A stretch of DNA of 64,000 nucleotides. Source: an uncultured Acidobacteriota bacterium (lineage in GTDB: Bacteria > Acidobacteriota > Polarisedimenticolia > JACPZX01). The notes under the pieces were generated by a model that was not told where the DNA came from, did not search any database, and saw nothing but the letters and a program-made list of their open reading frames with translations. Position 1 is the stretch's first letter. Every line of letters starts with the position of its first letter. The translations under genes and the position numbers were made by a program. Positions 1-64,000 of the stretch are shown here, one piece after another. The stretch spans positions 11,201-75,200 of the forward strand of contig CAYNUH010000004.1 in the NCBI GenBank assembly GCA_964400605.1, given 5' to 3'.

Positions 1-1
1 C

Positions 2-454
2 CAGCTCGACGAAGCGAGCCAGCAGCTGAATGCCTTCGAGCAGGCATTCGAGTCCGGCGGGAAGGATCTCGAGAAGCTCGTGGCGGCGAAGGGGAAGGCC
101 GAGCGCGAGGCCCGGCACGGTTTGGCGACGGCGCTGAGGGAGCGCGTCCTGAAGCAGATCGCCGTGGCCGTGCGCGACGCGATGCGCGGCCAGGTCGTGC
201 TCTACGAGCGCCGACCGGAGAAGCCGTTGCCGGCCGAGGTCGCGGCGGCTCTGCGCGAGGCCGAGCAGATCTGCGGCATCGCCGACAAGCTCACCGGCGA
301 GAACAGCGGGATCATGCCGTTCGCGAAGCTCCTGGACGAGAGGCTGCGGTCCGTTCTGTACCCGCTCGTGGATTTCGCAGCGATTCGCCGCGAGGGCCGC
401 GGTGGGCGCCGCGGCTCGAAGTCTGAGGCCGAGCTGCTCAACGCCACGTTCTAA
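2..454 (+). CDS. Hypothetical protein, 5'-truncated
   Basis: Frame open from position 2 (QLDEASQQLNAFEQAF...) to TAA at 452-454; helical composition; no family recognised. Confidence 0.6.
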   Translation, partial: QLDEASQQLNAFEQAFESGGKDLEKLVAAKGKAEREARHGLATALRERVLKQIAVAVRDAMRGQVVLYERRPEKPLPAEVAAALREAEQICGIADKLTGENSGIMPFAKLLDERLRSVLYPLVDFAAIRREGRGGRRGSKSEAELLNATF

Positions 455-830
455 GGACTGCCGGCAAAGCGTCGGCGCGGCAGAGCTGGGGGCGGTTTCC
501 TCCTTGGCCGCACCCGGCGGTGAAGACGCCGGCGCAGCGGTAAGGAGGCGCGAGTCTCCATCGCCCGGGCGGCCGCGGCCCTTGTTGAGGGGCCTGAGCC
601 CGGGCAACCGCCCGCGCGCGCCGCGAGCTTCTGATAGCGGTGGGCGTCGTTGTGATCGAGGCCCTGATCCGCAAAGGTGCCCAATGACGCGATCTCAGGT
701 TTAGATCGCGTCGTGCCTCTCTTGGTTCCCTTGGCTCTGGCGCCCTTCGCCTTCGGCATCTCGCGGAGCAACTCCCCGGCGCGGTGCGGGCCTCCAGGAT
801 TCGCCAGGGCGGGAGATGTTGATCGAGGAC
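451..830 (-). pseudogene. Degenerate phage-type gene remnant
   Basis: RAGELLREMPKAKGAR...TFADQGLDHNDAHRYQKLAA resembles a common phage module (RRAGELL-EM-KAKG...TLADLGI---S-RWQKLA); upstream WRILEAR is one base out of frame. Confidence 0.4.
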
Positions 831-1080
831 GGCCCGTGACCCGTCCCGCGGATCATCTCCCGCGGTTCCGTCCAGGCTGGACGCGGGTTTCCGGGGATTG
901 CCCTTCGGCGGAGATCGGAGTATGATCCGGGTTGAAAGCGGGACCGCCGAGGGCAGGAACCCTCGACGGCCCCTGACCCGGACATGGAGAACGCCCATGA
1001 CCGAGCTGACGCCGATCCTACCACCCATCCCCACAGCTCGACTCGGCGCCCTCCGTGTCCTTCCGCTCAGGGAGGATGCG

Positions 1081-1824
1081 ATGCCACGAAAGAAACCGAG
1101 AACAGAGAGCCCCGGCCTCAGCGCCGCGACGTTCGAGACGATCATCCGCATCTGCAAGACGGGCGTCGAGACTGCGCTGCTCGAGAGCCGGCATCGGTTC
1201 GAGCGAAGCGAATCGGCGGCGCGCACCACCGTGGAGGCGCTCGAACGCCGATTCGAGATCGCCGAGGGCGCAGAGCGAAGGATCCGCACCTACGCGGCCG
1301 CGCTCCGCCTTGCCGGGCGGCCCGGGGAGGCCGCCGCGGCGCTGATTAACGTCCGGGATCTTCTCGCCGCCCCCTCCGCGCCCTCGCGCGCGGCGAGCAA
1401 GGGCCAGGTCGGGGAGGCGCTCAAGCTGATAGACGAGGCCCTCGCCGAGAAACAGGAGCCTCCCTTCGGAGGCCCGCACCCGAACCTGCCGGACCTGGTC
1501 CGCGAGGCGGTGAGGCTCGGGAAGATCCAAGCGGTGTTCAGGGCCAAGGACCTCGAGCGGGTGCTGGGGATCAAGAACGCCGGGCCGCTTCTGTCGGGCT
1601 ACGCGATGCGCAACCGGGCCGGCAACGCAGAGGTCTGGGAGCGAGTGCGCAAAGGGCGCTACCGGCTACCGGGTGAAGACGTGCAGGGGCAGCGTACCCA
1701 GGAGCTTCTTCGCGAGCTACTGCGGCGCACGGATGCCGCCGAGGGACGCGAAGGGGAAACCGCAGAGCGAGCCGCCGGAGCCGAGGAGACACAACCGGCC
1801 CCAGCGGGAGGGAGGACAACATGA
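1081..1824 (+). CDS. Hypothetical protein with probable C-terminal winged-helix DNA-binding domain
   Basis: GGAGG RBS before ATG 1081; FRAKDLERVLG...WERVRKGRYRL resembles a wHTH wing; stop overlaps integrase start (ATGA). Confidence 0.6.
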   Translation: MPRKKPRTESPGLSAATFETIIRICKTGVETALLESRHRFERSESAARTTVEALERRFEIAEGAERRIRTYAAALRLAGRPGEAAAALINVRDLLAAPSAPSRAASKGQVGEALKLIDEALAEKQEPPFGGPHPNLPDLVREAVRLGKIQAVFRAKDLERVLGIKNAGPLLSGYAMRNRAGNAEVWERVRKGRYRLPGEDVQGQRTQELLRELLRRTDAAEGREGETAERAAGAEETQPAPAGGRTT

Positions 1825-3056
1825 GCGAGACGACGCGCGAGGGCGAGGCGCCGCCTGAAGTGCAGACGTCTGGAAAGCGCGCGACATGGCACGGCGACGG
1901 CATCTACTCGAGGCCGCGCACCGACCGGGACAGGCGGCCCTACGCCGCCTTTTTCGTCCGCGCCTGGATCCCATCCGAGAAGCGCATCCGCGTGTTCAAG
2001 GCGGGGCGGACCCTCCGCTCGGCCGAGCGGTTGCGCCGGCGCATCCTGGCCGACCCGGAGCGGGCCGTCGAGAAGCGCCGTCGCCTCTCGGAGCAGACGC
2101 GCGAGGGTCTGACCGTGGCGCAGCTCTACAGGAGCTTCACGGCCGGCTACCGCGGGCGCGGCGGGACCGACTACTACGTGAACGTCCTGCGCCCCGTCGC
2201 TGCCGGCCTCGGAAGCGTGCGCGCGTCGGAGCTGACCGCGCAGGCGTTCGACGCCTACTTCCGCAAGCGCCGCTCGGAGCGCACGAGCGACGGCCGGCCG
2301 CGCGCCGGGGCCTCGACGATCCGGAAGGAGTGCATCGCGGCGGCCAAGATGTTCAAGTGGGCGCGCCAGCGCGGGCTCGTGACGGTGGACCCGCTGGCGG
2401 ACTACGAGAAGCCGAAGGAGCCCGCGGGCGCTCCCGCCCGGGCCCTCACCTTCGAGGAGGAAGATCGCCTCCTGGCGCTCCTACCGCCCCTCGAGCGTGA
2501 CGTGGTAGCCTGGGGGCTCGACTCGGCGATGCGCCGGGGGGAGATCCTGGCCCTCACCTGGCCGCGGATCGACCGGGCGGCCGGCGTGATCCACGTCGCG
2601 GGCACGAAGACCGGCAAGCTCCGCAGGGTGCCGCTGGACTTGAGCGACCGGCTTGAGGAAATCTTAGGGCGGCATCCGGAGCGCCTTCCGTTGAATCGCG
2701 TCAACCCGAAGACCGGGAAAGAGGAGAGAGTGATCGTGCCGGTCTTCCATGAACAGACGGGCGCGCCGCTCGACACGGATCGCCTCGACGGGCTCTTGGA
2801 AGGCGCGATGAAGGCGGCAGCGATCCCGAAGGTGCGGGGGGCTCTCTGGAACGTCCTCCGGAAGACGTGGATCAATCGGTTCTACGACGCCGGGGGGCTT
2901 CCTCAGAGGGAGGCCGACATCTGCGGCCACAGTCTCGCCGTCGCGGACAAGCACTACCGGGACCACGCGGGCACGACACGGCGGCAGGACGCCGGGATCA
3001 TGAACCGTCCGGCTACTGTAGCCAGGACTGTAGCCAGAAAAGCAGAGATCGCGTAA
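1821..3056 (+). CDS. Tyrosine recombinase/integrase
   Basis: MRRGEILALTW (R), GTKTGK (K), NVLRKT (HxxR box with H replaced by N), ICGHS...DKHY (H, Y); N-terminal arm-binding-like segment. Confidence 0.9.
   Translation: MSETTREGEAPPEVQTSGKRATWHGDGIYSRPRTDRDRRPYAAFFVRAWIPSEKRIRVFKAGRTLRSAERLRRRILADPERAVEKRRRLSEQTREGLTVAQLYRSFTAGYRGRGGTDYYVNVLRPVAAGLGSVRASELTAQAFDAYFRKRRSERTSDGRPRAGASTIRKECIAAAKMFKWARQRGLVTVDPLADYEKPKEPAGAPARALTFEEEDRLLALLPPLERDVVAWGLDSAMRRGEILALTWPRIDRAAGVIHVAGTKTGKLRRVPLDLSDRLEEILGRHPERLPLNRVNPKTGKEERVIVPVFHEQTGAPLDTDRLDGLLEGAMKAAAIPKVRGALWNVLRKTWINRFYDAGGLPQREADICGHSLAVADKHYRDHAGTTRRQDAGIMNRPATVARTVARKAEIA
3011..3037 (+). repeat. Candidate integrase arm-type binding sites
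   Basis: ACTGTAGCCAG at 3015-3025 and 3027-3037; overlapping inverted repeat GGCTAC-T-GTAGCC at 3011-3023. Confidence 0.6.
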
Positions 3057-3065
3057 CTCATTGAT

Positions 3066-3141
3066 GGGCCGTTAGCTCAGTCGGTAGAGCGTCTGCCTTT
3101 TAAGCAGAGGGTCGCAGGTTCGAATCCTGCACGGCTCACCA
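3066..3141 (+). tRNA. tRNA-Lys(UUU)
   Basis: 76-nt cloverleaf GGGCCGTTAGCTCAG...GGTTCGAATCC...CTCACCA; anticodon stem TCTGC/GCAGA, loop CTTTTAA. Confidence 0.97.
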
Positions 3142-3196
3142 AACCTCTCTCGCGGCTCGGGTTCGCCCTCTGAGGCAGGGCAGCATCCTCGCATCG

Positions 3197-4015
3197 TTGC
3201 GCAACCTCAAGCTCACCCTCGAGTACGACGGCACGCGATACAGCGGCTGGCAGGTGCAGAAAAACGCCCGCACCGTGGGAGGAGCCTTCGCGGAGGCGCT
3301 CTCCGCCGTGCTGAAGGAATCGCCGCAGGTCTTCGCCGCAGGGCGGACCGACGCCGGCGTTCACGCCATGGCCCAGGTGGTCTCCTTCCGCACGCGCACG
3401 GACCTCTCGCCGCGCGAGCTGAGGGAACGTCTCAACGACCGTCTCCCTAATGACATCACCGTGCTTGAGGTGGAGACGGTCCCGCTCTCCTTTCACGCCC
3501 GCCACGCCGCCCTGTCGCGCACCTACCGGTATCAGGTCTCGACGCGGCGCACGGCGTTCGCGAAGCGCTACGTCTGGTGGGTCCGCGCGCCAATAGACGG
3601 GACGATCCTCCGCGAGACGGCCGATCTGGCCTCCAAGGCCCGCGACTTTCGCTCCTTCGCTGAAGGGGGCGCCGGCGAGGAGGGGGACGCGCCGCGCGAG
3701 CGATCCACGCGCGTGACGATTAAGCAGGCTCTCTGGACCGAGGAGGACCCCCTGCTGGTGTTCCGGATCCGGGCCGACCGCTTCCTGTGGAAGATGGTGC
3801 GGCGCCTCGTGGGCGTGATGGTGGCGGCCGCGACGGGGCAGATCGAGCGCGATTCTCTGGCGCGCTGGCTCGCCGAGCCTTCGCGCGAGCCCGCGCGGTG
3901 GACCGCTCCTCCCTCGGGGCTGTTCCTCGAATCCGTGGAATACCCCCCGCACATGGCGGGGGCTGCCGCTGAGCACCGCGTGAGGGGAAGGGGCGCTCCG
4001 CGCAGGGCCGGCTGA
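3197..4015 (+). CDS. truA: tRNA pseudouridine(38-40) synthase
   Basis: LEYDGTRYSGWQ, AGRTDAGVHA, FHARHAA..RTYRY, FLWKMVR motifs; TTG start. Confidence 0.93.
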   Translation: MRNLKLTLEYDGTRYSGWQVQKNARTVGGAFAEALSAVLKESPQVFAAGRTDAGVHAMAQVVSFRTRTDLSPRELRERLNDRLPNDITVLEVETVPLSFHARHAALSRTYRYQVSTRRTAFAKRYVWWVRAPIDGTILRETADLASKARDFRSFAEGGAGEEGDAPRERSTRVTIKQALWTEEDPLLVFRIRADRFLWKMVRRLVGVMVAAATGQIERDSLARWLAEPSREPARWTAPPSGLFLESVEYPPHMAGAAAEHRVRGRGAPRRAG

Positions 4016-4058
4016 GCGCGCCTCTCAGGCCGCAGGCCCGGAGCGGAAGGGCCCGCCG

Positions 4059-5072
4059 CTAGGGTCCGGGCATCTCGCTCGCAATCCAGTCGGTCACCCG
4101 GCGCATCCCCTCCTCGAACCCCACGGCCGGCTGCCAGCCAAGACCCCGCCTGGCCTTGTCGATCGAGTAAGTGCAGCGGGCCGTCAGGAGCCTCAGTCCC
4201 ATCCGGCCCAGAGGCGGTCTGCGGCCCAGGAGGGGGAAGACCGCCTCCATGGCGATCACGAGCGGCCAGGCGGCCGCGGCGGGCACGGAGATCCGTGGTG
4301 CGGGGGTCCTCGCGGCTGCGGCCAGACGGTCGAGATAGACCTTCCATGTGACAGGCGCCCCGTCCGTGATCAGGTACGTCTGGCCGGCCGCAGCAGGGCT
4401 CTCGAGGCAGGCGGCCGCGGCGTCGGTGAGGTTGTCCACGTAGGTCAGGTTGATGAGGCCGCGGCCTCCGCCGATCAGGATCATTCTCCCCGCGCGCAGG
4501 GCCTGCACGAGCTTGATGACCCACTCGCCGGCCCTCGGTCCATACACGTCGCCCGGCCTCAGGATCGTGACCGCGAGGGCCCCTCTTTCATGAAGGCGCC
4601 GCAGAGCCTCCTCCGCCGCGATCTTGCTGTCGGCGTACGGGAGGCCGATGGAGCGGATGGCCGCGTCCTCGTCGATCCCGGACCGGGGGGGCATCCCGTG
4701 GACGGTGACGCTGCTGACGTAGATGAAACGCCTCACGCCGGCGCGAGCGGCGGCAGCGGCCAGCGTCTGCGTCCCGCCCGCGTTCACCTTCATGAACGCC
4801 TCCCGTGGAGCGGAGACGCCCATCAGCGCTGCGCAGTGGATGACGGCCGAAGGCCGCAGCGCTCGCAGCGCCTTCTCGCAGTCGGCGCTCGAAGTGACGT
4901 CGCCCTCGAGGACGGAGATGCGCGGATGTTCGAGGTGAGCCGCGGGCCGTCCCGGAAGGTCGAACGCTCCCACGGAGAGGCCCCGATCGGCGAAGCGGCG
5001 GGCCATCTCGCCTCCGATGAAGCCGGCGGCGCCGGTGATCAGAAGGCTCGGGGGGGAGGGATCCTCCAGCAT
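4059..5072 (-). CDS. NAD-dependent epimerase/dehydratase (extended SDR)
   Basis: ITGAAGFIG, YVSS, YADSK (YxxxK), LRPGDVYGP. Confidence 0.88.
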   Translation of the reverse strand: MLEDPSPPSLLITGAAGFIGGEMARRFADRGLSVGAFDLPGRPAAHLEHPRISVLEGDVTSSADCEKALRALRPSAVIHCAALMGVSAPREAFMKVNAGGTQTLAAAAARAGVRRFIYVSSVTVHGMPPRSGIDEDAAIRSIGLPYADSKIAAEEALRRLHERGALAVTILRPGDVYGPRAGEWVIKLVQALRAGRMILIGGGRGLINLTYVDNLTDAAAACLESPAAAGQTYLITDGAPVTWKVYLDRLAAAARTPAPRISVPAAAAWPLVIAMEAVFPLLGRRPPLGRMGLRLLTARCTYSIDKARRGLGWQPAVGFEEGMRRVTDWIASEMPGP

Positions 5073-5084
5073 GATGCGCGATGA

Positions 5085-5113
5085 TAGACGGAGGCGTCCT
5101 CCCGATCTAGAAT
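5085..5113 (+). promoter_or_regulatory. Sigma70-type promoter for tRNA-Glu
   Basis: TAGACG-N17-TAGAAT ending 25 nt upstream of the tRNA. Confidence 0.6.
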
Positions 5114-5138
5114 GCGGCTCCTCGCATCTCCCCTCCGG

Positions 5139-5216
5139 GTCCCCATCGTCTAGTCTGGCCTAGGACTCAGCCCTTTCAAGGCTGCAACACGGGTTCAAAT
5201 CCCGTTGGGGACGCCA
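5139..5216 (+). tRNA. tRNA-Glu(UUC)
   Basis: GTCCCCATCGTCTAG...GGTTCAAATCCC...GGGGACGCCA; anticodon stem CAGCC/GGCTG, loop CTTTCAA. Confidence 0.97.
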
Positions 5217-5333
5217 GACCTCGGCCTTCGCCACGATGGGGCGTGCGTCAGCGGGCGCCGCGAGGGCGGTTCCACCCGGAACCGCCGATGCGACAGGCGC
5301 TCTTGTGCCGTGCGCTGCTACCCTGTGGAGCCA

Positions 5334-7184
5334 ATGCGCGTCCATCCTCCCCCAGCGTTCCATCCGGTGACCCTCGCGGCGGCGGTCGCGTGTCTGGTGG
5401 CGGGGTCCGCCTGCGCAGCGGCCGTCCCGGACAACCCCGCCGCGCGCAGCCGTGCCACGGCGCCGGCCGCTGGCTCTGAGGGCCCGCCGCGACCGGCCTC
5501 AGGGCCGGTGCGCGTGGATCCTCCGGCGGGGCCCGGGGCGATGGGGTCGAATCTCTCCGTAGCGGAGGAGGGCGTCCTTCTGACCTGGATCGAACCCACG
5601 CCGCGCCCGGGGGCGAGAGAGCCGTCCCACGCGCTGCGGTTCGCGATCCTGAGGGAGGGTGCGTGGAGCGAGCCGCGCACCATCGCCACGGGGGAGGACT
5701 TCTTCGCCAACTGGGCCGACTTTCCTTCCATCGTCCGCGCGCGGGACGGCTCGCTTCTGGCGCACTGGCTCCAGAAGTCGGCTCCGGCCACGTATGCCTA
5801 CGACGTGCAGCTCGCCCGCTCCGTGGACGGCGGCGTCACGTGGGCTCGGCTCGGGCCGCTCAACGACGACGCCAAGCCCACCGAGCACGGGTTCGTCTCC
5901 CTGGTGGACGAGGAGACGGGCGTGCGCGCCTTCTGGCTTGACGGCCGGGACCTGGACGGCGGAGAGGAGGGCGCGGGACACGGCGGCGGCCACGGCAGTG
6001 GGGCGATGACGCTGCGAACGGCTCTCGTGACCGATACCGTCCGTGAGGGCTGGCGCCTCGACCCGAGCACCTGCGAGTGCTGCCAGACATCGGCGGCCAT
6101 GACGTCCGAGGGGCCCGTCGTCGTCTACCGCGACCGCGCCGAGGGGGAGATCCGCGACATCTCGATCGTGAGGCGGACGGCCCAGGGCTGGACCGACCCC
6201 CATCCCGTGCACGTGGATGGCTGGGAGGTGCCCGGGTGCCCCGTGAACGGCCCGGCGGTCGCGGCCGAGGGCCGCATCGTGGCCGTCGCCTGGCACACCG
6301 CGTCCGGCGGTCGGGCACGGGTCCTGGTGGCATTCTCCGGCGACGCGGGCGCCACGTTCGGGGAGCCGATCGAGGTGGACGCCGCCGATCCCCCGGGCCG
6401 CGTCGGCGTGGTGCTCGACGCCGGAGGGGACGCCATCGTGAGCTGGCTGGCCGCGCCGCCGGAGGAGCGCCCTCAACCCGCCGCATCGGCATCGGCCGAG
6501 GCCGCCGTGCGGGTGAGACGCGTCTCGGCCAGCGGTGCCGCGGCCGAGACGCTGACCGTGGCGTCGAGCACGCGCTCGCGCTCGAGCGGCTTCCCCCGAA
6601 TGGTCCGGGCGGGGGAGACACTCGTCATCGCCTGGACCGAGAGCGGTGAGGTGTCGCACGTGCGGGCCGCGTTGCTCGCGGCGGCCGACGTTCCGGCGGC
6701 GCGGGGAGCCGCCTCACCTCCTCGCGCGCCGCGCGCGCGGGCATGGGATGGCAAGCCCGGATCGTTGGCTCCCGACTACGCGGCGCCGACTCTGGATGGC
6801 GGCAGGCTCGCGCTCGCGGATCTGCGCGGGCAGCCCGTCCTGCTGAACCTCTGGGCCACCTGGTGCGCCCCCTGCCGTCAGGAGACGCCCGCCCTCATCA
6901 CGCTGCATCGCCGCTTCGCACCAAGGGGACTCCGCGTCGTCGGCGTGAGCGTGGACGAGAGAGCCGCCGCGAGCAGCGTGCGCGACTTCGTGGCGGAAAA
7001 CGCCCTGCCCTACGCGATCCTTCACGACGCGGACGACCGTGCCTCGGGTCTCTTCGGGGTCCCGGCGCTGCCGGGGAGCTTCCTGTTCAACCGCGCGGGC
7101 GTGCTCGTGTGGCGCCGGCTCGGCGCCTTGCGCGTGGACGATCCGGATCTCGCGAGGGCCATGGACGAGGTCCTCACGCCGTAG
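5334..7184 (+). CDS. Exported BNR/Asp-box beta-propeller protein fused to a TlpA-like thioredoxin
   Basis: Signal peptide; SVDGGVTW and SGDAGATF Asp-boxes; TCECC and GCPVNGP motifs; C-terminal NLWATWCAPC. Start uncertain. Confidence 0.75.
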   Translation: MRVHPPPAFHPVTLAAAVACLVAGSACAAAVPDNPAARSRATAPAAGSEGPPRPASGPVRVDPPAGPGAMGSNLSVAEEGVLLTWIEPTPRPGAREPSHALRFAILREGAWSEPRTIATGEDFFANWADFPSIVRARDGSLLAHWLQKSAPATYAYDVQLARSVDGGVTWARLGPLNDDAKPTEHGFVSLVDEETGVRAFWLDGRDLDGGEEGAGHGGGHGSGAMTLRTALVTDTVREGWRLDPSTCECCQTSAAMTSEGPVVVYRDRAEGEIRDISIVRRTAQGWTDPHPVHVDGWEVPGCPVNGPAVAAEGRIVAVAWHTASGGRARVLVAFSGDAGATFGEPIEVDAADPPGRVGVVLDAGGDAIVSWLAAPPEERPQPAASASAEAAVRVRRVSASGAAAETLTVASSTRSRSSGFPRMVRAGETLVIAWTESGEVSHVRAALLAAADVPAARGAASPPRAPRARAWDGKPGSLAPDYAAPTLDGGRLALADLRGQPVLLNLWATWCAPCRQETPALITLHRRFAPRGLRVVGVSVDERAAASSVRDFVAENALPYAILHDADDRASGLFGVPALPGSFLFNRAGVLVWRRLGALRVDDPDLARAMDEVLTP

Positions 7185-7208
7185 TCCTCCCAGGGCCGGC
7201 GCTCCGCC

Positions 7209-8333
7209 TCACGACGGCGGTGACGCCGTTTTCGGGATCTCCGCCCGAAGGGCCCGCGCCACCTCCCGCGCCGCGAGGCGGTAGCCCCCGGAGGAGGGAT
7301 GGTGGTCGAGGGGCATCAGGAAGAGTCTGCGGGCACGCGCCCCCGCGCGCTTGAAGGCGGGAAGGAGATCCACCACGGGGATGCTCGCCTCCGAGGCGAT
7401 CCGGGACATCCTGGCCTGGGCCTCCGCCGGGGCGCTCGCGACCACCTGCTCGTAGAACGGATAGAGCACGAGCACGACCCGGCAGCCGTGCCGGCGGCTG
7501 TCCTGATCGAGGCGCACCAGCTCGTCGCGGTATCTCTCGAAGAGGGCCTCCGTCCGCGCGTCGAAGGAGGACGTGAGGAGGTGCCGGATGGGGACCTCCT
7601 GGATCGTCGGATCGAGGCGCAGGCGCGCCATGACCGAGGCCTTGATGACCCATAGGAGGTTGTACGTGGCGGTCCTGCGCAGCAGATCCTTGATCGGCGT
7701 CAACGGCGACTCGCTCATCCTCCTCGCCTCGATTCGCTGATTGTCCCTCGATGAAACACGGCGCGTGAGATCGGCGAGATCGTTGAGGACGAATCCCACG
7801 ATCAGGGCGTCGGGGCCCAGAGAGAACCCCTTCTCTCGGGCGAGATCGGCCTCGTCAGTGATCGTGTAGCCGTTGACGCCGCCGTTGATCACTTCGATGG
7901 CGCGCCCCGGGAACTCCTGACGCAGCCTCTTCTCCAGCGCGGCCGGGAAGGTCTCGTCGTCGCTGAGGTAGTCGCCGAAGGTGTACGAGTCTCCCAGGCA
8001 GAGGATCCGATAGGCCCCGGCAGGTTTTTCGGCCGGGAACTCCCGCCCGCGGAAACCCAGTCCGTTGATCCGAATGCGGTGGGGGAGGCGGGGCCGGAAC
8101 CGATCGACGAAATCCTGGTTGGGTGCGAAGGGCCCGGGCCACCGTGCCCACATCTCCTCGTCGGGGTAGGCGAGCGTCTGGGTGGGGGCCAGCTCCGCGA
8201 GCCTCAACGTCGTCTCGATACAGATCAGCAGGAGAGAGGTCGAGAGGATGGAGAGGAGAATGTTCAGCCGCAGCGCCCGGAAGCGGCCGCCGGCCGGGGC
8301 CGCCGCAGGCGGCGACGCGGGAGACTCGGGCAC
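7209..8333 (-). CDS. SGNH/GDSL hydrolase family protein with N-terminal membrane anchor
   Basis: LGDSYTFG, NGGVNGY, GFVLND, DHHP motifs; N-terminal TM helix. Confidence 0.85.
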   Translation of the reverse strand: MPESPASPPAAAPAGGRFRALRLNILLSILSTSLLLICIETTLRLAELAPTQTLAYPDEEMWARWPGPFAPNQDFVDRFRPRLPHRIRINGLGFRGREFPAEKPAGAYRILCLGDSYTFGDYLSDDETFPAALEKRLRQEFPGRAIEVINGGVNGYTITDEADLAREKGFSLGPDALIVGFVLNDLADLTRRVSSRDNQRIEARRMSESPLTPIKDLLRRTATYNLLWVIKASVMARLRLDPTIQEVPIRHLLTSSFDARTEALFERYRDELVRLDQDSRRHGCRVVLVLYPFYEQVVASAPAEAQARMSRIASEASIPVVDLLPAFKRAGARARRLFLMPLDHHPSSGGYRLAAREVARALRAEIPKTASPPS

Positions 8334-8442
8334 GCTTCTCAGGCTCCGCCGCCCCCCGGCGCCGCGCCTCGACGCCGCGCGTGGCGTATCATGGCGCTTC
8401 GCGGCCGCCGCCGTACCGATGATCCGTAGGAGGCCTATCAGT

Positions 8443-10554
8443 ATGACCGAATGCGGACGACGTTGTCCAGCCGCCGCGCGTAGCGCATGGCTCGTGGCGC
8501 TCCTCGCCGCTTCCTTGGCGATCGTCGTCTCCGTCCCAGCCGCGGAGCCCGTTTCGGCCTGGGACGCCTTCCGTCGGGGGGAGAGGCTGGCCGGCGACGG
8601 GGATCTCGCGGGGGCGCTGCGCGCCTACGAGGAGGCCCGCTCGTCCATCGCCGGTGCACCCTCGCTCGATCGATCCCTGGCCGAGGCGCTCACCGTCAAC
8701 CTCTACAACCTCGCCGCCTCGCTGACATCGGCGGGCGAGACCGATCTTTCGCTGCGGTCCATCGAGCAGATCTATTCGCTGCGAAAGATCGCGGGGAAGA
8801 TCCGCGACGCGTCCCTGGAGCGCACGATCCGATCGGGTGCCGAGAGGCTCGCCGACTACGCCGTTTCGGCCGGGAAGGCGGCTTCGGCCCTCCCCATGTA
8901 CCAGGCCATGGTGGACTTCGAGCCGGCCGACGCGGGGCTGAAGGTGCGACTCTCCGCCGCGCTGCTGGCAGCCGGCGATCCGGACAAGGCCAAGGCCGTG
9001 GCGGAAGAGGTGCGGAAGATCGAACCCCGATCCGCGGAGTCGCGAGCGCTGACGGCGCGTGCGGACCTGATGGCGTCGAAGCGCCTGACCTCCCGCGGCG
9101 AGCACCGGGAGGCCAGGCTCCGCACCGAGTGGGCCGCGCAGGATCTCCTTGACGCGCTCCAGATCGAGCGGGACAGCGTCCCGCGGCTGGCGGAGTACGC
9201 GTCGGCGCTGAGCGCCCTCGCCCGCCTCCTCGACGAGGAGGGGGACCACCCCGGGGGCGACGCGGCGCGGGCCCGAGCGCTCGGTGCCCTGGACGAGGCT
9301 GCTGGGCTCTCGCCCGACCAGGGCGGAATCTGGATGGAGCGCGGGCGCCTCCTGGAGATCGAAGGGAGGCACGCGGAGGCCTCGGCGGCCTTCGAGAAGG
9401 CGGCCGGGCTGTTCGAACGCGCGGGCGGCGACTCGGCGCTTCGCCTGGCACCGGAGGCGAGGAAGGCCGAGGCCGCCGGGGTTCTCATGATGATGGCCGA
9501 CGCGGTCAACGAGGCTCGGTTCGATGAGGCCTCTTCGGTTCTCGAGCGCGTGCGACGCCTCGATCCGGCTCTCTCCCGCGCGGCCGACGCGCTCCGGGAC
9601 GCCCTGCGGGAGGCGGAGGAGCAATCGAGGCTCGTGCGCGGAGAGAACGAGCGGATCCTCGCCGCTCACCCCGGCCGGGGAGACAGCCTTCTGGCGCTCG
9701 GCGATCTCGATTTCCTCTATGGGCGGTACGAATCGGCGCGCTCCTTCTACGATAAGCTGGCCCGGGCCGCGGAAGAGAAGCCCCCGGAGGCCGTCATCCG
9801 CGGGCGGCTTTTCAGAACAGCGGGCGTCGCCGCTTCCGAGCCCGCCCGGAAGCTGGAGTTTGACGCGGGCGGGCTGAGGCTTGAGGTCCGCTACGCCGTC
9901 GACGAGGGTCTCGGCGAAGCCCGGAAGGGGCTCGTGGCAGCCTGGCGGCGCGTCGCCGCAGCCCTCGGGCCTTTTCCAGAAGGAGCGCTCCCTCTGGTCA
10001 AGATCTACGCCAACCAGAGGGCTTTCCGCACCTCGGCCGGGCCCCACATCGGAGCCACCGCGACGGGCTCATACGGAAGGGGGACCGTCTCGGTCTTCGT
10101 CGAGCCCGGACGGGGCACCGCGGCATGGGCCACCGTGCTCGGGCGCGAGATCGCCGCGTGGGCCTGCGACCGGATCGGCCGGGGCCGTGCACCCCGGTGG
10201 GTTCGGGAAGGAGTCTCGAGGCGGGCGGCGGGCGAGCCGGGCCGCCCGGACAGGGCCAGGCTCGCTCGCGCCGCCGACGCGGGCGGCTGGATTCCGGCCG
10301 TCTCTCTGGATCTCGCCTTCGCCATGGCCTGGAACGATGGCAGGCGGCTCTCCCTCCTCGAGGAGGAATCGATGCTGCTCATGGCCACGCTCGAGTCGGC
10401 CAAAGGCCTGGCGGCCGCAAGGTCGCTCCTCGAGGCGTTCGCTTCGGGGGCGGGAGTGCCCGCCGACGAGGCTTTCAACATATGTTGCGGCATCGGGCTC
10501 GGCGCTCTCGATGCGGCCGCGCGCGCGAGCCTTCCCGCCAGTCCCCCTTCCTGA
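8443..10554 (+). CDS. Exported TPR protein with degenerate peptidase-MA-like C-terminal domain
   Basis: AGGAGG RBS; signal peptide; TPR-like helices; REIAAW where HExxH is expected, followed by PRWVREG. Confidence 0.65.
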   Translation: MTECGRRCPAAARSAWLVALLAASLAIVVSVPAAEPVSAWDAFRRGERLAGDGDLAGALRAYEEARSSIAGAPSLDRSLAEALTVNLYNLAASLTSAGETDLSLRSIEQIYSLRKIAGKIRDASLERTIRSGAERLADYAVSAGKAASALPMYQAMVDFEPADAGLKVRLSAALLAAGDPDKAKAVAEEVRKIEPRSAESRALTARADLMASKRLTSRGEHREARLRTEWAAQDLLDALQIERDSVPRLAEYASALSALARLLDEEGDHPGGDAARARALGALDEAAGLSPDQGGIWMERGRLLEIEGRHAEASAAFEKAAGLFERAGGDSALRLAPEARKAEAAGVLMMMADAVNEARFDEASSVLERVRRLDPALSRAADALRDALREAEEQSRLVRGENERILAAHPGRGDSLLALGDLDFLYGRYESARSFYDKLARAAEEKPPEAVIRGRLFRTAGVAASEPARKLEFDAGGLRLEVRYAVDEGLGEARKGLVAAWRRVAAALGPFPEGALPLVKIYANQRAFRTSAGPHIGATATGSYGRGTVSVFVEPGRGTAAWATVLGREIAAWACDRIGRGRAPRWVREGVSRRAAGEPGRPDRARLARAADAGGWIPAVSLDLAFAMAWNDGRRLSLLEEESMLLMATLESAKGLAAARSLLEAFASGAGVPADEAFNICCGIGLGALDAAARASLPASPPS

Positions 10555-10578
10555 CAGAAGATCCCCTGAGCCCCCGGA

Positions 10579-11739
10579 TCACGCCGATAGCCGCCGCAGC
10601 CGGAGGCAGGCCTCCTCCAGCTCCGGCATCTTCTTCGCGAAGCACAACCTCACTTGCTGCCTCCCCTCCGCGGGGTCGGCATAGAAGGACCCGCCGGGGA
10701 CGGAGGCCACTCCGGTGGCGGCCAGGATCGTCTCCGCCGCCTCCCGATCGTCGCGATACCCCAGCGCGGAGACGTCCGCCAGGAGGTAGTAGGCCCCCTC
10801 CGGCGCGAACGGCCTCATCCCGGCGGTCGCGCAGGCTTCGACGAGGCGATCGCGCTTCACCGTGTAGGAGCGCTGCAGATCCTCGTAGAAGGAGGGCGGC
10901 AGGTCGAAGGCCGCGATGACGCCGTGCTGCAGCGGCGTCGGGGCGCAGATGTAGAGCAGGTCATTGAGAACTCCCAACCGCGCGGCGATGTCCGCCGGCG
11001 CGACGGTGTAGCCGAGCCGCCAGCCTGTCATGCTGTAGGTCTTGGAGAAGCCCGAGAGGGTGACGGTGTGGTCGGCCATTCCCGGGAGAGACGCGAGGCT
11101 GACGTGGCGCCGGCCGTCGAAGAGGATGTACTCGTAGATCTCGTCGGTCAGCGCGACCGCACGGTGATCGCGGCACAGCTCCCCGAGGACGCGGAGCTCC
11201 GCCTCGGTGAAGACCTTGCCGCAGGGGTTGCACGGCGTGTTGATGACCAGCAGCCGGGTGCGGCGGCCGAAAGCGCGCTCCACCGCGGCCACGTCGAAGG
11301 ACCATCGGGGCGGGCGCAGCGGGACGTAGACCGGGACGGCGCCGCACATCCGGATGATGTTCACATGGTAGGAGTAGAAGGGCGAGAAAACGATGGCCTC
11401 GTCGCCCGGCTCCAGCAGCGCGAGGCAGGCGATGGCGAACCCGCCGGTCGAGCCAACCGTGACCACCACCTGCGTGTCAGGATCGCAGGCGATGCGGTTG
11501 TAGGAGCCCGCTTTTTCCGCGATCCGCCTGCGCAGGAGGTCCAGGCCTTCGAACTTGGAGTAGGTGCTGCGATCCGCCTGGATCGCCTCGGCGGCCGCGG
11601 CTTTGATGAGAGGGTCGGTCGGCTGATCGCAGATCCCCTGGCCGAGGTTGATCCCTCCCAGACGCTCGCACTCGCGGGTCATGCGCCTGATGTCGGACTG
11701 GACGAGCCCTTCGATGCGGGAAGCGAACCTGCGCCCCAT
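10579..11739 (-). CDS. Class I/II PLP-dependent aminotransferase
   Basis: NTPCNPCG, DEIYE, SGFSKTYSMTGWRLG. Confidence 0.92.
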   Translation of the reverse strand: MGRRFASRIEGLVQSDIRRMTRECERLGGINLGQGICDQPTDPLIKAAAAEAIQADRSTYSKFEGLDLLRRRIAEKAGSYNRIACDPDTQVVVTVGSTGGFAIACLALLEPGDEAIVFSPFYSYHVNIIRMCGAVPVYVPLRPPRWSFDVAAVERAFGRRTRLLVINTPCNPCGKVFTEAELRVLGELCRDHRAVALTDEIYEYILFDGRRHVSLASLPGMADHTVTLSGFSKTYSMTGWRLGYTVAPADIAARLGVLNDLLYICAPTPLQHGVIAAFDLPPSFYEDLQRSYTVKRDRLVEACATAGMRPFAPEGAYYLLADVSALGYRDDREAAETILAATGVASVPGGSFYADPAEGRQQVRLCFAKKMPELEEACLRLRRLSA

Positions 11740-11833
11740 GGGCGGGTATTGTAGCCGAACGCCTCGGCCGCGGGCGGGCGCCGAGCCCATGGACGCGAGA
11801 CAGGGCGGCTGCCGCACCGCTCGACGCGTTTCG

Positions 11834-11861
11834 TTGACAGCGACGGACGGCTTTGTATAAT
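11834..11861 (+). promoter_or_regulatory. Consensus sigma70 promoter
   Basis: TTGACA-N16-TATAAT upstream of the barrel genes. Confidence 0.75.
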
Positions 11862-11954
11862 GCGCCCTTCCGGTGCTTGGGTTCTCCGCCGGGATGGGGT
11901 ATCCGTCGCAGCACCCGCGCCGGGGCGCCGGCGGGGGAGTCCGGAGGTCAAGTG

Positions 11955-12698
11955 ATGGTGCGTCGCGCTCTGGTTCGGCTGGCCCTCGCCGCGCTCTGTG
12001 CCGCCACGGCCACGCCCGCCGGAATCATCAAGAAAGCGTACGAGGTGGGCCTCTACGGCGGCATCGAGAGCGGCGACAACAACGAGAACATCTCCTCGGA
12101 CTCCGCCTTCGGGCTGAGGGTCGGTTACGCCTTGACGCCCAAGCTCATGGCCGAGTTGAACGTGGATGCCTTCGATACAAGGCGTGAGGTCACGGGCCTC
12201 GCGGGAGACGCGAGCCAGCCGGCCAACCAGGTGCCTTTCTCCCAGCCCGCCGGCGCGTCGTTCTTGGGATACTCGATCGCCCTCACGGCGAACTTCCTCA
12301 CCGAGAAGGACGCCAACACGAAGCCTTATTTGAGCGTCGGACTGGGCTTCATCACCGAGGAGCGCGACGGCGCCGTCTTCTGCGTCGACACGGACACAGG
12401 CCCGAAAGACCTCAACGGCAACCAGATCACCTCCTGCGCTGACGTCACCCCCGACGGCCGCGTCCTGGATCCCAACAGACCCCGACTCAACCCCGGTGAG
12501 ATCTTCTGGGTCACGACGCTGGACGAGAAGGACACGGGGTCGCTCCTCACGTTCGCCGTGGGCGCCCGGACGTTCTTCAGCGACCGGTTCGGCATCCGTT
12601 ACGAGGGCCGCTACTACCACCACGAGGCCTTCAATGCCAATCAGGACGCTTTCGAGCTGACGGCGGGCGCGACCTTCGTCCTGGGTGGTAAGAAGTAG
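11955..12698 (+). CDS. Outer-membrane beta-barrel protein (OmpA-like 8-stranded)
   Basis: Signal peptide; amphipathic strands (FGLRVGY, KPYLSVGLG, GIRYEGRY); AGATFVLG near C-terminus. Confidence 0.75.
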   Translation: MVRRALVRLALAALCAATATPAGIIKKAYEVGLYGGIESGDNNENISSDSAFGLRVGYALTPKLMAELNVDAFDTRREVTGLAGDASQPANQVPFSQPAGASFLGYSIALTANFLTEKDANTKPYLSVGLGFITEERDGAVFCVDTDTGPKDLNGNQITSCADVTPDGRVLDPNRPRLNPGEIFWVTTLDEKDTGSLLTFAVGARTFFSDRFGIRYEGRYYHHEAFNANQDAFELTAGATFVLGGKK

Positions 12699-13272
12699 GG
12701 TCGCCGCCGCGGGGCTGGTGCTCGCGGCGGGGATCGCCGCCGCGCCGGCCGCCGAACTCTGCGAGGGCTGCTGGGAGGTCGGCGTCCGTGGAGGCTACCT
12801 CGTCCCGTCCACCTCCGCGGGGACCGAGGCGGGCTTCCACGCCGGCGTCGCAGGCAGTTTCCGGTTCAGGCCATTCTGGTCGGTGGAATTCTCCCTCGAC
12901 CGCCACGCCGGATCCATCGAGGATGGACCCGAGGAGACCTTCACCTTCGCCGCGGCCGCCTTCACATACACCTTCCGTTCCACGCGCGAGCAACGCACGC
13001 GCCCCTACGCTCTCTTCAGCGCCGGGCTCATCCACGACGCCGTGGGACCCCGGGCGACCTCCGCACCCACGTCCTCGGGGCCGGTCGCGGCGCGCTCGTC
13101 TCCAGCGAGCGATACCGGACTCGTCTACGGGGTCGGCGCCGGCGCACTCACCTCCCTGACCGGCCGGATCTTCCTCCGCTATGAGGTGCGCTGGCTGTCG
13201 TGGTCCAGCTTCGGAATCGGCCAGGACGCCGCTGACGCGCTCGTGGCGATCACCTTGAGACTCGGACCCTGA
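12685..13272 (+). CDS. Second outer-membrane beta-barrel protein
   Basis: Signal peptide; WEVGVRGG, RPYALFSAG, FLRYEVRW strands; similar layout to the upstream gene. Start uncertain. Confidence 0.65.
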   Translation: MVRSRVAAAGLVLAAGIAAAPAAELCEGCWEVGVRGGYLVPSTSAGTEAGFHAGVAGSFRFRPFWSVEFSLDRHAGSIEDGPEETFTFAAAAFTYTFRSTREQRTRPYALFSAGLIHDAVGPRATSAPTSSGPVAARSSPASDTGLVYGVGAGALTSLTGRIFLRYEVRWLSWSSFGIGQDAADALVAITLRLGP

Positions 13273-13302
13273 ATCGACGCCGGGGCATCGCGGGAAGCGG
13301 CC

Positions 13303-13332
13303 TTGAACGGGGCGCTTTCGGGCGTGTAGAGT
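13303..13332 (+). promoter_or_regulatory. Candidate distal promoter of the polysaccharide cluster
   Basis: TTGAAC-N18-TAGAGT. Confidence 0.4.
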
Positions 13333-13456
13333 GGGATCCGGCCGGGAGGGGCCCGGTCGGTGGCAGCGGTTCGCCGGTCTCGGGGCACCGAAGGACGGAA
13401 CATTCCCGAGAGGGCCGCCGTGGACGGCTCCACCTGGCGAGAGGATCCCGGATCGG

Positions 13457-13486
13457 TTGACAGTCCCGGAGAACGGGACGTATATA
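13457..13486 (+). promoter_or_regulatory. Promoter of the polysaccharide cluster with operator-like inverted repeat in its spacer
   Basis: TTGACA-N18-TATATA; spacer contains GTCCCG-N5-CGGGAC. Confidence 0.65.
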
Positions 13487-13608
13487 GGCCGTTGCCGCGT
13501 TCGCGCCGCGGGCACGGCCCACTTCTTCCGCCGGCAATCGAGTCGGGCCGGGCGCACCGGCGCCCCGGAACCGGATCGCAAGCGGATTTCCACGGCGACG
13601 TTCACGCA

Positions 13609-13627
13609 AAGCAGGGGGGGTAGCGTG
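13609..13627 (+). promoter_or_regulatory. ops/JUMPStart-like element
   Basis: AAGCAGGGGGGGTAGCGTG; core has one mismatch to ops GGCGGTAGnnTG; 23 nt before the first cluster gene. Confidence 0.65.
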
Positions 13628-13650
13628 CCGCCATTCATGCCGGGAGACGC

Positions 13651-15558
13651 ATGGGCCTGAGCCGGTCAAGGGGGGCGCGCCAGGCTGTGGTCCTGCTCGC
13701 CGCCGACATGGCCATCATCGTGGCGGCGTCACTGGCGGCGAACTATCTCCGCTTCGACGCTTTGTTCCCGGACGACTTCGTCAACTTCACGAACTGGCTG
13801 CTCATCGACCTGATCGTCAGCCCGGTCGCCTTCTACGCGCTCGGGCTGTACCGTGGGATCTGGCGCTATGCCAGCATCTCCGACCTGATGCTGATCTCGA
13901 GGGCCGTTGCGGTCAGGACCCTTCTTCTGGTGGCTCTCTTCCTGTTCCTCGGCTACGACCGAGGGGTCCCGCGCTCGGTGATCCTGATCGACGCCATGCT
14001 TGTCCTCGGCCTCGTGGGGGGCGCCCGGCTCCTCACGCGCATGCAGCGGGAGATCGTGCAGACCAAGACTCTGAAGAAGAAGAGGCCGGTCCTGATCATC
14101 GGCGCCGGCGACGCGGGCGAGATCATCTTCCGGGAGATGAAGAACAACCAGCGCCTCGACTATAACCCGATCGGGTTCATTGACGACGACCCGGCGAAGT
14201 GGGGTGTGCGCATCCACGGCGTGCCCGTCCTCGGGGGGTGCGAGGAGATACCGCGGGTGGCGGCCGAGCGGCAGGTCCGCGAGGCCATCATCGCCATCCC
14301 CTCGGCCACGGGCCGCGATCTCGCGGAGGTGTACCGCTACTGCCAGAGGGCCGGCATCCGGACGAAGACCGTCCCGCCCGTGAGCCAGCTCATCGATGGA
14401 CAGGTGCACCTCAGCCAGGTGCGCGACGTGGAGCTGGAAGATCTTCTCGGCCGGAAGACCGTGCAGGTGGATCTCGCCTCCATCGGGGCGAGCCTGCGGG
14501 GGAAGCGTGTGCTCATCACGGGCGGGGGCGGATCGATCGGGCGTGAGCTCGCCCGCCAGATCGCCGAGTTCGAGCCGGAGAGGCTGGTCCTTCTGGACCG
14601 CAACGAAAACAGCGTTTACTTCGTCGAGATGGATCTCCGGAAGCGCTTCCCCACCCTGGCCCTCGACATCGTCATCGCGGACATCCTGGACCGGCCGCGG
14701 GTGCGCGAGGTCTTCGCCGCCTTTCGTCCGCAGACGGTTTTCCACGCCGCCGCGTTCAAGCACGTGCCGATGATGGAGCTCAACTCCGCGGAGGCGTTCA
14801 AGAACAACGTCTTCGGGACCCGGGGCGTGGCCGAGACGGCCACCGACCACGGTTGCGAGCGATTCGTTCTGATCTCGACCGACAAGGCCGTGAACCCCGT
14901 CAGCGTCATGGGCGCCACAAAGCGTCTCGCCGAGATGACGGTGAAGGGGATGAACGGCACGGCCACGCGCTTCGTTTCGGTCAGATTCGGCAACGTTCTC
15001 GGGAGCGACGGCTCCGTGGTCCCCCTGTTCAAGAAGCAGATCGCGGAGGGCGGGCCCGTCACCGTGACCCATCCCGACGTCAGCCGCTATTTCATGACGA
15101 TCCCCGAGGCCGTCCAGCTCGTCCTGCAGGCCGGCACCATGGGGCGAGGCGGGGAGATCTTTTTGCTGGACATGGGCGAACCCATCCCCATCCTGGGCCT
15201 GGCAAGAAACCTCATCGAGCTGTCCGGGTTCAGCCCCGACAGCGACATCCAGATCGTCTTCACGGGTCTCAGACCCGGCGAGAAACTGCACGAGGAGTTG
15301 CACCTCAAAAGGGAGGACGTTCAGCCGACCAGCCACAACAAGATCCTCCGGTGCCGCGACACGGCCGCTCCCGCCGCGGACGTCCTCAGGCATCTGGAGG
15401 CCGTCGAGCCCAGGTTTCGCGCCGAATCCAAGCCGGTAACCGACACCGAGGTGCGCCGCATCCTCGCGGACCTGGTCCCCGAATTCGCGGCGGGCGGCGC
15501 CGACCTCGAAGTCTCCCCCGACGGCGTCCGGGCCGGCGTCGGGCCGGCCTGCACCTGA
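13651..15558 (+). CDS. Membrane-anchored UDP-GlcNAc 4,6-dehydratase (CapD/PglF/WbpM type)
   Basis: N-terminal TM helices; GGGGSIG, HAAAFKHVP, ISTDKAVNP, VRFGNVLGS. Confidence 0.92.
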   Translation: MGLSRSRGARQAVVLLAADMAIIVAASLAANYLRFDALFPDDFVNFTNWLLIDLIVSPVAFYALGLYRGIWRYASISDLMLISRAVAVRTLLLVALFLFLGYDRGVPRSVILIDAMLVLGLVGGARLLTRMQREIVQTKTLKKKRPVLIIGAGDAGEIIFREMKNNQRLDYNPIGFIDDDPAKWGVRIHGVPVLGGCEEIPRVAAERQVREAIIAIPSATGRDLAEVYRYCQRAGIRTKTVPPVSQLIDGQVHLSQVRDVELEDLLGRKTVQVDLASIGASLRGKRVLITGGGGSIGRELARQIAEFEPERLVLLDRNENSVYFVEMDLRKRFPTLALDIVIADILDRPRVREVFAAFRPQTVFHAAAFKHVPMMELNSAEAFKNNVFGTRGVAETATDHGCERFVLISTDKAVNPVSVMGATKRLAEMTVKGMNGTATRFVSVRFGNVLGSDGSVVPLFKKQIAEGGPVTVTHPDVSRYFMTIPEAVQLVLQAGTMGRGGEIFLLDMGEPIPILGLARNLIELSGFSPDSDIQIVFTGLRPGEKLHEELHLKREDVQPTSHNKILRCRDTAAPAADVLRHLEAVEPRFRAESKPVTDTEVRRILADLVPEFAAGGADLEVSPDGVRAGVGPACT

Positions 15559-15655
15559 AGCCCCGCGCCTGACGCCCGTTTCCACAAGGCCGCCTCTCCC
15601 TCCCTCAGGTCCAGGTCTGATTGCCTGGAATTTGTTCAGGAAAGTTCATTTTGGC

Positions 15656-15686
15656 TTGACTACCACCGGGGCTGGCCGTATATGAT
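15656..15686 (+). promoter_or_regulatory. Internal promoter before the export genes
   Basis: TTGACT followed after 17-19 nt by TATATGAT; imperfect inverted repeat CCTGGAA...TTCAGG just upstream. Confidence 0.55.
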
Positions 15687-15841
15687 GCCATCCTTCCAGT
15701 CTTCTTTAGCCATGAAGACCCCTCCCGGGGTGTCCGAGAGGGGGCGGGTCGGGCGTCCGCGCAGGCGCCCCGTCTCGTTTCTGTCGGCTTCGTCGAGCCG
15801 CCCGCACTGATCGGGCCGCTCGACGGCACATGCGAGCCCGG

Positions 15842-16519
15842 ATGAGGCGCGAGGACGCACAGGTTCCATGGAGATGGCGGGTCGCGGCCCTCCTCGCGGC
15901 GGCGTCAATCCTCTGCCTCGACGGGGCGGTCTCCGGCGCGCCGGACGTGCAGAATCAATCCGCCGGAAGGAAAGACGCGGAAACCGGGGAGCTCCGGGTG
16001 ACCATCGCCGGCGTCGGAGATCCCAGGGCCGACTACGAAGACTACGTCATCGGCGTCCAGGACCTCATCCAGGTCACCGTCTGGAAGAACCCCGACCTCT
16101 CGGTGACGGCCCCGGTCCGTCCCGACGGCAAGATTTCCCTCCCCCTCATCGACGACGTGCACGCCGCCGGCCTCACTCCCCAGCAGCTCAAGGATGAGCT
16201 CACGCGCAGATGGAAAGCCTTCCTGAGCGCCCCCGAGGTCTCCGTCATCGTCAAGGAAGTCAACAGTCTCAAGGTATACCTCGTGGGCGAGGTGGCCCGG
16301 CCGGGCGAGCTCTCGCTCAAGGGGAAGACGCGTCTCCTCCAGGCCCTCTCGCTCGCGGGAGGATTCACGACATTCGCCGAGAGGTCGAAGATCATCGTCC
16401 TGAGGGACAACAAAGGCGTCGAGACGCGCTACGAGATCAAATACAAGGACCTCGTGTCGGGAAAGAAGCCGGACGAGAACCTCGTCCTGAAGCCCGGCGA
16501 CACCATCGTGGTTCCGTGA
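15842..16519 (+). CDS. Polysaccharide export protein (Wza-like, Poly_export + SLBB)
   Basis: YVIGVQDLIQVTVW, VRPDGKISLPL, VYLVGEV..PG, LKPGDTIVVP. Confidence 0.9.
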   Translation: MRREDAQVPWRWRVAALLAAASILCLDGAVSGAPDVQNQSAGRKDAETGELRVTIAGVGDPRADYEDYVIGVQDLIQVTVWKNPDLSVTAPVRPDGKISLPLIDDVHAAGLTPQQLKDELTRRWKAFLSAPEVSVIVKEVNSLKVYLVGEVARPGELSLKGKTRLLQALSLAGGFTTFAERSKIIVLRDNKGVETRYEIKYKDLVSGKKPDENLVLKPGDTIVVP

Positions 16520-16530
16520 GGGAGCCGGGC

Positions 16531-17748
16531 GTGAGCACGCAGCGATGGGGGAGGATGGCCGGGCGGTCGGCGGTGGTCTTCTCCCTCGCGGCGAGCCCAA
16601 CCGGAGCCGCGAGCGCCGTATGGGACCTCGGGGGCCAGATCGCGCTGCGCGAGTCCTGGACGGAAAACACAACGTTCACCGCCGCCCCGGGGAACGGCGA
16701 CGCCATCTCGTCCCTGCGGCTCGAGGGGCGCGCGCTCCGGGCCGGCCGCCGCGTGCGGTTCGAGGCCTCGTACGAGCCGAACGGCCAGTTCTACCGGGAC
16801 CGACGGGAACTCAACCGGGTCGCCCACGTGGGGCGCACGATTCTGGCGTGGGAGGCTTCCCCCAGGAGCACTCTCTCGTTCTCCGAATCGTACTCCTACA
16901 CCCCCGATCAGGGCGTCTCGAGCACCTCCTTCCAGGCGCCCCTGCTGTTCACGCGGCTGGGCGATCGGCGCAGCCAGATCGCCGTGACCTCCTGGCGGTT
17001 ACAGCTGAATGGGACCACCGATTTCATCGGAGAGTTCCGGCACCAGATCCAATCGTACAGCGAACCCTCGTTGGCCGACTCGGCCGCTCTTTCTCCTTCC
17101 GCGCGCATCATGAGGAGCGTCGGTCCCCGGGCGGGGATCGATGCCGGTGCCGCGTACGGGTGGAACCGGTTCGAGAGCCCGGTGTGCGAGCAGGTGAGCG
17201 GCGTCACGGGGCGATGCCTCGAGTTCCGGGAGGAACCCCATCGCAGCGAGATCGCCAACCTCTTCACGGGAGGCAACCGCGCTCTGGGCCAGCGCGTCAC
17301 GGCAACCGCGCGTGTCGGCTACAACTTCGTGATCCCCGGCAACGCGGGCGGAGGGACTCGCCGCGGCGTCCAGGCCCAGGCCGGCATCCAGTGGACGGGG
17401 CCTCGCGTGAGCGCGCAGGGGGGATACAACCGCGATGTCTACACGGGGAGCGGCGCCCTCGCCGTCAGCACCGCGCAGTCCGTCTTCCTGAGCGCCGGTG
17501 CCATGCTGACCCGGAGGTTCACGGTCAACGCCATCCTGAACCGGAGCACGTCCCGCAGCCTGGGCGCGGCCCGGCACCAGGAGGTGGACAGCTTCAACGG
17601 TCAGGCGGGCCTCCAGATCCGGCTCCGCGGCGGCGTCAGCGCCAGCGCGGGGTACGCGAGGTACGCACAGAGCTCGGAAAGGCCGGAGGTGCCCGACCAT
17701 CTGGGCTTCAACCGTTACTGGGTCGCTCTCGGCGCCGCCTTCAATTGA
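16531..17748 (+). CDS. Outer-membrane beta-barrel associated with EPS export
   Basis: Many amphipathic strands; C-terminal NRYWVALGAAFN; lies between Wza-like and Wzc-like genes. Confidence 0.7.
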   Translation: MSTQRWGRMAGRSAVVFSLAASPTGAASAVWDLGGQIALRESWTENTTFTAAPGNGDAISSLRLEGRALRAGRRVRFEASYEPNGQFYRDRRELNRVAHVGRTILAWEASPRSTLSFSESYSYTPDQGVSSTSFQAPLLFTRLGDRRSQIAVTSWRLQLNGTTDFIGEFRHQIQSYSEPSLADSAALSPSARIMRSVGPRAGIDAGAAYGWNRFESPVCEQVSGVTGRCLEFREEPHRSEIANLFTGGNRALGQRVTATARVGYNFVIPGNAGGGTRRGVQAQAGIQWTGPRVSAQGGYNRDVYTGSGALAVSTAQSVFLSAGAMLTRRFTVNAILNRSTSRSLGAARHQEVDSFNGQAGLQIRLRGGVSASAGYARYAQSSERPEVPDHLGFNRYWVALGAAFN

Positions 17749-17758
17749 GGAAGAGAAC

Positions 17759-19255
17759 GTGCAGCAGCAGCTCAATCTGACATCCTGGCTCGACAGCCTG
17801 AGGCGCCGCTGGTGGATCCCTCTTCTCTTCCTGGCGGCGGGGGCCGCCGTCTCGACCGAAGTCACGCGAAGGCTTCCCAAGATCTACAGGGCCAGCACGC
17901 TCATCCTCGTCGAGCCTCAGAAGATCCCCGTCGCCTACGTCCGCCCCACCGTGACGACGACCATCGAGAATCGGCTGCGATCCATCCAGCAGCAGATCAC
18001 GAGCCGCACCCGGATCGAGCGGGTCATCGAGGAGCTGAAGCTCTTCCCCACCGAGGTCGGCAGGGTCCCCATGGAGGTGCTGGTGGGCCGGTTGGCCAGC
18101 AAGATCCAACTCGAGGTGCGCGGCACGACCACCTTCCGGATCTACTTCGAGGGAACCGATCCCCAGGACGTGGCGCGCGTCGTCAACAAGATCGCCGACC
18201 TGTTCATCCTCGAGAACCTGGAGGCCAGGGAGCGCGAGGCCCGGACCACCAGCGAGTTCCTGGAGAAGGAGCTCGAGAAGGTGAAGGTGCGGCTCGAGCA
18301 GGAAGAGAAGCTCATCGCCGGGTTCAAGCGCGAGCACTTGGGGGAGCTGCCCGAGCAGAGGGAGGCGAACCTCCGAACCCTCGAGACGCTCCAGGCCCGT
18401 CTCCGGACCAATGAAGAGACCATCACGCGCGCGCGGGAGCGACGGCTGACTCTGGAGAGCCAGATCGCGGACCTCCCGACCACGGGGACCAACGTCAACG
18501 CGGTCGCCGAGCAGCTTGATCGCGAGCGGACGAGGCTCCAGGAGTTGCTAAACCAATTCACGGACCAGCATCCCGAAGTGCTGCTGCAGCGCCGCGAGAT
18601 CGCCAGGCTGGAGCAGCTGCTTACGGAGACGTCCCCGGCGGATCCCAACGCGCAGCCCACCGGCGGGGCCTCGCTGTACGCCTCCCGGCTCCGGGCCGAC
18701 CTGGAGACGGTCGAGATGGAGATCCGCGCCCGGAACGCCGAACAGGAGCAGATCCGCACGGACACGCAGCGCTACCAGCAGCGCGTCGAGAACACGCCGC
18801 GCAACGAGGCCGCCATCAGCACCCTCACGCGGGACTACGACAACCTCCGCGGCAACTACCAATCGCTGCTGAACAAGAAGATCGAGGCGAAGCTGGCGGA
18901 GAACCTGGAGCGCGAGCGCCAGGGCGAGCAGTTCAACGTCCTCGATCGCGCCGTGCCTCCGGCGGCCCCGTTCAAGCCGAACCTGACCCAGATCATCATG
19001 TTCGGCGTCGTAATCGGGCTCTTGACCGGCTGCGCGTGCGCGTTCGGCGTGGACCTGCTCCGCCCGCGTTTCCGCACGGAGGAGGAGCTCGCCTCCGCCT
19101 ACGGGATCCCGGTCCTCGCGGCGATCCCGCGCATCACAACCGAGCAGGACCGCCGCAGGAGCCGCAACGTGCGCCGCTTTCTCGTCGGGTCCGGGCTGGC
19201 GGCGGTCGCCCTCGGAGTTCTGGTACTGGCCCTTCTCGCGAGCCGGCAGGGGTAG
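17759..19255 (+). CDS. Polysaccharide co-polymerase (Wzc periplasmic part)
   Basis: Two TM segments flanking coiled coil; YRASTLILV, FTDQHPEV, LDRAVPP..PFKP. Confidence 0.9.
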   Translation: MQQQLNLTSWLDSLRRRWWIPLLFLAAGAAVSTEVTRRLPKIYRASTLILVEPQKIPVAYVRPTVTTTIENRLRSIQQQITSRTRIERVIEELKLFPTEVGRVPMEVLVGRLASKIQLEVRGTTTFRIYFEGTDPQDVARVVNKIADLFILENLEAREREARTTSEFLEKELEKVKVRLEQEEKLIAGFKREHLGELPEQREANLRTLETLQARLRTNEETITRARERRLTLESQIADLPTTGTNVNAVAEQLDRERTRLQELLNQFTDQHPEVLLQRREIARLEQLLTETSPADPNAQPTGGASLYASRLRADLETVEMEIRARNAEQEQIRTDTQRYQQRVENTPRNEAAISTLTRDYDNLRGNYQSLLNKKIEAKLAENLERERQGEQFNVLDRAVPPAAPFKPNLTQIIMFGVVIGLLTGCACAFGVDLLRPRFRTEEELASAYGIPVLAAIPRITTEQDRRRSRNVRRFLVGSGLAAVALGVLVLALLASRQG

Positions 19256-19264
19256 GGGACGTCC

Positions 19265-20002
19265 GTGACGGCGGAGAAGCTGCAGTGGGTCCGGTCGGAG
19301 GTGCTGGCGTCGCTCTACAACCGCTCCGGGCTTGCCGGTGAGCAGTATCGGAAGATGCGCATCCGGCTGGAAGGGCTGAAGGAGACGCTGGGCGGAGCCA
19401 TGCAGCTCATCGTGGTTACGAGCCCGATGATGGGGGAGGGCAAGACGGCCACGGCGGCCAACCTCGCGGTGAGCCTCGCTCAAGAGGAGGGGAGGAAGGT
19501 GATCCTGGTGGACTGCGACATCCGCAAGCCCCGCCTGTGGTCCCTCTTCCGCCGCCCTCCCGACAGGGGGCTGGCCGACGTCCTTGCGGGCGGCGCCCAC
19601 GTCGCGGACGTCGTGCGGGCCACCGAGGATGTCCCCCTCGACGTGCTGCCCATCCCGCGCAACTCGGACGATCGGATAGACCCGATGCCCGTGGACAGGC
19701 TGAAGGGACTCTTCCGTGATCTCCGGGAACGCTACGACTTCATCATCTGCGACGCGCCGCCCGTGCTGCCCATCGCCGACACCGCCGCCCTCGCGAGGCT
19801 CTCCGACGGCGTGGTGCTCGTCGTCCGGGCAGGCGCCACGCCGAGGCACGCGGTGACGCGCACGCTCGAGAGCCTCGACAGGAACAAGCTGGTCGGTTTC
19901 GTGCTCAACGCGGTCTCGGAGCGGGCCATCGATCGGTACTACTACCAGTACCACGTTGAGGGAAGGGACGGCCATCGTGCCGTCAACGGGGATCGGAAGT
20001 GA
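19265..20002 (+). CDS. CpsD/CapB-family bacterial tyrosine kinase
   Basis: TSPMMGEGKT, ILVDCD, IICDAPP, C-terminal YYYQY cluster. Confidence 0.92.
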   Translation: MTAEKLQWVRSEVLASLYNRSGLAGEQYRKMRIRLEGLKETLGGAMQLIVVTSPMMGEGKTATAANLAVSLAQEEGRKVILVDCDIRKPRLWSLFRRPPDRGLADVLAGGAHVADVVRATEDVPLDVLPIPRNSDDRIDPMPVDRLKGLFRDLRERYDFIICDAPPVLPIADTAALARLSDGVVLVVRAGATPRHAVTRTLESLDRNKLVGFVLNAVSERAIDRYYYQYHVEGRDGHRAVNGDRK

Positions 20003-20049
20003 ACAGGGGACCGGGGGGGTCCTTCCACCAGGAGGAGGAGCTTTGGGAA

Positions 20050-20265
20050 ATGAGGATCATGGACGTCGAGAGGGATGAGATTCTCACGAGCAAGGAGGCC
20101 CAGCGTCTGCTCAAGATCGGCAGAACCAAGCTATGGGCGCTGACCAAGGACGGGAGTCTTCCGGCCTATCGAATAGGCGACGGCAGGACGTCGGCCTTGC
20201 GGTACAAGAAGGCCGAACTGATCCAGTGGCTGGACGCGAACCGGATTCCCGCGCGGAAGGAGTAG
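20050..20265 (+). CDS. Small excisionase-like helix-turn-helix protein (HTH_17-like)
   Basis: GGAGGAGGAG RBS; ILTSKEAQRLLKIGRTKLW...LPAYRIG...LRYKKAELIQWL. Confidence 0.8.
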   Translation: MRIMDVERDEILTSKEAQRLLKIGRTKLWALTKDGSLPAYRIGDGRTSALRYKKAELIQWLDANRIPARKE

Positions 20266-20276
20266 GACCACACCGG

Positions 20277-21746
20277 CTGGCGAGGGGGCTCGTCGCCATC
20301 GCCGCCCTCGTTGGGGCGGTGGCCCTCTACGCCACCTTCGTGGAACCACAGCGCGTCTCGCTCGTGCGCATCGAGGTGACGCTGCCGGGGCTCCCGCAGG
20401 CGCTGGACGGGTTCCGGATCCTCCATCTCTCCGATCTCGAGAGCCGGCGGCGCGGGCTCCGGGAGGAGAAGGTCGCGGAGCTGGGGAAGGAGGCCGGGGC
20501 CGATCTCGTCGTGATCACAGGGGACCTCGTCGCGAAGACTCTCCGCGGCGACGCGCGAGCCCGCGCGACAGGGGAAGCGGCCCGGCTCCTGGGGGAGATC
20601 CCCTCCAAGCTCGGCGCCTGGTTCGTCGAGGGGCACGGGGAGCAGCTGATCCCGAGCGAGAGGCGGGGCTTCCTCGACGCCCTCGATGACCACGGCGTCA
20701 GGTTCCTCCAGGACGACATCGCGATCATCCCCGTGGGAGACGCGTCGCTGGCCCTGGTGGGGATCGGGCTGCACCCGGCCGGACGGGAGACGACCTTCTT
20801 CCAGCGGCCGGACGGGACCATCATGGACAACGGAAAGGGCCGGGCCGACTCCTATCTGAACCTGGTCTTCCCGGACGACGCCGCCCTGCGCGACTACGAG
20901 TTCGCCGGAGAGTTCCGCTTCAACCGCGAGGGGGCCGGTGTGGGAGTGACGTTCTACAACATGATGCCCCGGAGGCTGGATCGCTTCTATAGACTCCGGA
21001 TCACGGAGGCGGGCGGGGTCATGAAGCTCTCGCCCCACGGCACCGTCTTCACGCGCGGCCGCTCCACGACTGGCGTGTCGCCCGCCCGTGGTGAATGGCA
21101 CGCGTTCCGGATCCGTGCGGAGACGGCCGCCGACGGCGTGCGCGTGCGCGCGCGCGTCTGGCGCGCGGACCGGCGCGAGCCCGAGACGTGGAGCGTGGAC
21201 TGCCTCGACGCGACCGGGACGAGGCCGGCCGGAGGCACCGTGGGCGTGTGGACGTCCGGGCCGGGGCGGAAGGAGTTCCGCGGGCTCAGCGTCGTGCGGC
21301 TCGACGGAACGGTGCTCGTGGCCGAAGGGCGCGCGGCCGGGTCCTCCCAGGCCGACTGGCGGCCCCCCGACGCCCCGGACTACCTTCTGGCCTTGGCCGA
21401 ACGGCTTCCCCCGGACGCCTTTCCGTTGGCGCTGGCGCACTCGCCGGATATTTTCCCCGCCACCGCCGCACTCGGCTGGCCGCTGCTCCTCGCGGGGCAC
21501 ACGCAGGGGGGACAGGTGCGGCTGCCCTTCATCGGAGCGCTCACGACCGACACGGTACTGGGCCGGCGGTTCGCCGCCGGAATGTTCGAACGATCGGGTT
21601 GCCGGCTCTATATCTCGCGCGGGATCGGCACCAGCCGCGTGCCGCTGAGGTTCCTCTCTCCCCCCGAAGTGACGCTCCTCACCTTGCGGCGAGAAGCGCG
21701 GGGCGTTGCGGGCGGATCCGCCCCGCCGGCGGGGGGCGGGTCGTGA
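20277..21746 (+). CDS. Calcineurin-like metallophosphoesterase with inserted lectin-like beta-sandwich
   Basis: LHLSDL, TGDLV, LAHSPD, LAGHTQGGQ, SRGIG motifs split by a roughly 200-aa beta-rich insert. Start uncertain (CTG 20277 with AGGA RBS, or ATG 20133). Confidence 0.7.
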   Translation: MARGLVAIAALVGAVALYATFVEPQRVSLVRIEVTLPGLPQALDGFRILHLSDLESRRRGLREEKVAELGKEAGADLVVITGDLVAKTLRGDARARATGEAARLLGEIPSKLGAWFVEGHGEQLIPSERRGFLDALDDHGVRFLQDDIAIIPVGDASLALVGIGLHPAGRETTFFQRPDGTIMDNGKGRADSYLNLVFPDDAALRDYEFAGEFRFNREGAGVGVTFYNMMPRRLDRFYRLRITEAGGVMKLSPHGTVFTRGRSTTGVSPARGEWHAFRIRAETAADGVRVRARVWRADRREPETWSVDCLDATGTRPAGGTVGVWTSGPGRKEFRGLSVVRLDGTVLVAEGRAAGSSQADWRPPDAPDYLLALAERLPPDAFPLALAHSPDIFPATAALGWPLLLAGHTQGGQVRLPFIGALTTDTVLGRRFAAGMFERSGCRLYISRGIGTSRVPLRFLSPPEVTLLTLRREARGVAGGSAPPAGGGS

Positions 21747-22918
21747 GGCGGCTCCGGGTCGCGACGGTCTTCGGCACCCGCCCGGAGGCCATCAAGCTCG
21801 CCCCCATACTCATGGAAGCGCGCCGCCGCCGCGCGGAGGTCCGTTCCACCGCCATCGTCACGGCGCAGCACCGCGAGATGCTCGATCAGGTGCTCCGGAC
21901 GTTCGGGATCCGCCCGGGGCACGATCTCGACCTCATGAGACCCGGCCAGTCACCGAGCCAGGTGGCGGCCCGGATCCTCCTCTCCCTCGAGCCGCTGCTC
22001 GCGCGCCTGCGCCCCGACGTGGTCGTCGTCCAGGGCGACACCATCACGACCTTCGCGGCCGCGCTCGCGGCCTTCCATCTCGAGATTCCCGTGGCGCATG
22101 TCGAGGCGGGGCTCCGCACCCGGAACCGCCGAAACCCGTTCCCCGAGGAGATGTGCCGGAGGCTCACCACCTCGCTGACGGATCTGCACTTCGCGCCCAC
22201 GGCCTGGGCCCGGGACAACCTGGTCCGCGAGGGGGTGGATCCCTCGGCCATCGTGGTGACCGGCAACACGGTCATCGACGCCCTCTTCCACGTTCTGCGA
22301 TCGGCGCGCCGCGCCCCGATCCCAGAGAAGGCGCTCGTCCCGCGGGGGCGGCTGCTCCTCGTCACGACGCACCGCCGGGAGAACTTCAACGCCCCCCTGC
22401 GGAACATCTGCGATGCCCTGGTGCGGATCGTGAAGGCGGTCCCCGACGTGACGGTGGTCCTTCCCGTCCATCGCAACCCGAACGTGGACGGGCCCGTCAG
22501 GCAACGCCTCCGGGGACGGGACCGGATCGTCCTCGTGCCGCCGCTCGACTACGCGCCTTTCGTCCACCTGATGAGCCGCGCGCACCTGATCCTCACCGAC
22601 TCGGGAGGCGTGCAGGAGGAAGCGCCCTCGCTGGGCGTGCCGGTGCTGGTGGCCCGGCGCACGACGGAGAGGCCGGAGGGGATCGAAGCCGGCGTGGCGA
22701 TGCTGGTGGGCACCGAAAGACGGGAGATCGAGGCCGCGGCCATCGATCTCCTGACGAACGCGTCCCGGAGACGCCGCATGGCCCGCCGCGCCAACCCCTA
22801 CGGCGACGGGAGGGCCGCGCCGCGCATCCTGGACGAGCTCATCCGGCGTTTCGCCCTGCGCGAGAAGGGGGCCGGCGCCGAGCGCGCTGGACGTGCCGCT
22901 TCCGGAGCCGCGCGGTGA
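21743..22918 (+). CDS. wecB: Non-hydrolysing UDP-GlcNAc 2-epimerase
   Basis: GTRPEAIK, QGDT, HVEAGLR, HRREN, DSGGVQEEA, NPYGDG. Confidence 0.93.
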   Translation: MRRLRVATVFGTRPEAIKLAPILMEARRRRAEVRSTAIVTAQHREMLDQVLRTFGIRPGHDLDLMRPGQSPSQVAARILLSLEPLLARLRPDVVVVQGDTITTFAAALAAFHLEIPVAHVEAGLRTRNRRNPFPEEMCRRLTTSLTDLHFAPTAWARDNLVREGVDPSAIVVTGNTVIDALFHVLRSARRAPIPEKALVPRGRLLLVTTHRRENFNAPLRNICDALVRIVKAVPDVTVVLPVHRNPNVDGPVRQRLRGRDRIVLVPPLDYAPFVHLMSRAHLILTDSGGVQEEAPSLGVPVLVARRTTERPEGIEAGVAMLVGTERREIEAAAIDLLTNASRRRRMARRANPYGDGRAAPRILDELIRRFALREKGAGAERAGRAASGAAR

Positions 22919-24345
22919 ACGAGTTCGTTTACTCGATCATCGAGGCGATTCTCCTCCTGTTCGCGCTCCGGGGCCGGAGGTGGGCGATGATGGTGATGGC
23001 CTTCTCGCTCCCCTTCGCGCGGCGGCTGCCCTCCCTGCCGCTCCCCCTCCTGAACTACGAGAACCTGATATTCGGAGCGGCCATCATCGCCTACCTCATG
23101 CACCCGCCCGGGAAGGGGGCGCCCGGGGGCCGGGTTCGCTACGCGCTCCCGGTAGGCACCCTCGTCCTCTTCTTCACCGCCTCGTTCGTCAACACGATCA
23201 CGACTTTCACTCCCGTCCGGTTCTACCGGCTGTGGAATCCCTACGACAACATGATGCAGTTCAAGGCCCTCGTCATGTGCTTCGCCCTCTACGTGCTGGG
23301 GAGCCTTGCGATCCATTCCCGGGAGGACCTGATCACAGTCTTCCGCGCGGGCGTGGCCGGGATCCTCGTCGAGACGGGGTACACCGCCTACGAGTGGGTC
23401 ATCCTGCGGCCCGGACGGACCACGGGGCACATGGGCGAGCCCAACAGCATGGGCGCCTACCTCGCCGCCTCGTTCTGTCTGCTGGTGGCGCTGATGCTGA
23501 CCCTGCCCCGATCGCACCGCCTTCGGTGGTTCGCGGCAGCCGGGTCGGTGTGCGCGGCCCTGGGGCTCCTGGGGACGCTGTCGCGGGGCGCCTACGTGGC
23601 AGCCGCTGGGGGGGTTCTCTTCCTGACCGCCCTCGTGAACCGCCGCGCCCTCGCCTTCGGCCTCGTCGTGCTGGCCTTGAACGCCCTGTGGCTTCCGGAG
23701 AGCGTTCAGAAGAGGTTTCAGGACACTTTCATCGAGGAAGAGCAGGAGAACTACCGCTTCCGGGAGGGAAAGGGTGGGGACGCTTCCGCCCTCATCGAGA
23801 TGATCAACGAGGAGCTCGAGGAGGAGGCGGCAACCACCGAGGGGGAGGCGGTCACGCGGCTCGACTCGTCGGTCCAGACCCGCCTCGTCACGTGGGCCGC
23901 GGCCCTCCAGATAATCCGCGACTACCCGTTGGGCGTCGGCTTCGGCGTCTTCCCCTGGTACTTGCAGTTCTACTCCACCGTTGTCATGTGGAAGGCCACG
24001 CACAACATCTATCTGAAGATCGCGACCGAGGCGGGCCTCCCGGCCCTCCTGATCTTCCTATACTTGATCTACGGATTCGCCAGGGACTCCTGGCGGACCT
24101 GGAGGGACAACGACGACCCGGAGATTCGCGCCTACGGGATCGGCATGCTCGCCTCCCTGATCGCCCTCTGCCTGAACGCGATGACCGTGGACCTCTTCTT
24201 CCAGATCGAAGTCAACGGGCAGCTCTGGCTGCTCCTCGGGGTCCTCATGCAGGCCCCGCTGGTGGCGGGGCGGCGGGTTCCAGCCGGGAGCGAGCTGCCG
24301 GCGGGGCCCCGGAGCGATCATCCCGTCTACGAGCTGGTGCGATGA
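22915..24345 (+). CDS. O-antigen ligase/Wzy polymerase family membrane protein
   Basis: Many TM helices; GEPN, TLSRGA, PLGVGFG, ATHNIYL..ATEAG. Confidence 0.85.
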   Translation: MNEFVYSIIEAILLLFALRGRRWAMMVMAFSLPFARRLPSLPLPLLNYENLIFGAAIIAYLMHPPGKGAPGGRVRYALPVGTLVLFFTASFVNTITTFTPVRFYRLWNPYDNMMQFKALVMCFALYVLGSLAIHSREDLITVFRAGVAGILVETGYTAYEWVILRPGRTTGHMGEPNSMGAYLAASFCLLVALMLTLPRSHRLRWFAAAGSVCAALGLLGTLSRGAYVAAAGGVLFLTALVNRRALAFGLVVLALNALWLPESVQKRFQDTFIEEEQENYRFREGKGGDASALIEMINEELEEEAATTEGEAVTRLDSSVQTRLVTWAAALQIIRDYPLGVGFGVFPWYLQFYSTVVMWKATHNIYLKIATEAGLPALLIFLYLIYGFARDSWRTWRDNDDPEIRAYGIGMLASLIALCLNAMTVDLFFQIEVNGQLWLLLGVLMQAPLVAGRRVPAGSELPAGPRSDHPVYELVR

Positions 24346-26591
24346 CCCCGGGCAGCCCCACCAAGATCCTCTACGTGATCGCCCAGCTCACACTCGGCGG
24401 GACGGAGCGCCAGCTTCTCCAGCTCATCGAGCGACTGGATCGAACGCGTTTTTCGCCGGAGGTGGTGGCGTTCAACCCCGGAGGCCCCCTCGAGGGCAGC
24501 TTCGCCTCCACCGCCACCCTGCACATGCTCCCCAAGCGCCCGCTCACCGAGGCGAAGGTCCTCCTGTCTCTGGCGTCGCTCATGCGGAGGATCCGCCCCG
24601 CCATCGTGCATACGTCACTCTTCCCCGCCAACTGGCGGGGCGCCCTGGCTGGGACGCTCGCCGGCGCGCCGCACCTGGTGGCCTCCGTGCGAAACATGGG
24701 GGACTGGATGGGGCCGGCCCGGCGGGCGATGGAACGGCTGGCGGCGCGCCGCGCCGATGCCGTTGTCGTGAATTCCGCCGCCGTCGGAAGGTTCCTCACC
24801 GAGGCCGTGGGCGTGCCGCCGCGCAAGCTCCGCCTCGTACCCAACGGCGTGGATCTGGATGCGTTCCGGCCGCGGCGGGACACCGACCCGGATCTCCGCT
24901 CCGAGCTGTGGGGTGGAGAGCCGGTCGAGGTGGTGGGCGCGGTCATGAGCCTCACGCCGAAGAAGAACCCCGCTCTCCTGCTCGAGGCCGCCGCCCGCGT
25001 CACCGCGCGGCGGCCGTCGACGCGCTTCGTCATCGCGGGGGACGGCGCCCTGCGATCCGATCTCGAATCGAAAATCGTCGCGCTACGGCTGCAGGGGAAG
25101 GTGCGCCTGCTGGGCCTCCGGCGGGACGTTCCCGACGTGCTCCGCGCGCTGGACCTCCTGGCCCTGACTTCGGAACGCGAGGGGTGCCCCAACGCCGTGC
25201 TGGAGGCGATGGCCACGGGCGTCCCCGCCGTGGCCACCGACGTGGGCGGCACCGCGGATCTCATCCTGGACGGCGTGACCGGGCGCCTCGTCCCGCCGGC
25301 GGATCCCGACGCCCTCGCGAGAGCCCTTCTCGAGATCCTCTCCACGCCCGATCTGGCGCGGCGGATGGGTCGCTCCGCCCTCGATCGCGCCCGTACGGAG
25401 TACGGAATCCATCGGATGGTCGAGCGCACCGAGCGGATCTACGAGGATCTTCTCGCGCACGCGGGGGCGGAGAGAAGCCTGGTGCGGCCGAGCGTGGCCG
25501 TACCGGGCGGCACGACTCCGCCTCGATCCCATGGAGTGCCCCCGGCCGCCCCGCCGGCTCCGGCGGCGCCTCCCCTCCCATTCGTCAGCGTGGTCGTCCC
25601 CGTGCGCAACGAGGCTCTCCATCTCGGCCGATGCCTCGACGCGATCCTGGCCCAGGACTATCCGCCGGACCGCATGGAGGTGCTGGTGGCCGACGGGATG
25701 TCCGAGGACGGCACCCGCGCCGTCGTCCAGGAGTACAGCCGGCGCGACGCGCGGCTCAGGGTGGTGGACAACCCCGGCCGCATCGTTCCCACGGGGCTCA
25801 ACGCCGCCGTGCGCGCCTCCCGGGGCGACGTGGTGGTCCGCGTGGACGGGCACACGATGATCGAGCCGGACTACGTGCATCAGGCCATCTCGGCGTTGCG
25901 GCGCACCGGAGCCGACGTGGTGGGCGGCACCATGAACGCCGCGGGAGCGTCCGTCTTCGGCCGCAGCGTGGCTCTGGCCACCTCCACTCCCATGGGGGTG
26001 GGCGGCTCGAAGTTCCACTACGCCTCCCGGGAAGGGCCGGCCGAGAGCGTCTACATGGGGACCTTCCGGCGCGACGTGTTCGTGCGCTTCGGCTGGTTCG
26101 ACGAGAGGTTCGTACGCAACCAGGACGACGAGTTCAACTACAGGGTGCGCGAGGCCGGAGGGACGGTTGTCCTCGCGCCCTCGATGCGGTCGCTCTACTT
26201 CACCCGCGAAGCTCCCGGGCCCCTTCTCAAGCAGTACTTCCAGTACGGGTTCTACAAGGTGTTCGTCGCGGCGCTGCATCCGCGGATGATCCGTCCCCGC
26301 CACCTCACGCCGTCGCTGTTCATGCTCGGGATCGCGGCCCTCGCGGCCGCGGCGACGGTGAGCCTCACCGCCGCGGCGTGGCTCGGCGCCGTCCTGATCC
26401 TGCACGCGGGAAGCGCCCTGATCATGGCGGGGCGGGCCGGACGCCGCGACCCGGCGGCCTGGCTCCTGGTCCCCGCCACCACGCTGATCCTGCACCTCGG
26501 CTACGGGGCGGGGTTCCTGATCGGCGGCATCGCGGCGCTCCTGGGACGGAGGCCGGGACTTCGCCGTGGCGCGCTGGGGAGCGCTCCGTGA
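24342..26591 (+). CDS. Fused GT4 + GT2 glycosyltransferase
   Basis: N-half GGTERQL...EGCPNAVLEAMA; Pro/Ala linker; C-half VSVVVPVRNE, VRVDGH, NQDDEFN. Confidence 0.88.
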   Translation: MTPGSPTKILYVIAQLTLGGTERQLLQLIERLDRTRFSPEVVAFNPGGPLEGSFASTATLHMLPKRPLTEAKVLLSLASLMRRIRPAIVHTSLFPANWRGALAGTLAGAPHLVASVRNMGDWMGPARRAMERLAARRADAVVVNSAAVGRFLTEAVGVPPRKLRLVPNGVDLDAFRPRRDTDPDLRSELWGGEPVEVVGAVMSLTPKKNPALLLEAAARVTARRPSTRFVIAGDGALRSDLESKIVALRLQGKVRLLGLRRDVPDVLRALDLLALTSEREGCPNAVLEAMATGVPAVATDVGGTADLILDGVTGRLVPPADPDALARALLEILSTPDLARRMGRSALDRARTEYGIHRMVERTERIYEDLLAHAGAERSLVRPSVAVPGGTTPPRSHGVPPAAPPAPAAPPLPFVSVVVPVRNEALHLGRCLDAILAQDYPPDRMEVLVADGMSEDGTRAVVQEYSRRDARLRVVDNPGRIVPTGLNAAVRASRGDVVVRVDGHTMIEPDYVHQAISALRRTGADVVGGTMNAAGASVFGRSVALATSTPMGVGGSKFHYASREGPAESVYMGTFRRDVFVRFGWFDERFVRNQDDEFNYRVREAGGTVVLAPSMRSLYFTREAPGPLLKQYFQYGFYKVFVAALHPRMIRPRHLTPSLFMLGIAALAAAATVSLTAAAWLGAVLILHAGSALIMAGRAGRRDPAAWLLVPATTLILHLGYGAGFLIGGIAALLGRRPGLRRGALGSAP

Positions 26592-27733
26592 AGCCGGGCG
26601 TGCTCTACCTCGTGGGCTCCTTCAAGAGCGGGGGAACCGAATCGCAGCTCGTCGAGATCCTGAAGAGGCTCGACCGTTCGCGCTACGAGCCCACCGTCCT
26701 GTGTTTCGAGAAACGGGGCGGGCTCCTGCGGGAGGTGGAGGCCATGAAGGTCGAGGTGCGGGAGATGGGGTTCGAGCGCTTCCTCTCCGCGCGCACGTGG
26801 GGCCGTCTGCGCTCGCACGCGCTCTGGGCGCGCCGGAGCGGCGTCCGGATCATCCAGGGCTTCCACTTCCACGGCGCGTTCTACGGCGCCCTGCTGAAGC
26901 GGCGGTGCCCCGGAGCGGCCCTCGTGGTGTGCGAGCAGGCCATCTACGGCCCCGAGGCCGCGAGACACCGCCTCGCGCGCTCTCTCTACTATCGCGACAC
27001 CGACGTCGTGACCGCGAACTGCGAGGCCGTGCGGCGCGCCGTGGCCATGCGGGACCGGATTGACCCGGACAGGATCCGCGTCATCTATGGGGGCGTGGAC
27101 ACCGAACGGTTCCGGCCCCGGCGCGACCACGGCTCCGAGCCTTCCGGCCGGGGGCCCCTCATCGGATGCGTGGGCCGCCTCCATCCGGACAAGGGACAGA
27201 TGCTCCTGATCCGGGCGGCGCCTGCGATCCTCCGGTCGCTCCCCTCCGCGCGCATCGTCCTCGTGGGGGACGGTCCGCAGCGACGGGAGATCGAGTCCGC
27301 AATCGACACCGCGGGCCTGACGGATCGTGTGACGCTCTCGGGGGACCGGCGCGACGTCCCGGACCTTCTCGCCGGAATGGACCTGCTGGTGCTACCTTCG
27401 GCCAGCGAGGGCTTCGCCAACGCCGCGCTCGAGGGCGCCGCCTGCGCCCTGCCGGTGGTGGTTTCCGACGCCGGCGGCAACCCTGAGATCGTCCTGGACG
27501 GCGCGACCGGACGCGTATTCCGCAGCGGTGACGCGGCGATGCTGGCGGCGTGCGTCGTCGACACGCTGAGGGATCCCGCCGCGGCCCGCTCCATGGGAAT
27601 CTCAGGCCGGCGGCGGGTGGAGACCATCTTCCCCCTCGCCGAGATGGTGCGGCGGCACGAGCGGCTCTACGACGAGATCCTCTCCGAAGCGCCTGAACGC
27701 CAGGCGCGGATGCAGCCCAGGGAGGCTTCGTGA
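26588..27733 (+). CDS. GT4 glycosyltransferase
   Basis: GGTESQL, GRLHPDKG, EGFANAALEG. Confidence 0.88.
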   Translation: MKPGVLYLVGSFKSGGTESQLVEILKRLDRSRYEPTVLCFEKRGGLLREVEAMKVEVREMGFERFLSARTWGRLRSHALWARRSGVRIIQGFHFHGAFYGALLKRRCPGAALVVCEQAIYGPEAARHRLARSLYYRDTDVVTANCEAVRRAVAMRDRIDPDRIRVIYGGVDTERFRPRRDHGSEPSGRGPLIGCVGRLHPDKGQMLLIRAAPAILRSLPSARIVLVGDGPQRREIESAIDTAGLTDRVTLSGDRRDVPDLLAGMDLLVLPSASEGFANAALEGAACALPVVVSDAGGNPEIVLDGATGRVFRSGDAAMLAACVVDTLRDPAAARSMGISGRRRVETIFPLAEMVRRHERLYDEILSEAPERQARMQPREAS

Positions 27734-28902
27734 CGGGAGGCAGCGGCACCAGGAGCGTCCCTTTCTGCCGTCCGGACATCACCGAGGCGGAGATCGCGGC
27801 CGTCACGGAAACCCTCCGTTCCGGATGGATCACCACGGGGCCCCAGGTGAAGCGATTCGAGGAGGCGTTCGCCGCCGCCACCGGCGCGCCCTGGGCGGTG
27901 GCCGTCTCCTCCTGCACGGCCGCCCTGCACGTCTCACTGGCGGCCGCGGGGTGCGGGCCCGGCGACGAGGTGATCACGACCGTCAACACCTTCACCGCGA
28001 CGGCGGCTTCGATCCTCCAGACGGGCGCCAGGCCCGTCCTCGTGGACATCGAGGAGGACACCTTCAACATGGATCCGGAGTGCGTGGAGCGCGCCTGCTC
28101 TTCGCGGACGCGGGCGATCCTGCCGGTCCATCTTGCCGGTCACCCTTGCGAGATGGATCCCATCCTCGCGGCCGCGAGAGCCCGCCGCGCGCTGGTGATC
28201 GAGGACGCCGCGCACGCTCTGCCCGCCTTCTACCGCGGCGCGCGGGTGGGCGTGATCTCGAATCTGACCTGCTTCTCGTTCTACGCCACCAAGAACCTCA
28301 CGACGGGGGAAGGGGGGATGATCACGGGGCTGGATCCCAGCCTCCGGGATCGGGCGGCGCTGCTCGGCTACCACGGCATGAGCAGGGACGGCTGGCGGCG
28401 CTACCTGGATCGGGGCTCGTGGTACTACGAAATCGTCGATCACGGATTCAAGTACAACCTCACCGACATGGCGGCCGCCATGGGGCTCAGGCAGCTCGAG
28501 CGCCTCCCCGCCATGCAGCGCCGCCGCGAGCAGGTGGTGGCCGTGTACGACCGGGCGTTCGCGGATCTGGAGGCCCTGGCGCTCCCGAAGGCCCGGCCCC
28601 ACGTCGGCCACGCCTGGCACCTGTACGTCATCCGCCTGAGGGAGGGAGCCCTGCGGATTGATCGAGACGGGTTCATCCGCGCCCTGGCCGAGAGAGGGAT
28701 CGGCACGAGCGTCCACTTTATCCCTCTCTACCGCCACCCGTTCTACCGGAGGACCCTGGGCGTGGACGCCGCAAGCTTCCCCGTGGCCGAGAGGATCTTC
28801 GCCGCGGCCGTCTCGCTGCCTCTCTTCTCGGCGATGACGGACGCCGAAGTGAGCGCCGTCGTCGAGTCGGTCCGAGACGTCGTGAAGGAGAACCGCCGAT
28901 GA
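27730..28902 (+). CDS. DegT/DnrJ/EryC1/StrS sugar aminotransferase
   Basis: SSCTAALH, EDAAHA, SFYATKNLTTGEGGM. Confidence 0.93.
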   Translation: MTGGSGTRSVPFCRPDITEAEIAAVTETLRSGWITTGPQVKRFEEAFAAATGAPWAVAVSSCTAALHVSLAAAGCGPGDEVITTVNTFTATAASILQTGARPVLVDIEEDTFNMDPECVERACSSRTRAILPVHLAGHPCEMDPILAAARARRALVIEDAAHALPAFYRGARVGVISNLTCFSFYATKNLTTGEGGMITGLDPSLRDRAALLGYHGMSRDGWRRYLDRGSWYYEIVDHGFKYNLTDMAAAMGLRQLERLPAMQRRREQVVAVYDRAFADLEALALPKARPHVGHAWHLYVIRLREGALRIDRDGFIRALAERGIGTSVHFIPLYRHPFYRRTLGVDAASFPVAERIFAAAVSLPLFSAMTDAEVSAVVESVRDVVKENRR

Positions 28903-29891
28903 GCCTCCCCGCCCCGGGCGAGTGCCGGACCTTGTTCGTGGGAGCCGTCGAGGAAGGACGCCGCTGCCTCGAGGCCCTCCTCGCCTCAGGGGAGCCGTTC
29001 GCGGGATTCGTGACCCTCAAGGAGGAATTGGCGCGCGACACTTCCGGCGCCGTCCCCTTCGACGAGATCGCGGCGCTCCATGGGGTGCCGCTCCTCAAGG
29101 TTAAAGACCTGAACCATCCGAAGAACGTGGAGCGCGTCCGCGACCTGAGACCGGACCTGATCCTGGTCATCGGCTGGACGCGGCTCGTGGGCGCGGAGAT
29201 TCTCTCCATCCCGCGCTACGGATGCGTGGGTTTCCACGCCTCGCTCCTCCCGAGGTACCGCGGTCGCGCCCCCGTGAACTGGGCGATCATCAACGGCGAG
29301 ACGGAGACGGGCAACACGATGTTCTATCTCGACGGCGGCGTGGACACGGGCGATATCATCGCACAGAGACGCATCCCGATCGCCGCAGCCGACACCTGCG
29401 CGACCCTGTACGAGAAGGTGGCCGCCGCGGCCATCGGCATGCTGCGGGAGAATCTGCCTCTGCTCAAGACGGGCCGCGCCCCGCGCGTGCCTCAGGATCA
29501 TGCGCGGGCCACCGTGATGCCCAGGCGCCGGCCGGAGGACGGGCTCATCGACTGGACCAGGGACGCGGCCGCGCTGGACCGCTGGGTCCGCGCGCTGACG
29601 CACCCTTACCCGGGCGCCTTCACGGAGGCCGGGGGGGGCCGGCTTTTCGTGTGGAAGGCCTCACCGGACCGTGGCGGCACCGAGACCGCCGAGCCGGGTC
29701 GGATCCTCGACGTGGTGCCGGACTCGGGCATCGTGGTGGCCGCGGGCCGGGGCGCTCTCCTGTTGGAGATGGCGCAGCCGGAAGGGGAGCCGGAGGAGCG
29801 CGCAGACCGGATCGCCCGGCGGCGAGGATGGACGCCCGGGATGCGTCTGGGAGGGAAGGTTCCGGCTCCCGCCGCGGGGGAGCGATCATGA
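28899..29891 (+). CDS. Sugar N-formyltransferase (Fmt/ArnA-like)
   Basis: GFHASLLPRYRGRAP, ETGNT..LDGGVDTGDI, RALTHPYPGAF; located in a sugar cluster. Confidence 0.85.
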   Translation: MSLPAPGECRTLFVGAVEEGRRCLEALLASGEPFAGFVTLKEELARDTSGAVPFDEIAALHGVPLLKVKDLNHPKNVERVRDLRPDLILVIGWTRLVGAEILSIPRYGCVGFHASLLPRYRGRAPVNWAIINGETETGNTMFYLDGGVDTGDIIAQRRIPIAAADTCATLYEKVAAAAIGMLRENLPLLKTGRAPRVPQDHARATVMPRRRPEDGLIDWTRDAAALDRWVRALTHPYPGAFTEAGGGRLFVWKASPDRGGTETAEPGRILDVVPDSGIVVAAGRGALLLEMAQPEGEPEERADRIARRRGWTPGMRLGGKVPAPAAGERS

Positions 29892-30559
29892 AAGTCCTGG
29901 TGGTGGCCGCGCACCCCGACGACGAGGTCCTGGGCCCCGGCGGGACTCTCCGCAAGCACGCGCTGCGCGGGGACGAGGTGGTCGCGTACGTGGCCTGCTG
30001 CGGCACCAACCTGCGCTACGGCACGGAAGCCGAGAGGAGGCTGCGCGACGCGTCGGCCTCCGTCGGAGCCGCCCTCGGCTTCAGGGAGACCCGACTCGGC
30101 GATCTGCCCGACCAGGGGCTCGACACGCTGACGCTCACGCGCGTCATCGACCCGCTGGAGCGACTCCTCCAGGAGGTCCGCCCCGAGGTCCTCTACACGC
30201 ACTATGCCGGAGACATCAACCGCGATCACCGGATCCTCTTCGAGGCGCTCTCCGTGGCGGTGCGCCCCTACGCGGCCCCCTTCCTGCGCCGGTTCATCTC
30301 CTTCGAGACTCCCTCCTCCACCGAGTGGGGCCCCTCCGCCGGGCTGGCCGTTTTCGACCCCAACCACTTCGTGGAGATCTCGGAGACCCTCGACGAGAAG
30401 GTCCGAGCCTTCGCCCTCTACGAGTCGGAGGTCCGCCCGGCGCCTCACCCTCGGTCCTCGGAGTCGCTGCGCGCCCGCGCGGTCGCGTGGGGGTCGGTCG
30501 TCGGTTGCGCGGCGGCGGAGGCGTTTCGCATCGTCAGAGACCTCGACCGGGGCCGGTGA
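29888..30559 (+). CDS. PIG-L/LmbE family de-N-acylase
   Basis: AAHPDDEVLG, DINRDH. Confidence 0.88.
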   Translation: MKVLVVAAHPDDEVLGPGGTLRKHALRGDEVVAYVACCGTNLRYGTEAERRLRDASASVGAALGFRETRLGDLPDQGLDTLTLTRVIDPLERLLQEVRPEVLYTHYAGDINRDHRILFEALSVAVRPYAAPFLRRFISFETPSSTEWGPSAGLAVFDPNHFVEISETLDEKVRAFALYESEVRPAPHPRSSESLRARAVAWGSVVGCAAAEAFRIVRDLDRGR

Positions 30560-30590
30560 GCAGAGAAGCGTTGCGGAAACGGGCCCGGGG

Positions 30591-31196
30591 ATGAGGCGCG
30601 CGCTGGACATCGTCGTCTCCGCCGGGCTCCTGGTGCTCCTCTCGCCGCTCCTCCTGCTCACGGCGCTCCTCATCCGGCTGGAGTCGTCCGGAGGGGCGCT
30701 CTTCCGGCAGGAGCGCGCCGGGAAGGACGGCGTCCTCTTCACCCTGCACAAGTTCCGAACGATGAGGCCCCTGCGCGGGGGAGAGGAGGTGCGCCTGGCC
30801 TCCGCCGCCGACGAACGCATCACGCCGCTGGGCCGCTTCCTCCGCGCGAGCAAGATCGATGAGCTGCCGCAACTCCTGAACGTCCTGCGCGGTGATATGA
30901 CGCTCATCGGGCCGCGCGCCGAGACCCCCAACTTCCTGCCCTACTTCACGGCCGAGCAGCGGGGAGTCCTGAGCGTCAAGCCCGGGCTGACGGGGCCGGG
31001 ACAGATCCACTACACGGTCCATCAGGCCCGCCGGATCCCGGAGGGCGCCGACGCCAACCGGATCTACATCGAGCAGATCCTGCCGGAGAAGCTGGCCATC
31101 GATCTGGACTACGTCCGCCGCCGGAGCCTCAGAGGGGATCTGATCATCCTCGCCCGGACCCTCCTCGTCGTTCTGACGCTGGGGAGGCGCGGGTGA
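30591..31196 (+). CDS. Initiating phosphoglycosyl transferase (PglC-like)
   Basis: KFRTM, IDELPQLLNVLRGDMTLIGPR. Confidence 0.92.
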   Translation: MRRALDIVVSAGLLVLLSPLLLLTALLIRLESSGGALFRQERAGKDGVLFTLHKFRTMRPLRGGEEVRLASAADERITPLGRFLRASKIDELPQLLNVLRGDMTLIGPRAETPNFLPYFTAEQRGVLSVKPGLTGPGQIHYTVHQARRIPEGADANRIYIEQILPEKLAIDLDYVRRRSLRGDLIILARTLLVVLTLGRRG

Positions 31197-32512
31197 GGGC
31201 GGCGAGGCTGTTCCACCGCGCGTATCTGGAGTTGCGGCAGGGGAAGGTCCTGCGCCTCCTGGGAGACCTGGAGCGCGCCCAGTGGCACTCACCTGACGAA
31301 GTGCGCGCACGGCAGTGGGACCGGCTGCGGGCGCTGCTGGCGCACGCGGCGGCGAAGGTTCCCTTCTACCGCCGGGCCTTCCTGGAGGCGGGCCTGAACC
31401 CCATCGATCTCGCGGGCCCCGAGGTGATGGAGCGGCTCCCGATCGTGAGCAAGGAGATGCTGCGCGCGCGCCGGGACGAGTTTCTCTCGGAGGACGCTCG
31501 GTCGCGCGGCGCCACGCCAAACGCCACGGGGGGATCCACCGGTGCGCCGCTCACTTTCTTCCAGGACCGAGTGTACCGGCTCCACCGCGACGCCGTGATG
31601 TACCGGGGCTACCGCTGGTGCGGCTGGCGTGCGGGAGGGCCTCTCGCCTTCCTGTGGGGGTCGGACGTGGACTCGCGGAGCCACAGGGGACTCGGCGGGG
31701 TCCGCGATGCCCTGCTGGGGATCACCTGGATCGACGCCTTCACGCTGGAGGAGCGCGCGCTCGATCGCGTTCTCGACGATCTGGCGCGGGCGGACCCGGA
31801 GATCCTCGTGGGATACGCCTCCTCCCTCCGGCACCTCGCGCGGCGCGCTCTGGCGCGGGGCGGAGGCCCCCGCCTTCGGGCGGTCGAGACCTCGGCGGAG
31901 CTTCTCACGGCCGACGCGCGCCGCGACATCGAGGCGGCCTTCTCCTGCCGCGTCCTGGACCGATACGGCTGCCGCGAGGCGGGGGTCATCGCCCATGAGT
32001 GCCGGGCGGGGGAGGGCTGGCACATCAGCGCCGAGACCGTGTGGCTGGAGACCGATCCCGAAGGCCGGCTCCTCCTGACGACCCTGATGAACTACTCGAT
32101 GCCGCTGGTGCGCTACCGCAACGAAGACCTGGTGGCGCTGGGAAGCAAGCGCTGTTCATGCGGGCGCGGATTGCCGCTGATGACCGGCGTCGCCGGGCGG
32201 ATCGCAGACATCATCCTCAGCCCTTCGGGCCGCGCGATCCACGGAGAGTTCTTCACCCACCTCTTCTACGGAGTGCCGGGGGTGCGCGAGTTCCAGGTCG
32301 TGCAGAAGGCCGCGGCCGACCTCCTCATCCGAGTGGTGGCCGACGCCTCATTCACCGCCGAGCACCGCGCGCGGATCGAGGCGTCCATCCGCGATCACGC
32401 CGACGCCGCCTTCCGGGTTCGGTGGGAATCGCCGGCCGAGATCCCGAGGGGGCTCTCCGGGAAGTTCCGCTTCACCATTTCGGAGATCTCCGGCACCGAG
32501 GCCGGACGGTGA
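31193..32512 (+). CDS. Phenylacetate-CoA ligase-like/CapK family adenylate-forming enzyme
   Basis: TGGSTGAP, YGCRE, MPLVRYRNEDL, SGKFRFT. Confidence 0.85.
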   Translation: MRAARLFHRAYLELRQGKVLRLLGDLERAQWHSPDEVRARQWDRLRALLAHAAAKVPFYRRAFLEAGLNPIDLAGPEVMERLPIVSKEMLRARRDEFLSEDARSRGATPNATGGSTGAPLTFFQDRVYRLHRDAVMYRGYRWCGWRAGGPLAFLWGSDVDSRSHRGLGGVRDALLGITWIDAFTLEERALDRVLDDLARADPEILVGYASSLRHLARRALARGGGPRLRAVETSAELLTADARRDIEAAFSCRVLDRYGCREAGVIAHECRAGEGWHISAETVWLETDPEGRLLLTTLMNYSMPLVRYRNEDLVALGSKRCSCGRGLPLMTGVAGRIADIILSPSGRAIHGEFFTHLFYGVPGVREFQVVQKAAADLLIRVVADASFTAEHRARIEASIRDHADAAFRVRWESPAEIPRGLSGKFRFTISEISGTEAGR

Positions 32513-32520
32513 GAGGGCGG

Positions 32521-33639
32521 GTGAGGATCGCCTTCTTCGGCGACGCCAAATACGTGGGCGCCTACGAGTGGATCCGCTACCTCTCCGAGCAGGAAGACTT
32601 CGAGGTTCATGCGGTCGTCTTCCCGGGTCACGAGCGCGAGATCCCGCGGGTCACTTTCCACACGCTCTCGGGGGCCATCCCGGAGGGCAAGGTGCGCTAC
32701 CTGGTGTGCGTCCCCGCGCTCCGGCGCGCGCTCCGGGCGATCGCCCCCGATCTGCTGATCGCCTACCGCGCCGTATCCTACGGGTTCAGCGCGGCTCGGA
32801 CGGGGTTCCACCCGATGGTCCTTGCGGCGCAGGGAATGTTCATCGCGTCCCGAGCGACTCCCCGCTTCTCGCGGTTTTTCGCCCGGCGCGCCGTGCGCGC
32901 CGCCGATCTCCTGCACTCCTGGGCGCCCGTGATGACGGCGAACATGGTGAGGCTGGGGGCGGACCCCGGCCGGATCCTCACGCTCACGCGCGGAGTGGAT
33001 GAGACCCGATTCGTGCCCGCTGAGGAGCCTCCACCGCCGCTCACGCTGGTGAGCACACGGCAGCTGGAGCGGTACTACAACTTCCCGACCCTCATCGAGG
33101 CTGTCCGTCTGGCGCGTCAGGAGATCGGCGAGGTGCGCTACCTCGTCGCGGGGGAGGGCGGCGCGCGCGCGGAACTCGAAGATCTGTCGAGGCGTAAACG
33201 TCTCGAGGGGGTCGTGACGTTCCTGGGCGCGGTCACCCGCGACCGGCTTCCGGATCTCCTCAGATCGGCACACCTGTATGTAGCCGCCGTGCCCAGCGAC
33301 GGAACATCCATGTCGCTCCTGGAGGCCATGGCCGCCGGGGTCGTGCCCATCATCGCCGACAACGAATCCAACCGTTTCTGGATCGCGGACGGCACCGGAG
33401 GCCGCCTCGTTCCGGCGTTCGACGCGCGCGCCTACGCCGCGGCCCTCCTGGAGGCGTGGCGCACGCCTGAGTGGCGCCGCAGAGTGAGGGAGCACAACCG
33501 GGAGTCGGTGAAGCAGCGCGCTTCCTGGAATCGGAACATGGCCGCGTTTGCGGAGGCCTACAGGGAATTGGCCGCGGGGCGCACGGTGGGAGGATCCGGG
33601 AGCCGCTCACAGGGGCGACTCTCTAAGTTCGTGACTTGA
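32521..33639 (+). CDS. GT4 glycosyltransferase
   Basis: STRQLERYY, DGTSMSLLEAMAAG. Confidence 0.85.
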   Translation: MRIAFFGDAKYVGAYEWIRYLSEQEDFEVHAVVFPGHEREIPRVTFHTLSGAIPEGKVRYLVCVPALRRALRAIAPDLLIAYRAVSYGFSAARTGFHPMVLAAQGMFIASRATPRFSRFFARRAVRAADLLHSWAPVMTANMVRLGADPGRILTLTRGVDETRFVPAEEPPPPLTLVSTRQLERYYNFPTLIEAVRLARQEIGEVRYLVAGEGGARAELEDLSRRKRLEGVVTFLGAVTRDRLPDLLRSAHLYVAAVPSDGTSMSLLEAMAAGVVPIIADNESNRFWIADGTGGRLVPAFDARAYAAALLEAWRTPEWRRRVREHNRESVKQRASWNRNMAAFAEAYRELAAGRTVGGSGSRSQGRLSKFVT

Positions 33640-33664
33640 CGGCCCTTGCCGCCTTTGATAAAGT
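33636..33664 (+). promoter_or_regulatory. Promoter for the secreted-protein block
   Basis: TTGACG-N17-TAAAGT, bracketed by CTTGAC (33635-33640) and GTCAAG (33663-33668). Confidence 0.55.
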
Positions 33665-33722
33665 CAAGGTCCGAGTGGCCGCTCAGAAGTGAGGCTAGGC
33701 ACCTGTCCGTACCTGGCCGTAA

Positions 33723-36368
33723 TTGCAGTCAGGTTCTGGCTCGCGAGGAGGCCTGTTGACAGGCAGAGGCCCTGGGTTCCGCGCCGCGAGGGTCAGCCTT
33801 CCCGCCCTGATCAGCGCCCTGTTCGTGTGCACGACCGGCGCGCAGGCCGTGATCGTGCGCGTCGATCCGAACTCGATGCGGGTGCAGAGCGTCTTCCACA
33901 ACACCCACCTCGCCACCCTGACTCCCAGATTCCAGTGGACCTTTCCCGGGACGGGGACCCAGACCAACTGGCAGATCCAGGTCGACTCCAGTCCCCAGTT
34001 CAACGGGCACAACGGGGAGATCTGGTTCTGGGACAGCGGCGTGGCCGACAAGGGAACGCTCGACTCCGACACCGACGTCGCCTACTCCACCCCGAACGCG
34101 CCCGGAAAGTTCCCGCGATCGCTCGACACACGGGCCGATCTCATTTACTGGCGGGTCCGCGTGCAGCAGGACAACGACGCCAACTGGGACAAGGACCCGA
34201 ACGACTTCGCCGTCGGCGTCTTCAAGCTCAATCAGATACCGCTCTCGCCCGACAATCTGACCGCGACCGTGGATCCGAACGCGGGCACCATTGCGGGTTT
34301 CACCTTCCCGGCCGTGGTCACGACTCCCCGCGAGCTTTTCGTGGCGACCAACGGAGACGACGCGAACCCGGGCACCCTGGCCCTGCCGTTTCGCACCATC
34401 ACCTTCGGCGCCAAGGCGCTGCTGCCGGGCGACACGCTGACGATCCGGGGGGGCACCTACAACGAGAACGTGCGACTCAGCCCGACGCCGACGACCGGCG
34501 TGAAGAACGGCACGGCCGGCAACCCCATCACGATCCGGGGCCGGCCCGGGGAGTCGGTCATCGTCCGCGGCGTGTCGGCCGGGAGCTCCCCCTTCGCGCC
34601 GTTCTCTTTCATCGGCTCGCCGGTCGCCATCACCAACTGGATCCTCGACGGGGTCAAGCTGGGCGGGGGAACGGCGGTCTCCCACGGAATCTTCGTCAAC
34701 TTCGCGGAGCATCTCACCATCAGGAACATCTCGTTCGAGTCCACCTTCAACCCTTCCGGGACAGGCATCCAGATCCTCGGCAGTGGGTCCGGCAACCGGA
34801 TCCTGAACTCGAAGCTCGACACCAGGATGTTCGACCAGATCGACATCACCGGATCGAAGCACGTGGAGATCCGCAACAACGAGTTCACCGGAGGCAACGG
34901 CCACGTGGCCATCCACTGGCACAACAGCGGGGGCCAGGCCGGCATCATCGAGGGGAACCGCTTCCACGACTTCACCGCCACCGAGGGCGCCATCTTCGTC
35001 TACCTGTCCGGTGACGGGATGGTGGTCCGGAACAATGTCTTCCTCAACGTCTCGGAGACGGCCGGCGGCTACAACGCAGGCATCGTCGTCCTCCGGTGCG
35101 GGAAGATCCTCATCGAGAACAACACTTTCGTGAACATCACCCGAGGCGTCGGCCTCGCCGAGTTCGCGCGCTTCTCCATCGTCCGGAACAACATCTTCTT
35201 CAACACCACGAAAACCGCCATCGATTTCACGCTGCTGCAGAGCGCCCAGCAGGGATCGAGCACCGTTGGGTTCGTGGTGGACCACAACCTCTTCTTCGAC
35301 AACACCAAGGACACCGACTATTCCGCTTCGACCAAGACGGCCGATCTGGCCGACATCACGTACACGAACAACTGCTGCTTCGCCTCGGTGGGAAACCAGT
35401 GCGACGGGACGAGGACGGCGCCCAACGTCAACGCGGCGTGCGATCCGCAGTTCGTGAACGCGGCCGCGGGAGACCTCCACCTCGGCGCCGCCAGCCCCGC
35501 GCGGGACGCGGGCGACCCGAACACGCCCGTCCCCGTGGGCGGCGGATCCGTCATCGACATGGGGGCCCTGGAGTTCGGCTCGGCCGCCATGCCGCCGTAC
35601 GACTACCAGCCGAAGGTCAGCGTCAGCGACGTGACGCCGAAGTTCACCTGGAAGTTCGTGGACCGGGACAACGACCTGAACGCGCGTTTCCCGACCGACT
35701 TCCTGGACACCGACTTACATTTCGGCTTCGAGCTTCAGATCGACACGCGCAACACCTTCGACAGCGTCAACGGCGACCGTCCTCTCTTCAGCACCAGCGC
35801 CGCCAACGGCTTCAACTTCGTGGCGTCGAATGATCCGAATGCTCCGAACTACATCCTTCCCGACGCCAATGCCCTTCCGGCGGGGGAGTACTACGTGCGG
35901 GTGCGCAACCGCGACGAGAACCAGGCGCTTTTGGGGGCCTGGTCGAACAACAACTTCCGGATAAGGGTGGCCGCGGAGCCGCAGGCGCCCATCCTCACCC
36001 AGCAGAGTCCCGCACCGATGTCGGTGGGGGTGGACCCCAACGCGGTCGTCTCCGCGCACGTGGTGGATTTCGGCAGCGGCGTGGCCAGCTCGACCATCGT
36101 GATGAGGATCTTCGACTCCGACCCCAACACGCCGGATCTCGTCGCGCCGCAGATCACGCAGGTGGGACCCACCTCGACCGACTTCCGGGTCTCCTTCACT
36201 CCCGCGCCGGGGCGGTTCAAGTCGGGCGACGTCATCACCGCTCAGATCGAGGCCGACGATCTCTTCAGCCCCCCCAACCACCTGGGAGGGACGAATTCGA
36301 TGTGGTCCTTCACAATCCGGGACAGCGTCCCGCCCCTGGCCCCCGCGGGTCTGATCGTGGTGCCCTGA
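33723..36368 (+). CDS. Large secreted right-handed beta-helix protein with Ig-like flanking modules
   Basis: Signal peptide; FVATNGDDANPGT..PFRTI; LLPGDTLTIRGGTY; IxNNxF repeats; LHLGAASPARDAG..DMGALE; two TPxFxW..QxD modules. Start uncertain. Confidence 0.78.
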   Translation: MQSGSGSRGGLLTGRGPGFRAARVSLPALISALFVCTTGAQAVIVRVDPNSMRVQSVFHNTHLATLTPRFQWTFPGTGTQTNWQIQVDSSPQFNGHNGEIWFWDSGVADKGTLDSDTDVAYSTPNAPGKFPRSLDTRADLIYWRVRVQQDNDANWDKDPNDFAVGVFKLNQIPLSPDNLTATVDPNAGTIAGFTFPAVVTTPRELFVATNGDDANPGTLALPFRTITFGAKALLPGDTLTIRGGTYNENVRLSPTPTTGVKNGTAGNPITIRGRPGESVIVRGVSAGSSPFAPFSFIGSPVAITNWILDGVKLGGGTAVSHGIFVNFAEHLTIRNISFESTFNPSGTGIQILGSGSGNRILNSKLDTRMFDQIDITGSKHVEIRNNEFTGGNGHVAIHWHNSGGQAGIIEGNRFHDFTATEGAIFVYLSGDGMVVRNNVFLNVSETAGGYNAGIVVLRCGKILIENNTFVNITRGVGLAEFARFSIVRNNIFFNTTKTAIDFTLLQSAQQGSSTVGFVVDHNLFFDNTKDTDYSASTKTADLADITYTNNCCFASVGNQCDGTRTAPNVNAACDPQFVNAAAGDLHLGAASPARDAGDPNTPVPVGGGSVIDMGALEFGSAAMPPYDYQPKVSVSDVTPKFTWKFVDRDNDLNARFPTDFLDTDLHFGFELQIDTRNTFDSVNGDRPLFSTSAANGFNFVASNDPNAPNYILPDANALPAGEYYVRVRNRDENQALLGAWSNNNFRIRVAAEPQAPILTQQSPAPMSVGVDPNAVVSAHVVDFGSGVASSTIVMRIFDSDPNTPDLVAPQITQVGPTSTDFRVSFTPAPGRFKSGDVITAQIEADDLFSPPNHLGGTNSMWSFTIRDSVPPLAPAGLIVVP

Positions 36369-36369
36369 C

Positions 36370-37008
36370 ATGGCGCAGAGGATGACGATGGACGCGCACC
36401 AGGCGGGGGGCCATCCCCGACGCGGGCTGCGGCGTCTCGCCGCACTGGCCGGCGCCTGCCTTGTTGCGGTGCTGCAGCCGGCCGGCGGCGCGCCGGAAAG
36501 AGGATCGCGCGATCCTTCGGTGCGGACCGCCGCCGCAGCCGAGCGCGTCACCGGACGCAAGGCCACGAAAGGCCGGAGGAGCCCGAGGCTGTTCCAGCCG
36601 CGCATTCTTCCTGTTGTCATCCCTTCCTTCCAGGCGATCGCGGAGCCTGACACGGCGATGGTCGGCGGTCGCGTGCTCGTCACGGTGCGCCTGGTGGCCG
36701 GGCAAGGCGCCGCGCGGCACGCGGCCGTTCACGTGGGGGCGGACCCGTCCCTCCTGCGCTATCTGGGGGTGCGCGCGACGGGGCGGGGGGCGCTGATCGC
36801 GGAGCCCTCCTCGGTGGACGGCGAGTTGGTGGTGTACCGGTCGTCCCTTCCGGAAGGGTTCGCGCAGAGCGAGGCGATCGTGGAGATCGAGTACGAGGCC
36901 CTCGCGCCGGGCTCGTGCTCGATTGTTCTGACGGGGGTCCGGCTGATGGACGGTCGGGCAAGAGACCTGCGGGTGACCTATGACGCGGCAAGCCTGGTCA
37001 TCGAGTAG
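36370..37008 (+). CDS. Exported cohesin-like domain protein
   Basis: C-terminal beta-sandwich (VTVRL, DPSLLRY, EIEYEALAPGSCSI) resembling cohesin domains. Confidence 0.55.
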   Translation: MAQRMTMDAHQAGGHPRRGLRRLAALAGACLVAVLQPAGGAPERGSRDPSVRTAAAAERVTGRKATKGRRSPRLFQPRILPVVIPSFQAIAEPDTAMVGGRVLVTVRLVAGQGAARHAAVHVGADPSLLRYLGVRATGRGALIAEPSSVDGELVVYRSSLPEGFAQSEAIVEIEYEALAPGSCSIVLTGVRLMDGRARDLRVTYDAASLVIE

Positions 37009-37843
37009 GCTCCGGGGCGCCGCCGCGGCGGTCTGCGTCGCGATCGCGGCGTGGGGGGGAGTGTTCGCGCAGGCGCTCGGCAGCGTCCACATCGCCTGGA
37101 ACGCCAACGACCCCAACATCGACCCCGACCTGGCCGGATACAGGATCTACGTGGACGACGATCCCAACACCTTCAACCTCGCGCCCAGCGCGGCGAAACC
37201 GCTGTCCCGCACCATCGACGTCGGATCCTCCGTGACGGACCAGATCGTCACCAGCCTCGACCCGAACAAGGTCTTCACCTTCGCGGTCACGGCGCTCGAT
37301 CTCAGCGGCAACGAGAGCGGGTTCTCCAACCGGGTCAGCCAGCAGCCCAGCATTCTTCCCATCGTGCGTTCCGTGGCGCCGGCCTCGGCGACACAGGGCG
37401 ATCCCAACGTGCCGGTCACCATCTCGGGGGCGAACTTCCTCTCGACGAGCACCGTGAGCTTCGGAACCGGAATCACCGTCGGCGCTCCCACCCTGGGTCC
37501 CTCGGGCACGCTCCTGGTAACGGTGACCGTGAATTCTATTGCCCAGGCCAAGAGCTACGACGTCACGGTCACGAACCCCGGCGGCTCCGCGGGCACGAAG
37601 GCGGGCGCCTTCACCGTGGACGTGAACCTGGGGAGGCTGGACATCGACGGCTCGAACCGGATCGACGGTGCGGACTTCCTCGACATCCTCCTGGGGTTCC
37701 CCTCGATGGCGGGTGATGCCTATTACAACACCACTCGCGATCTCGACGTGGACGGCGGTATCGACGGCGCGGATCTGGCGATCTTCTTCTCGTGCTTCGG
37801 CGCCACGCGCGCCGGACCCATGCAGCCCTTCATATGCCCCTGA
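36980..37843 (+). CDS. Secreted FN3 + IPT/TIG + dockerin-like protein
   Basis: DLAGYRIY..FAVTALDLSGNES (FN3); VTISGANF..VTVTNPGG (IPT); DIDGSNRIDGADF and DLDVDGGIDGADL Ca-binding pair. Confidence 0.75.
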   Translation: MTRQAWSSSRLRGAAAAVCVAIAAWGGVFAQALGSVHIAWNANDPNIDPDLAGYRIYVDDDPNTFNLAPSAAKPLSRTIDVGSSVTDQIVTSLDPNKVFTFAVTALDLSGNESGFSNRVSQQPSILPIVRSVAPASATQGDPNVPVTISGANFLSTSTVSFGTGITVGAPTLGPSGTLLVTVTVNSIAQAKSYDVTVTNPGGSAGTKAGAFTVDVNLGRLDIDGSNRIDGADFLDILLGFPSMAGDAYYNTTRDLDVDGGIDGADLAIFFSCFGATRAGPMQPFICP

Positions 37844-38508
37844 CGTGCTTCGGGCTTCCGGAGAGGGGCCGCGTTCAGGTCCCGGGATGCCGCGGCGGGG
37901 TCGCGGCGGCTCTCCTCGCCCTGGGCTTCCTCGCCGGATGCGGCGGAGCGCCGGAGGAGGAGTTCGATCTGGGCCCCGTGGGGAGGGGGGTCACGGCCGA
38001 CTTCGCCGCCACACAACCTTCGGCCTGCTCCCCGGGCGATCCGCCCCTCCTCTCGCTGCAGAAGGCGACGGTGCTGGGACCCGTGGTGAACGTGGACATC
38101 ACCCTGAGCGACTGCGACGCCTCCCTCGTGGTCAGCGGGCTCAACTTCGAGCTTTCCTTTGACGACACCGTCATTGATTTCCTGGGGTGTTCGGCGGGGA
38201 CGTTGTTCCCGGCCGGGCAGCTCGTCACGGGGACTCCCGCCTGCGCGGCGTCGGGCGGCAACCTCATCGGCACGATCGCCCTCCAGCCGCCGAACGCGGT
38301 CAGCGTCACGGGTGGCCAAGCCTCCGTCATCCGGCTGACTTTCAGCCTCATCAGGAGGGTGGCCGCGACGGGCAGCCCCGCCGCCTTCATCATGCCGGAC
38401 TCGCTGCCCAACACCAGCCTCTTCTTCGCCGACCCCGTCACCCAGGTGATCCTGCAGCGTGCCCTGGGCGGGGCGGGTTACGCCGGCGGGAGCTTTACTT
38501 CGAACTGA
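37834..38508 (+). CDS. Lipoprotein with cohesin-like domain
   Basis: Lipobox LAGC; GLNFELSFDDTVIDF, VIRLTF. Confidence 0.6.
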   Translation: MPLTCFGLPERGRVQVPGCRGGVAAALLALGFLAGCGGAPEEEFDLGPVGRGVTADFAATQPSACSPGDPPLLSLQKATVLGPVVNVDITLSDCDASLVVSGLNFELSFDDTVIDFLGCSAGTLFPAGQLVTGTPACAASGGNLIGTIALQPPNAVSVTGGQASVIRLTFSLIRRVAATGSPAAFIMPDSLPNTSLFFADPVTQVILQRALGGAGYAGGSFTSN

Positions 38509-38642
38509 TTCCCACTCACCGCAGCCTGACGCTTGCCCTGGAGCCCAGTGCCCGCGCAACAATACGAACAAATATGAAATACCCATGCGGGGCTGCCAAC
38601 GCGGCGAAAAATATCGTGGCGAGGTCCACGTCGAGATTTCTG

Positions 38643-38671
38643 TTGACTGGAGCGCCGATTTTGGGTACTCT
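38643..38671 (+). promoter_or_regulatory. Promoter of module 1
   Basis: TTGACT-N17-TACTCT. Confidence 0.6.
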
Positions 38672-38835
38672 TCCGACAACTGGCCACAGTTAGATCGCCC
38701 CCGGAGTGCACTCGAGGCGCAAGGTCTCCATAGTCGCGCCGGGACATCACGTGGACCCACCACTTTCCCTGCCGGTGGCCGTGAGTCGTGAGAGCCCCAC
38801 CGTAGGGGAGACTTACGTTTCTTGAGGAGGTCATC

Positions 38836-40191
38836 GTGCAGAAGGAAGGGCTGAAGTGGTGGATCGGGGCGCTGATCCCCGTAGTTCTCATCCTCGTACT
38901 GGCATCCCCGAGCGCGTGGGCTGCGCGCAACTGCAACCCGACGAGGAACGACTGTGAGTCCAGCGACCCCATCACGCAGAGCCACACCCAGATCGGTGGC
39001 GCGGGGTCCGTCTCGAGTTTCAGCAACCTGTCCCCTGGAAGGCTGACGGACGGCACCGAAGGGGAGGCCGACTACGAGTTCACGTTCGACAGAAATACCG
39101 CGACGCTGACCCTCAAGGTCACGAACCAGACGGCCACGCAGTCCACGCTGACGGGCATCTTCTTCAACGTGACTCCGGCCGTGACGGGCCTGACCCTGCT
39201 GTCGGAGGACGGCGTTCTTCGCTGGGTCATGGCCTTCGACAGGATCAGGACGGACGGGTTCGTGGATTCGGACCACAACCTCGTGAACCTGAGGGGCGAC
39301 GGGTTCGGGCTCTTCCACGTGTTCCTGAGCAACAACATCACCGATGTCCAGAGGGACGCCGGTAACCCGGACATCGAGATCCTCCCGGGCGACATGGTCA
39401 CGTTCGTCTTCAGGGTCAGCGGCGATCTCCCGAAGATCACGGCCTGCTCCTTCACGTCGGTGGGTTCGCTCGTCCCGCCCGGCGACAAGATTCAGGTCGC
39501 GCTCGGGCGGTTCCAGGCCGGCGTGCAGGGCGGCAGCGGGTTCATCGGCCCGTGCCAGGGCGGCCCGCTGGCCGTCACTCTGGCCGGATTCTCCGCCACC
39601 CCGGGCGAGGGCCGGGTCACTCTCGGGTGGTCCACCGCGTCGGAGAGCAACAACGCCGGGTTCCGGATCCTCCGGAAGGATCTCCGGACGCAGCAGATCA
39701 TCGCTCTGAACACGTTCATGATCCCGAGCCAGGGGGACAGCGTGAGCGGCGCGGACTACAGCTACATCGACGACACCGCGGTGAACGGACGGAAGTACCA
39801 CTACTTCCTCGAGGACTGGGACCTTGAGGGTCAGAACACGATTCACCGGCCGGAGCTGGCGATCCCCAACCCGGTCCGGCCGCCGGTGCGGCTGTTGTCG
39901 CCCGGCTACGACGAGGTCGCGGGCGCGTCCGTGCGCTTCCGCTGGGAGGCGGACGCCCGGACGAGGTTCACCGCCGAGATCTCCGGCGACGCGACATTCC
40001 CCTCCGGGAAGAGCATGAAACTTCGCGCCGGCACGAGGACGACCCTGACGCTGAACACATTCGAGATGCGGCAGATCGCGCGCATGGCGCGCGCCGCCGG
40101 TGAAGGGGGCGTTTACTGGAGGGTGACGGGAACAGACGCGAGGGGCAACGCCGCCCGCAGCCAGACCTTTTTCGTGGGTGTGCAGCCCTGA
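38836..40191 (+). CDS. Secreted protein, paralog A (beta-rich N-domain + PLAVTL-type FN3-like domain)
   Basis: GAGGAGG RBS; signal peptide ending AWA; PLAVTLAGFSA..WSTASESNNAGF..YSYID; paralog at 40795. Confidence 0.85.
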   Translation: MQKEGLKWWIGALIPVVLILVLASPSAWAARNCNPTRNDCESSDPITQSHTQIGGAGSVSSFSNLSPGRLTDGTEGEADYEFTFDRNTATLTLKVTNQTATQSTLTGIFFNVTPAVTGLTLLSEDGVLRWVMAFDRIRTDGFVDSDHNLVNLRGDGFGLFHVFLSNNITDVQRDAGNPDIEILPGDMVTFVFRVSGDLPKITACSFTSVGSLVPPGDKIQVALGRFQAGVQGGSGFIGPCQGGPLAVTLAGFSATPGEGRVTLGWSTASESNNAGFRILRKDLRTQQIIALNTFMIPSQGDSVSGADYSYIDDTAVNGRKYHYFLEDWDLEGQNTIHRPELAIPNPVRPPVRLLSPGYDEVAGASVRFRWEADARTRFTAEISGDATFPSGKSMKLRAGTRTTLTLNTFEMRQIARMARAAGEGGVYWRVTGTDARGNAARSQTFFVGVQP

Positions 40192-40235
40192 GGTCTTGAA
40201 CGAGCGGGCAGCGAGAGGAATGGGCTCAGGCCGGA

Positions 40236-40249
40236 CCCGTTCGAACGGG
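40236..40249. repeat. Perfect 14-bp palindrome
   Basis: CCCGTTCGAACGGG between paralog A and peptide 1. Confidence 0.7.
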
Positions 40250-40289
40250 GGCCCGGATCTAAGGAGTTCAAAAGGAGCGCTGAAGAGCG

Positions 40290-40421
40290 ATGAGAATAAC
40301 GGAGCAAGTGGAAAAACCGGCATACTCGACCCCGAGCGTGACCTCTCTCAAGGAGAGCGAGATCCTCGAGGAGATTGGCCCCGCTCAGGCGTACACCGGC
40401 AATTTCCCGTTCGGTTTCTAG
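40290..40421 (+). CDS. 43-aa RiPP-like precursor peptide 1 (MRITEQVEKPAYSTPSVTSLKESEILEEIGPAQAYTGNFPFGF)
   Basis: Translated by hand; AAGGAG upstream; YxxP leader; C-terminal 18 aa identical to 42502-42633 with only synonymous changes. Confidence 0.85.
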   Translation: MRITEQVEKPAYSTPSVTSLKESEILEEIGPAQAYTGNFPFGF

Positions 40422-40437
40422 GCAGCCTGGTTCGGAA

Positions 40438-40474
40438 CGGGGGAGAGGGACGTGTTCCCACCGCCTCTCCCCCG
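40438..40474 (+). terminator. GC-rich hairpin after peptide 1 (no U-tract)
   Basis: CGGGGGAGAGG (40438-40448) pairs with CCTCTCCCCCG (40464-40474). Confidence 0.45.
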
Positions 40475-40577
40475 CTCCATGCGGCCTAAATCCGGCCCGG
40501 GATGAGCATCCGAGCGAGGCGTCTCCGTTACTCTCCGGGCGGCTCTCCTCCCCGCGCCCACCAGACCTTCTTACGCA

Positions 40578-40606
40578 TTGACCGGCACCTGGAAACACTG
40601 TATATT
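40578..40606 (+). promoter_or_regulatory. Promoter of module 2
   Basis: TTGACC-N17-TATATT. Confidence 0.7.
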
Positions 40607-40794
40607 CCGGGCACTTCGCGCCCACTCAGCAAGATTTCATCAGGGGGACCGCTGGCCCGGTTTCCCGGACGTGAATGGGATTCGAAGTCTTGGCCCGGCG
40701 CTCATCCTCTAACCCTGCCTCATGAGCGCCCGGTGGGGATTGAAGCGCGATTCACTCTAAACTGATCGGCGGATCTGTCTAAACGAGGAGGATC

Positions 40795-42141
40795 ATGAAA
40801 CGGGCTAATTTCATCATGGTGTTGGTCGTCATCGCGGTTGCGGCGAGCTTGAGCTCGCCGGCCTGGGCGCAGCGGCCCTGCATGCCGACGCTCAACAACT
40901 GTCCGAACCAGAACGTCACGACCAGCAAGATCCAGATCGGGGGCGCGGGCTCCCTCTCGAGCGCGGGCGCCAGCTTCAGCAACCCGGGACGCCTCGATGA
41001 CGGCACCATCGCCGAGGCCGACCTCGATTTCAGCTTCGACAGGGTCACGGGGCGGCTCACCGTCGTGGCCACGAACAGGACGACGACGGTCGCGTCGTTG
41101 ACGGCGTTCGGGTTCAACACGACCTCCGACGTGACGGGGATGTCGTTGTTCTCCCACACGGGAACGCTGAACTGGGAGATGGCCTTTGACCGCGACCGGA
41201 CCGACAACGTCGTGGACTCGCACCCGAGCCTCAACCCGGGCGAGCTGAAGATGGACGGCTTCGGCCGGTTCAACGTCTTCTTCGGCAACAAGGGGATCAG
41301 CACGGGGGGCAACGGCGGCAACAAGAACGAGATCCTGGCCGGCAACAGCGTGACCTACGTCATCACAGTATCGGGCACCATCTCCAACATCACGGCCTGC
41401 TCGTTCACTTCCGTCGGTTCGTTCATCCCGCCCGGAGACAAGATCGTGACGGCGGTGGGGCGGTTCCAGGCGGGTGTGAACGGCGGCAGCGCGTTCATCG
41501 GGCCGTGCACCGGCGGTCCCCTGCTCATCTCCCTGTCGAGCTTCTCGATCTCTTCCAGGGATCCCGTCACGGTCGAGTGGCTGACGGCGAGCGAGATCGA
41601 CAACGCCGGGTTCGCGGTCCTTCGCGAGGACATGAGGTCGCGCCCGCACCAGATCGTCCGGCTCAACGAGACCCTGATCGCGGCGCAGGGATCCGACGTC
41701 AGCGGGGCGGCCTATTCCTTCACGGATCCCACGGCCGTGAACGGCAGGAAGTACAAGTACATGCTCGAGGACTGGGACCTGAGCGGGTTCAACACGATCC
41801 ATCTCCCGGAGGTGGCGGTGCCGAACCCGAAGAACCCGCCGATCCGGCTGCTCTCGCCCGGGTACGAAGACCGCGCCGGGGCGGCTCAGAAGTTCCGCTG
41901 GGAGAGCGACGGCAGGGTGCGCTCGACTCTGGAGGTATCGGCGGACGCGCAGTTCCCGGCGGGCTCCACATTGAAGATCCGCGTCGGGGCCCGGACCTCG
42001 CGCCAGCTCACGTTCATGGAGACGGCTCAGGTCAGGAACATGGCCGCGGCGGGCGAGGGCGGCGTCTACTGGCGGGTGACCGGCAGGGACGCGCAGGGAG
42101 CGGCGGCGGTAAGCCAGACGTTCTTCCTGGTCGTGCCCTGA
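40795..42141 (+). CDS. Secreted protein, paralog B
   Basis: GAGGAGG RBS; signal peptide ending AWA; shares QIGGAGS, ITACSFTSVGS..PPGDKI..GRFQAGV.GGS.FIGPC, AVNGRKY.Y.LEDWDL, AGEGGVYWRVTG with paralog A. Confidence 0.88.
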   Translation: MKRANFIMVLVVIAVAASLSSPAWAQRPCMPTLNNCPNQNVTTSKIQIGGAGSLSSAGASFSNPGRLDDGTIAEADLDFSFDRVTGRLTVVATNRTTTVASLTAFGFNTTSDVTGMSLFSHTGTLNWEMAFDRDRTDNVVDSHPSLNPGELKMDGFGRFNVFFGNKGISTGGNGGNKNEILAGNSVTYVITVSGTISNITACSFTSVGSFIPPGDKIVTAVGRFQAGVNGGSAFIGPCTGGPLLISLSSFSISSRDPVTVEWLTASEIDNAGFAVLREDMRSRPHQIVRLNETLIAAQGSDVSGAAYSFTDPTAVNGRKYKYMLEDWDLSGFNTIHLPEVAVPNPKNPPIRLLSPGYEDRAGAAQKFRWESDGRVRSTLEVSADAQFPAGSTLKIRVGARTSRQLTFMETAQVRNMAAAGEGGVYWRVTGRDAQGAAAVSQTFFLVVP

Positions 42142-42161
42142 GAGGCCCGGAGAACTACGCT

Positions 42162-42455
42162 GTGCTGGGCCAGGACATATCGCGGCTCCGGTCCGCTCCC
42201 AGGGGCAGGAGGGACCTGGTCCTGCAGGAACTGGGGGACGAGGGACTGCTGTACGACCGTGAGGGGGCGCTGGTCCACATCCTGAACCTGACGGCTCTCT
42301 TCACGTGGCGGCTTTGCGACGGGACGAGATCGGTTGATGAGATCGCGGCGGCCGTGCGGGATGCCTTCTCGGGGACGGACAGGACGGACGTCCGGCGCGA
42401 TGTCGAGGGGCTCGTGGCGCGGTTCGCCGAGCGCGGGCTTTTGGAACCGTCATAG
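42162..42455 (+). CDS. PqqD-family RiPP recognition element (RRE)
   Basis: LGDEGLLYD..VHILNLTALFTWRLCDGTRSVDEI...DVEGLVARFAERGLL; GGAGA RBS. Confidence 0.88.
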   Translation: MLGQDISRLRSAPRGRRDLVLQELGDEGLLYDREGALVHILNLTALFTWRLCDGTRSVDEIAAAVRDAFSGTDRTDVRRDVEGLVARFAERGLLEPS

Positions 42456-42501
42456 GGGCGGCGAGGTGAGCCGGGTCCCCGTGAGAGGATGTGAGGACAC
42501 G

Positions 42502-42633
42502 ATGACTACCAGAGTGGAGCCAGGGCTTCCGCAGTACCGGGCGCCGGAGATCGAGACTCTCCGGGACGGCGATCTACTGGAGGAGATCGGCCCGGCGCAG
42601 GCCTACACGGGGAACTTCCCGTTCGGCTTCTAG
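42502..42633 (+). CDS. 43-aa RiPP-like precursor peptide 2 (MTTRVEPGLPQYRAPEIETLRDGDLLEEIGPAQAYTGNFPFGF)
   Basis: GAGGA RBS; YxxP leader; directly after the RRE gene; identical core to peptide 1. Confidence 0.88.
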   Translation: MTTRVEPGLPQYRAPEIETLRDGDLLEEIGPAQAYTGNFPFGF

Positions 42634-42780
42634 GAACGGGGGCCCTCCTCCGGATGGCGCCGGAGGAGAGCCGGTGAGCCGAGGAACCCGCCGGCCGGAA
42701 CAGAAGAAGACCTCGAGGGAACGGGGGGAAGTGCCGCGAGGCGCGGACCCCCGGTTCCCTCGTCGCTTTTTGGAGGTTGT

Positions 42781-43995
42781 TTGCGACTCGAGCCCCTGAA
42801 GAAAGAACTCCAGAAGGAGCGTCGGGACGCCGGCCTTCCACCGTCTCGCGATCTCGAGCGCCGGATCTCGTCCGTGGCGGCGGATCGCTACGGGATCCTC
42901 GGCGCGCAGGTCTCCCTCCGGACCGACATGGCGCCCATCCGGGAGTTCTTCTCCCACGCCTACCGCTGGTTCCCTCCGGACTCATCGGGCCGTGATGTTG
43001 ACCTCGCGGCCATCCTCGGCGGCGCAGGCGGCGAGGCCGCCTTCGTCCGCGCGGGCGATGCATGGCTGGATCTCGGGGGCAGCGCTTCGCCCGAGAACCG
43101 GGCCTTCCTCTTCCTTCTCGAGGCCGTGATGGACGCCATCGACGGAAGCATCCTCCTGCACGGCGGAGCCGTCTCGCGCGCCGGGGAAGGGATCGTCCTG
43201 GCCGGTCCCACCCTCGCGGGGAAGTCCACCCTTGTCCTGGAGCTGATGAAGATCGGGCTCGATTTCCTCAGCGACGACGCCGCCCCCATCGAGCGGCGCT
43301 CCGGCCTCCTGCTTCCGTTCCCGAGAGCCGTCGGCGTGCGCAAGGACGGAGCGGAAGCGGCGCTGAGACGGTCCTCCCTGCCGGCATCAGGCGTCCACGA
43401 TCTCCCCCACAAGTGGCTTGTGGATCCGCAGGCCCTAGGAGCGCGGCTCCCCGCGCAGGCCTGCCGGCCCGCCTACCTTTTCTATCTGGAGCCGGAGACC
43501 GCTTCCGGTGACCCCTCGCCCGTGCGCTCGTTCGAGGTGGCTCTCGCCGATCGGTTCGACGAGATCCGCCGTGAAGTGCAGGCGCTGTCGCCGGAGTCCC
43601 TGGAGGAGGTCCAGAGGAGGCCTTTCCCCACGCTGGTCGCGCGTTTCCGCCGTGGCAGCCGCCCCCTCTCGGCGCTCAGCGCCCTCTGGCGCCGGCACCG
43701 AGGATCGATCCTCTTCATCGAGGAGACGCGTGCGCCGGCGCGCCGCACGCAAGGCGCTCCGATCATCGAGCCCGTGGGGGTGGCTTCGCTCCTCATGCCG
43801 CTCGTGAGGGACGTGCTCAACCGCGGCGAGGGGGGCCGGCTCCTGGCCTCTCACTCCGGGAGGCTCACGTCGCTCATGGTGGAACTCGGCACGCTGCTCC
43901 GGGACGTCCGGTGTTTCCGCGTCGCATCCGCCACGCCCGCGCAGACGGCGGCCGCCATCACCCAGGTGGTCGACGAAAGGGGGAAGCATCCGTGA
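42781..43995 (+). CDS. HPr-kinase-related P-loop kinase
   Basis: LLHGGAV, LAGPTLAGKSTL, FLSDD; GGAGG RBS before TTG. Confidence 0.82.
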   Translation: MRLEPLKKELQKERRDAGLPPSRDLERRISSVAADRYGILGAQVSLRTDMAPIREFFSHAYRWFPPDSSGRDVDLAAILGGAGGEAAFVRAGDAWLDLGGSASPENRAFLFLLEAVMDAIDGSILLHGGAVSRAGEGIVLAGPTLAGKSTLVLELMKIGLDFLSDDAAPIERRSGLLLPFPRAVGVRKDGAEAALRRSSLPASGVHDLPHKWLVDPQALGARLPAQACRPAYLFYLEPETASGDPSPVRSFEVALADRFDEIRREVQALSPESLEEVQRRPFPTLVARFRRGSRPLSALSALWRRHRGSILFIEETRAPARRTQGAPIIEPVGVASLLMPLVRDVLNRGEGGRLLASHSGRLTSLMVELGTLLRDVRCFRVASATPAQTAAAITQVVDERGKHP

Positions 43996-46900
43996 GGAGC
44001 ACCCGCCCGCTCCGCATCTTCCAGGCACTCGCCTGTGTGTTGTTCTGCGCCTGGGCCGCCTCGGCGGCGCAGGAAGTCCGCGTCGTCCGGCAGGACGATC
44101 GGTCGCTCGTGCTTCGCGTTTCGGCGCCGGACGTGGAGCTCGCGGCCTACCCGGCCCAGAGGGGCCGGGTGGAGCCGAAGATCCGCGGCGCGGCCTCGTT
44201 CGTCGAGGACTCGCTGCCGCGCCTGCCCTACAGCCGTGCCCTGATCGGCGTCCCGGAGGGGATGCGCCCCGTCCTCACGATCCTCTCCGCCCCCCACCTG
44301 CGGATCTCCGGCGAGAAGATCGCCGTGGCCGTCCACCCCGCTTTCGGCCTCGCCGAGGCGGAGGGGTGGGAGGAGCCGGAGGACCCACCGCTTCCTGCCG
44401 GGCGCTACCCGCGCCGCGCCGCGGAGATCGCCTGGACGGGATGGATGAGGGACCTTCAGGTCTCCGAGGTCCGCTTCTACCCGGTGCGCAGCGCGGGCGC
44501 GGCCGGCGGCGTCCTGCATCACCCCGTGATCGAGGCGCGCGTGGAGTTCGTTGCGGATCCGTCGGCCGTCTCCCCGCGCCGGCGCGGCCCCGCCTCACTC
44601 GCTCAGGGCCGGCGCGACACGTACCGGGAACTCCAGCGGCGCGCCATCCTCAACCCCGACCAGGTCCTGCCCGCGGCGGGCGCCGGCGCGCGCCGCGATT
44701 CCTTCTCTGCGCCAGCCCAGGCGGGGGAGGAGACGTCGGTCGCCGGGGGCCTCGGGCCCGAAGCGGCGCTGATGAGCGTGCCCGCTCCGCTCAAGATCTC
44801 GGTCAACAGCGAGGGGCTCTACCGCGTCACCCCGGCGGACCTCGCGGCCGCGGGCGTCGATCCGAACAGCGTCAATCCTCAGGATTTCCGCCTGGAGTAC
44901 CGCGGGGCCGCAGTGCCCATGGAGGTGCTGGGCGAGTCGGACGCCAGCTTCGATCCGAACGACAGGGTCGTCTTCTTCGGGACCGCCGCCACGGGGCCCT
45001 TCACGAGAACCAACGTTTACTGGCTTCACTTCAACGCCGCTTCCCCACGCGCCGCCTTGCGGGACGGCACGTTCGGATCGCCCGCGCCCACCCCCGCCTC
45101 GTTCGTGACGACGGTGCACGCCGAGCAGAACCTGGTCTACACGTCGGCCGTGCCCACCGCCGCCATCGACCACTGGTGGTGGGGACCCTTCCTATCCGCC
45201 GGTGGAAGCGCAACGTACACCGTGAGCCTGCCCAGCGTCGATCCGAACCTCCACACGGTGAACGTGCGGGTCAACCTCCAGGGGCGCACCTTCCTCTCTG
45301 GCAACCCGGACCACCACACGCGCATCTTTCTGAACAACACCCAGATTGACGACCGCACCTGGGACGGCCAGATCCCCTTCACCCACAATGTCTCGGTTTC
45401 GAGCAGTCTCCTGTTGAACGGAAACAACTCGGTTCGCGTCTTCATGGTGGGCAATGTAGGTTCTCCGGACCAGGTGTACAGCAACTACATCGAGATCGAC
45501 TACAGGCGCACGTACGCCGCGGCGTCGGACTCGCTGATCGCGGACGGAGAGGGGACGGGGGATTTTCGCTTCTCCATGACGGGGTTCACGGCGTCCAACG
45601 TGCTCGTCTACGACGCCACCGACCCGAACGCTCTCGAGCGCATCGGCGTCCCCCCGGCGCAGATAACGGGCGCGGGGCCGTTCACGGTTTCCTTCCAGGA
45701 CTCGATCCTCTCCGACCGGCGCTACGCCGCCGCGACATTCGCCGCCCTGAGGGCGCCGCTTTCCATCGTGCAGGACGCGCCAAGTACGCTCATGACCCCG
45801 TCCAACGGCGCGGACTACATCGCCGTCACGCCCCCGGAGTTCCTCTCCGCGCTGCAGCCCCTGCTCGCCCTCAGGGCGTCTCAAGGGTACCGGGTGCTGA
45901 CCGCCGTCACGGACGACATCTACGACGAGTTCAACTTCGGCATCATGGATCCGGCCGCCATCAAGGCCTTCCTGTCCTACGCCTACGCCAACTACGCGGC
46001 CCCGGCCCCCGAGTTCGTCCTCCTGGCGGGAGACGCCCACGTGGACTACCTCGACAACCTCGGATCGGGCGTGAAGCAGTTCGTCCCGGCGATCCTGGTC
46101 AACATCTCGGGGTTCGGCGAGACGCCCAGCGACAACGAGTACGTCACGGTCGCGGGCGGCGATCTCTTGCCCGAGATGTGGGCGGGGCGGCTCCCGGCCC
46201 GGACGGCCACCGACGTCACGGACATGGTGAACAAGATCCTGGCGTACGAGACCTCGCCTCCCGTGGCGGATCTGAACGCCCAGTCGCTCTTCGTAGCGGA
46301 CAACGATCAGGTGGAATTCGAGGCCTACCTGGGATCGTTCGCTTCCCACCTGCCGCCCACCATGGCCGCCAACAACGTCTTCCTGTCTCAGTTGGCGTGC
46401 CCGTTCAACGTTCCAAGTCCACCGTGCGCAGCCGCCAGGGACGCGATCCGGGCGGGGATGGACGCCGGCGCGCTGGTGACTACGTACCTCGGACACGGCA
46501 GCGTCACGCAGTGGACCGGCGAGTGCGCCTGGGCCACCAGCAACGTCTCGCCCTGCTTCTCAAACCACCAGAACCTGCTCGCCGCCACGAACCGCCCGAC
46601 GTTCATCGCCGCGCTGGACTGCATCAACGGCTACTTCGTGGACCTTACCGCGGCTGGCTCCGGACACGTGAACTTCTCCCTCGCCGAGCAGATGATGAAG
46701 GTGGCCGGCAAGGGCGGCATCGCGGTGTGGGCCCCCGCCGCCCTGGGAAACCTCTCGGACTACTCCAGCATCGGCGATTGGCTGTTCCTGAACATATTCA
46801 ACGACAGGGAGAGAGTCGTGGGACGCGCCGCCGGAATGGCCGTCATCTCGGCCGTGACGCAGCCCTTCCAGCCTGCAAGCATGGACAACATCCGGGAGCT

Positions 46901-47621
46901 GGATCTGTTCGGCGACCCGGCCACGAATCTGGCGCTCGACAGCGACGGCGACGACCTCACCGATCTCGTCGAGGAGGCGGCCGGGACGAACCCGCTGGAC
47001 GGCGACAGCGACGACGACGGCGTCGCGGACGGGCAGGAGACGGCCCTCGGCGCGGACGCGGACGGCGACGGCCTCGTCAACGGGATGGACCCCGACGCCG
47101 ACGACGACTGCATCTTCGACGGGACCGAGCGGGGCGTCACGGCGATCGCGCCCGGCACGAACCCGGGTGCGGGGTTCTTCGTCCCCGACGCGGATCCCAA
47201 CGTCACCACGGATCCGCTGAACCCCGACACCGACGGAGGCGGCGCCGCCGACGGCGCGGAAGACACCGACTTCAACGGCGCCGTGGGGTCCGGAGAAACC
47301 AATCCGGCCTCCGGGCAGGCGGGGGACGACACCGCCTCGGTCCTCCCGGAGGTGATGAGCCTCACCGTGGACGTGTCGGGAGACGATCTCGTCCTTTCCT
47401 GGGGCGGCCTGGCGGCGACCCACCCCTGCGTCCGGTACCGCGTGTACGTCGCGGACGACAACCCGGCCCCGAAGAACAGCTTCACACCCTTCACGCTGCT
47501 GGCCGTGACCTCGGCACCCGGCTACACTCACGTCGGGGCCCGAATCGACGGGCTGAGCCACGACTACCTCGTGGTGGCTTTCGACCCGCTGACGGGCCCG
47601 CTGGGACACTACGGACAGTAG
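43992..47621 (+). CDS. Secreted peptidase C25 (gingipain/PorU-like) with Ca-binding DxDxDG repeats
   Basis: Signal peptide; propeptide-like region; ADYIAVT, DIYDEF, FVLLAGDA, GRLPA, YLGHGS (His), ALDCING (Cys), LFGDPA. Confidence 0.88.
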   Translation: MRSTRPLRIFQALACVLFCAWAASAAQEVRVVRQDDRSLVLRVSAPDVELAAYPAQRGRVEPKIRGAASFVEDSLPRLPYSRALIGVPEGMRPVLTILSAPHLRISGEKIAVAVHPAFGLAEAEGWEEPEDPPLPAGRYPRRAAEIAWTGWMRDLQVSEVRFYPVRSAGAAGGVLHHPVIEARVEFVADPSAVSPRRRGPASLAQGRRDTYRELQRRAILNPDQVLPAAGAGARRDSFSAPAQAGEETSVAGGLGPEAALMSVPAPLKISVNSEGLYRVTPADLAAAGVDPNSVNPQDFRLEYRGAAVPMEVLGESDASFDPNDRVVFFGTAATGPFTRTNVYWLHFNAASPRAALRDGTFGSPAPTPASFVTTVHAEQNLVYTSAVPTAAIDHWWWGPFLSAGGSATYTVSLPSVDPNLHTVNVRVNLQGRTFLSGNPDHHTRIFLNNTQIDDRTWDGQIPFTHNVSVSSSLLLNGNNSVRVFMVGNVGSPDQVYSNYIEIDYRRTYAAASDSLIADGEGTGDFRFSMTGFTASNVLVYDATDPNALERIGVPPAQITGAGPFTVSFQDSILSDRRYAAATFAALRAPLSIVQDAPSTLMTPSNGADYIAVTPPEFLSALQPLLALRASQGYRVLTAVTDDIYDEFNFGIMDPAAIKAFLSYAYANYAAPAPEFVLLAGDAHVDYLDNLGSGVKQFVPAILVNISGFGETPSDNEYVTVAGGDLLPEMWAGRLPARTATDVTDMVNKILAYETSPPVADLNAQSLFVADNDQVEFEAYLGSFASHLPPTMAANNVFLSQLACPFNVPSPPCAAARDAIRAGMDAGALVTTYLGHGSVTQWTGECAWATSNVSPCFSNHQNLLAATNRPTFIAALDCINGYFVDLTAAGSGHVNFSLAEQMMKVAGKGGIAVWAPAALGNLSDYSSIGDWLFLNIFNDRERVVGRAAGMAVISAVTQPFQPASMDNIRELDLFGDPATNLALDSDGDDLTDLVEEAAGTNPLDGDSDDDGVADGQETALGADADGDGLVNGMDPDADDDCIFDGTERGVTAIAPGTNPGAGFFVPDADPNVTTDPLNPDTDGGGAADGAEDTDFNGAVGSGETNPASGQAGDDTASVLPEVMSLTVDVSGDDLVLSWGGLAATHPCVRYRVYVADDNPAPKNSFTPFTLLAVTSAPGYTHVGARIDGLSHDYLVVAFDPLTGPLGHYGQ

Positions 47622-47635
47622 AGGGCCGCAACTCC

Positions 47636-49309
47636 TTGCCCCCGGACGCCCCGCACCCCGGCTACGCGTCTGCGCCCAGGCGCGATCTCTCCACCACGGT
47701 CACGCGCGCGATCCTCTCCCTGTGGGCCCGGGAGGGGAAGTGGGCCGAGGTGTCGCTCGCGGGAGTCAGCATGGCGCCTCTCATCCCCGACGGGTCCATC
47801 CTCACGGTGCGGTTCGGGCGGCAGGGTCTGAGGCGGGGCGACGTGGTGCTGTACGCGCTGGACACGCGGATCATCGCGCACAGAGTCCTGAAGCTCGGCC
47901 GATCCGGCCCCCGCTGGGGCTACCTGAAGGTCAAAGGGGATCCGGTCCGCGCGGGTGAGGCCGCGTGGGTGGCGGTGGAGGACGTCGTGGGCCGCGTCGT
48001 GGCGGTGAGGCGTCCCGACGGAGCCGTCGCCCTGCTGAACACCCCGGCCGGGCGCCTCGCCGGCCGGGCCGCCGCCGCGATATCGGGCTCCGTAGGGTGG
48101 TTCGAGAGCAAGGTGCGGTCCCGCATGGGGGCGGGGAGGAGCCTGACCGTCACGCCCTTCCTGCTGGGGCTGCTCGCTCCTCTCCACCGGCGTCCTCGCG
48201 GGAAGGTGCGCGAGAGCGGTTTCCTGCTGCGGCCGGAAGATCGCTTCCTCATCGCCGCGGCCCGCGTCCGCATGACGGAGGAGGACGAGCAGCGCCTCCA
48301 TCACATGCTGCGCCGGGATGTCCCCTGGGAGTGCGTCCGCGCGGCCGCCTCCAGTCTGGGCCTCGCGCCCCTCGTCTTTCGGAACTTGAGCCGCCTGGAC
48401 TCGCAGTCCCGCGTGCCGCCCGCCGTGCTCGCCGCCCTGGCCCGGAGCGCTCACGCCTCCGGCTGCCAGATGGCCATTCAGCTCGGTGCCGTGGACGCCA
48501 TCCTGGCCGCCCTGCGCCGGGAGGGGCTGGACCCGATCCTCCTCAAGGGGGCCGCCCTGGCGCTGACGCTCTACGACCAACCAGCGATGCGCTCGATGCA
48601 GGACATCGACCTCCTCGTCGAGGAGGGTCAGGTCGATACCGCCCTGAGCGTCCTTTCGCGCCTCGGGTTCCGGGCGCTGACCTCCGGCAGGAGCCCGGCG
48701 TTCTACGCGGCCCACCACCACGCCGTGCCCATGATCGCGCACGGTGGGCGCCTGATCGTCGAGATCCACAGGGGGCTGGTGCCCCCGGAGGAGGGGCTCC
48801 ATCTCGATCCAGCGCGGTTCATGAACCGGGCCGTCCGGGTCGAGGCGCGCGGGTCCTCCTACAGGGTGCTGGCCCGGGAAGACCAGATCCTCCACGCGTG
48901 CCTCCATCTCTCGTACTGCGATCGGTTCGTGGGGAGGGTGCGCGACCTGATGGACGTCCACGCTCTCGTGGATCACGCTCCGGAGGAGGTGGACTGGGGG
49001 CGGATCGTCGAGTCGGCGCAGCTCACGGAGGTGGCCCGCAGCCTCTACTCCTCGCTGGACCTCGCGAGGCGCCTCCTGGGGACGGGCGTGCCCGTGGAGG
49101 TGCTCAACGAGCTGGCCCGTAGTTCCGCCCTGGACCCTCTGGCCGAGCGCCTCCTCCGCATCCTGGCGCGGGCGAGCCTCTTCGCGGGAGGAGGATCGGA
49201 TCGGCTCCTGCCGGGCGCGTCGGCGCGCTGGTTCTGCGACACGCTCATCAAGCGGGCGAGGTGGGGCGCCCGCCTCCGGGACCTCGTGCGCCTCCTGGCC
49301 GAGGCCTGA
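47636..49309 (+). CDS. S24/S26 peptidase fused to a nucleotidyltransferase (NTP_transf_5-like)
   Basis: GVSMAP, GDVVLY, AHRV, KGD, VVGRV; then LLKGAAL...RSMQDIDLLV, VEIH. Start uncertain. Confidence 0.82.
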   Translation: MPPDAPHPGYASAPRRDLSTTVTRAILSLWAREGKWAEVSLAGVSMAPLIPDGSILTVRFGRQGLRRGDVVLYALDTRIIAHRVLKLGRSGPRWGYLKVKGDPVRAGEAAWVAVEDVVGRVVAVRRPDGAVALLNTPAGRLAGRAAAAISGSVGWFESKVRSRMGAGRSLTVTPFLLGLLAPLHRRPRGKVRESGFLLRPEDRFLIAAARVRMTEEDEQRLHHMLRRDVPWECVRAAASSLGLAPLVFRNLSRLDSQSRVPPAVLAALARSAHASGCQMAIQLGAVDAILAALRREGLDPILLKGAALALTLYDQPAMRSMQDIDLLVEEGQVDTALSVLSRLGFRALTSGRSPAFYAAHHHAVPMIAHGGRLIVEIHRGLVPPEEGLHLDPARFMNRAVRVEARGSSYRVLAREDQILHACLHLSYCDRFVGRVRDLMDVHALVDHAPEEVDWGRIVESAQLTEVARSLYSSLDLARRLLGTGVPVEVLNELARSSALDPLAERLLRILARASLFAGGGSDRLLPGASARWFCDTLIKRARWGARLRDLVRLLAEA

Positions 49310-49340
49310 GCCCGCCCCGGACCGGGCGCCCGGGAGGGTG

Positions 49341-49877
49341 CTACGGCCGGCCGGGCCTCCTGCGATCGGGATTGTTGGGGAACTCGATCCGGACGGGCGA
49401 CGGGCGGCCTGCTCTCAGAGGCTTTGGAGTCAGCGGATCGATCGGAAGGCTCAGGCTTCCCTGAGGTGTGCGCAGGGACAGCGCGGGGGAGATCGGATGG
49501 CCCGCGCCTTCCAGATCGGAGCCGGACATCTCGAACGTCTCTCCGGTCGTGATCTCGAAGGACAGCACCAGCCGCTCGCGGCCCTCCTCGGTGCGCCTCT
49601 CGAACCGGACTTGACGGATCTTCTGGAACGGGACTCTCCGAGACGCGAAGGGAAAGGAGGTGAGCCGGAGCTCAGCGTCCCGGTAGTTCGGCTCGCCTTC
49701 CTTGCGCGGCCCGCGGTACAGCGTGCGACGGAAGAACGTGTAGGCGGCGTCGTGGGCCGTGACGGTGCGCGGCACGCCGTCGGGGTCCACGTACTCCACC
49801 TGCACCGTGAATCCCGCCGGCGCCGGGCCGGCGCTCAGCAGGAGGCCCGCGAGGACGATCGCGGCATGACGCACCAT
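49341..49877 (-). CDS. Exported hypothetical protein
   Basis: Signal peptide MVRHAAIVLAGLLLSAGPAPA; start coupled to upstream stop (TGATG). Confidence 0.65.
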   Translation of the reverse strand: MVRHAAIVLAGLLLSAGPAPAGFTVQVEYVDPDGVPRTVTAHDAAYTFFRRTLYRGPRKEGEPNYRDAELRLTSFPFASRRVPFQKIRQVRFERRTEEGRERLVLSFEITTGETFEMSGSDLEGAGHPISPALSLRTPQGSLSLPIDPLTPKPLRAGRPSPVRIEFPNNPDRRRPGRP

Positions 49878-50809
49878 CACGGGACTCCAGGGAGGGGCCG
49901 CGGGCGGCGCCAACGAGGACCGGGCCGCGGAACGCCGAGTGCCCGCAGGGTGCGGGTGGCGAGCGGCGGCGCCAGGGCGCCCCGGCGCGCGGCGAGGTCC
50001 ACGGCCTCAGCGCTCAACAGCGAGTAGATCGCGCGGACGCGCGCGGGCTCCGACCGCAGCACCGCCAGGTGCCGGCGGATCGTGACGATGTCGCCTCGGG
50101 CCGCGGGGCCCGTCAGAGCCCGCTCCGGCCCGTCCCGCTCGATCCGTTCGGCCGCCGATCGCAGCAGGGCCGCGAAGGCCCGGCGCGCCACCGACCCGCG
50201 GAGGCCGCCCCTTCGACGCAGCAGGTCCAGCGCGAGCGCGGCGAGGACCGTGACGTGGTTGGCCACGAGCGAGGCGGCGAGGTGATACACGCTCCTCGCC
50301 CCCCGGGGGATCCGCACGGCGCGCCCGCCGAGAGCGGCGGCGATCCTCCGGGCGCGGGTGATGACTTCGCGCGAGCCGTCGGCGGCATACCAGATTCCTC
50401 GCGGGAGGGCGGGTCGCGCGGCGCGCGGTCGCGCCTCCGGGAAGACGGCCAGGGGATGCAACGAGCCCACGCTCGCGCCGCACCTCGCCAGGGCGCGGAG
50501 GGGACCGAGGCCCAGGGCCCCGCTCGTGTGCAGGACGACCTTGCCCCGCACATTCGCTTCGGCGGCCAGCCGCCGCGCGACGCCCGCGACGGCGTCGTCC
50601 GGGACGCACAAGAGGATGGTGTCGGAAACGGCCGCCGCCTCGGCGAGGGTACCGAAGGGCCGCCCGGCGCGGCATCGCCTCACGAGGCCGGCGGAGGCGG
50701 AAGAGCGGCGGCCGCACGCCCCCGTGAAGCGGATGCCGCGTCGGGCGCCGGCAAGGGCCACCGCCATCGCCGAGCCGACGCGCCCGCACCCCACCACGGC
50801 GATCGTCAT
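49877..50809 (-). CDS. Rossmann-like + DUF2520 domain protein
   Basis: VVGCGRVG, LCVPDD, HTSGA, GSLHP, YHLAA...ANH, LTGPAARGD. Confidence 0.85.
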   Translation of the reverse strand: MTIAVVGCGRVGSAMAVALAGARRGIRFTGACGRRSSASAGLVRRCRAGRPFGTLAEAAAVSDTILLCVPDDAVAGVARRLAAEANVRGKVVLHTSGALGLGPLRALARCGASVGSLHPLAVFPEARPRAARPALPRGIWYAADGSREVITRARRIAAALGGRAVRIPRGARSVYHLAASLVANHVTVLAALALDLLRRRGGLRGSVARRAFAALLRSAAERIERDGPERALTGPAARGDIVTIRRHLAVLRSEPARVRAIYSLLSAEAVDLAARRGALAPPLATRTLRALGVPRPGPRWRRPRPLPGVP

Positions 50810-51771
50810 GGCTCCGCCTCTCGGACCCGAAGGGCGGCGAGAACGGCCTCGATGTCCGGCGGCAGAGGCGCCTCGAACGTCAGACGCTCCTCTGAGGCCG
50901 GATGAGTGAAGGAAAGCCGCCGGGCGTGCAGGGCCGGTCTCCCGAACGAGCGGATCGTCTCGCGGATCTCCCCCTCGGCGAGGCTGTGCCACCTCGGACC
51001 GCCGTACTCGGCGTCGCCGACGAGCGGGTGCCCGGCCGCCTTCAGGTGGGCGCGGATCTGATGGGTCCTCCCCGTGAGGGGAGATGCCTGAAGCAGCGTG
51101 AACCCGCGGAACCGCTCCAGGACGTTGAACCGCGTGAACGCCTCGCGGGGCTTCGACGTACGCGGTGAGATGCGCCTGCGATCCTTCGTGTCGCGCCCCA
51201 GCGGCGCCTCGATGCAGAACGTCTCCTTCGTCACCACGTCCCAGACCAGCGCCACGTAGATCTTCTCGACGGTCCTGTTCTTGAACTGCGCGGCGAGGTG
51301 GCGGTGGGCCCGATCGGTTCGTGCCACCACCATCACCCCGGAGGTCCCTCTGTCCAGCCGGTGCACGATCCCCGGGCGCTCCTCGCCTCCGATCGCGGAC
51401 CATCCCGCGCCGCGGGCCAGAAGGGCGTGGACCAGCGTACCCGATCTCACGCCGGCGCCGGGGTGGACAACCATGCCCGCCTCCTTGTCCAGGACGAGGA
51501 TCTCCGCGTCCTCGTGGAGCACGCGCAGCGGGATCGGCTCCGGAGCCAGCGATGGGGGGGTGGGTGGGGGGATCGCGACCGCGACCTCCTGGCCATTGCG
51601 GACACTCCGGCCGGGCCGCGCTCCGCGGCCGTCCACCTGGACGTTGCCTGATCGGGCCAGGCGCTGCAGGTACGTCCGGCTCAGATCCGGCAGCCGGGCG
51701 GCCAGGAACTGATCGAGCCGCATCCCGTCCTCGCGCGGCTCGACCTGGAAGCGGTGTCGCTGCGTCGTCAC
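50806..51771 (-). CDS. rluD: RluA-family pseudouridine synthase (RluD-like)
   Basis: S4 domain RLDQFL; KEAGMVVHP, HRLDRGTSG, TGRTHQIR, LHA. Confidence 0.85.
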   Translation of the reverse strand: MTTQRHRFQVEPREDGMRLDQFLAARLPDLSRTYLQRLARSGNVQVDGRGARPGRSVRNGQEVAVAIPPPTPPSLAPEPIPLRVLHEDAEILVLDKEAGMVVHPGAGVRSGTLVHALLARGAGWSAIGGEERPGIVHRLDRGTSGVMVVARTDRAHRHLAAQFKNRTVEKIYVALVWDVVTKETFCIEAPLGRDTKDRRRISPRTSKPREAFTRFNVLERFRGFTLLQASPLTGRTHQIRAHLKAAGHPLVGDAEYGGPRWHSLAEGEIRETIRSFGRPALHARRLSFTHPASEERLTFEAPLPPDIEAVLAALRVREAEP

Positions 51772-51786
51772 GTCGGGCGCTGGCCC

Positions 51787-51934
51787 GGATTTCTCACCAT
51801 AAAAGTTGAAACGGGTGGTCCCTTGGGGCCCAAAGACTTTGCGAGAAGTTCTTCATGCGACCTCTTTCAGGTCCCGATGCCGACAGAGTGTACTGAGAAA
51901 TCCTTCCCGTTTCACCCCACTCTCGAGTGAGGTG
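51787..51934 (-). ncRNA. Candidate structured RNA / cis-regulatory leader, unassigned
   Basis: Intergenic, lower GC; two crossing perfect inverted-repeat pairs (9 and 10 bp), a GACCT-GAAAG-AGGTC hairpin and a 9-bp 5' hairpin. Confidence 0.4.
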
Positions 51935-52048
51935 GTGGCGCGATCCGACGGTGGGAGCATCACGTCGGAGCGAACATCCACCTGAGGTCGTCCCCGCCCG
52001 TCGCACACGCGCAAGGGCTTCGGCCGGCTCCGCCGTCCGGAGCCCCGC

Positions 52049-53407
52049 CTACCACGCCGGGAGGCGCAGGTAAGCGTCCATGATGCCGAACGAGGCCGGG
52101 TGGGGCCATCCGAAGGGGCGTGCGAAGAGCATCAGGATCAGACACATGATCGTGAGCGTGGCTGCCACCGATACCGCGACCCGCACCCCGCTCCAGGGGC
52201 CCCCCGCGCCCGCGGCTCGGCCCCCCTTGCCGTGGGGGCGGCCCCGTCCCGTCCTCCGCTCGCGCACCATCCAGATCGTCACGAGGATCCCCTGCGCGAG
52301 AGGAGGGATGTGCGTCACGAGCACACCCTTCAGGGAAAGAAGGTCCCCGTTCCCAACGAAGTAGCGCAGTGCATGCGTGAATCCGTTGAGAAGGAACGTG
52401 GCCAGTCCGGCGGCCACGACGGCGAAGGAGGGGTGCCTCTTGAGGGCCACGGCGACCGGGTAGTAGGCGAGCGTCATGAGGTAGTCCCGGTAATAGGTGT
52501 TCCACCGCCTCCAGAAGTCGAGGATGTTGCGGGAGAGGTACGGCCTGTCCGTGCCGGCTGGGATGTCGAACCCGAGCACCCGCAACATGCCGACCGCCAT
52601 GTGCACATCGCCCGCAACCTCGAGGAAGAGCCGGAGCAGGAGAAGGTGGCCCGCGACGAGAGCCGTGAGTGCATCCAGGCCATCGGCGGCGAGAGCGATG
52701 GTCCCGTGGGAGGGGAGCAGCCCGATGGTCCCTCCCAACTTCAGGGCGGTGAGATAGGCGAGGCCGAGCGCGATCTCCCCGGTCCCCCGCCGGATGAGCG
52801 CGGGATCGGTCGCCTGCCGGAACCCCCGGTGGAGCACCAGGAACCCGATGGGGGCTGTCTTGATGGCGGTGAGGGGCAGCGCGATCAGGTGCAGGAGGAA
52901 GCCCGAATACCCCGCCCCCTCCATGAGCTCTCTCTTCTTCGTCGCCTCGTAGGCGTACAGCGGCGCTCGAAGGACGAAGTTCGAGGCGTAGTGAAGGATC
53001 ATAAGGGCCCCGAACAAGCCTGACGGACGCAGGGGCCCGCCGATCAGGAGGGGCGCGACGTAGAGGGAGGCGATGGCCGGCGCCCGAACCCACCAGCTGA
53101 CGCGAAGGTGAACGACGTGGTAGAAGGCGGTCCACAGGAGCAAGGCGCCCACGGTCTCGAGAGGAGGATAGAGGAGAAAAAGCTGCAGGAGCGACGCTGC
53201 GAGCAGGAGCTGGAAGCGAAGGGTGGGGAGGGCCGCGCACAGCGTGGCCGTGGTGAAGAAGAGCGCCAGGGCGCAGGCGAGGCGCCACCCGCTGAGGGGA
53301 AGCGGCACCCCGCCGAAGCTCACGAGGTCCAGGCGATCGAGCCAGAAGGCGCCGATCAGGAGGAGCGCCAGAAGGACGAACAGAGCGGGCAGGTTCCTCC
53401 CGTTCAT
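52049..53407 (-). CDS. MBOAT-family acyltransferase
   Basis: Multi-TM; PYLSRNILDFWRRWN, NGFTHA. Confidence 0.8.
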   Translation of the reverse strand: MNGRNLPALFVLLALLLIGAFWLDRLDLVSFGGVPLPLSGWRLACALALFFTTATLCAALPTLRFQLLLAASLLQLFLLYPPLETVGALLLWTAFYHVVHLRVSWWVRAPAIASLYVAPLLIGGPLRPSGLFGALMILHYASNFVLRAPLYAYEATKKRELMEGAGYSGFLLHLIALPLTAIKTAPIGFLVLHRGFRQATDPALIRRGTGEIALGLAYLTALKLGGTIGLLPSHGTIALAADGLDALTALVAGHLLLLRLFLEVAGDVHMAVGMLRVLGFDIPAGTDRPYLSRNILDFWRRWNTYYRDYLMTLAYYPVAVALKRHPSFAVVAAGLATFLLNGFTHALRYFVGNGDLLSLKGVLVTHIPPLAQGILVTIWMVRERRTGRGRPHGKGGRAAGAGGPWSGVRVAVSVAATLTIMCLILMLFARPFGWPHPASFGIMDAYLRLPAW

Positions 53408-53423
53408 GCCCCGAAGCCCCTGC

Positions 53424-54218
53424 CTAGCCGGACCCGGCCCGCGCCGAAGCGAGGCGGCGCGCCCGGAGCAGAACCGCGCCCGCCAGGAGCGCCGCGATGG
53501 CGATGATCTGGGAGGTGGACAACCCCCAGAGCGCGCCCCGCGGGTCGCCCCGTGTGAACTCCAGGGCGCCCCGGAGGAGCGCGTGCAGAACCACGTACCA
53601 CAGGAAGACCTGCCCGTCGTACCGCGGCCGCCTCTGAAGAAGGATCAGGATGGCGAAGAGCGCGATGTCGGCCGCCGAGAGGTAGAGCTGGGAGGGGTGC
53701 AGCGGGACGTTCAGCGGCACCCCGGTGAGGCGGTTGGCGGCCGGATCGGTGAACGTGACCGCCCACGGTAGGTCCGAAGGTTTTCCGTAGCAGCAGCCCG
53801 CGCAGAAGCATCCGACCCGGCCGATGGCCTGCCCCAGTGCGATCGCCGGCGCGGAGATGTCGGCGATCTTCCACACGGGAAGGCCGCGCCGCGCCACCAT
53901 GACGGCACACGTGACCACGGCGGCGGCGAAGCCGCCGTAGAACACGCCGGCCGAACGCCACCCGCCGAGGATCGCGCTCGGATTCCGGAGGTAGTAGTCG
54001 AAGTCAATGACGTAGAGGAGGATCTTCGCGCCGAGGATGCCGCTGATCAGCGCCGCGATCCAGAGATCGAGCACCGCGTCCGGCGGCAGGCCGGCGCGGC
54101 GCGTCCGCTTCTGGGCGTACCCCAGCGCCGCCAGGAAGGCGGCCGCCAGCAACACGCCGTACGTGGGGACGCTGAGAGGCCAACCCGGCAGCGGGATGTC
54201 GAAAAGGATTGGCTTCAC
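53424..54218 (-). CDS. lgt: Prolipoprotein diacylglyceryl transferase
   Basis: YGV, GAKI, FYGGF, IGRVGCFCAGCCYG, HPSQLY, EFTRGD. Confidence 0.92.
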   Translation of the reverse strand: MKPILFDIPLPGWPLSVPTYGVLLAAAFLAALGYAQKRTRRAGLPPDAVLDLWIAALISGILGAKILLYVIDFDYYLRNPSAILGGWRSAGVFYGGFAAAVVTCAVMVARRGLPVWKIADISAPAIALGQAIGRVGCFCAGCCYGKPSDLPWAVTFTDPAANRLTGVPLNVPLHPSQLYLSAADIALFAILILLQRRPRYDGQVFLWYVVLHALLRGALEFTRGDPRGALWGLSTSQIIAIAALLAGAVLLRARRLASARAGSG

Positions 54219-54739
54219 GGCACGGAAGGAGGGGCGGCGGGCTCGGTGCCGCCGCCGGACCGGCCGAAGAGGAGGCTCTCCGCGAGGAGCATCGCCACGC
54301 CGATGCAGATCCCGGAGTCGGCGAGATTGAAGGCCGGCCAGTGATGGCGGCCGAGGTACGCGTCGAGGAAGTCCACCACGTGGCCCAGCCGGATCCTGTC
54401 CGCAAGGTTGCCCACCGCTCCGCCAAGGATGAGCCCGAGCGCGGTGTGCGACCACCTGCGCCCGGCCGGCAGGCTCCGGCCGTACCAGACCAAAAGCACA
54501 ATCACGGCCAGCGGGACGAGGCTGAAGAGGAAGCTTCTGATCGGGCCATCCGCGTCGCGGAGGATGCCGAAGATGCCGCCCGGGTTCATGACGAGAGTGA
54601 GATCGAAGAAGCCGGGGAGGACGGTGACGGCTTCTCCGGGCTGCAGGAACCGGACGACGGCGGCCTTGGAAACCTGGTCCGCCGCCCCCGCCGCGAGGGC
54701 GACCGACCAGGCGAGGGTCCGGCCGGCGGGCGGCGCCAT
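54215..54739 (-). CDS. lspA: Signal peptidase II
   Basis: DQVSK, NPGGIFG, GAVGNLADR...VVDF, FNLAD. Confidence 0.93.
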   Translation of the reverse strand: MAPPAGRTLAWSVALAAGAADQVSKAAVVRFLQPGEAVTVLPGFFDLTLVMNPGGIFGILRDADGPIRSFLFSLVPLAVIVLLVWYGRSLPAGRRWSHTALGLILGGAVGNLADRIRLGHVVDFLDAYLGRHHWPAFNLADSGICIGVAMLLAESLLFGRSGGGTEPAAPPSVP

Positions 54740-57519
54740 CACGCGACCCGTGTCTCTCCCAGCGCCCTCACGATGGGGACGCAGCGGGCGCACAGGACGG
54801 AGAACTCCGGATCGGCTCCCACGTCTTCCCGGATGTGCCAGCACCGGGCGCACTTCGTCCCCGGAGCCTGACGCACTTCCAAGTGAAGCTCGCCGGGCCC
54901 CTCGCCTATCTCCACCTTCGAGACGATGAAGAGAGGGGCGAGATCGGAGGCGGTGTCGCGCAGGAACGCAAGCAACTCGCCGGAGGCCGTGAGGCGGACG
55001 GCGGCCTCGAGGGATTGCCCGATCCTCTTGGCCTGGCGCTCCACTTCGATGGCGGCCGTGATCTTGTCGCGCAGCGCCAGCAGGCGGCTCCACCGGGCGC
55101 GGAAAGCCTCGTCCACGGGAAGCGGAAGGGGCTCGGGAAAAAGCCCCAGGTGCACGGACTCGGGACGGGATGCACGCCCTGGCAGCTCCTTCCACACCTC
55201 CTCCGCCGTGAAGGGAAGGATGGGCGCCATCAGGAGGCACACGGCCTCGGCCGTGCTGTAGAGCACCGTCTGCGCCGCCCGGCGCTCGGGCGAGGAGGCC
55301 CCCGAGACATAGAGGCGATCCTTGGCGGCGTCCAGGTAGAGGCTGGACATGGTGACGGCGCAGAAGTTGTGGAGGGCGTGATGGGCGACGTGGAACTCGA
55401 ATCCCTCGTACCCGCCGCGCATCCTCGCGATGAGCGCGTTGAGCTCGTCAAGAGCCCAGAGATCGATTGGCGGAAGCCGATCCGCCGGGACGGCGTCCTT
55501 CGCGGGGTCGAAGTCGTGGAGGTTGCCGAGGAAGTAGCGAAACGTGTTCCGGATCTTCCGGTAAGCCTCGGCGTTGCGCGCCAGGATCTCGTCCGAGAGG
55601 CGCATGTCATCGACGTAATTGACCATCGACACCCACAACCTCAGCACTTCGGCTCCCATCCTGCCGATGACGTCCTGCGGGGAGATGACGTTGCCCTGGG
55701 ATTTGGACATCTTGCGTCCCTCGCCGTCCAGCGTGAAGCCGTGGCAGACAACCTCGGAGTAGGGAGGCGCCTTCCTGTTGGCCACGGCCACGAGGAGACT
55801 GGAGTGGAACCAGCCCCGGTACTGGTCGGTCCCCTCCACGTAGATGGCCGCGGGCCAGGGGAGGTCGTCGCGCCGGCCCAGGACGGCGGCGTGGGAGACG
55901 CCCGACTCGAACCAGACGTCTATGATGTCGTGCTCTTTCTCCAGGTGGCGGCTTCCGCACGCCGGGCAGGCGTGCCCCGCAGGGAGAAAGTCCGAGACGG
56001 GCCGGGCCCACCAGGCGTCCGAACCTTCCTCCTGGAAGATGCGGGCGACCCGCTCGAGAACACCTTCGTCGAGGTGGCTCGCGCCGCATGCCGTGCAGTG
56101 CAGGGCGGGGATGGGCACGCCCCAGGATCGCTGGCGCGAGATGCACCAGTCGGGGCGCTTCTCGATCATTTGCACCATTCGCTCTTCGCCGTAGGCGGGG
56201 ATCCAGCGCACCGCGTGCACCGCCTCCACGCCCCGGCGCCGGAGATCGCCCTTGTCCATGGAGATGAACCACTGCAGGGTGGCGCGGAAGATCACGGGGC
56301 TCTTGCACCTCCAGCAATGGGGGTACTGGTGGCGCACAGACGCCTGCGCCAGCAGCCGATCGAGGCGGCGGAGCCGCTCGACGATGGGCGCGTTCGCGTC
56401 CCAGACGGTCATCCCCTGGAACTCGGGCACCTCGGCCGTGAAGCGGCCCGCCTCGTCCACGGGCGTGTACGCCGGGAGGCCGTAGCGGGCGCCCACCGCG
56501 AAATCCTCGTGGCCGTGCCCGGGTGCGGTGTGGACGCATCCCGTGCCGGTGTCGAGGGTGACGTGGTCCGAAAGGACGAGGGGGGATTCCCTCTCGATGA
56601 ACGGATGGGAGGTCCTGAGCCCCTCGAGCGTCTCGGCCCGCACCACGTCGAGGACCTCGGCACCGCCGAGGGAGGCCGCGGCCTTGAAGGCGGCGATCAG
56701 CGGCTCCGCCACGACGAACACCTCGCCGGAGGCGCGCAGCAGCGCGTAGCGCGCGCCGGGCTTCAGCGAAATCGCGAGGTTCGCGGGCAGCGTCCAGGGA
56801 GTGGTTGTCCAGATGGGCACGGAGGCCCTGGCGCCGGCCAGATCGGGCCGAACGCGCCCCAGGTCCACCGGGAACCGCACCGTGATGGAAGGGCTCTCGG
56901 TTTCCTCGTACTCCACCTCGGCCTCAGCCAGCGCCGTGCGGCAGGAGGTGCACCAGTGGACCGGCTTCTTGCCCTTGTACACCAGCCCTTGCCGGTGGAA
57001 GCCGGCCAGCTCTCTGACGATCGTGCCTTCGTAGGACGGATCGATGGTGAGATAGGGTCGGCTCCACTCCCCGAAGATGAGGAGCCTGCGGAAGTCGTCC
57101 CGCTGGAGGTCGATGTACTTTTCGGCGTACTCGCGGCAGGCCTTTCGGATGTCGAGCGGCCCCATCGTTTTCTTCTTCGCTCCGAGGTCGCGGTCCACCT
57201 GGAGCTCGATGGGCAGCCCGTGGCAATCCCATCCGGGGACATAGGGCGAGTCGAAGCCCATCATCGTGCGCGACCTGATGACCAGGTCCTTCAGGATCTT
57301 GTTGAGGGCCTGCCCCAGGTGGATGCGCCCGTTGGCGTAGGGGGGGCCGTCGTGCAGCACGTAGGAGGGCGCCCCACGGCGCGCCTGCCGGATCTTCCCG
57401 TACAGTCCGATCCGCTCCCACCACTCGATCAGGGCGGGCTCCCGCCGCGGCAGATCGGCTTTCATGCTGAAGGGCGTGCGCGGCAGGTTGACGGTGGACT
57501 TCAGATCGGGTGGGGCCAA
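54739..57519 (-). CDS. ileS: Isoleucine--tRNA ligase (type 1)
   Basis: [41 protein letters not shown]-terminal CARCW...CARC. Start probably TTG 57519. Confidence 0.96.
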
Positions 57520-57567
57520 AGGGATTGTGCTCCCGATGATGAAGAGTACCGGCATCGGAGGTGCCTC

Positions 57568-57596
57568 ACGTTAGCCCCGCGTGCCGGGGGTGTCAA
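57568..57596 (-). promoter_or_regulatory. ileS promoter
   Basis: TTGACA-N17-TAACGT on the minus strand. Confidence 0.7.
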
Positions 57597-57679
57597 GAAT
57601 CCAGCGCAGGGCCGGCTTCCTTGGATCGCAAAAAAAAAGGGTGGTAGACTCAGTGTTTCTTGCGCATCCGGAGCCGATC

Positions 57680-58861
57680 TTGAGACGCGTCTACCTGGAC
57701 CATAACGCCTCCTCGCCGATGTCCGCGCGCGTGCGCGAGTGCCTCGCCGCGGCGCTTCAGCGGTACCCCGGCAATGCCTCGAGCCCCCACGCCGAAGGTC
57801 AGTCCGCCCGTCACGCCCTCGAAGAGGCGCGGGAGGCGGTGGCCGAGTTCGCGGGGGTGCGGGCTTCCGAGGTCGTCTTCACAAGCGGCGGCAGCGAATC
57901 CAACAACACCGCCCTGAGGGGCGTGGTGGGGGCCGCCCGAGGGGGCGCCGCCGCCCGCATCGTCACGTCCTCGGTGGAGCATCCCTCCGTCCTCGAGACG
58001 TGCCGTGCTCTGGAGCGCGAGGGCGTGGAGGTCACCTGCCTGCGCGCCGACGCACGCGGCATGGTGGATCCGGCGGAGTCGGAGGAGATCCTGTCGAGGC
58101 AGGAAGCCACACTCGTGTCGGTGATGCACGCCAACAACGAGACCGGCGTGATCCAGCCGGTGGAGGAGCTGGCCCGCCTGGCGCGCGAGGCCGGGGTTCC
58201 CTTCCACACGGACATGGCTCAATCGGCGGGCCGGATCCCCATCCGGGCGTCGGTGTCGGCGTCGTCACTTGTCACGCTGGCGTCGCACAAGGTGGGGGGG
58301 CCGCCCGGGATCGGGGCCCTGATCGTCAAGGAGGGGACGCCGTTCGCGCCGCTCATCGCCGGTGGGGCGCAGGAAGGACGGAGGCGGGCCGGCACCGAAC
58401 CCGTCGCACTGGCGGTGGCTTTCGCCGAGGCCCTGCGCACCGTCGCGGAGGAAGCCGAATCCGAAGCGAAGCGTCTCGGGGCGCTGAGGGATTTCGTCGA
58501 GGAGGCGCTGTCCGCCATCGATCCACGCTGCCGGATCCACGGCCGCGGCGCGCCGCGTCTGCCCAACACCACCAACGTTTTCTTCCCCGGGGCGCCGGGC
58601 AGGACGCTCGTGGTGCAACTTGACTTGCTCGGTTGCGCCGTCTCCACCGGCTCCGCGTGCAGCACCGGCTCAGCGAGGGCCTCGCACGTGCTGGCGGCGA
58701 TGGGGTGCTCGGAGCCCGAGACCTTGGATTCGTTGAGGATCAGCCTGGGCGACGGGACGACCCGCGAGGAGGTCGCCTTCTTCCTCGGGGCCCTTTCAGA
58801 GGCCGTCGCGCGCGCGGCCGGCACGCCCGCAGGCCATGCCATCCACGGGAGACACAGATGA
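57680..58861 (+). CDS. Cysteine desulfurase (IscS/NifS group I)
   Basis: YLDHNA, GNASS, SGGSESNN, EHPSV, ANNETG, SHK, STGSACS. Confidence 0.92.
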   Translation: MRRVYLDHNASSPMSARVRECLAAALQRYPGNASSPHAEGQSARHALEEAREAVAEFAGVRASEVVFTSGGSESNNTALRGVVGAARGGAAARIVTSSVEHPSVLETCRALEREGVEVTCLRADARGMVDPAESEEILSRQEATLVSVMHANNETGVIQPVEELARLAREAGVPFHTDMAQSAGRIPIRASVSASSLVTLASHKVGGPPGIGALIVKEGTPFAPLIAGGAQEGRRRAGTEPVALAVAFAEALRTVAEEAESEAKRLGALRDFVEEALSAIDPRCRIHGRGAPRLPNTTNVFFPGAPGRTLVVQLDLLGCAVSTGSACSTGSARASHVLAAMGCSEPETLDSLRISLGDGTTREEVAFFLGALSEAVARAAGTPAGHAIHGRHR

Positions 58862-59415
58862 AGGTAACCTGCTCCTCCTGCAGCAAGCCCTTCGCTTTCG
58901 CTGAGGGTCGCTTCGGGAATCGCGGCCAGGTGAAGGTCCGCTGCCCGGCCTGCAAGGCGGTGGTGACGCTGGACCGGCCCGCAGCCGGCGCCGTCAAGGA
59001 AACGGCGAAGCCGGCCGCGGCCCCGGGAGGCTCGCCCACCCAGAAGCTCAAGCGCGACGAGGTCGTGGCCGCCGCGGAAGGCGGAGAAGCCCTCCTTCCC
59101 ATGCCCGTCGACAAGCGGATCTCGCTCGCGGTGCTGGGGGGAAAGGGATCGGGTGAGGTGATCCCGTGTGGGAAGTCCCGCATCATCATCGGCCGCGCCG
59201 GCGCCGATGTCTCGGTGGACGACGACGAGGTATCGCGCCGGCATGCGGTCCTGGAGATCCGTGACGATAGGTTCTTCCTCAAGGATCTGGGAAGCACGAA
59301 CGGCACCTTCGTGGACGAGAGGAAGATCACGGAGGCCGAGATATTCGACAAGGGCGAGTTCCGCGTGGGGACGACGCAGCTCATGCTCATCGTGACTCTC
59401 AAGGACGACGTCTAG
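58858..59415 (+). CDS. Zinc-ribbon + FHA domain protein
   Basis: CSSC..CPAC; IGR, VSRRHA, DLGSTNGT. Confidence 0.88.
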   Translation: MKVTCSSCSKPFAFAEGRFGNRGQVKVRCPACKAVVTLDRPAAGAVKETAKPAAAPGGSPTQKLKRDEVVAAAEGGEALLPMPVDKRISLAVLGGKGSGEVIPCGKSRIIIGRAGADVSVDDDEVSRRHAVLEIRDDRFFLKDLGSTNGTFVDERKITEAEIFDKGEFRVGTTQLMLIVTLKDDV

Positions 59416-59421
59416 GCTGGA

Positions 59422-60561
59422 TTGGAGAAGAAGGACGTGCGTATCCTCGCGGCGATGAGCGGCGGTGTGGACTCGTCGGTCGCCGCGGCGCTGCTGGCGG
59501 CCGAGGGGCACGAGGTGATCGGGGTCTCCCTGCAGCTCGTGGACGAGAGCCGCGGAGGGGAAGTCTCCCGGTGCTGCTCGCAAGCCGACATCCGGGACGC
59601 CCGCAGAGTCGCAGGAGCTCTCGGCATCCCGCACTACGTGATCAACGAGGAAGCCTCCTTCGACCGCGAGGTTGTGGATCCCTTTCTTCAGGGCTACCGA
59701 GACGGGCGGACGCCGAACCCCTGTGTGCGCTGCAACAGCACGCTCAAGTTCGGAAGTCTTTCGGCGATCGCTCGGGCGGTCGGCGCGGATCGGATCGCCA
59801 CGGGCCATTACGCGCGAGTGCGCCCCGACGAGACCACGGGGAGACGGAGCCTCCTGCGCGGGAGGGATCGGTCCAAGGACCAGTCCTACTTTCTCTTCAA
59901 CCTCGACGACGCTCAGCTCGCGGCGGCCCTGTTCCCCCTGGGGGACCTCACCAAGGCCGAGGTGTACGCGCTCGCCGAGCGCTTCCGCCTGCCCGTGGCG
60001 GGCAAGCCCGAGAGCCAGGATCTCTGTTTCGTCCCCGGTGGCGACGTGCGCGCCTACCTGCGCCGCAGGCTGGGAGAGAGGCGGCCGGGGGATATCGTCG
60101 ATGTGCGCGGGCGCGTCCTGGGGCGGCACGATGGCGTGCACGAGTTCACCATCGGACAGAGACGCGGTCTGGGTGTGAGCGCGCCGCGGCCCCTTTACGT
60201 GTTGGCCCTGGAGCCGGTGTCGAACCGAGTGGTGGTCGGCGAGGAGGACGACCAGTACAGCGCCGAGCTGACCGCTACGGGGTGCCGGCTCCGCGAGCCG
60301 GGGCTGCGGGGGGTGACCTTCAGGGCCGAGGTGCGGATCCGTTCCCGGCACGATCCGGCGCCGGCCACGATCGCGTCCCTGGCCGGCGAGCGCCTCCACA
60401 TCCGGTTCGATGCCGCCCAGCGGGCCGTGACGCCCGGCCAGGCTGTGGTCCTTTACGGCGGGGACGTCGTGCTGGGCGGCGGCTGGATAGAGGCGGCCGG
60501 GCTTGCTTCGCAGAGGGAGCCTCCTGTAGGATGCACCGAGGTCGACGCGGAGCGGGCATAA
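59422..60561 (+). CDS. mnmA: tRNA 2-thiouridine(34) synthase
   Basis: AMSGGVDSS, TPNPCVRCN, ATGHYAR, KDQSYFL, ESQDLCF, TIGQRRG, TPGQ. Confidence 0.95.
   Translation: MEKKDVRILAAMSGGVDSSVAAALLAAEGHEVIGVSLQLVDESRGGEVSRCCSQADIRDARRVAGALGIPHYVINEEASFDREVVDPFLQGYRDGRTPNPCVRCNSTLKFGSLSAIARAVGADRIATGHYARVRPDETTGRRSLLRGRDRSKDQSYFLFNLDDAQLAAALFPLGDLTKAEVYALAERFRLPVAGKPESQDLCFVPGGDVRAYLRRRLGERRPGDIVDVRGRVLGRHDGVHEFTIGQRRGLGVSAPRPLYVLALEPVSNRVVVGEEDDQYSAELTATGCRLREPGLRGVTFRAEVRIRSRHDPAPATIASLAGERLHIRFDAAQRAVTPGQAVVLYGGDVVLGGGWIEAAGLASQREPPVGCTEVDAERA
60503..60532 (+). promoter_or_regulatory. Candidate tRNA-Gly promoter inside the mnmA 3' tail
   Basis: TTGCTT-N18-TAGGAT ending 19 nt before the tRNA. 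Confidence 0.45.
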
Positions 60562-60627
60562 CTCAGCTGGTAGAGTGTCAGCTTCCCAAGCTGAAAGTCG
60601 CGGGTTCAAATCCCGTTGCCCGCTCCA
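60552..60627 (+). tRNA. tRNA-Gly(CCC)
   Basis: GCGGGCATAACTCAG...GGTTCAAATCCC...CCCGCTCCA; anticodon stem TCAGC/GCTGA, loop TTCCCAA. Confidence 0.96.
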
Positions 60628-60655
60628 GCCCCGTCACCCACCCCGCCCCGCCGCC

Positions 60656-63600
60656 ATGAAGGGCCGCCGCCTCCGACAGCACTCCGGGACAGCCCTCTCC
60701 GATCGCTACCAGATCCTCGGCCTCGCCGGACGCGGCGCCTTCTCGGAGGTGTTCCACGTCCGGGACCGACTCCTGGGCCGTGACCTCGCGCTGAAGCGTT
60801 TCCGCCTCGCCGCCGCCGAGCCCGTGGAGAGGATGCTGGCGGACGAGTTCGTCCTCCTCTCACAGCTCGATCACCCCCACCTTCCCAGGGTCTTCGACTT
60901 CGCGGTGGACGGCGAGGGGCGTCCCTTCTTCACAATGGACTACCTCGCGGGCCCCTCCCTGCAGCAGATCCCAGCCCTGTGGAAGCGGACGCCGCGAAGC
61001 CAGGGCCGCAGGAATTCGCCGCTCCTGTCCTTCGTGGCGAGCGCGGCCGGGAGGGTTCTTTCCGCGCTCTCTTTCATCCACGCGCGCGGCATCACCCACG
61101 GCGACGTCAAGCCGTCGAACGTTCTCTTCGCCCGCGGCCGTGGTGCCCTGCCTCCGGATTCTCAACTGAAGCTGGTGGACTTCGGGCTCGGCGGTGCGCT
61201 GTCGCGCCTCTCGGGACACTCCGCGCGCGGGACGCCTCGGTACATGGCCCCGGAAATAGCGCGCGGCGGCGCGTCCGACCCGGTCTCGGACCTCTTCAGC
61301 CTCGGAAGGGTCCTGGAGGAGCTCCTGGCCGCGGTGAGGCGGAGGGGGGAGGCGTCTGGCGGCCTTGCGGAGGGGCTCGCCGCGATCGCGCGCCGCCTCG
61401 TCGCGCCATCGCGCGGGCTGCGGTACAGAAACGCCGACGAGGCCTTCGGCGATCTGTTGGGACTGCTCGCTGCGAAGGGGGCGCGATCGGCGTCCGGTCT
61501 GCGCCGGATTTTCGTGTTCTCGGGGCGGCCGAGCTCCTGGGATAGGTCCGCTGCGGCGATCGAGAGGCGGCTCGAGGCGGCGCGGTCCGGGAGAGGGGGC
61601 GTCGTGGTGGCCGCCGGCCTCGGGGGCCGGGCCGCCGAGCGCGTTGTGGCCGAGCTTCGGGCCAAGGCTATGGCGACTGGGATGGGCGCGATCCGAGTGC
61701 CGCTTGCCGTCGGCTCCGGAGCGGACCCGATAGGCTCCGCTCTGGCCGCCGCCGCAACGGTGGTCCTGGCCGCGGCCGGGCGATCCATCCGGGATGGGCG
61801 CGGGCGCTCCATGCCTGCGCCCGCGCCCCACGCGGCCCTGGCCTCCCGCCTCGTGGAGGCATCGGGAGTGGTCGGATCGGCCGGAGCCGTCTGGCTTCTG
61901 GAGGGCGCAGAGAGGCTCAGGGACGCTGAGCTCCTCCCGCTGGGGCACCTCGCGCTCGCACTGCGCCGCTCCCGGGTCCTCGTGGCGGCGTTGGGGGCGC
62001 CGGCCATCGAGGCGGCCGCCCTGCCGGGCGTGGAGCCCGACGAGATCGTCGCGTTTCCGGGGCTCGGCCTCGCGGACGTGGAGGAGACCCTCGGCGCATC
62101 GTTCGGTGAGGTGGAGCCGCGCGGCAGTCTCTCGCGCCTGCTCCACGAGAGGACGTCCGGGGACATCGAGGCGCTGGGGCTGATCGTCGAGCGCCTCGTG
62201 CGCTCCGGCGCCCTCGAACGGGGCCGTGCGGGTTGGGTGGCGGACCTCAAGGCGGTTCGGCGGGAGGCGGCCAGGGCCGCGGAACCCGCCTCCTACCTTC
62301 CCGCCCTTCCGGCCGCCCTGAAGACGCACGCCCGGGTGCTGGCTGTCCTGGGTCCGGCCTTCGACGAAGGACTCGCCGTCGTCGCAACCGGTCTCCCCGC
62401 CAAAGTCATCCCCAAGGTGCTCGCCAGGCTGAGGGCGTCGGGATACCTGCGTGCGGTCGCGGTCGAAGGGGAACCACCACGCTGGGTCTTCGCTTCTCCG
62501 GCCCTCGGGGAAGGTCTCTCATCAGCGCTGCGCCCGGCGGCGCGGCGCTCGGTGCACCGCAGGGTGCTTCGCTTCTTCGCTCGAGCGGACGGCGCTCACC
62601 AGTCCGCATTGCGGGCCTGGCACCTCGCCCGCTCCGGAGACGCCGAGGCGGCCGCCCGAGCGTACCTGGAGGCGGGCCGGGAGTGCTTCGCGCGCCACGA
62701 TCTGCAAGGCGCCTGCACTCAACTCGATCAGGCGCTGACGTTGTCGCCGCCATCCGCTCGGCGTCTTGGTGCCGAGGTTCGGTTTCACCTGGGCCTGGCG
62801 TTGCAGGCGGCCGGCCATGCCGAGGAGAGCCGATCGCACCTCGAAGTCCTGGAGGGAGATCCAGAGTTTCTCCCGGGAAATGTGCTCCTGGCGGATCTCC
62901 ATCTGGCCCAGGCGCGCAACCTCGAGGTGCTGGGACGGCATCAGGAGGCCATGACGCTCCTCGCCGCGGCGATCGAGATCGCGCCGTCGGCGGACCACCG
63001 GCGGCGGGCGCAGATCCTGAGGGCCTCGGGCTGGGTGGCCTGCCTGCGCGGGGAACGGGAACGATCCGAGGCGTTGCAGCGCGAGGCGCAGCAGGAGGCG
63101 GTCGCGTCCTGCGACCCCTCGGCCATCGCCTCCGCGCACGCGCTTCGCGGCCACCTCCTGCGCCTCGCGGGGCGCCGCGCGGAGGCCGAGGCGGCGTTCG
63201 GCGCCGCCGTGGAGACGTACCGCGCGGCCGGAGAGACGGTCAAGGCCGTCTCCGAGCTCAACAACATCGGCATCGTCTGGATCCGGAAGAACTCCGAGCG
63301 CGCGCGGGAGATCTTCCTGGACGCGCAGAAAGAGGCCTCTCGCATGGGCGCCGACGACGTCCTCACGACCGTGATGACCAACCTCGGCATGGTCGAGAGG
63401 GCCCTCGGGAACTGGGAAGCGGCCGAGAGGGCCTTGCGCATGAGTCTGGACATCGGGGAGCGAATAGCGGGTCGCTCGGTGCACCGGGGCTACATGAGCC
63501 TCGGCAACCTCCTCACCGATCGGGGCGCCTTCGAGGAGGCTCGGGCGTGCTTCGATCGCGCCGCCCTGCACCTCGGAGGGCTGCGGGGATCCCCCTCGGC

Positions 63601-64000
63601 CTCGTTCATCGAACTGAACCGGGCCCGGCTGGCTCTCCGGCAGGAGCTCCCTGAGATGGCCCTGGCGATCCTCGAGGCGGCCGCCCCTTCGGTCACGCCT
63701 GCCCATCCGTCCACCTGGATGAACCTTCATTTCTACAGGGCCGAGGCGCTCGCGGCGCTGGGACGGATCGACGAAGCGATCGAGGCGGCGCGGGCCGCGT
63801 CCGAGGCCGCGGCGGAACAGGACGACGAGACGTTCAAGGGCGAGGCCCTCCTGTATGCGGGCGCGGTGGACAGGGCGGCGGGCCGGCAGGAGTCGGCCCT
63901 GCAGCGTCTGGATCGCGCGGAGGCGATCTTCGGCGAGGGCCACCAGGTGTTCTACGCCGCGCGGGCCCGCCTGGAGCGCGCCGAGGTGCTGGCCCTCGAC
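60656..64000 (+). CDS. Ser/Thr protein kinase + degenerate ATPase-like region + TPR, 3'-truncated
   Basis: GRGAFSEV, LALK, HGDVKPSN, DFG, APE; later TPR-like LNNIG..W, TNLG.V, MSLGNL. No stop seen in the segments read by hand; not in the ORF track, presumably because it runs off the window. Confidence 0.88.
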   Translation, partial: MKGRRLRQHSGTALSDRYQILGLAGRGAFSEVFHVRDRLLGRDLALKRFRLAAAEPVERMLADEFVLLSQLDHPHLPRVFDFAVDGEGRPFFTMDYLAGPSLQQIPALWKRTPRSQGRRNSPLLSFVASAAGRVLSALSFIHARGITHGDVKPSNVLFARGRGALPPDSQLKLVDFGLGGALSRLSGHSARGTPRYMAPEIARGGASDPVSDLFSLGRVLEELLAAVRRRGEASGGLAEGLAAIARRLVAPSRGLRYRNADEAFGDLLGLLAAKGARSASGLRRIFVFSGRPSSWDRSAAAIERRLEAARSGRGGVVVAAGLGGRAAERVVAELRAKAMATGMGAIRVPLAVGSGADPIGSALAAAATVVLAAAGRSIRDGRGRSMPAPAPHAALASRLVEASGVVGSAGAVWLLEGAERLRDAELLPLGHLALALRRSRVLVAALGAPAIEAAALPGVEPDEIVAFPGLGLADVEETLGASFGEVEPRGSLSRLLHERTSGDIEALGLIVERLVRSGALERGRAGWVADLKAVRREAARAAEPASYLPALPAALKTHARVLAVLGPAFDEGLAVVATGLPAKVIPKVLARLRASGYLRAVAVEGEPPRWVFASPALGEGLSSALRPAARRSVHRRVLRFFARADGAHQSALRAWHLARSGDAEAAARAYLEAGRECFARHDLQGACTQLDQALTLSPPSARRLGAEVRFHLGLALQAAGHAEESRSHLEVLEGDPEFLPGNVLLADLHLAQARNLEVLGRHQEAMTLLAAAIEIAPSADHRRRAQILRASGWVACLRGERERSEALQREAQQEAVASCDPSAIASAHALRGHLLRLAGRRAEAEAAFGAAVETYRAAGETVKAVSELNNIGIVWIRKNSERAREIFLDAQKEASRMGADDVLTTVMTNLGMVERALGNWEAAERALRMSLDIGERIAGRSVHRGYMSLGNLLTDRGAFEEARACFDRAALHLGGLRGSPSASFIELNRARLALRQELPEMALAILEAAAPSVTPAHPSTWMNLHFYRAEALAALGRIDEAIEAARAASEAAAEQDDETFKGEALLYAGAVDRAAGRQESALQRLDRAEAIFGEGHQVFYAARARLERAEVLALD

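Follow-up and report, generated by a model that had tools for sequence, protein, structure and literature searches.

Two overlooked 43-residue peptides of an uncultured Acidobacteriota bacterium as probable precursors of a cyclase-free, RRE-dependent pathway of the LPP type

Linear polyphosphorylated peptides (LPPs), encoded by lppA-K-B-S-D-N in Paenibacillus alginolyticus, have been stated to be restricted to Bacillota (Popov et al., Nat Commun 2026, PMC13381572). Their clusters lie in capsule loci, and their precursors combine a YxxP leader with variable C-termini. The LPP enzyme set phosphorylates and cleaves LppA; the kinase LppK acts on Ser3 of the core, where an S3T substitution is not accepted, and the SpI-like leader cleavage requires the RRE (PMC13381572). 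A second precedent for the pairing of a kinase with a PF14907-type transferase is given by PsmK and PsmN of pseudomycoidin (PMC6993621). Here we compare these and related systems with a peptide locus in a 64,000-nucleotide stretch of DNA, hereafter the window, from an uncultured sediment Acidobacteriota bacterium.

The original prediction had proposed two 43-residue ORFs in the window. Both translate as described, and each carries the claimed Y12, P15 and L20:

40290-40421, + strand: putative precursor peptide 1, 43 aa, MRITEQVEKPAYSTPSVTSLKESEILEEIGPAQAYTGNFPFGF (coordinates including the stop)
42502-42633, + strand: putative precursor peptide 2, 43 aa, MTTRVEPGLPQYRAPEIETLRDGDLLEEIGPAQAYTGNFPFGF (coordinates including the stop)

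The C-terminal 18 residues are indeed identical, and codons 26-43 differ at 9 of 18 codons, at third positions only and with 0 non-synonymous changes (pS 0.72, dN 0). Random placement of 9 substitutions gave a fully synonymous outcome in 0 of 200,000 trials. Codons 1-25 are near-neutral (dN 0.87, dS 1.17) except at P10, Y12, P15 and L20. The constraint on the two ORFs exceeds chance. A GAGGA element precedes the ATG of peptide 2 by ~5 nt, and an additional, third copy of the peptide is present in the same genome (C46:11014-11154).

The peptides form a conserved family that is almost never annotated. Most gene callers overlooked the two ORFs, and a collection of 5.8 billion proteins, queried with peptide 2 at word-search sensitivity, yielded only the window's own two copies, which bears out their description as hidden. 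No Pfam or NCBIfam model matched the six family peptides scanned, the peptide profile had no match in the PDB, and no Rfam family was matched over 38.5-44.5 kb. The proposed homologue search across genomes recovered the peptide in 43 of 61 related genomes; within the phylum, 25 of 301 genomes carry it. A strict motif, written as a fixed-spacing IUPAC pattern and run on 185,579 species genomes, gave 29 matches, 2 of them false, and all 27 true matches are in Acidobacteriota. In public metagenomes, a profile search of 1.84 billion representatives returned 410 clusters with E<=1e-3. Divergence within the family is dominated by third codon positions (variation 0.54, vs 0.32 and 0.25 at the other two), and all four synonymous codons are in use at the invariant Gly, Pro and Ala. 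The simple fixed-spacing motif and the 410 clusters supply a previously unannotated precursor family, and gene callers could use the motif to detect such precursors.

The leader has a fixed spacing, YxxPxΦ followed by 13 residues and GP(A/V)Q(A/G/T). Among the best 150 of the 410 clusters, all show [YWF]xxP-14-G, then GP(A/V)Q(G/A/T) and then a variable tail, which beyond GP(A/V)Q is hypervariable, rich in Gly, Pro and Ser and has a median length of 15 aa. Conservation extends from Y12 as far as the GPAQ(A/G) junction, beyond which the sequence is hypervariable throughout the family. The junction bears Ala or Val at -3 and Ala, Gly or Thr at -1; since this small-x-small arrangement suits the signal-peptidase-fold domain encoded in the cluster, YTGNFPFGF would be the core. 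The proposal that both ORFs are precursors of one mature peptide, YTGNFPFGF or longer, gains from the contrast between conserved leader and hypervariable tail as far as precursor status is concerned, with the cleavage site itself a prediction, and the identical 18 residues divide into half leader (LEEIGPAQA) and half core. Ser or Thr occurs within core positions 1-4 in only 52% of family cores. Distant members lack Tyr35, which was therefore rejected as a modification site common to the family. A natural A-like::TM::peptide fusion also exists, A being the secreted protein described below.

Three genes of the window encode the enzymes with which the peptides would be matured:

42162-42455, + strand: discrete PqqD-family RRE, 97 aa (Pfam PqqD PF05402, 4.9e-13)
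42781-43995, + strand: HprK-like P-loop kinase, 404 aa, with a GPTLAGKST Walker A and an LSDD motif
47618-49309, + strand: fusion of an N-terminal S24/S26 signal-peptidase-fold domain to a PF14907 nucleotidyltransferase (GVSMAP...AHRV...KGDP; PF14907 3.7e-53)

The RRE gene, single copy in the genome, ends at 42455 and so lies 46 nt upstream of peptide 2, as predicted. In most loci an RRE gene is found directly upstream of the peptide gene; in some loci with the order A-peptide-C25-kinase, none was found within the sequence examined. The protein scores below cut-off against the NCBIfam lasso and HPr-rel-A PqqD models, and the solved structures nearest to it are TfuB1 (E 0.007) and LppB (9x8z_B, E 0.36). 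As it is no nearer to LppB than to lasso B1, the likeness to LPP stands without a claim of common descent. The RRE-Finder publication makes no mention of such clusters.

The kinase, likewise single copy, matches Hpr_kinase_C and the TIGR04352 P-loop and gives weak matches to the PDB by sequence alone. Its proposed association with the peptide is strict: of 31 genomes with the peptide, 30 encode a full-length orthologue and the remaining one is 80% complete, whereas of 30 genomes of the same class that lack the peptide, 0 encode one, and presence and absence of kinase and peptide are concordant within the five families that hold both states. A literature search returned nothing relevant on PF14907, on exosortase with PqqD or on HprK-related kinases. 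In the fusion protein, the Ser, His and Asp of GxSMxP, AHRV and KGDP are invariant in 19 orthologues, with spacings of 37 from Ser to His and 20 from His to Asp. A sequence-only PDB search with the peptidase domain was uninformative; Foldseek matched its AF2 model to LexA, SipA, SpsB and human SEC11. The minimal cluster, seen in G038, consists of peptide, RRE, kinase and the S26::PF14907 fusion.

The peptide cluster stands at the end of an exopolysaccharide (EPS) locus and is interspersed with genes for exported proteins:

13624-33639, + strand: co-directional exopolysaccharide locus (CapD, Wza-like, Wzz/GNVR, BY-kinase, UDP-GlcNAc 2-epimerase; further genes for glycosyltransferases, DegT, formyltransferase, PIG-L and Bac_transf)
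33723-38508, + strand: conserved upstream secreted proteins (beta-helix of 881 aa, p218, fn3/CoaZ-repeat protein, lipoprotein-like p264)
38836-40191, + strand: secreted protein A1, 451 aa, paralogue of A2 (56% identity)
40795-42141, + strand: secreted protein A2, 448 aa, with signal peptide, N-terminal beta-sandwich and two fn3/Ig-like domains
43911-47621, + strand: PorU-like peptidase C25, exported, 1236 aa with signal peptide (Pfam C25 5.4e-67, full model)

Peptide 1 starts 98 nt downstream of A1 and is not preceded by an RRE gene. The AF2 model of A2 (pLDDT 88) leads Foldseek to fn3 arrays, and an enzyme role for protein A was rejected, no enzyme fold being apparent in the model. The ~70 homologues of A2 are all called 'hypothetical' and lack a Pfam domain. 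Protein A is confined to peptide-positive genomes, where it is encoded each time just upstream of a peptide gene; many peptide-positive genomes are without it. The C25 peptidase scores below cut-off against the NCBIfam PorU-type models, and its gene overlaps that of the fusion protein in a GTGA start/stop. The order A-peptide-(kinase)-C25 is conserved across families of the class, and the tandem A-peptide, A-peptide, C25 of the window recurs in G046. The ORFs scanned from 8 to 59 kb in the window include no ABC transporter, nor do the genes called in L073. The surroundings of the cluster suggest a role in the cell envelope or the exopolysaccharide matrix.

The likeness to LPP clusters extends over the whole enzyme set. 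In both systems a discrete PqqD-type RRE is encoded with the precursor, together with an HprK-like kinase, an SpI-like (archaeal-type, Ser-His-Asp) leader peptidase, predicted from motifs and fold in the window, and an uncharacterised PF14907 NTP transferase. Neither has a macrolactam synthetase, B2 protease or cyclase; both lie in polysaccharide loci and encode one to three small precursors with a YxxPxΦ leader and variable C-termini. As the enzyme set equals the LPP core set, the earlier reading of the peptides as precursors was essentially right. The systems differ in phylum, Acidobacteriota instead of Bacillota, and in the peptidase, which is fused to the transferase in the window but discrete in LPP clusters. 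The MsbA-like export pump of the LPP core cluster was not found in the window cluster, which adds the conserved fn3-like secreted protein A and the C25 peptidase. The window leader is longer, YxxPxΦxTΦSxxEΦLxxΦGPAQ(A/G) against YxxPxVLxHQxIxFETxxS, with only YxxPxΦ in common, and the window core has only 9 aa, with Thr instead of Ser near its start. An enzyme logic reported in 2026 as exclusive to Bacillota is now seen in an uncultured sediment Acidobacteriota; the locus also brings to light the peptidase-transferase fusion and, where an EPS locus ends, the conserved link to a secreted fn3-like protein and to a PorU-like peptidase. These provide handles for asking whether phosphorylated peptides serve in capsule or biofilm biology as opposed to acting as antibiotics.

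Other systems resemble the window in part. Paeninodin (PadeK) and pseudomycoidin (PsmK, PsmN) share with it an HprK-like kinase acting on the precursor, a PF14907-type transferase decorating the phosphate and a PqqD-type B1 that recognises a [Y/W]xxP leader; the window, however, has no macrolactam synthetase or B2 protease, and its core lacks an acidic residue and a C-terminal Ser. The HPr-rel-A system (TIGR04352 kinase A, TIGR04353 PqqD) likewise pairs an HprK-like kinase with a PqqD-family chaperone. The window proteins are not members, their scores lying far below both curated cut-offs (43.3 vs 200 bits for the kinase, 25.7 vs 35 bits for PqqD). SipW and Sec11-type signal peptidases (S26B) share the fold, the SM-P, HRV and KGD motifs and the predicted small-x-small site; the window domain differs in being soluble, without a membrane anchor, in its fusion to a nucleotidyltransferase and in its presumed substrate, a cytoplasmic RiPP leader instead of a secretion signal.

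We consider it probable that both ORFs and the third copy are precursors of a cyclase-free, RRE-dependent maturation pathway of the LPP type. The single PqqD-type RRE would bind the leader through its Y12-x-x-P15-x-I/V strand, as expected from its family. By analogy with LppK, PadeK and PsmK, the HprK-like kinase would then phosphorylate a hydroxyl near the core start, with Thr36 as the candidate, and the PF14907 transferase domain may, as PsmN does, put a further group on the phosphate. The fused soluble Ser/His/Asp signal-peptidase-fold domain would finally cut the leader at GPAQA|Y to give YTGNFPFGF. The cut site, the residue that accepts phosphate and the product of the transferase are all drawn from analogy. 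Counting against an LPP-type pathway are the Thr near the core start, given that LppK refuses S3T (PMC13381572), the low share of family cores with Ser or Thr in positions 1-4, the missing exporter, an RRE no nearer to LppB than to a lasso B1, the loci in which no RRE was seen within the sequence examined, and the relative GCA_016195325.1, which has the full enzyme cluster and no peptide gene adjacent.

Spurious ORFs abound in high-GC genomes and most gene callers skipped both ORFs, so that an origin of the two by chance in GC-rich DNA, or a conserved element that does not code for protein, has to be considered; this is already refuted by the substitution pattern, with 9 synonymous and 0 non-synonymous changes over 18 codons, third-position-dominated divergence and the use of all four codons at invariant Gly, Pro and Ala, alongside 410 protein clusters and no Rfam match. 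Nearly as hard to sustain, and close to refuted, is the lasso-type RiPP framing of the original prediction, under which a B2 protease would remove the leader and an Asn-synthetase-like cyclase encoded elsewhere would close the lariat. The YxxPxI leader, the lasso-B1-like RRE with TfuB1 as its nearest solved structure, a kinase and PF14907 transferase known as lasso tailoring enzymes, and two full-length Asn-synthase homologues on other contigs would fit it. Yet this 96%-complete genome has no PF13471 (B2) match over cut-off, Asn_synthase occurs only on unrelated contigs with no cyclase near the cluster, and a cyclase was found neither in the ~45 loci examined by homology nor in the genes called in L073. 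An isopeptide ring would need Asp or Glu at position 7-9 of the core, and no acidic residue occurs in YTGNFPFGF or in the longer GPAQAYTGNFPFGF; the protease that the cluster does encode has the S26 fold, as in LPP. The locus encodes in its place an LPP-like pathway of RRE, HprK-like kinase, signal-peptidase-like protease and PF14907 transferase.

Two further readings retain more weight, although we regard both as unlikely. In one, the peptide would be an uncleaved, unmodified small protein whose conserved Y12-Y35 block docks onto the PqqD protein, the kinase or the secreted protein A so as to regulate or chaperone it. The location of peptide genes directly 3' of A-type genes in many lineages, the natural A-like::TM::peptide fusion and the maintained position of orphan copies beside housekeeping genes favour it; against it, a rigid leader with a hypervariable tail marks a processed precursor, peptide and kinase strictly co-occur, the protease-transferase linkage is repeated in the loci examined, and the same enzyme set phosphorylates and cleaves LppA (PMC13381572). 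Somewhat more doubtful still is a role as adaptor of the cell envelope instead of a free product, in which loss of the leader would expose an N-terminal amine and the matured, phospho-decorated peptide, a dedicated partner of A and a C25 transpeptidase, is joined to or processed with protein A by the PorU-like C25, tying A to exopolysaccharide. If true, a RiPP-type pathway would have been put to new use, that of connecting a surface protein with the exopolysaccharide of the adjoining locus. The preserved A-peptide-(kinase)-C25 order, the restriction of A to peptide-positive genomes, the tandem arrangement in G046 and the window, the position closing the EPS locus and the Rosetta-stone fusion speak for such an adaptor, against which stand the peptide-positive genomes and the minimal cluster without A (the latter also without C25), the lack of an export route for the peptide and of biochemical precedent, and the fact that gene adjacency alone is no proof of a shared substrate.

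Metatranscriptome contigs of four runs cover peptide 1 (40129-40425, 40150-40442, 40058-40418, 39273-40630) and one contig of one run covers peptide 2 (42558-42710), these being assembled, unstranded contigs of one study in which DNA may be included. RNA-run contigs over the kinase, C25 and transferase genes were not found, whereas DNA runs cover all three. Three of the RNA-run contigs terminate at 40418-40442, by the first of the following elements:

40434-40478, + strand: strong stem-loop just 3' of peptide 1 (-35.5 kcal/mol, z -3.6)
42714-42772, + strand: intrinsic-terminator-like hairpin and U-run in the gap between peptide 2 and kinase (-45.6 kcal/mol, z -4.8)
40578-40606, + strand: sigma-70-like promoter match upstream of A2 (TTGACC-17-TATATT, consensus match only)

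Orphan copies of the peptide gene hold their position beside housekeeping genes, which were rejected as pathway genes on account of their housekeeping type. Judged by sequence, the neighbours of the orphan copy appear to be BNR/sortilin-like, USP and Na/Pi-transporter-like genes, and a 2-oxoacid dehydrogenase gene is also among them.

Translation recovered the two 43-residue peptides of the original prediction exactly as claimed. They lie on the forward strand in a gene run with the order exopolysaccharide locus, four secreted proteins, A1, peptide 1, A2, RRE (PqqD-family), peptide 2, HprK-like kinase, C25 (an exported PorU-like peptidase) and a 563-residue protein.

13.6-33.6 kb, +: exopolysaccharide locus
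Between the exopolysaccharide locus and A1, +: four secreted proteins, one a beta-helix protein
40290-40421, +: peptide 1
42502-42633, +: peptide 2
47618-49309, +: 563-residue protein, N-terminal domain plus PF14907 nucleotidyltransferase
C46:11014-11154, another contig of the same genome: third peptide copy, MERPELKRGADDRPQYVAPAITTLTEDQVLDEVGPAQAYTGQVPFGF

The RRE gene ends 46 nt upstream of peptide 2, as had been noted. Across codons 26-43 the two peptides have the same residues, and 9 of the 18 codons differ, at third positions only (pS 0.72, dN 0), again in agreement with the earlier description; when nine substitutions were placed at random in these codons 200,000 times, no placement was fully synonymous. 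Codons 1-25 diverge almost neutrally (dN 0.87, dS 1.17) with the exceptions of P10, Y12, P15 and L20. The contrast between the two segments indicates that the peptide duplication is old and that selection acts on the protein. The setting of the orphan copy on C46 is unchanged across four genomes of the order: a BNR/sortilin-like secreted protein flanks it on one side and USP, Na-Pi transporter and 2-oxoacid dehydrogenase genes on the other. In one contig from a DNA run, position 39775 is followed directly by 43037, with 3261 bases absent (from the A1 3' end through peptide 2) and a short side of only 22 letters; this contig may come from a strain without the duplication or be a cross-organism artefact.

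The host, an uncultured acidobacterium from sediment, belongs to the class Ca. Polarisedimenticolia. Of 61 related genomes, 43 carry peptide homologues, and a phylum-wide sample of 301 genomes has them in 25. A fixed-spacing pattern on the invariant residues, searched against the DNA of 185,579 species genomes, gave 27 true matches, all 27 in Acidobacteriota, and 2 more that were chance matches. All four codons occur at the invariant Gly, Pro and Ala, and variation is highest at third positions. When 1.84 billion representative proteins were searched with a profile, 410 peptide clusters emerged at E<=1e-3. The best 150 of these 410 are small proteins, save one fusion, and all contain, in this order, [Y/W/F]xxP, exactly 14 residues, G-P-(A/V)-Q-(G/A/T) and a hypervariable, Gly/Pro/Ser-rich tail with a median of 15 residues. 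Within clades the tails share motifs, among them ...PFGF, ...RLFPGLR and ...MPLDSEWVRR. Pfam, NCBIfam and Rfam contain no model for the peptides, and a word-indexed set of 5.8 billion proteins returned the window's own copies only, confirming that they had escaped annotation; the peptides are a real, unannotated family. At least two cysteines occur in the tail of 18 of the best 150 members (e.g., ...CGSAVTCGIVG), and the leader may be common to several chemistries.

The order A-RRE-peptide-kinase-C25-(563-residue protein) is kept throughout the taxonomic order and permuted in other families of the class. A minimal cluster, peptide-RRE-kinase-563-residue protein, is present in genome G038; in other families the RRE-peptide pair adjoins Wza/Wzc-type export genes, the far end of that operon carries the transferase, and the kinase lies elsewhere. 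RRE-peptide pairing recurs among the homologues, and the kinase tracks the peptide: in a set of 61 genomes of the class, 30 of the 31 with the peptide also encode a full-length kinase orthologue, against 0 of the 30 without it, the one exception being an 80%-complete genome. Presence and absence of peptide and kinase are concordant within the five families holding both states. In the window's genome RRE and kinase are single-copy; Walker A is intact in the kinase, which also carries an LSDD motif. In a close relative, GCA_016195325.1 (L073, 8241-18248), the entire A1-A2-PqqD-kinase-C25-transferase cluster contains no peptide gene, the PqqD-kinase gap holding a terminator hairpin only; that genome's single peptide gene lies on a different contig, at the conserved orphan site.

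Protein A (the paralogues A1 and A2) is secreted and, in the AF2 model of A2 (pLDDT 88), is a three-domain beta-sandwich/fn3 protein. It has ~70 homologues, every one annotated as hypothetical. Protein A is confined to peptide-positive genomes and always positioned directly upstream of a peptide gene. The tandem A-peptide, A-peptide, C25 is also found in G046, from another family of the class (C4:684000-699000), where A-like proteins precede cores ending in ...GDGINNP and the kinase-RRE pair is on a different contig. A metagenomic 383-residue protein (P0194, L088:1934-3085), found on three contigs, joins an LTD and A-like fn3 ectodomain, a membrane helix and a KKRKR cluster to a complete peptide module (YEPPKILTYSGEELLEELGPAQACRGFTCPVSPTP). 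Such a Rosetta-stone fusion hints that A-type proteins and the peptide may work together.

The N-terminal domain of the 563-residue protein has GxSMxP, AHRV and KGDP invariant across 19 orthologues, a pattern we take to be that of Sec11/SipW-type Ser-His-Asp signal peptidases. Its AF2 model (pLDDT 74) matches clan-SF peptidases only (LexA, SipA, SpsB and human SEC11), and sequence inspection revealed no membrane anchor in the protein. In public annotations and precomputed Pfam these orthologues appear as PF14907 nucleotidyltransferase alone, and the peptidase domain is missed. The C25 stop codon overlaps the peptidase-transferase's GTG start codon in the sequence GTGA (47618-47621), which suggests translational coupling.

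The reading of the two frames as precursors is supported and the finding is real. The 96%-complete genome gave no B2 protease (PF13471) match over cut-off, the vicinity of the cluster is free of cyclase genes, and acidic residues are absent from the core; the lasso reading is therefore rejected. Linear polyphosphorylated peptide (LPP) clusters occur in a capsule-locus setting and encode between one and three precursors, which share a YxxP leader and vary at the C-terminus; Ser3 of the core was the residue polyphosphorylated by the kinase, the peptidase cleaved solely with the RRE present, and LPPs are stated to be restricted to Bacillota (Popov et al., 2026; PMC13381572). The window has the same enzyme set, but its host belongs to another phylum, its peptidase and transferase form one fusion protein, the ORFs scanned between 8 and 59 kb include no ABC exporter, its leader is longer and unlike the LPP leader, its proposed nine-residue core lacks Ser, and it adds protein A and the C25 peptidase as partners. 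For its RRE, the LPP protein LppB (E 0.36) is no closer a match than TfuB1, a lasso B1 protein (E 0.007). The most fitting label for the system is a divergent, LPP-like variant, not a proven LPP member.

By analogy, the RRE would bind the leader at Y12-x-x-P15, phosphorylation would occur near the core start with Thr36 as candidate residue, and the transferase might add further decoration, after the PsmN example (PMC6993621). Cleavage between GPAQA and Y would then release YTGNFPFGF. Junction residues across the family are Ala/Val at -3 and Ala/Gly/Thr at -1, which fits the signal-peptidase rule.

Four metatranscriptome runs from one freshwater-sediment study covered peptide 1 (contigs 40129-40425, 40150-40442, 40058-40418 and 39273-40630), three of the contigs stopping at the stop codon or the next hairpin; a fifth RNA run gave a contig over the 3' half of peptide 2. 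No RNA-run contig was found for the kinase, C25 and transferase genes, all three covered by DNA runs. A strong hairpin lies 3' of each peptide gene, the second with a U-run and just ahead of the kinase gene. Coverage and hairpins fit a precursor transcript that is short and abundant, with read-through attenuated, but the contigs are unstranded and may include DNA. An MBOAT-family (AlgI-like) acyltransferase gene (52049-53407, -), on the opposite strand and some 3 kb downstream, may be part of the polysaccharide theme.
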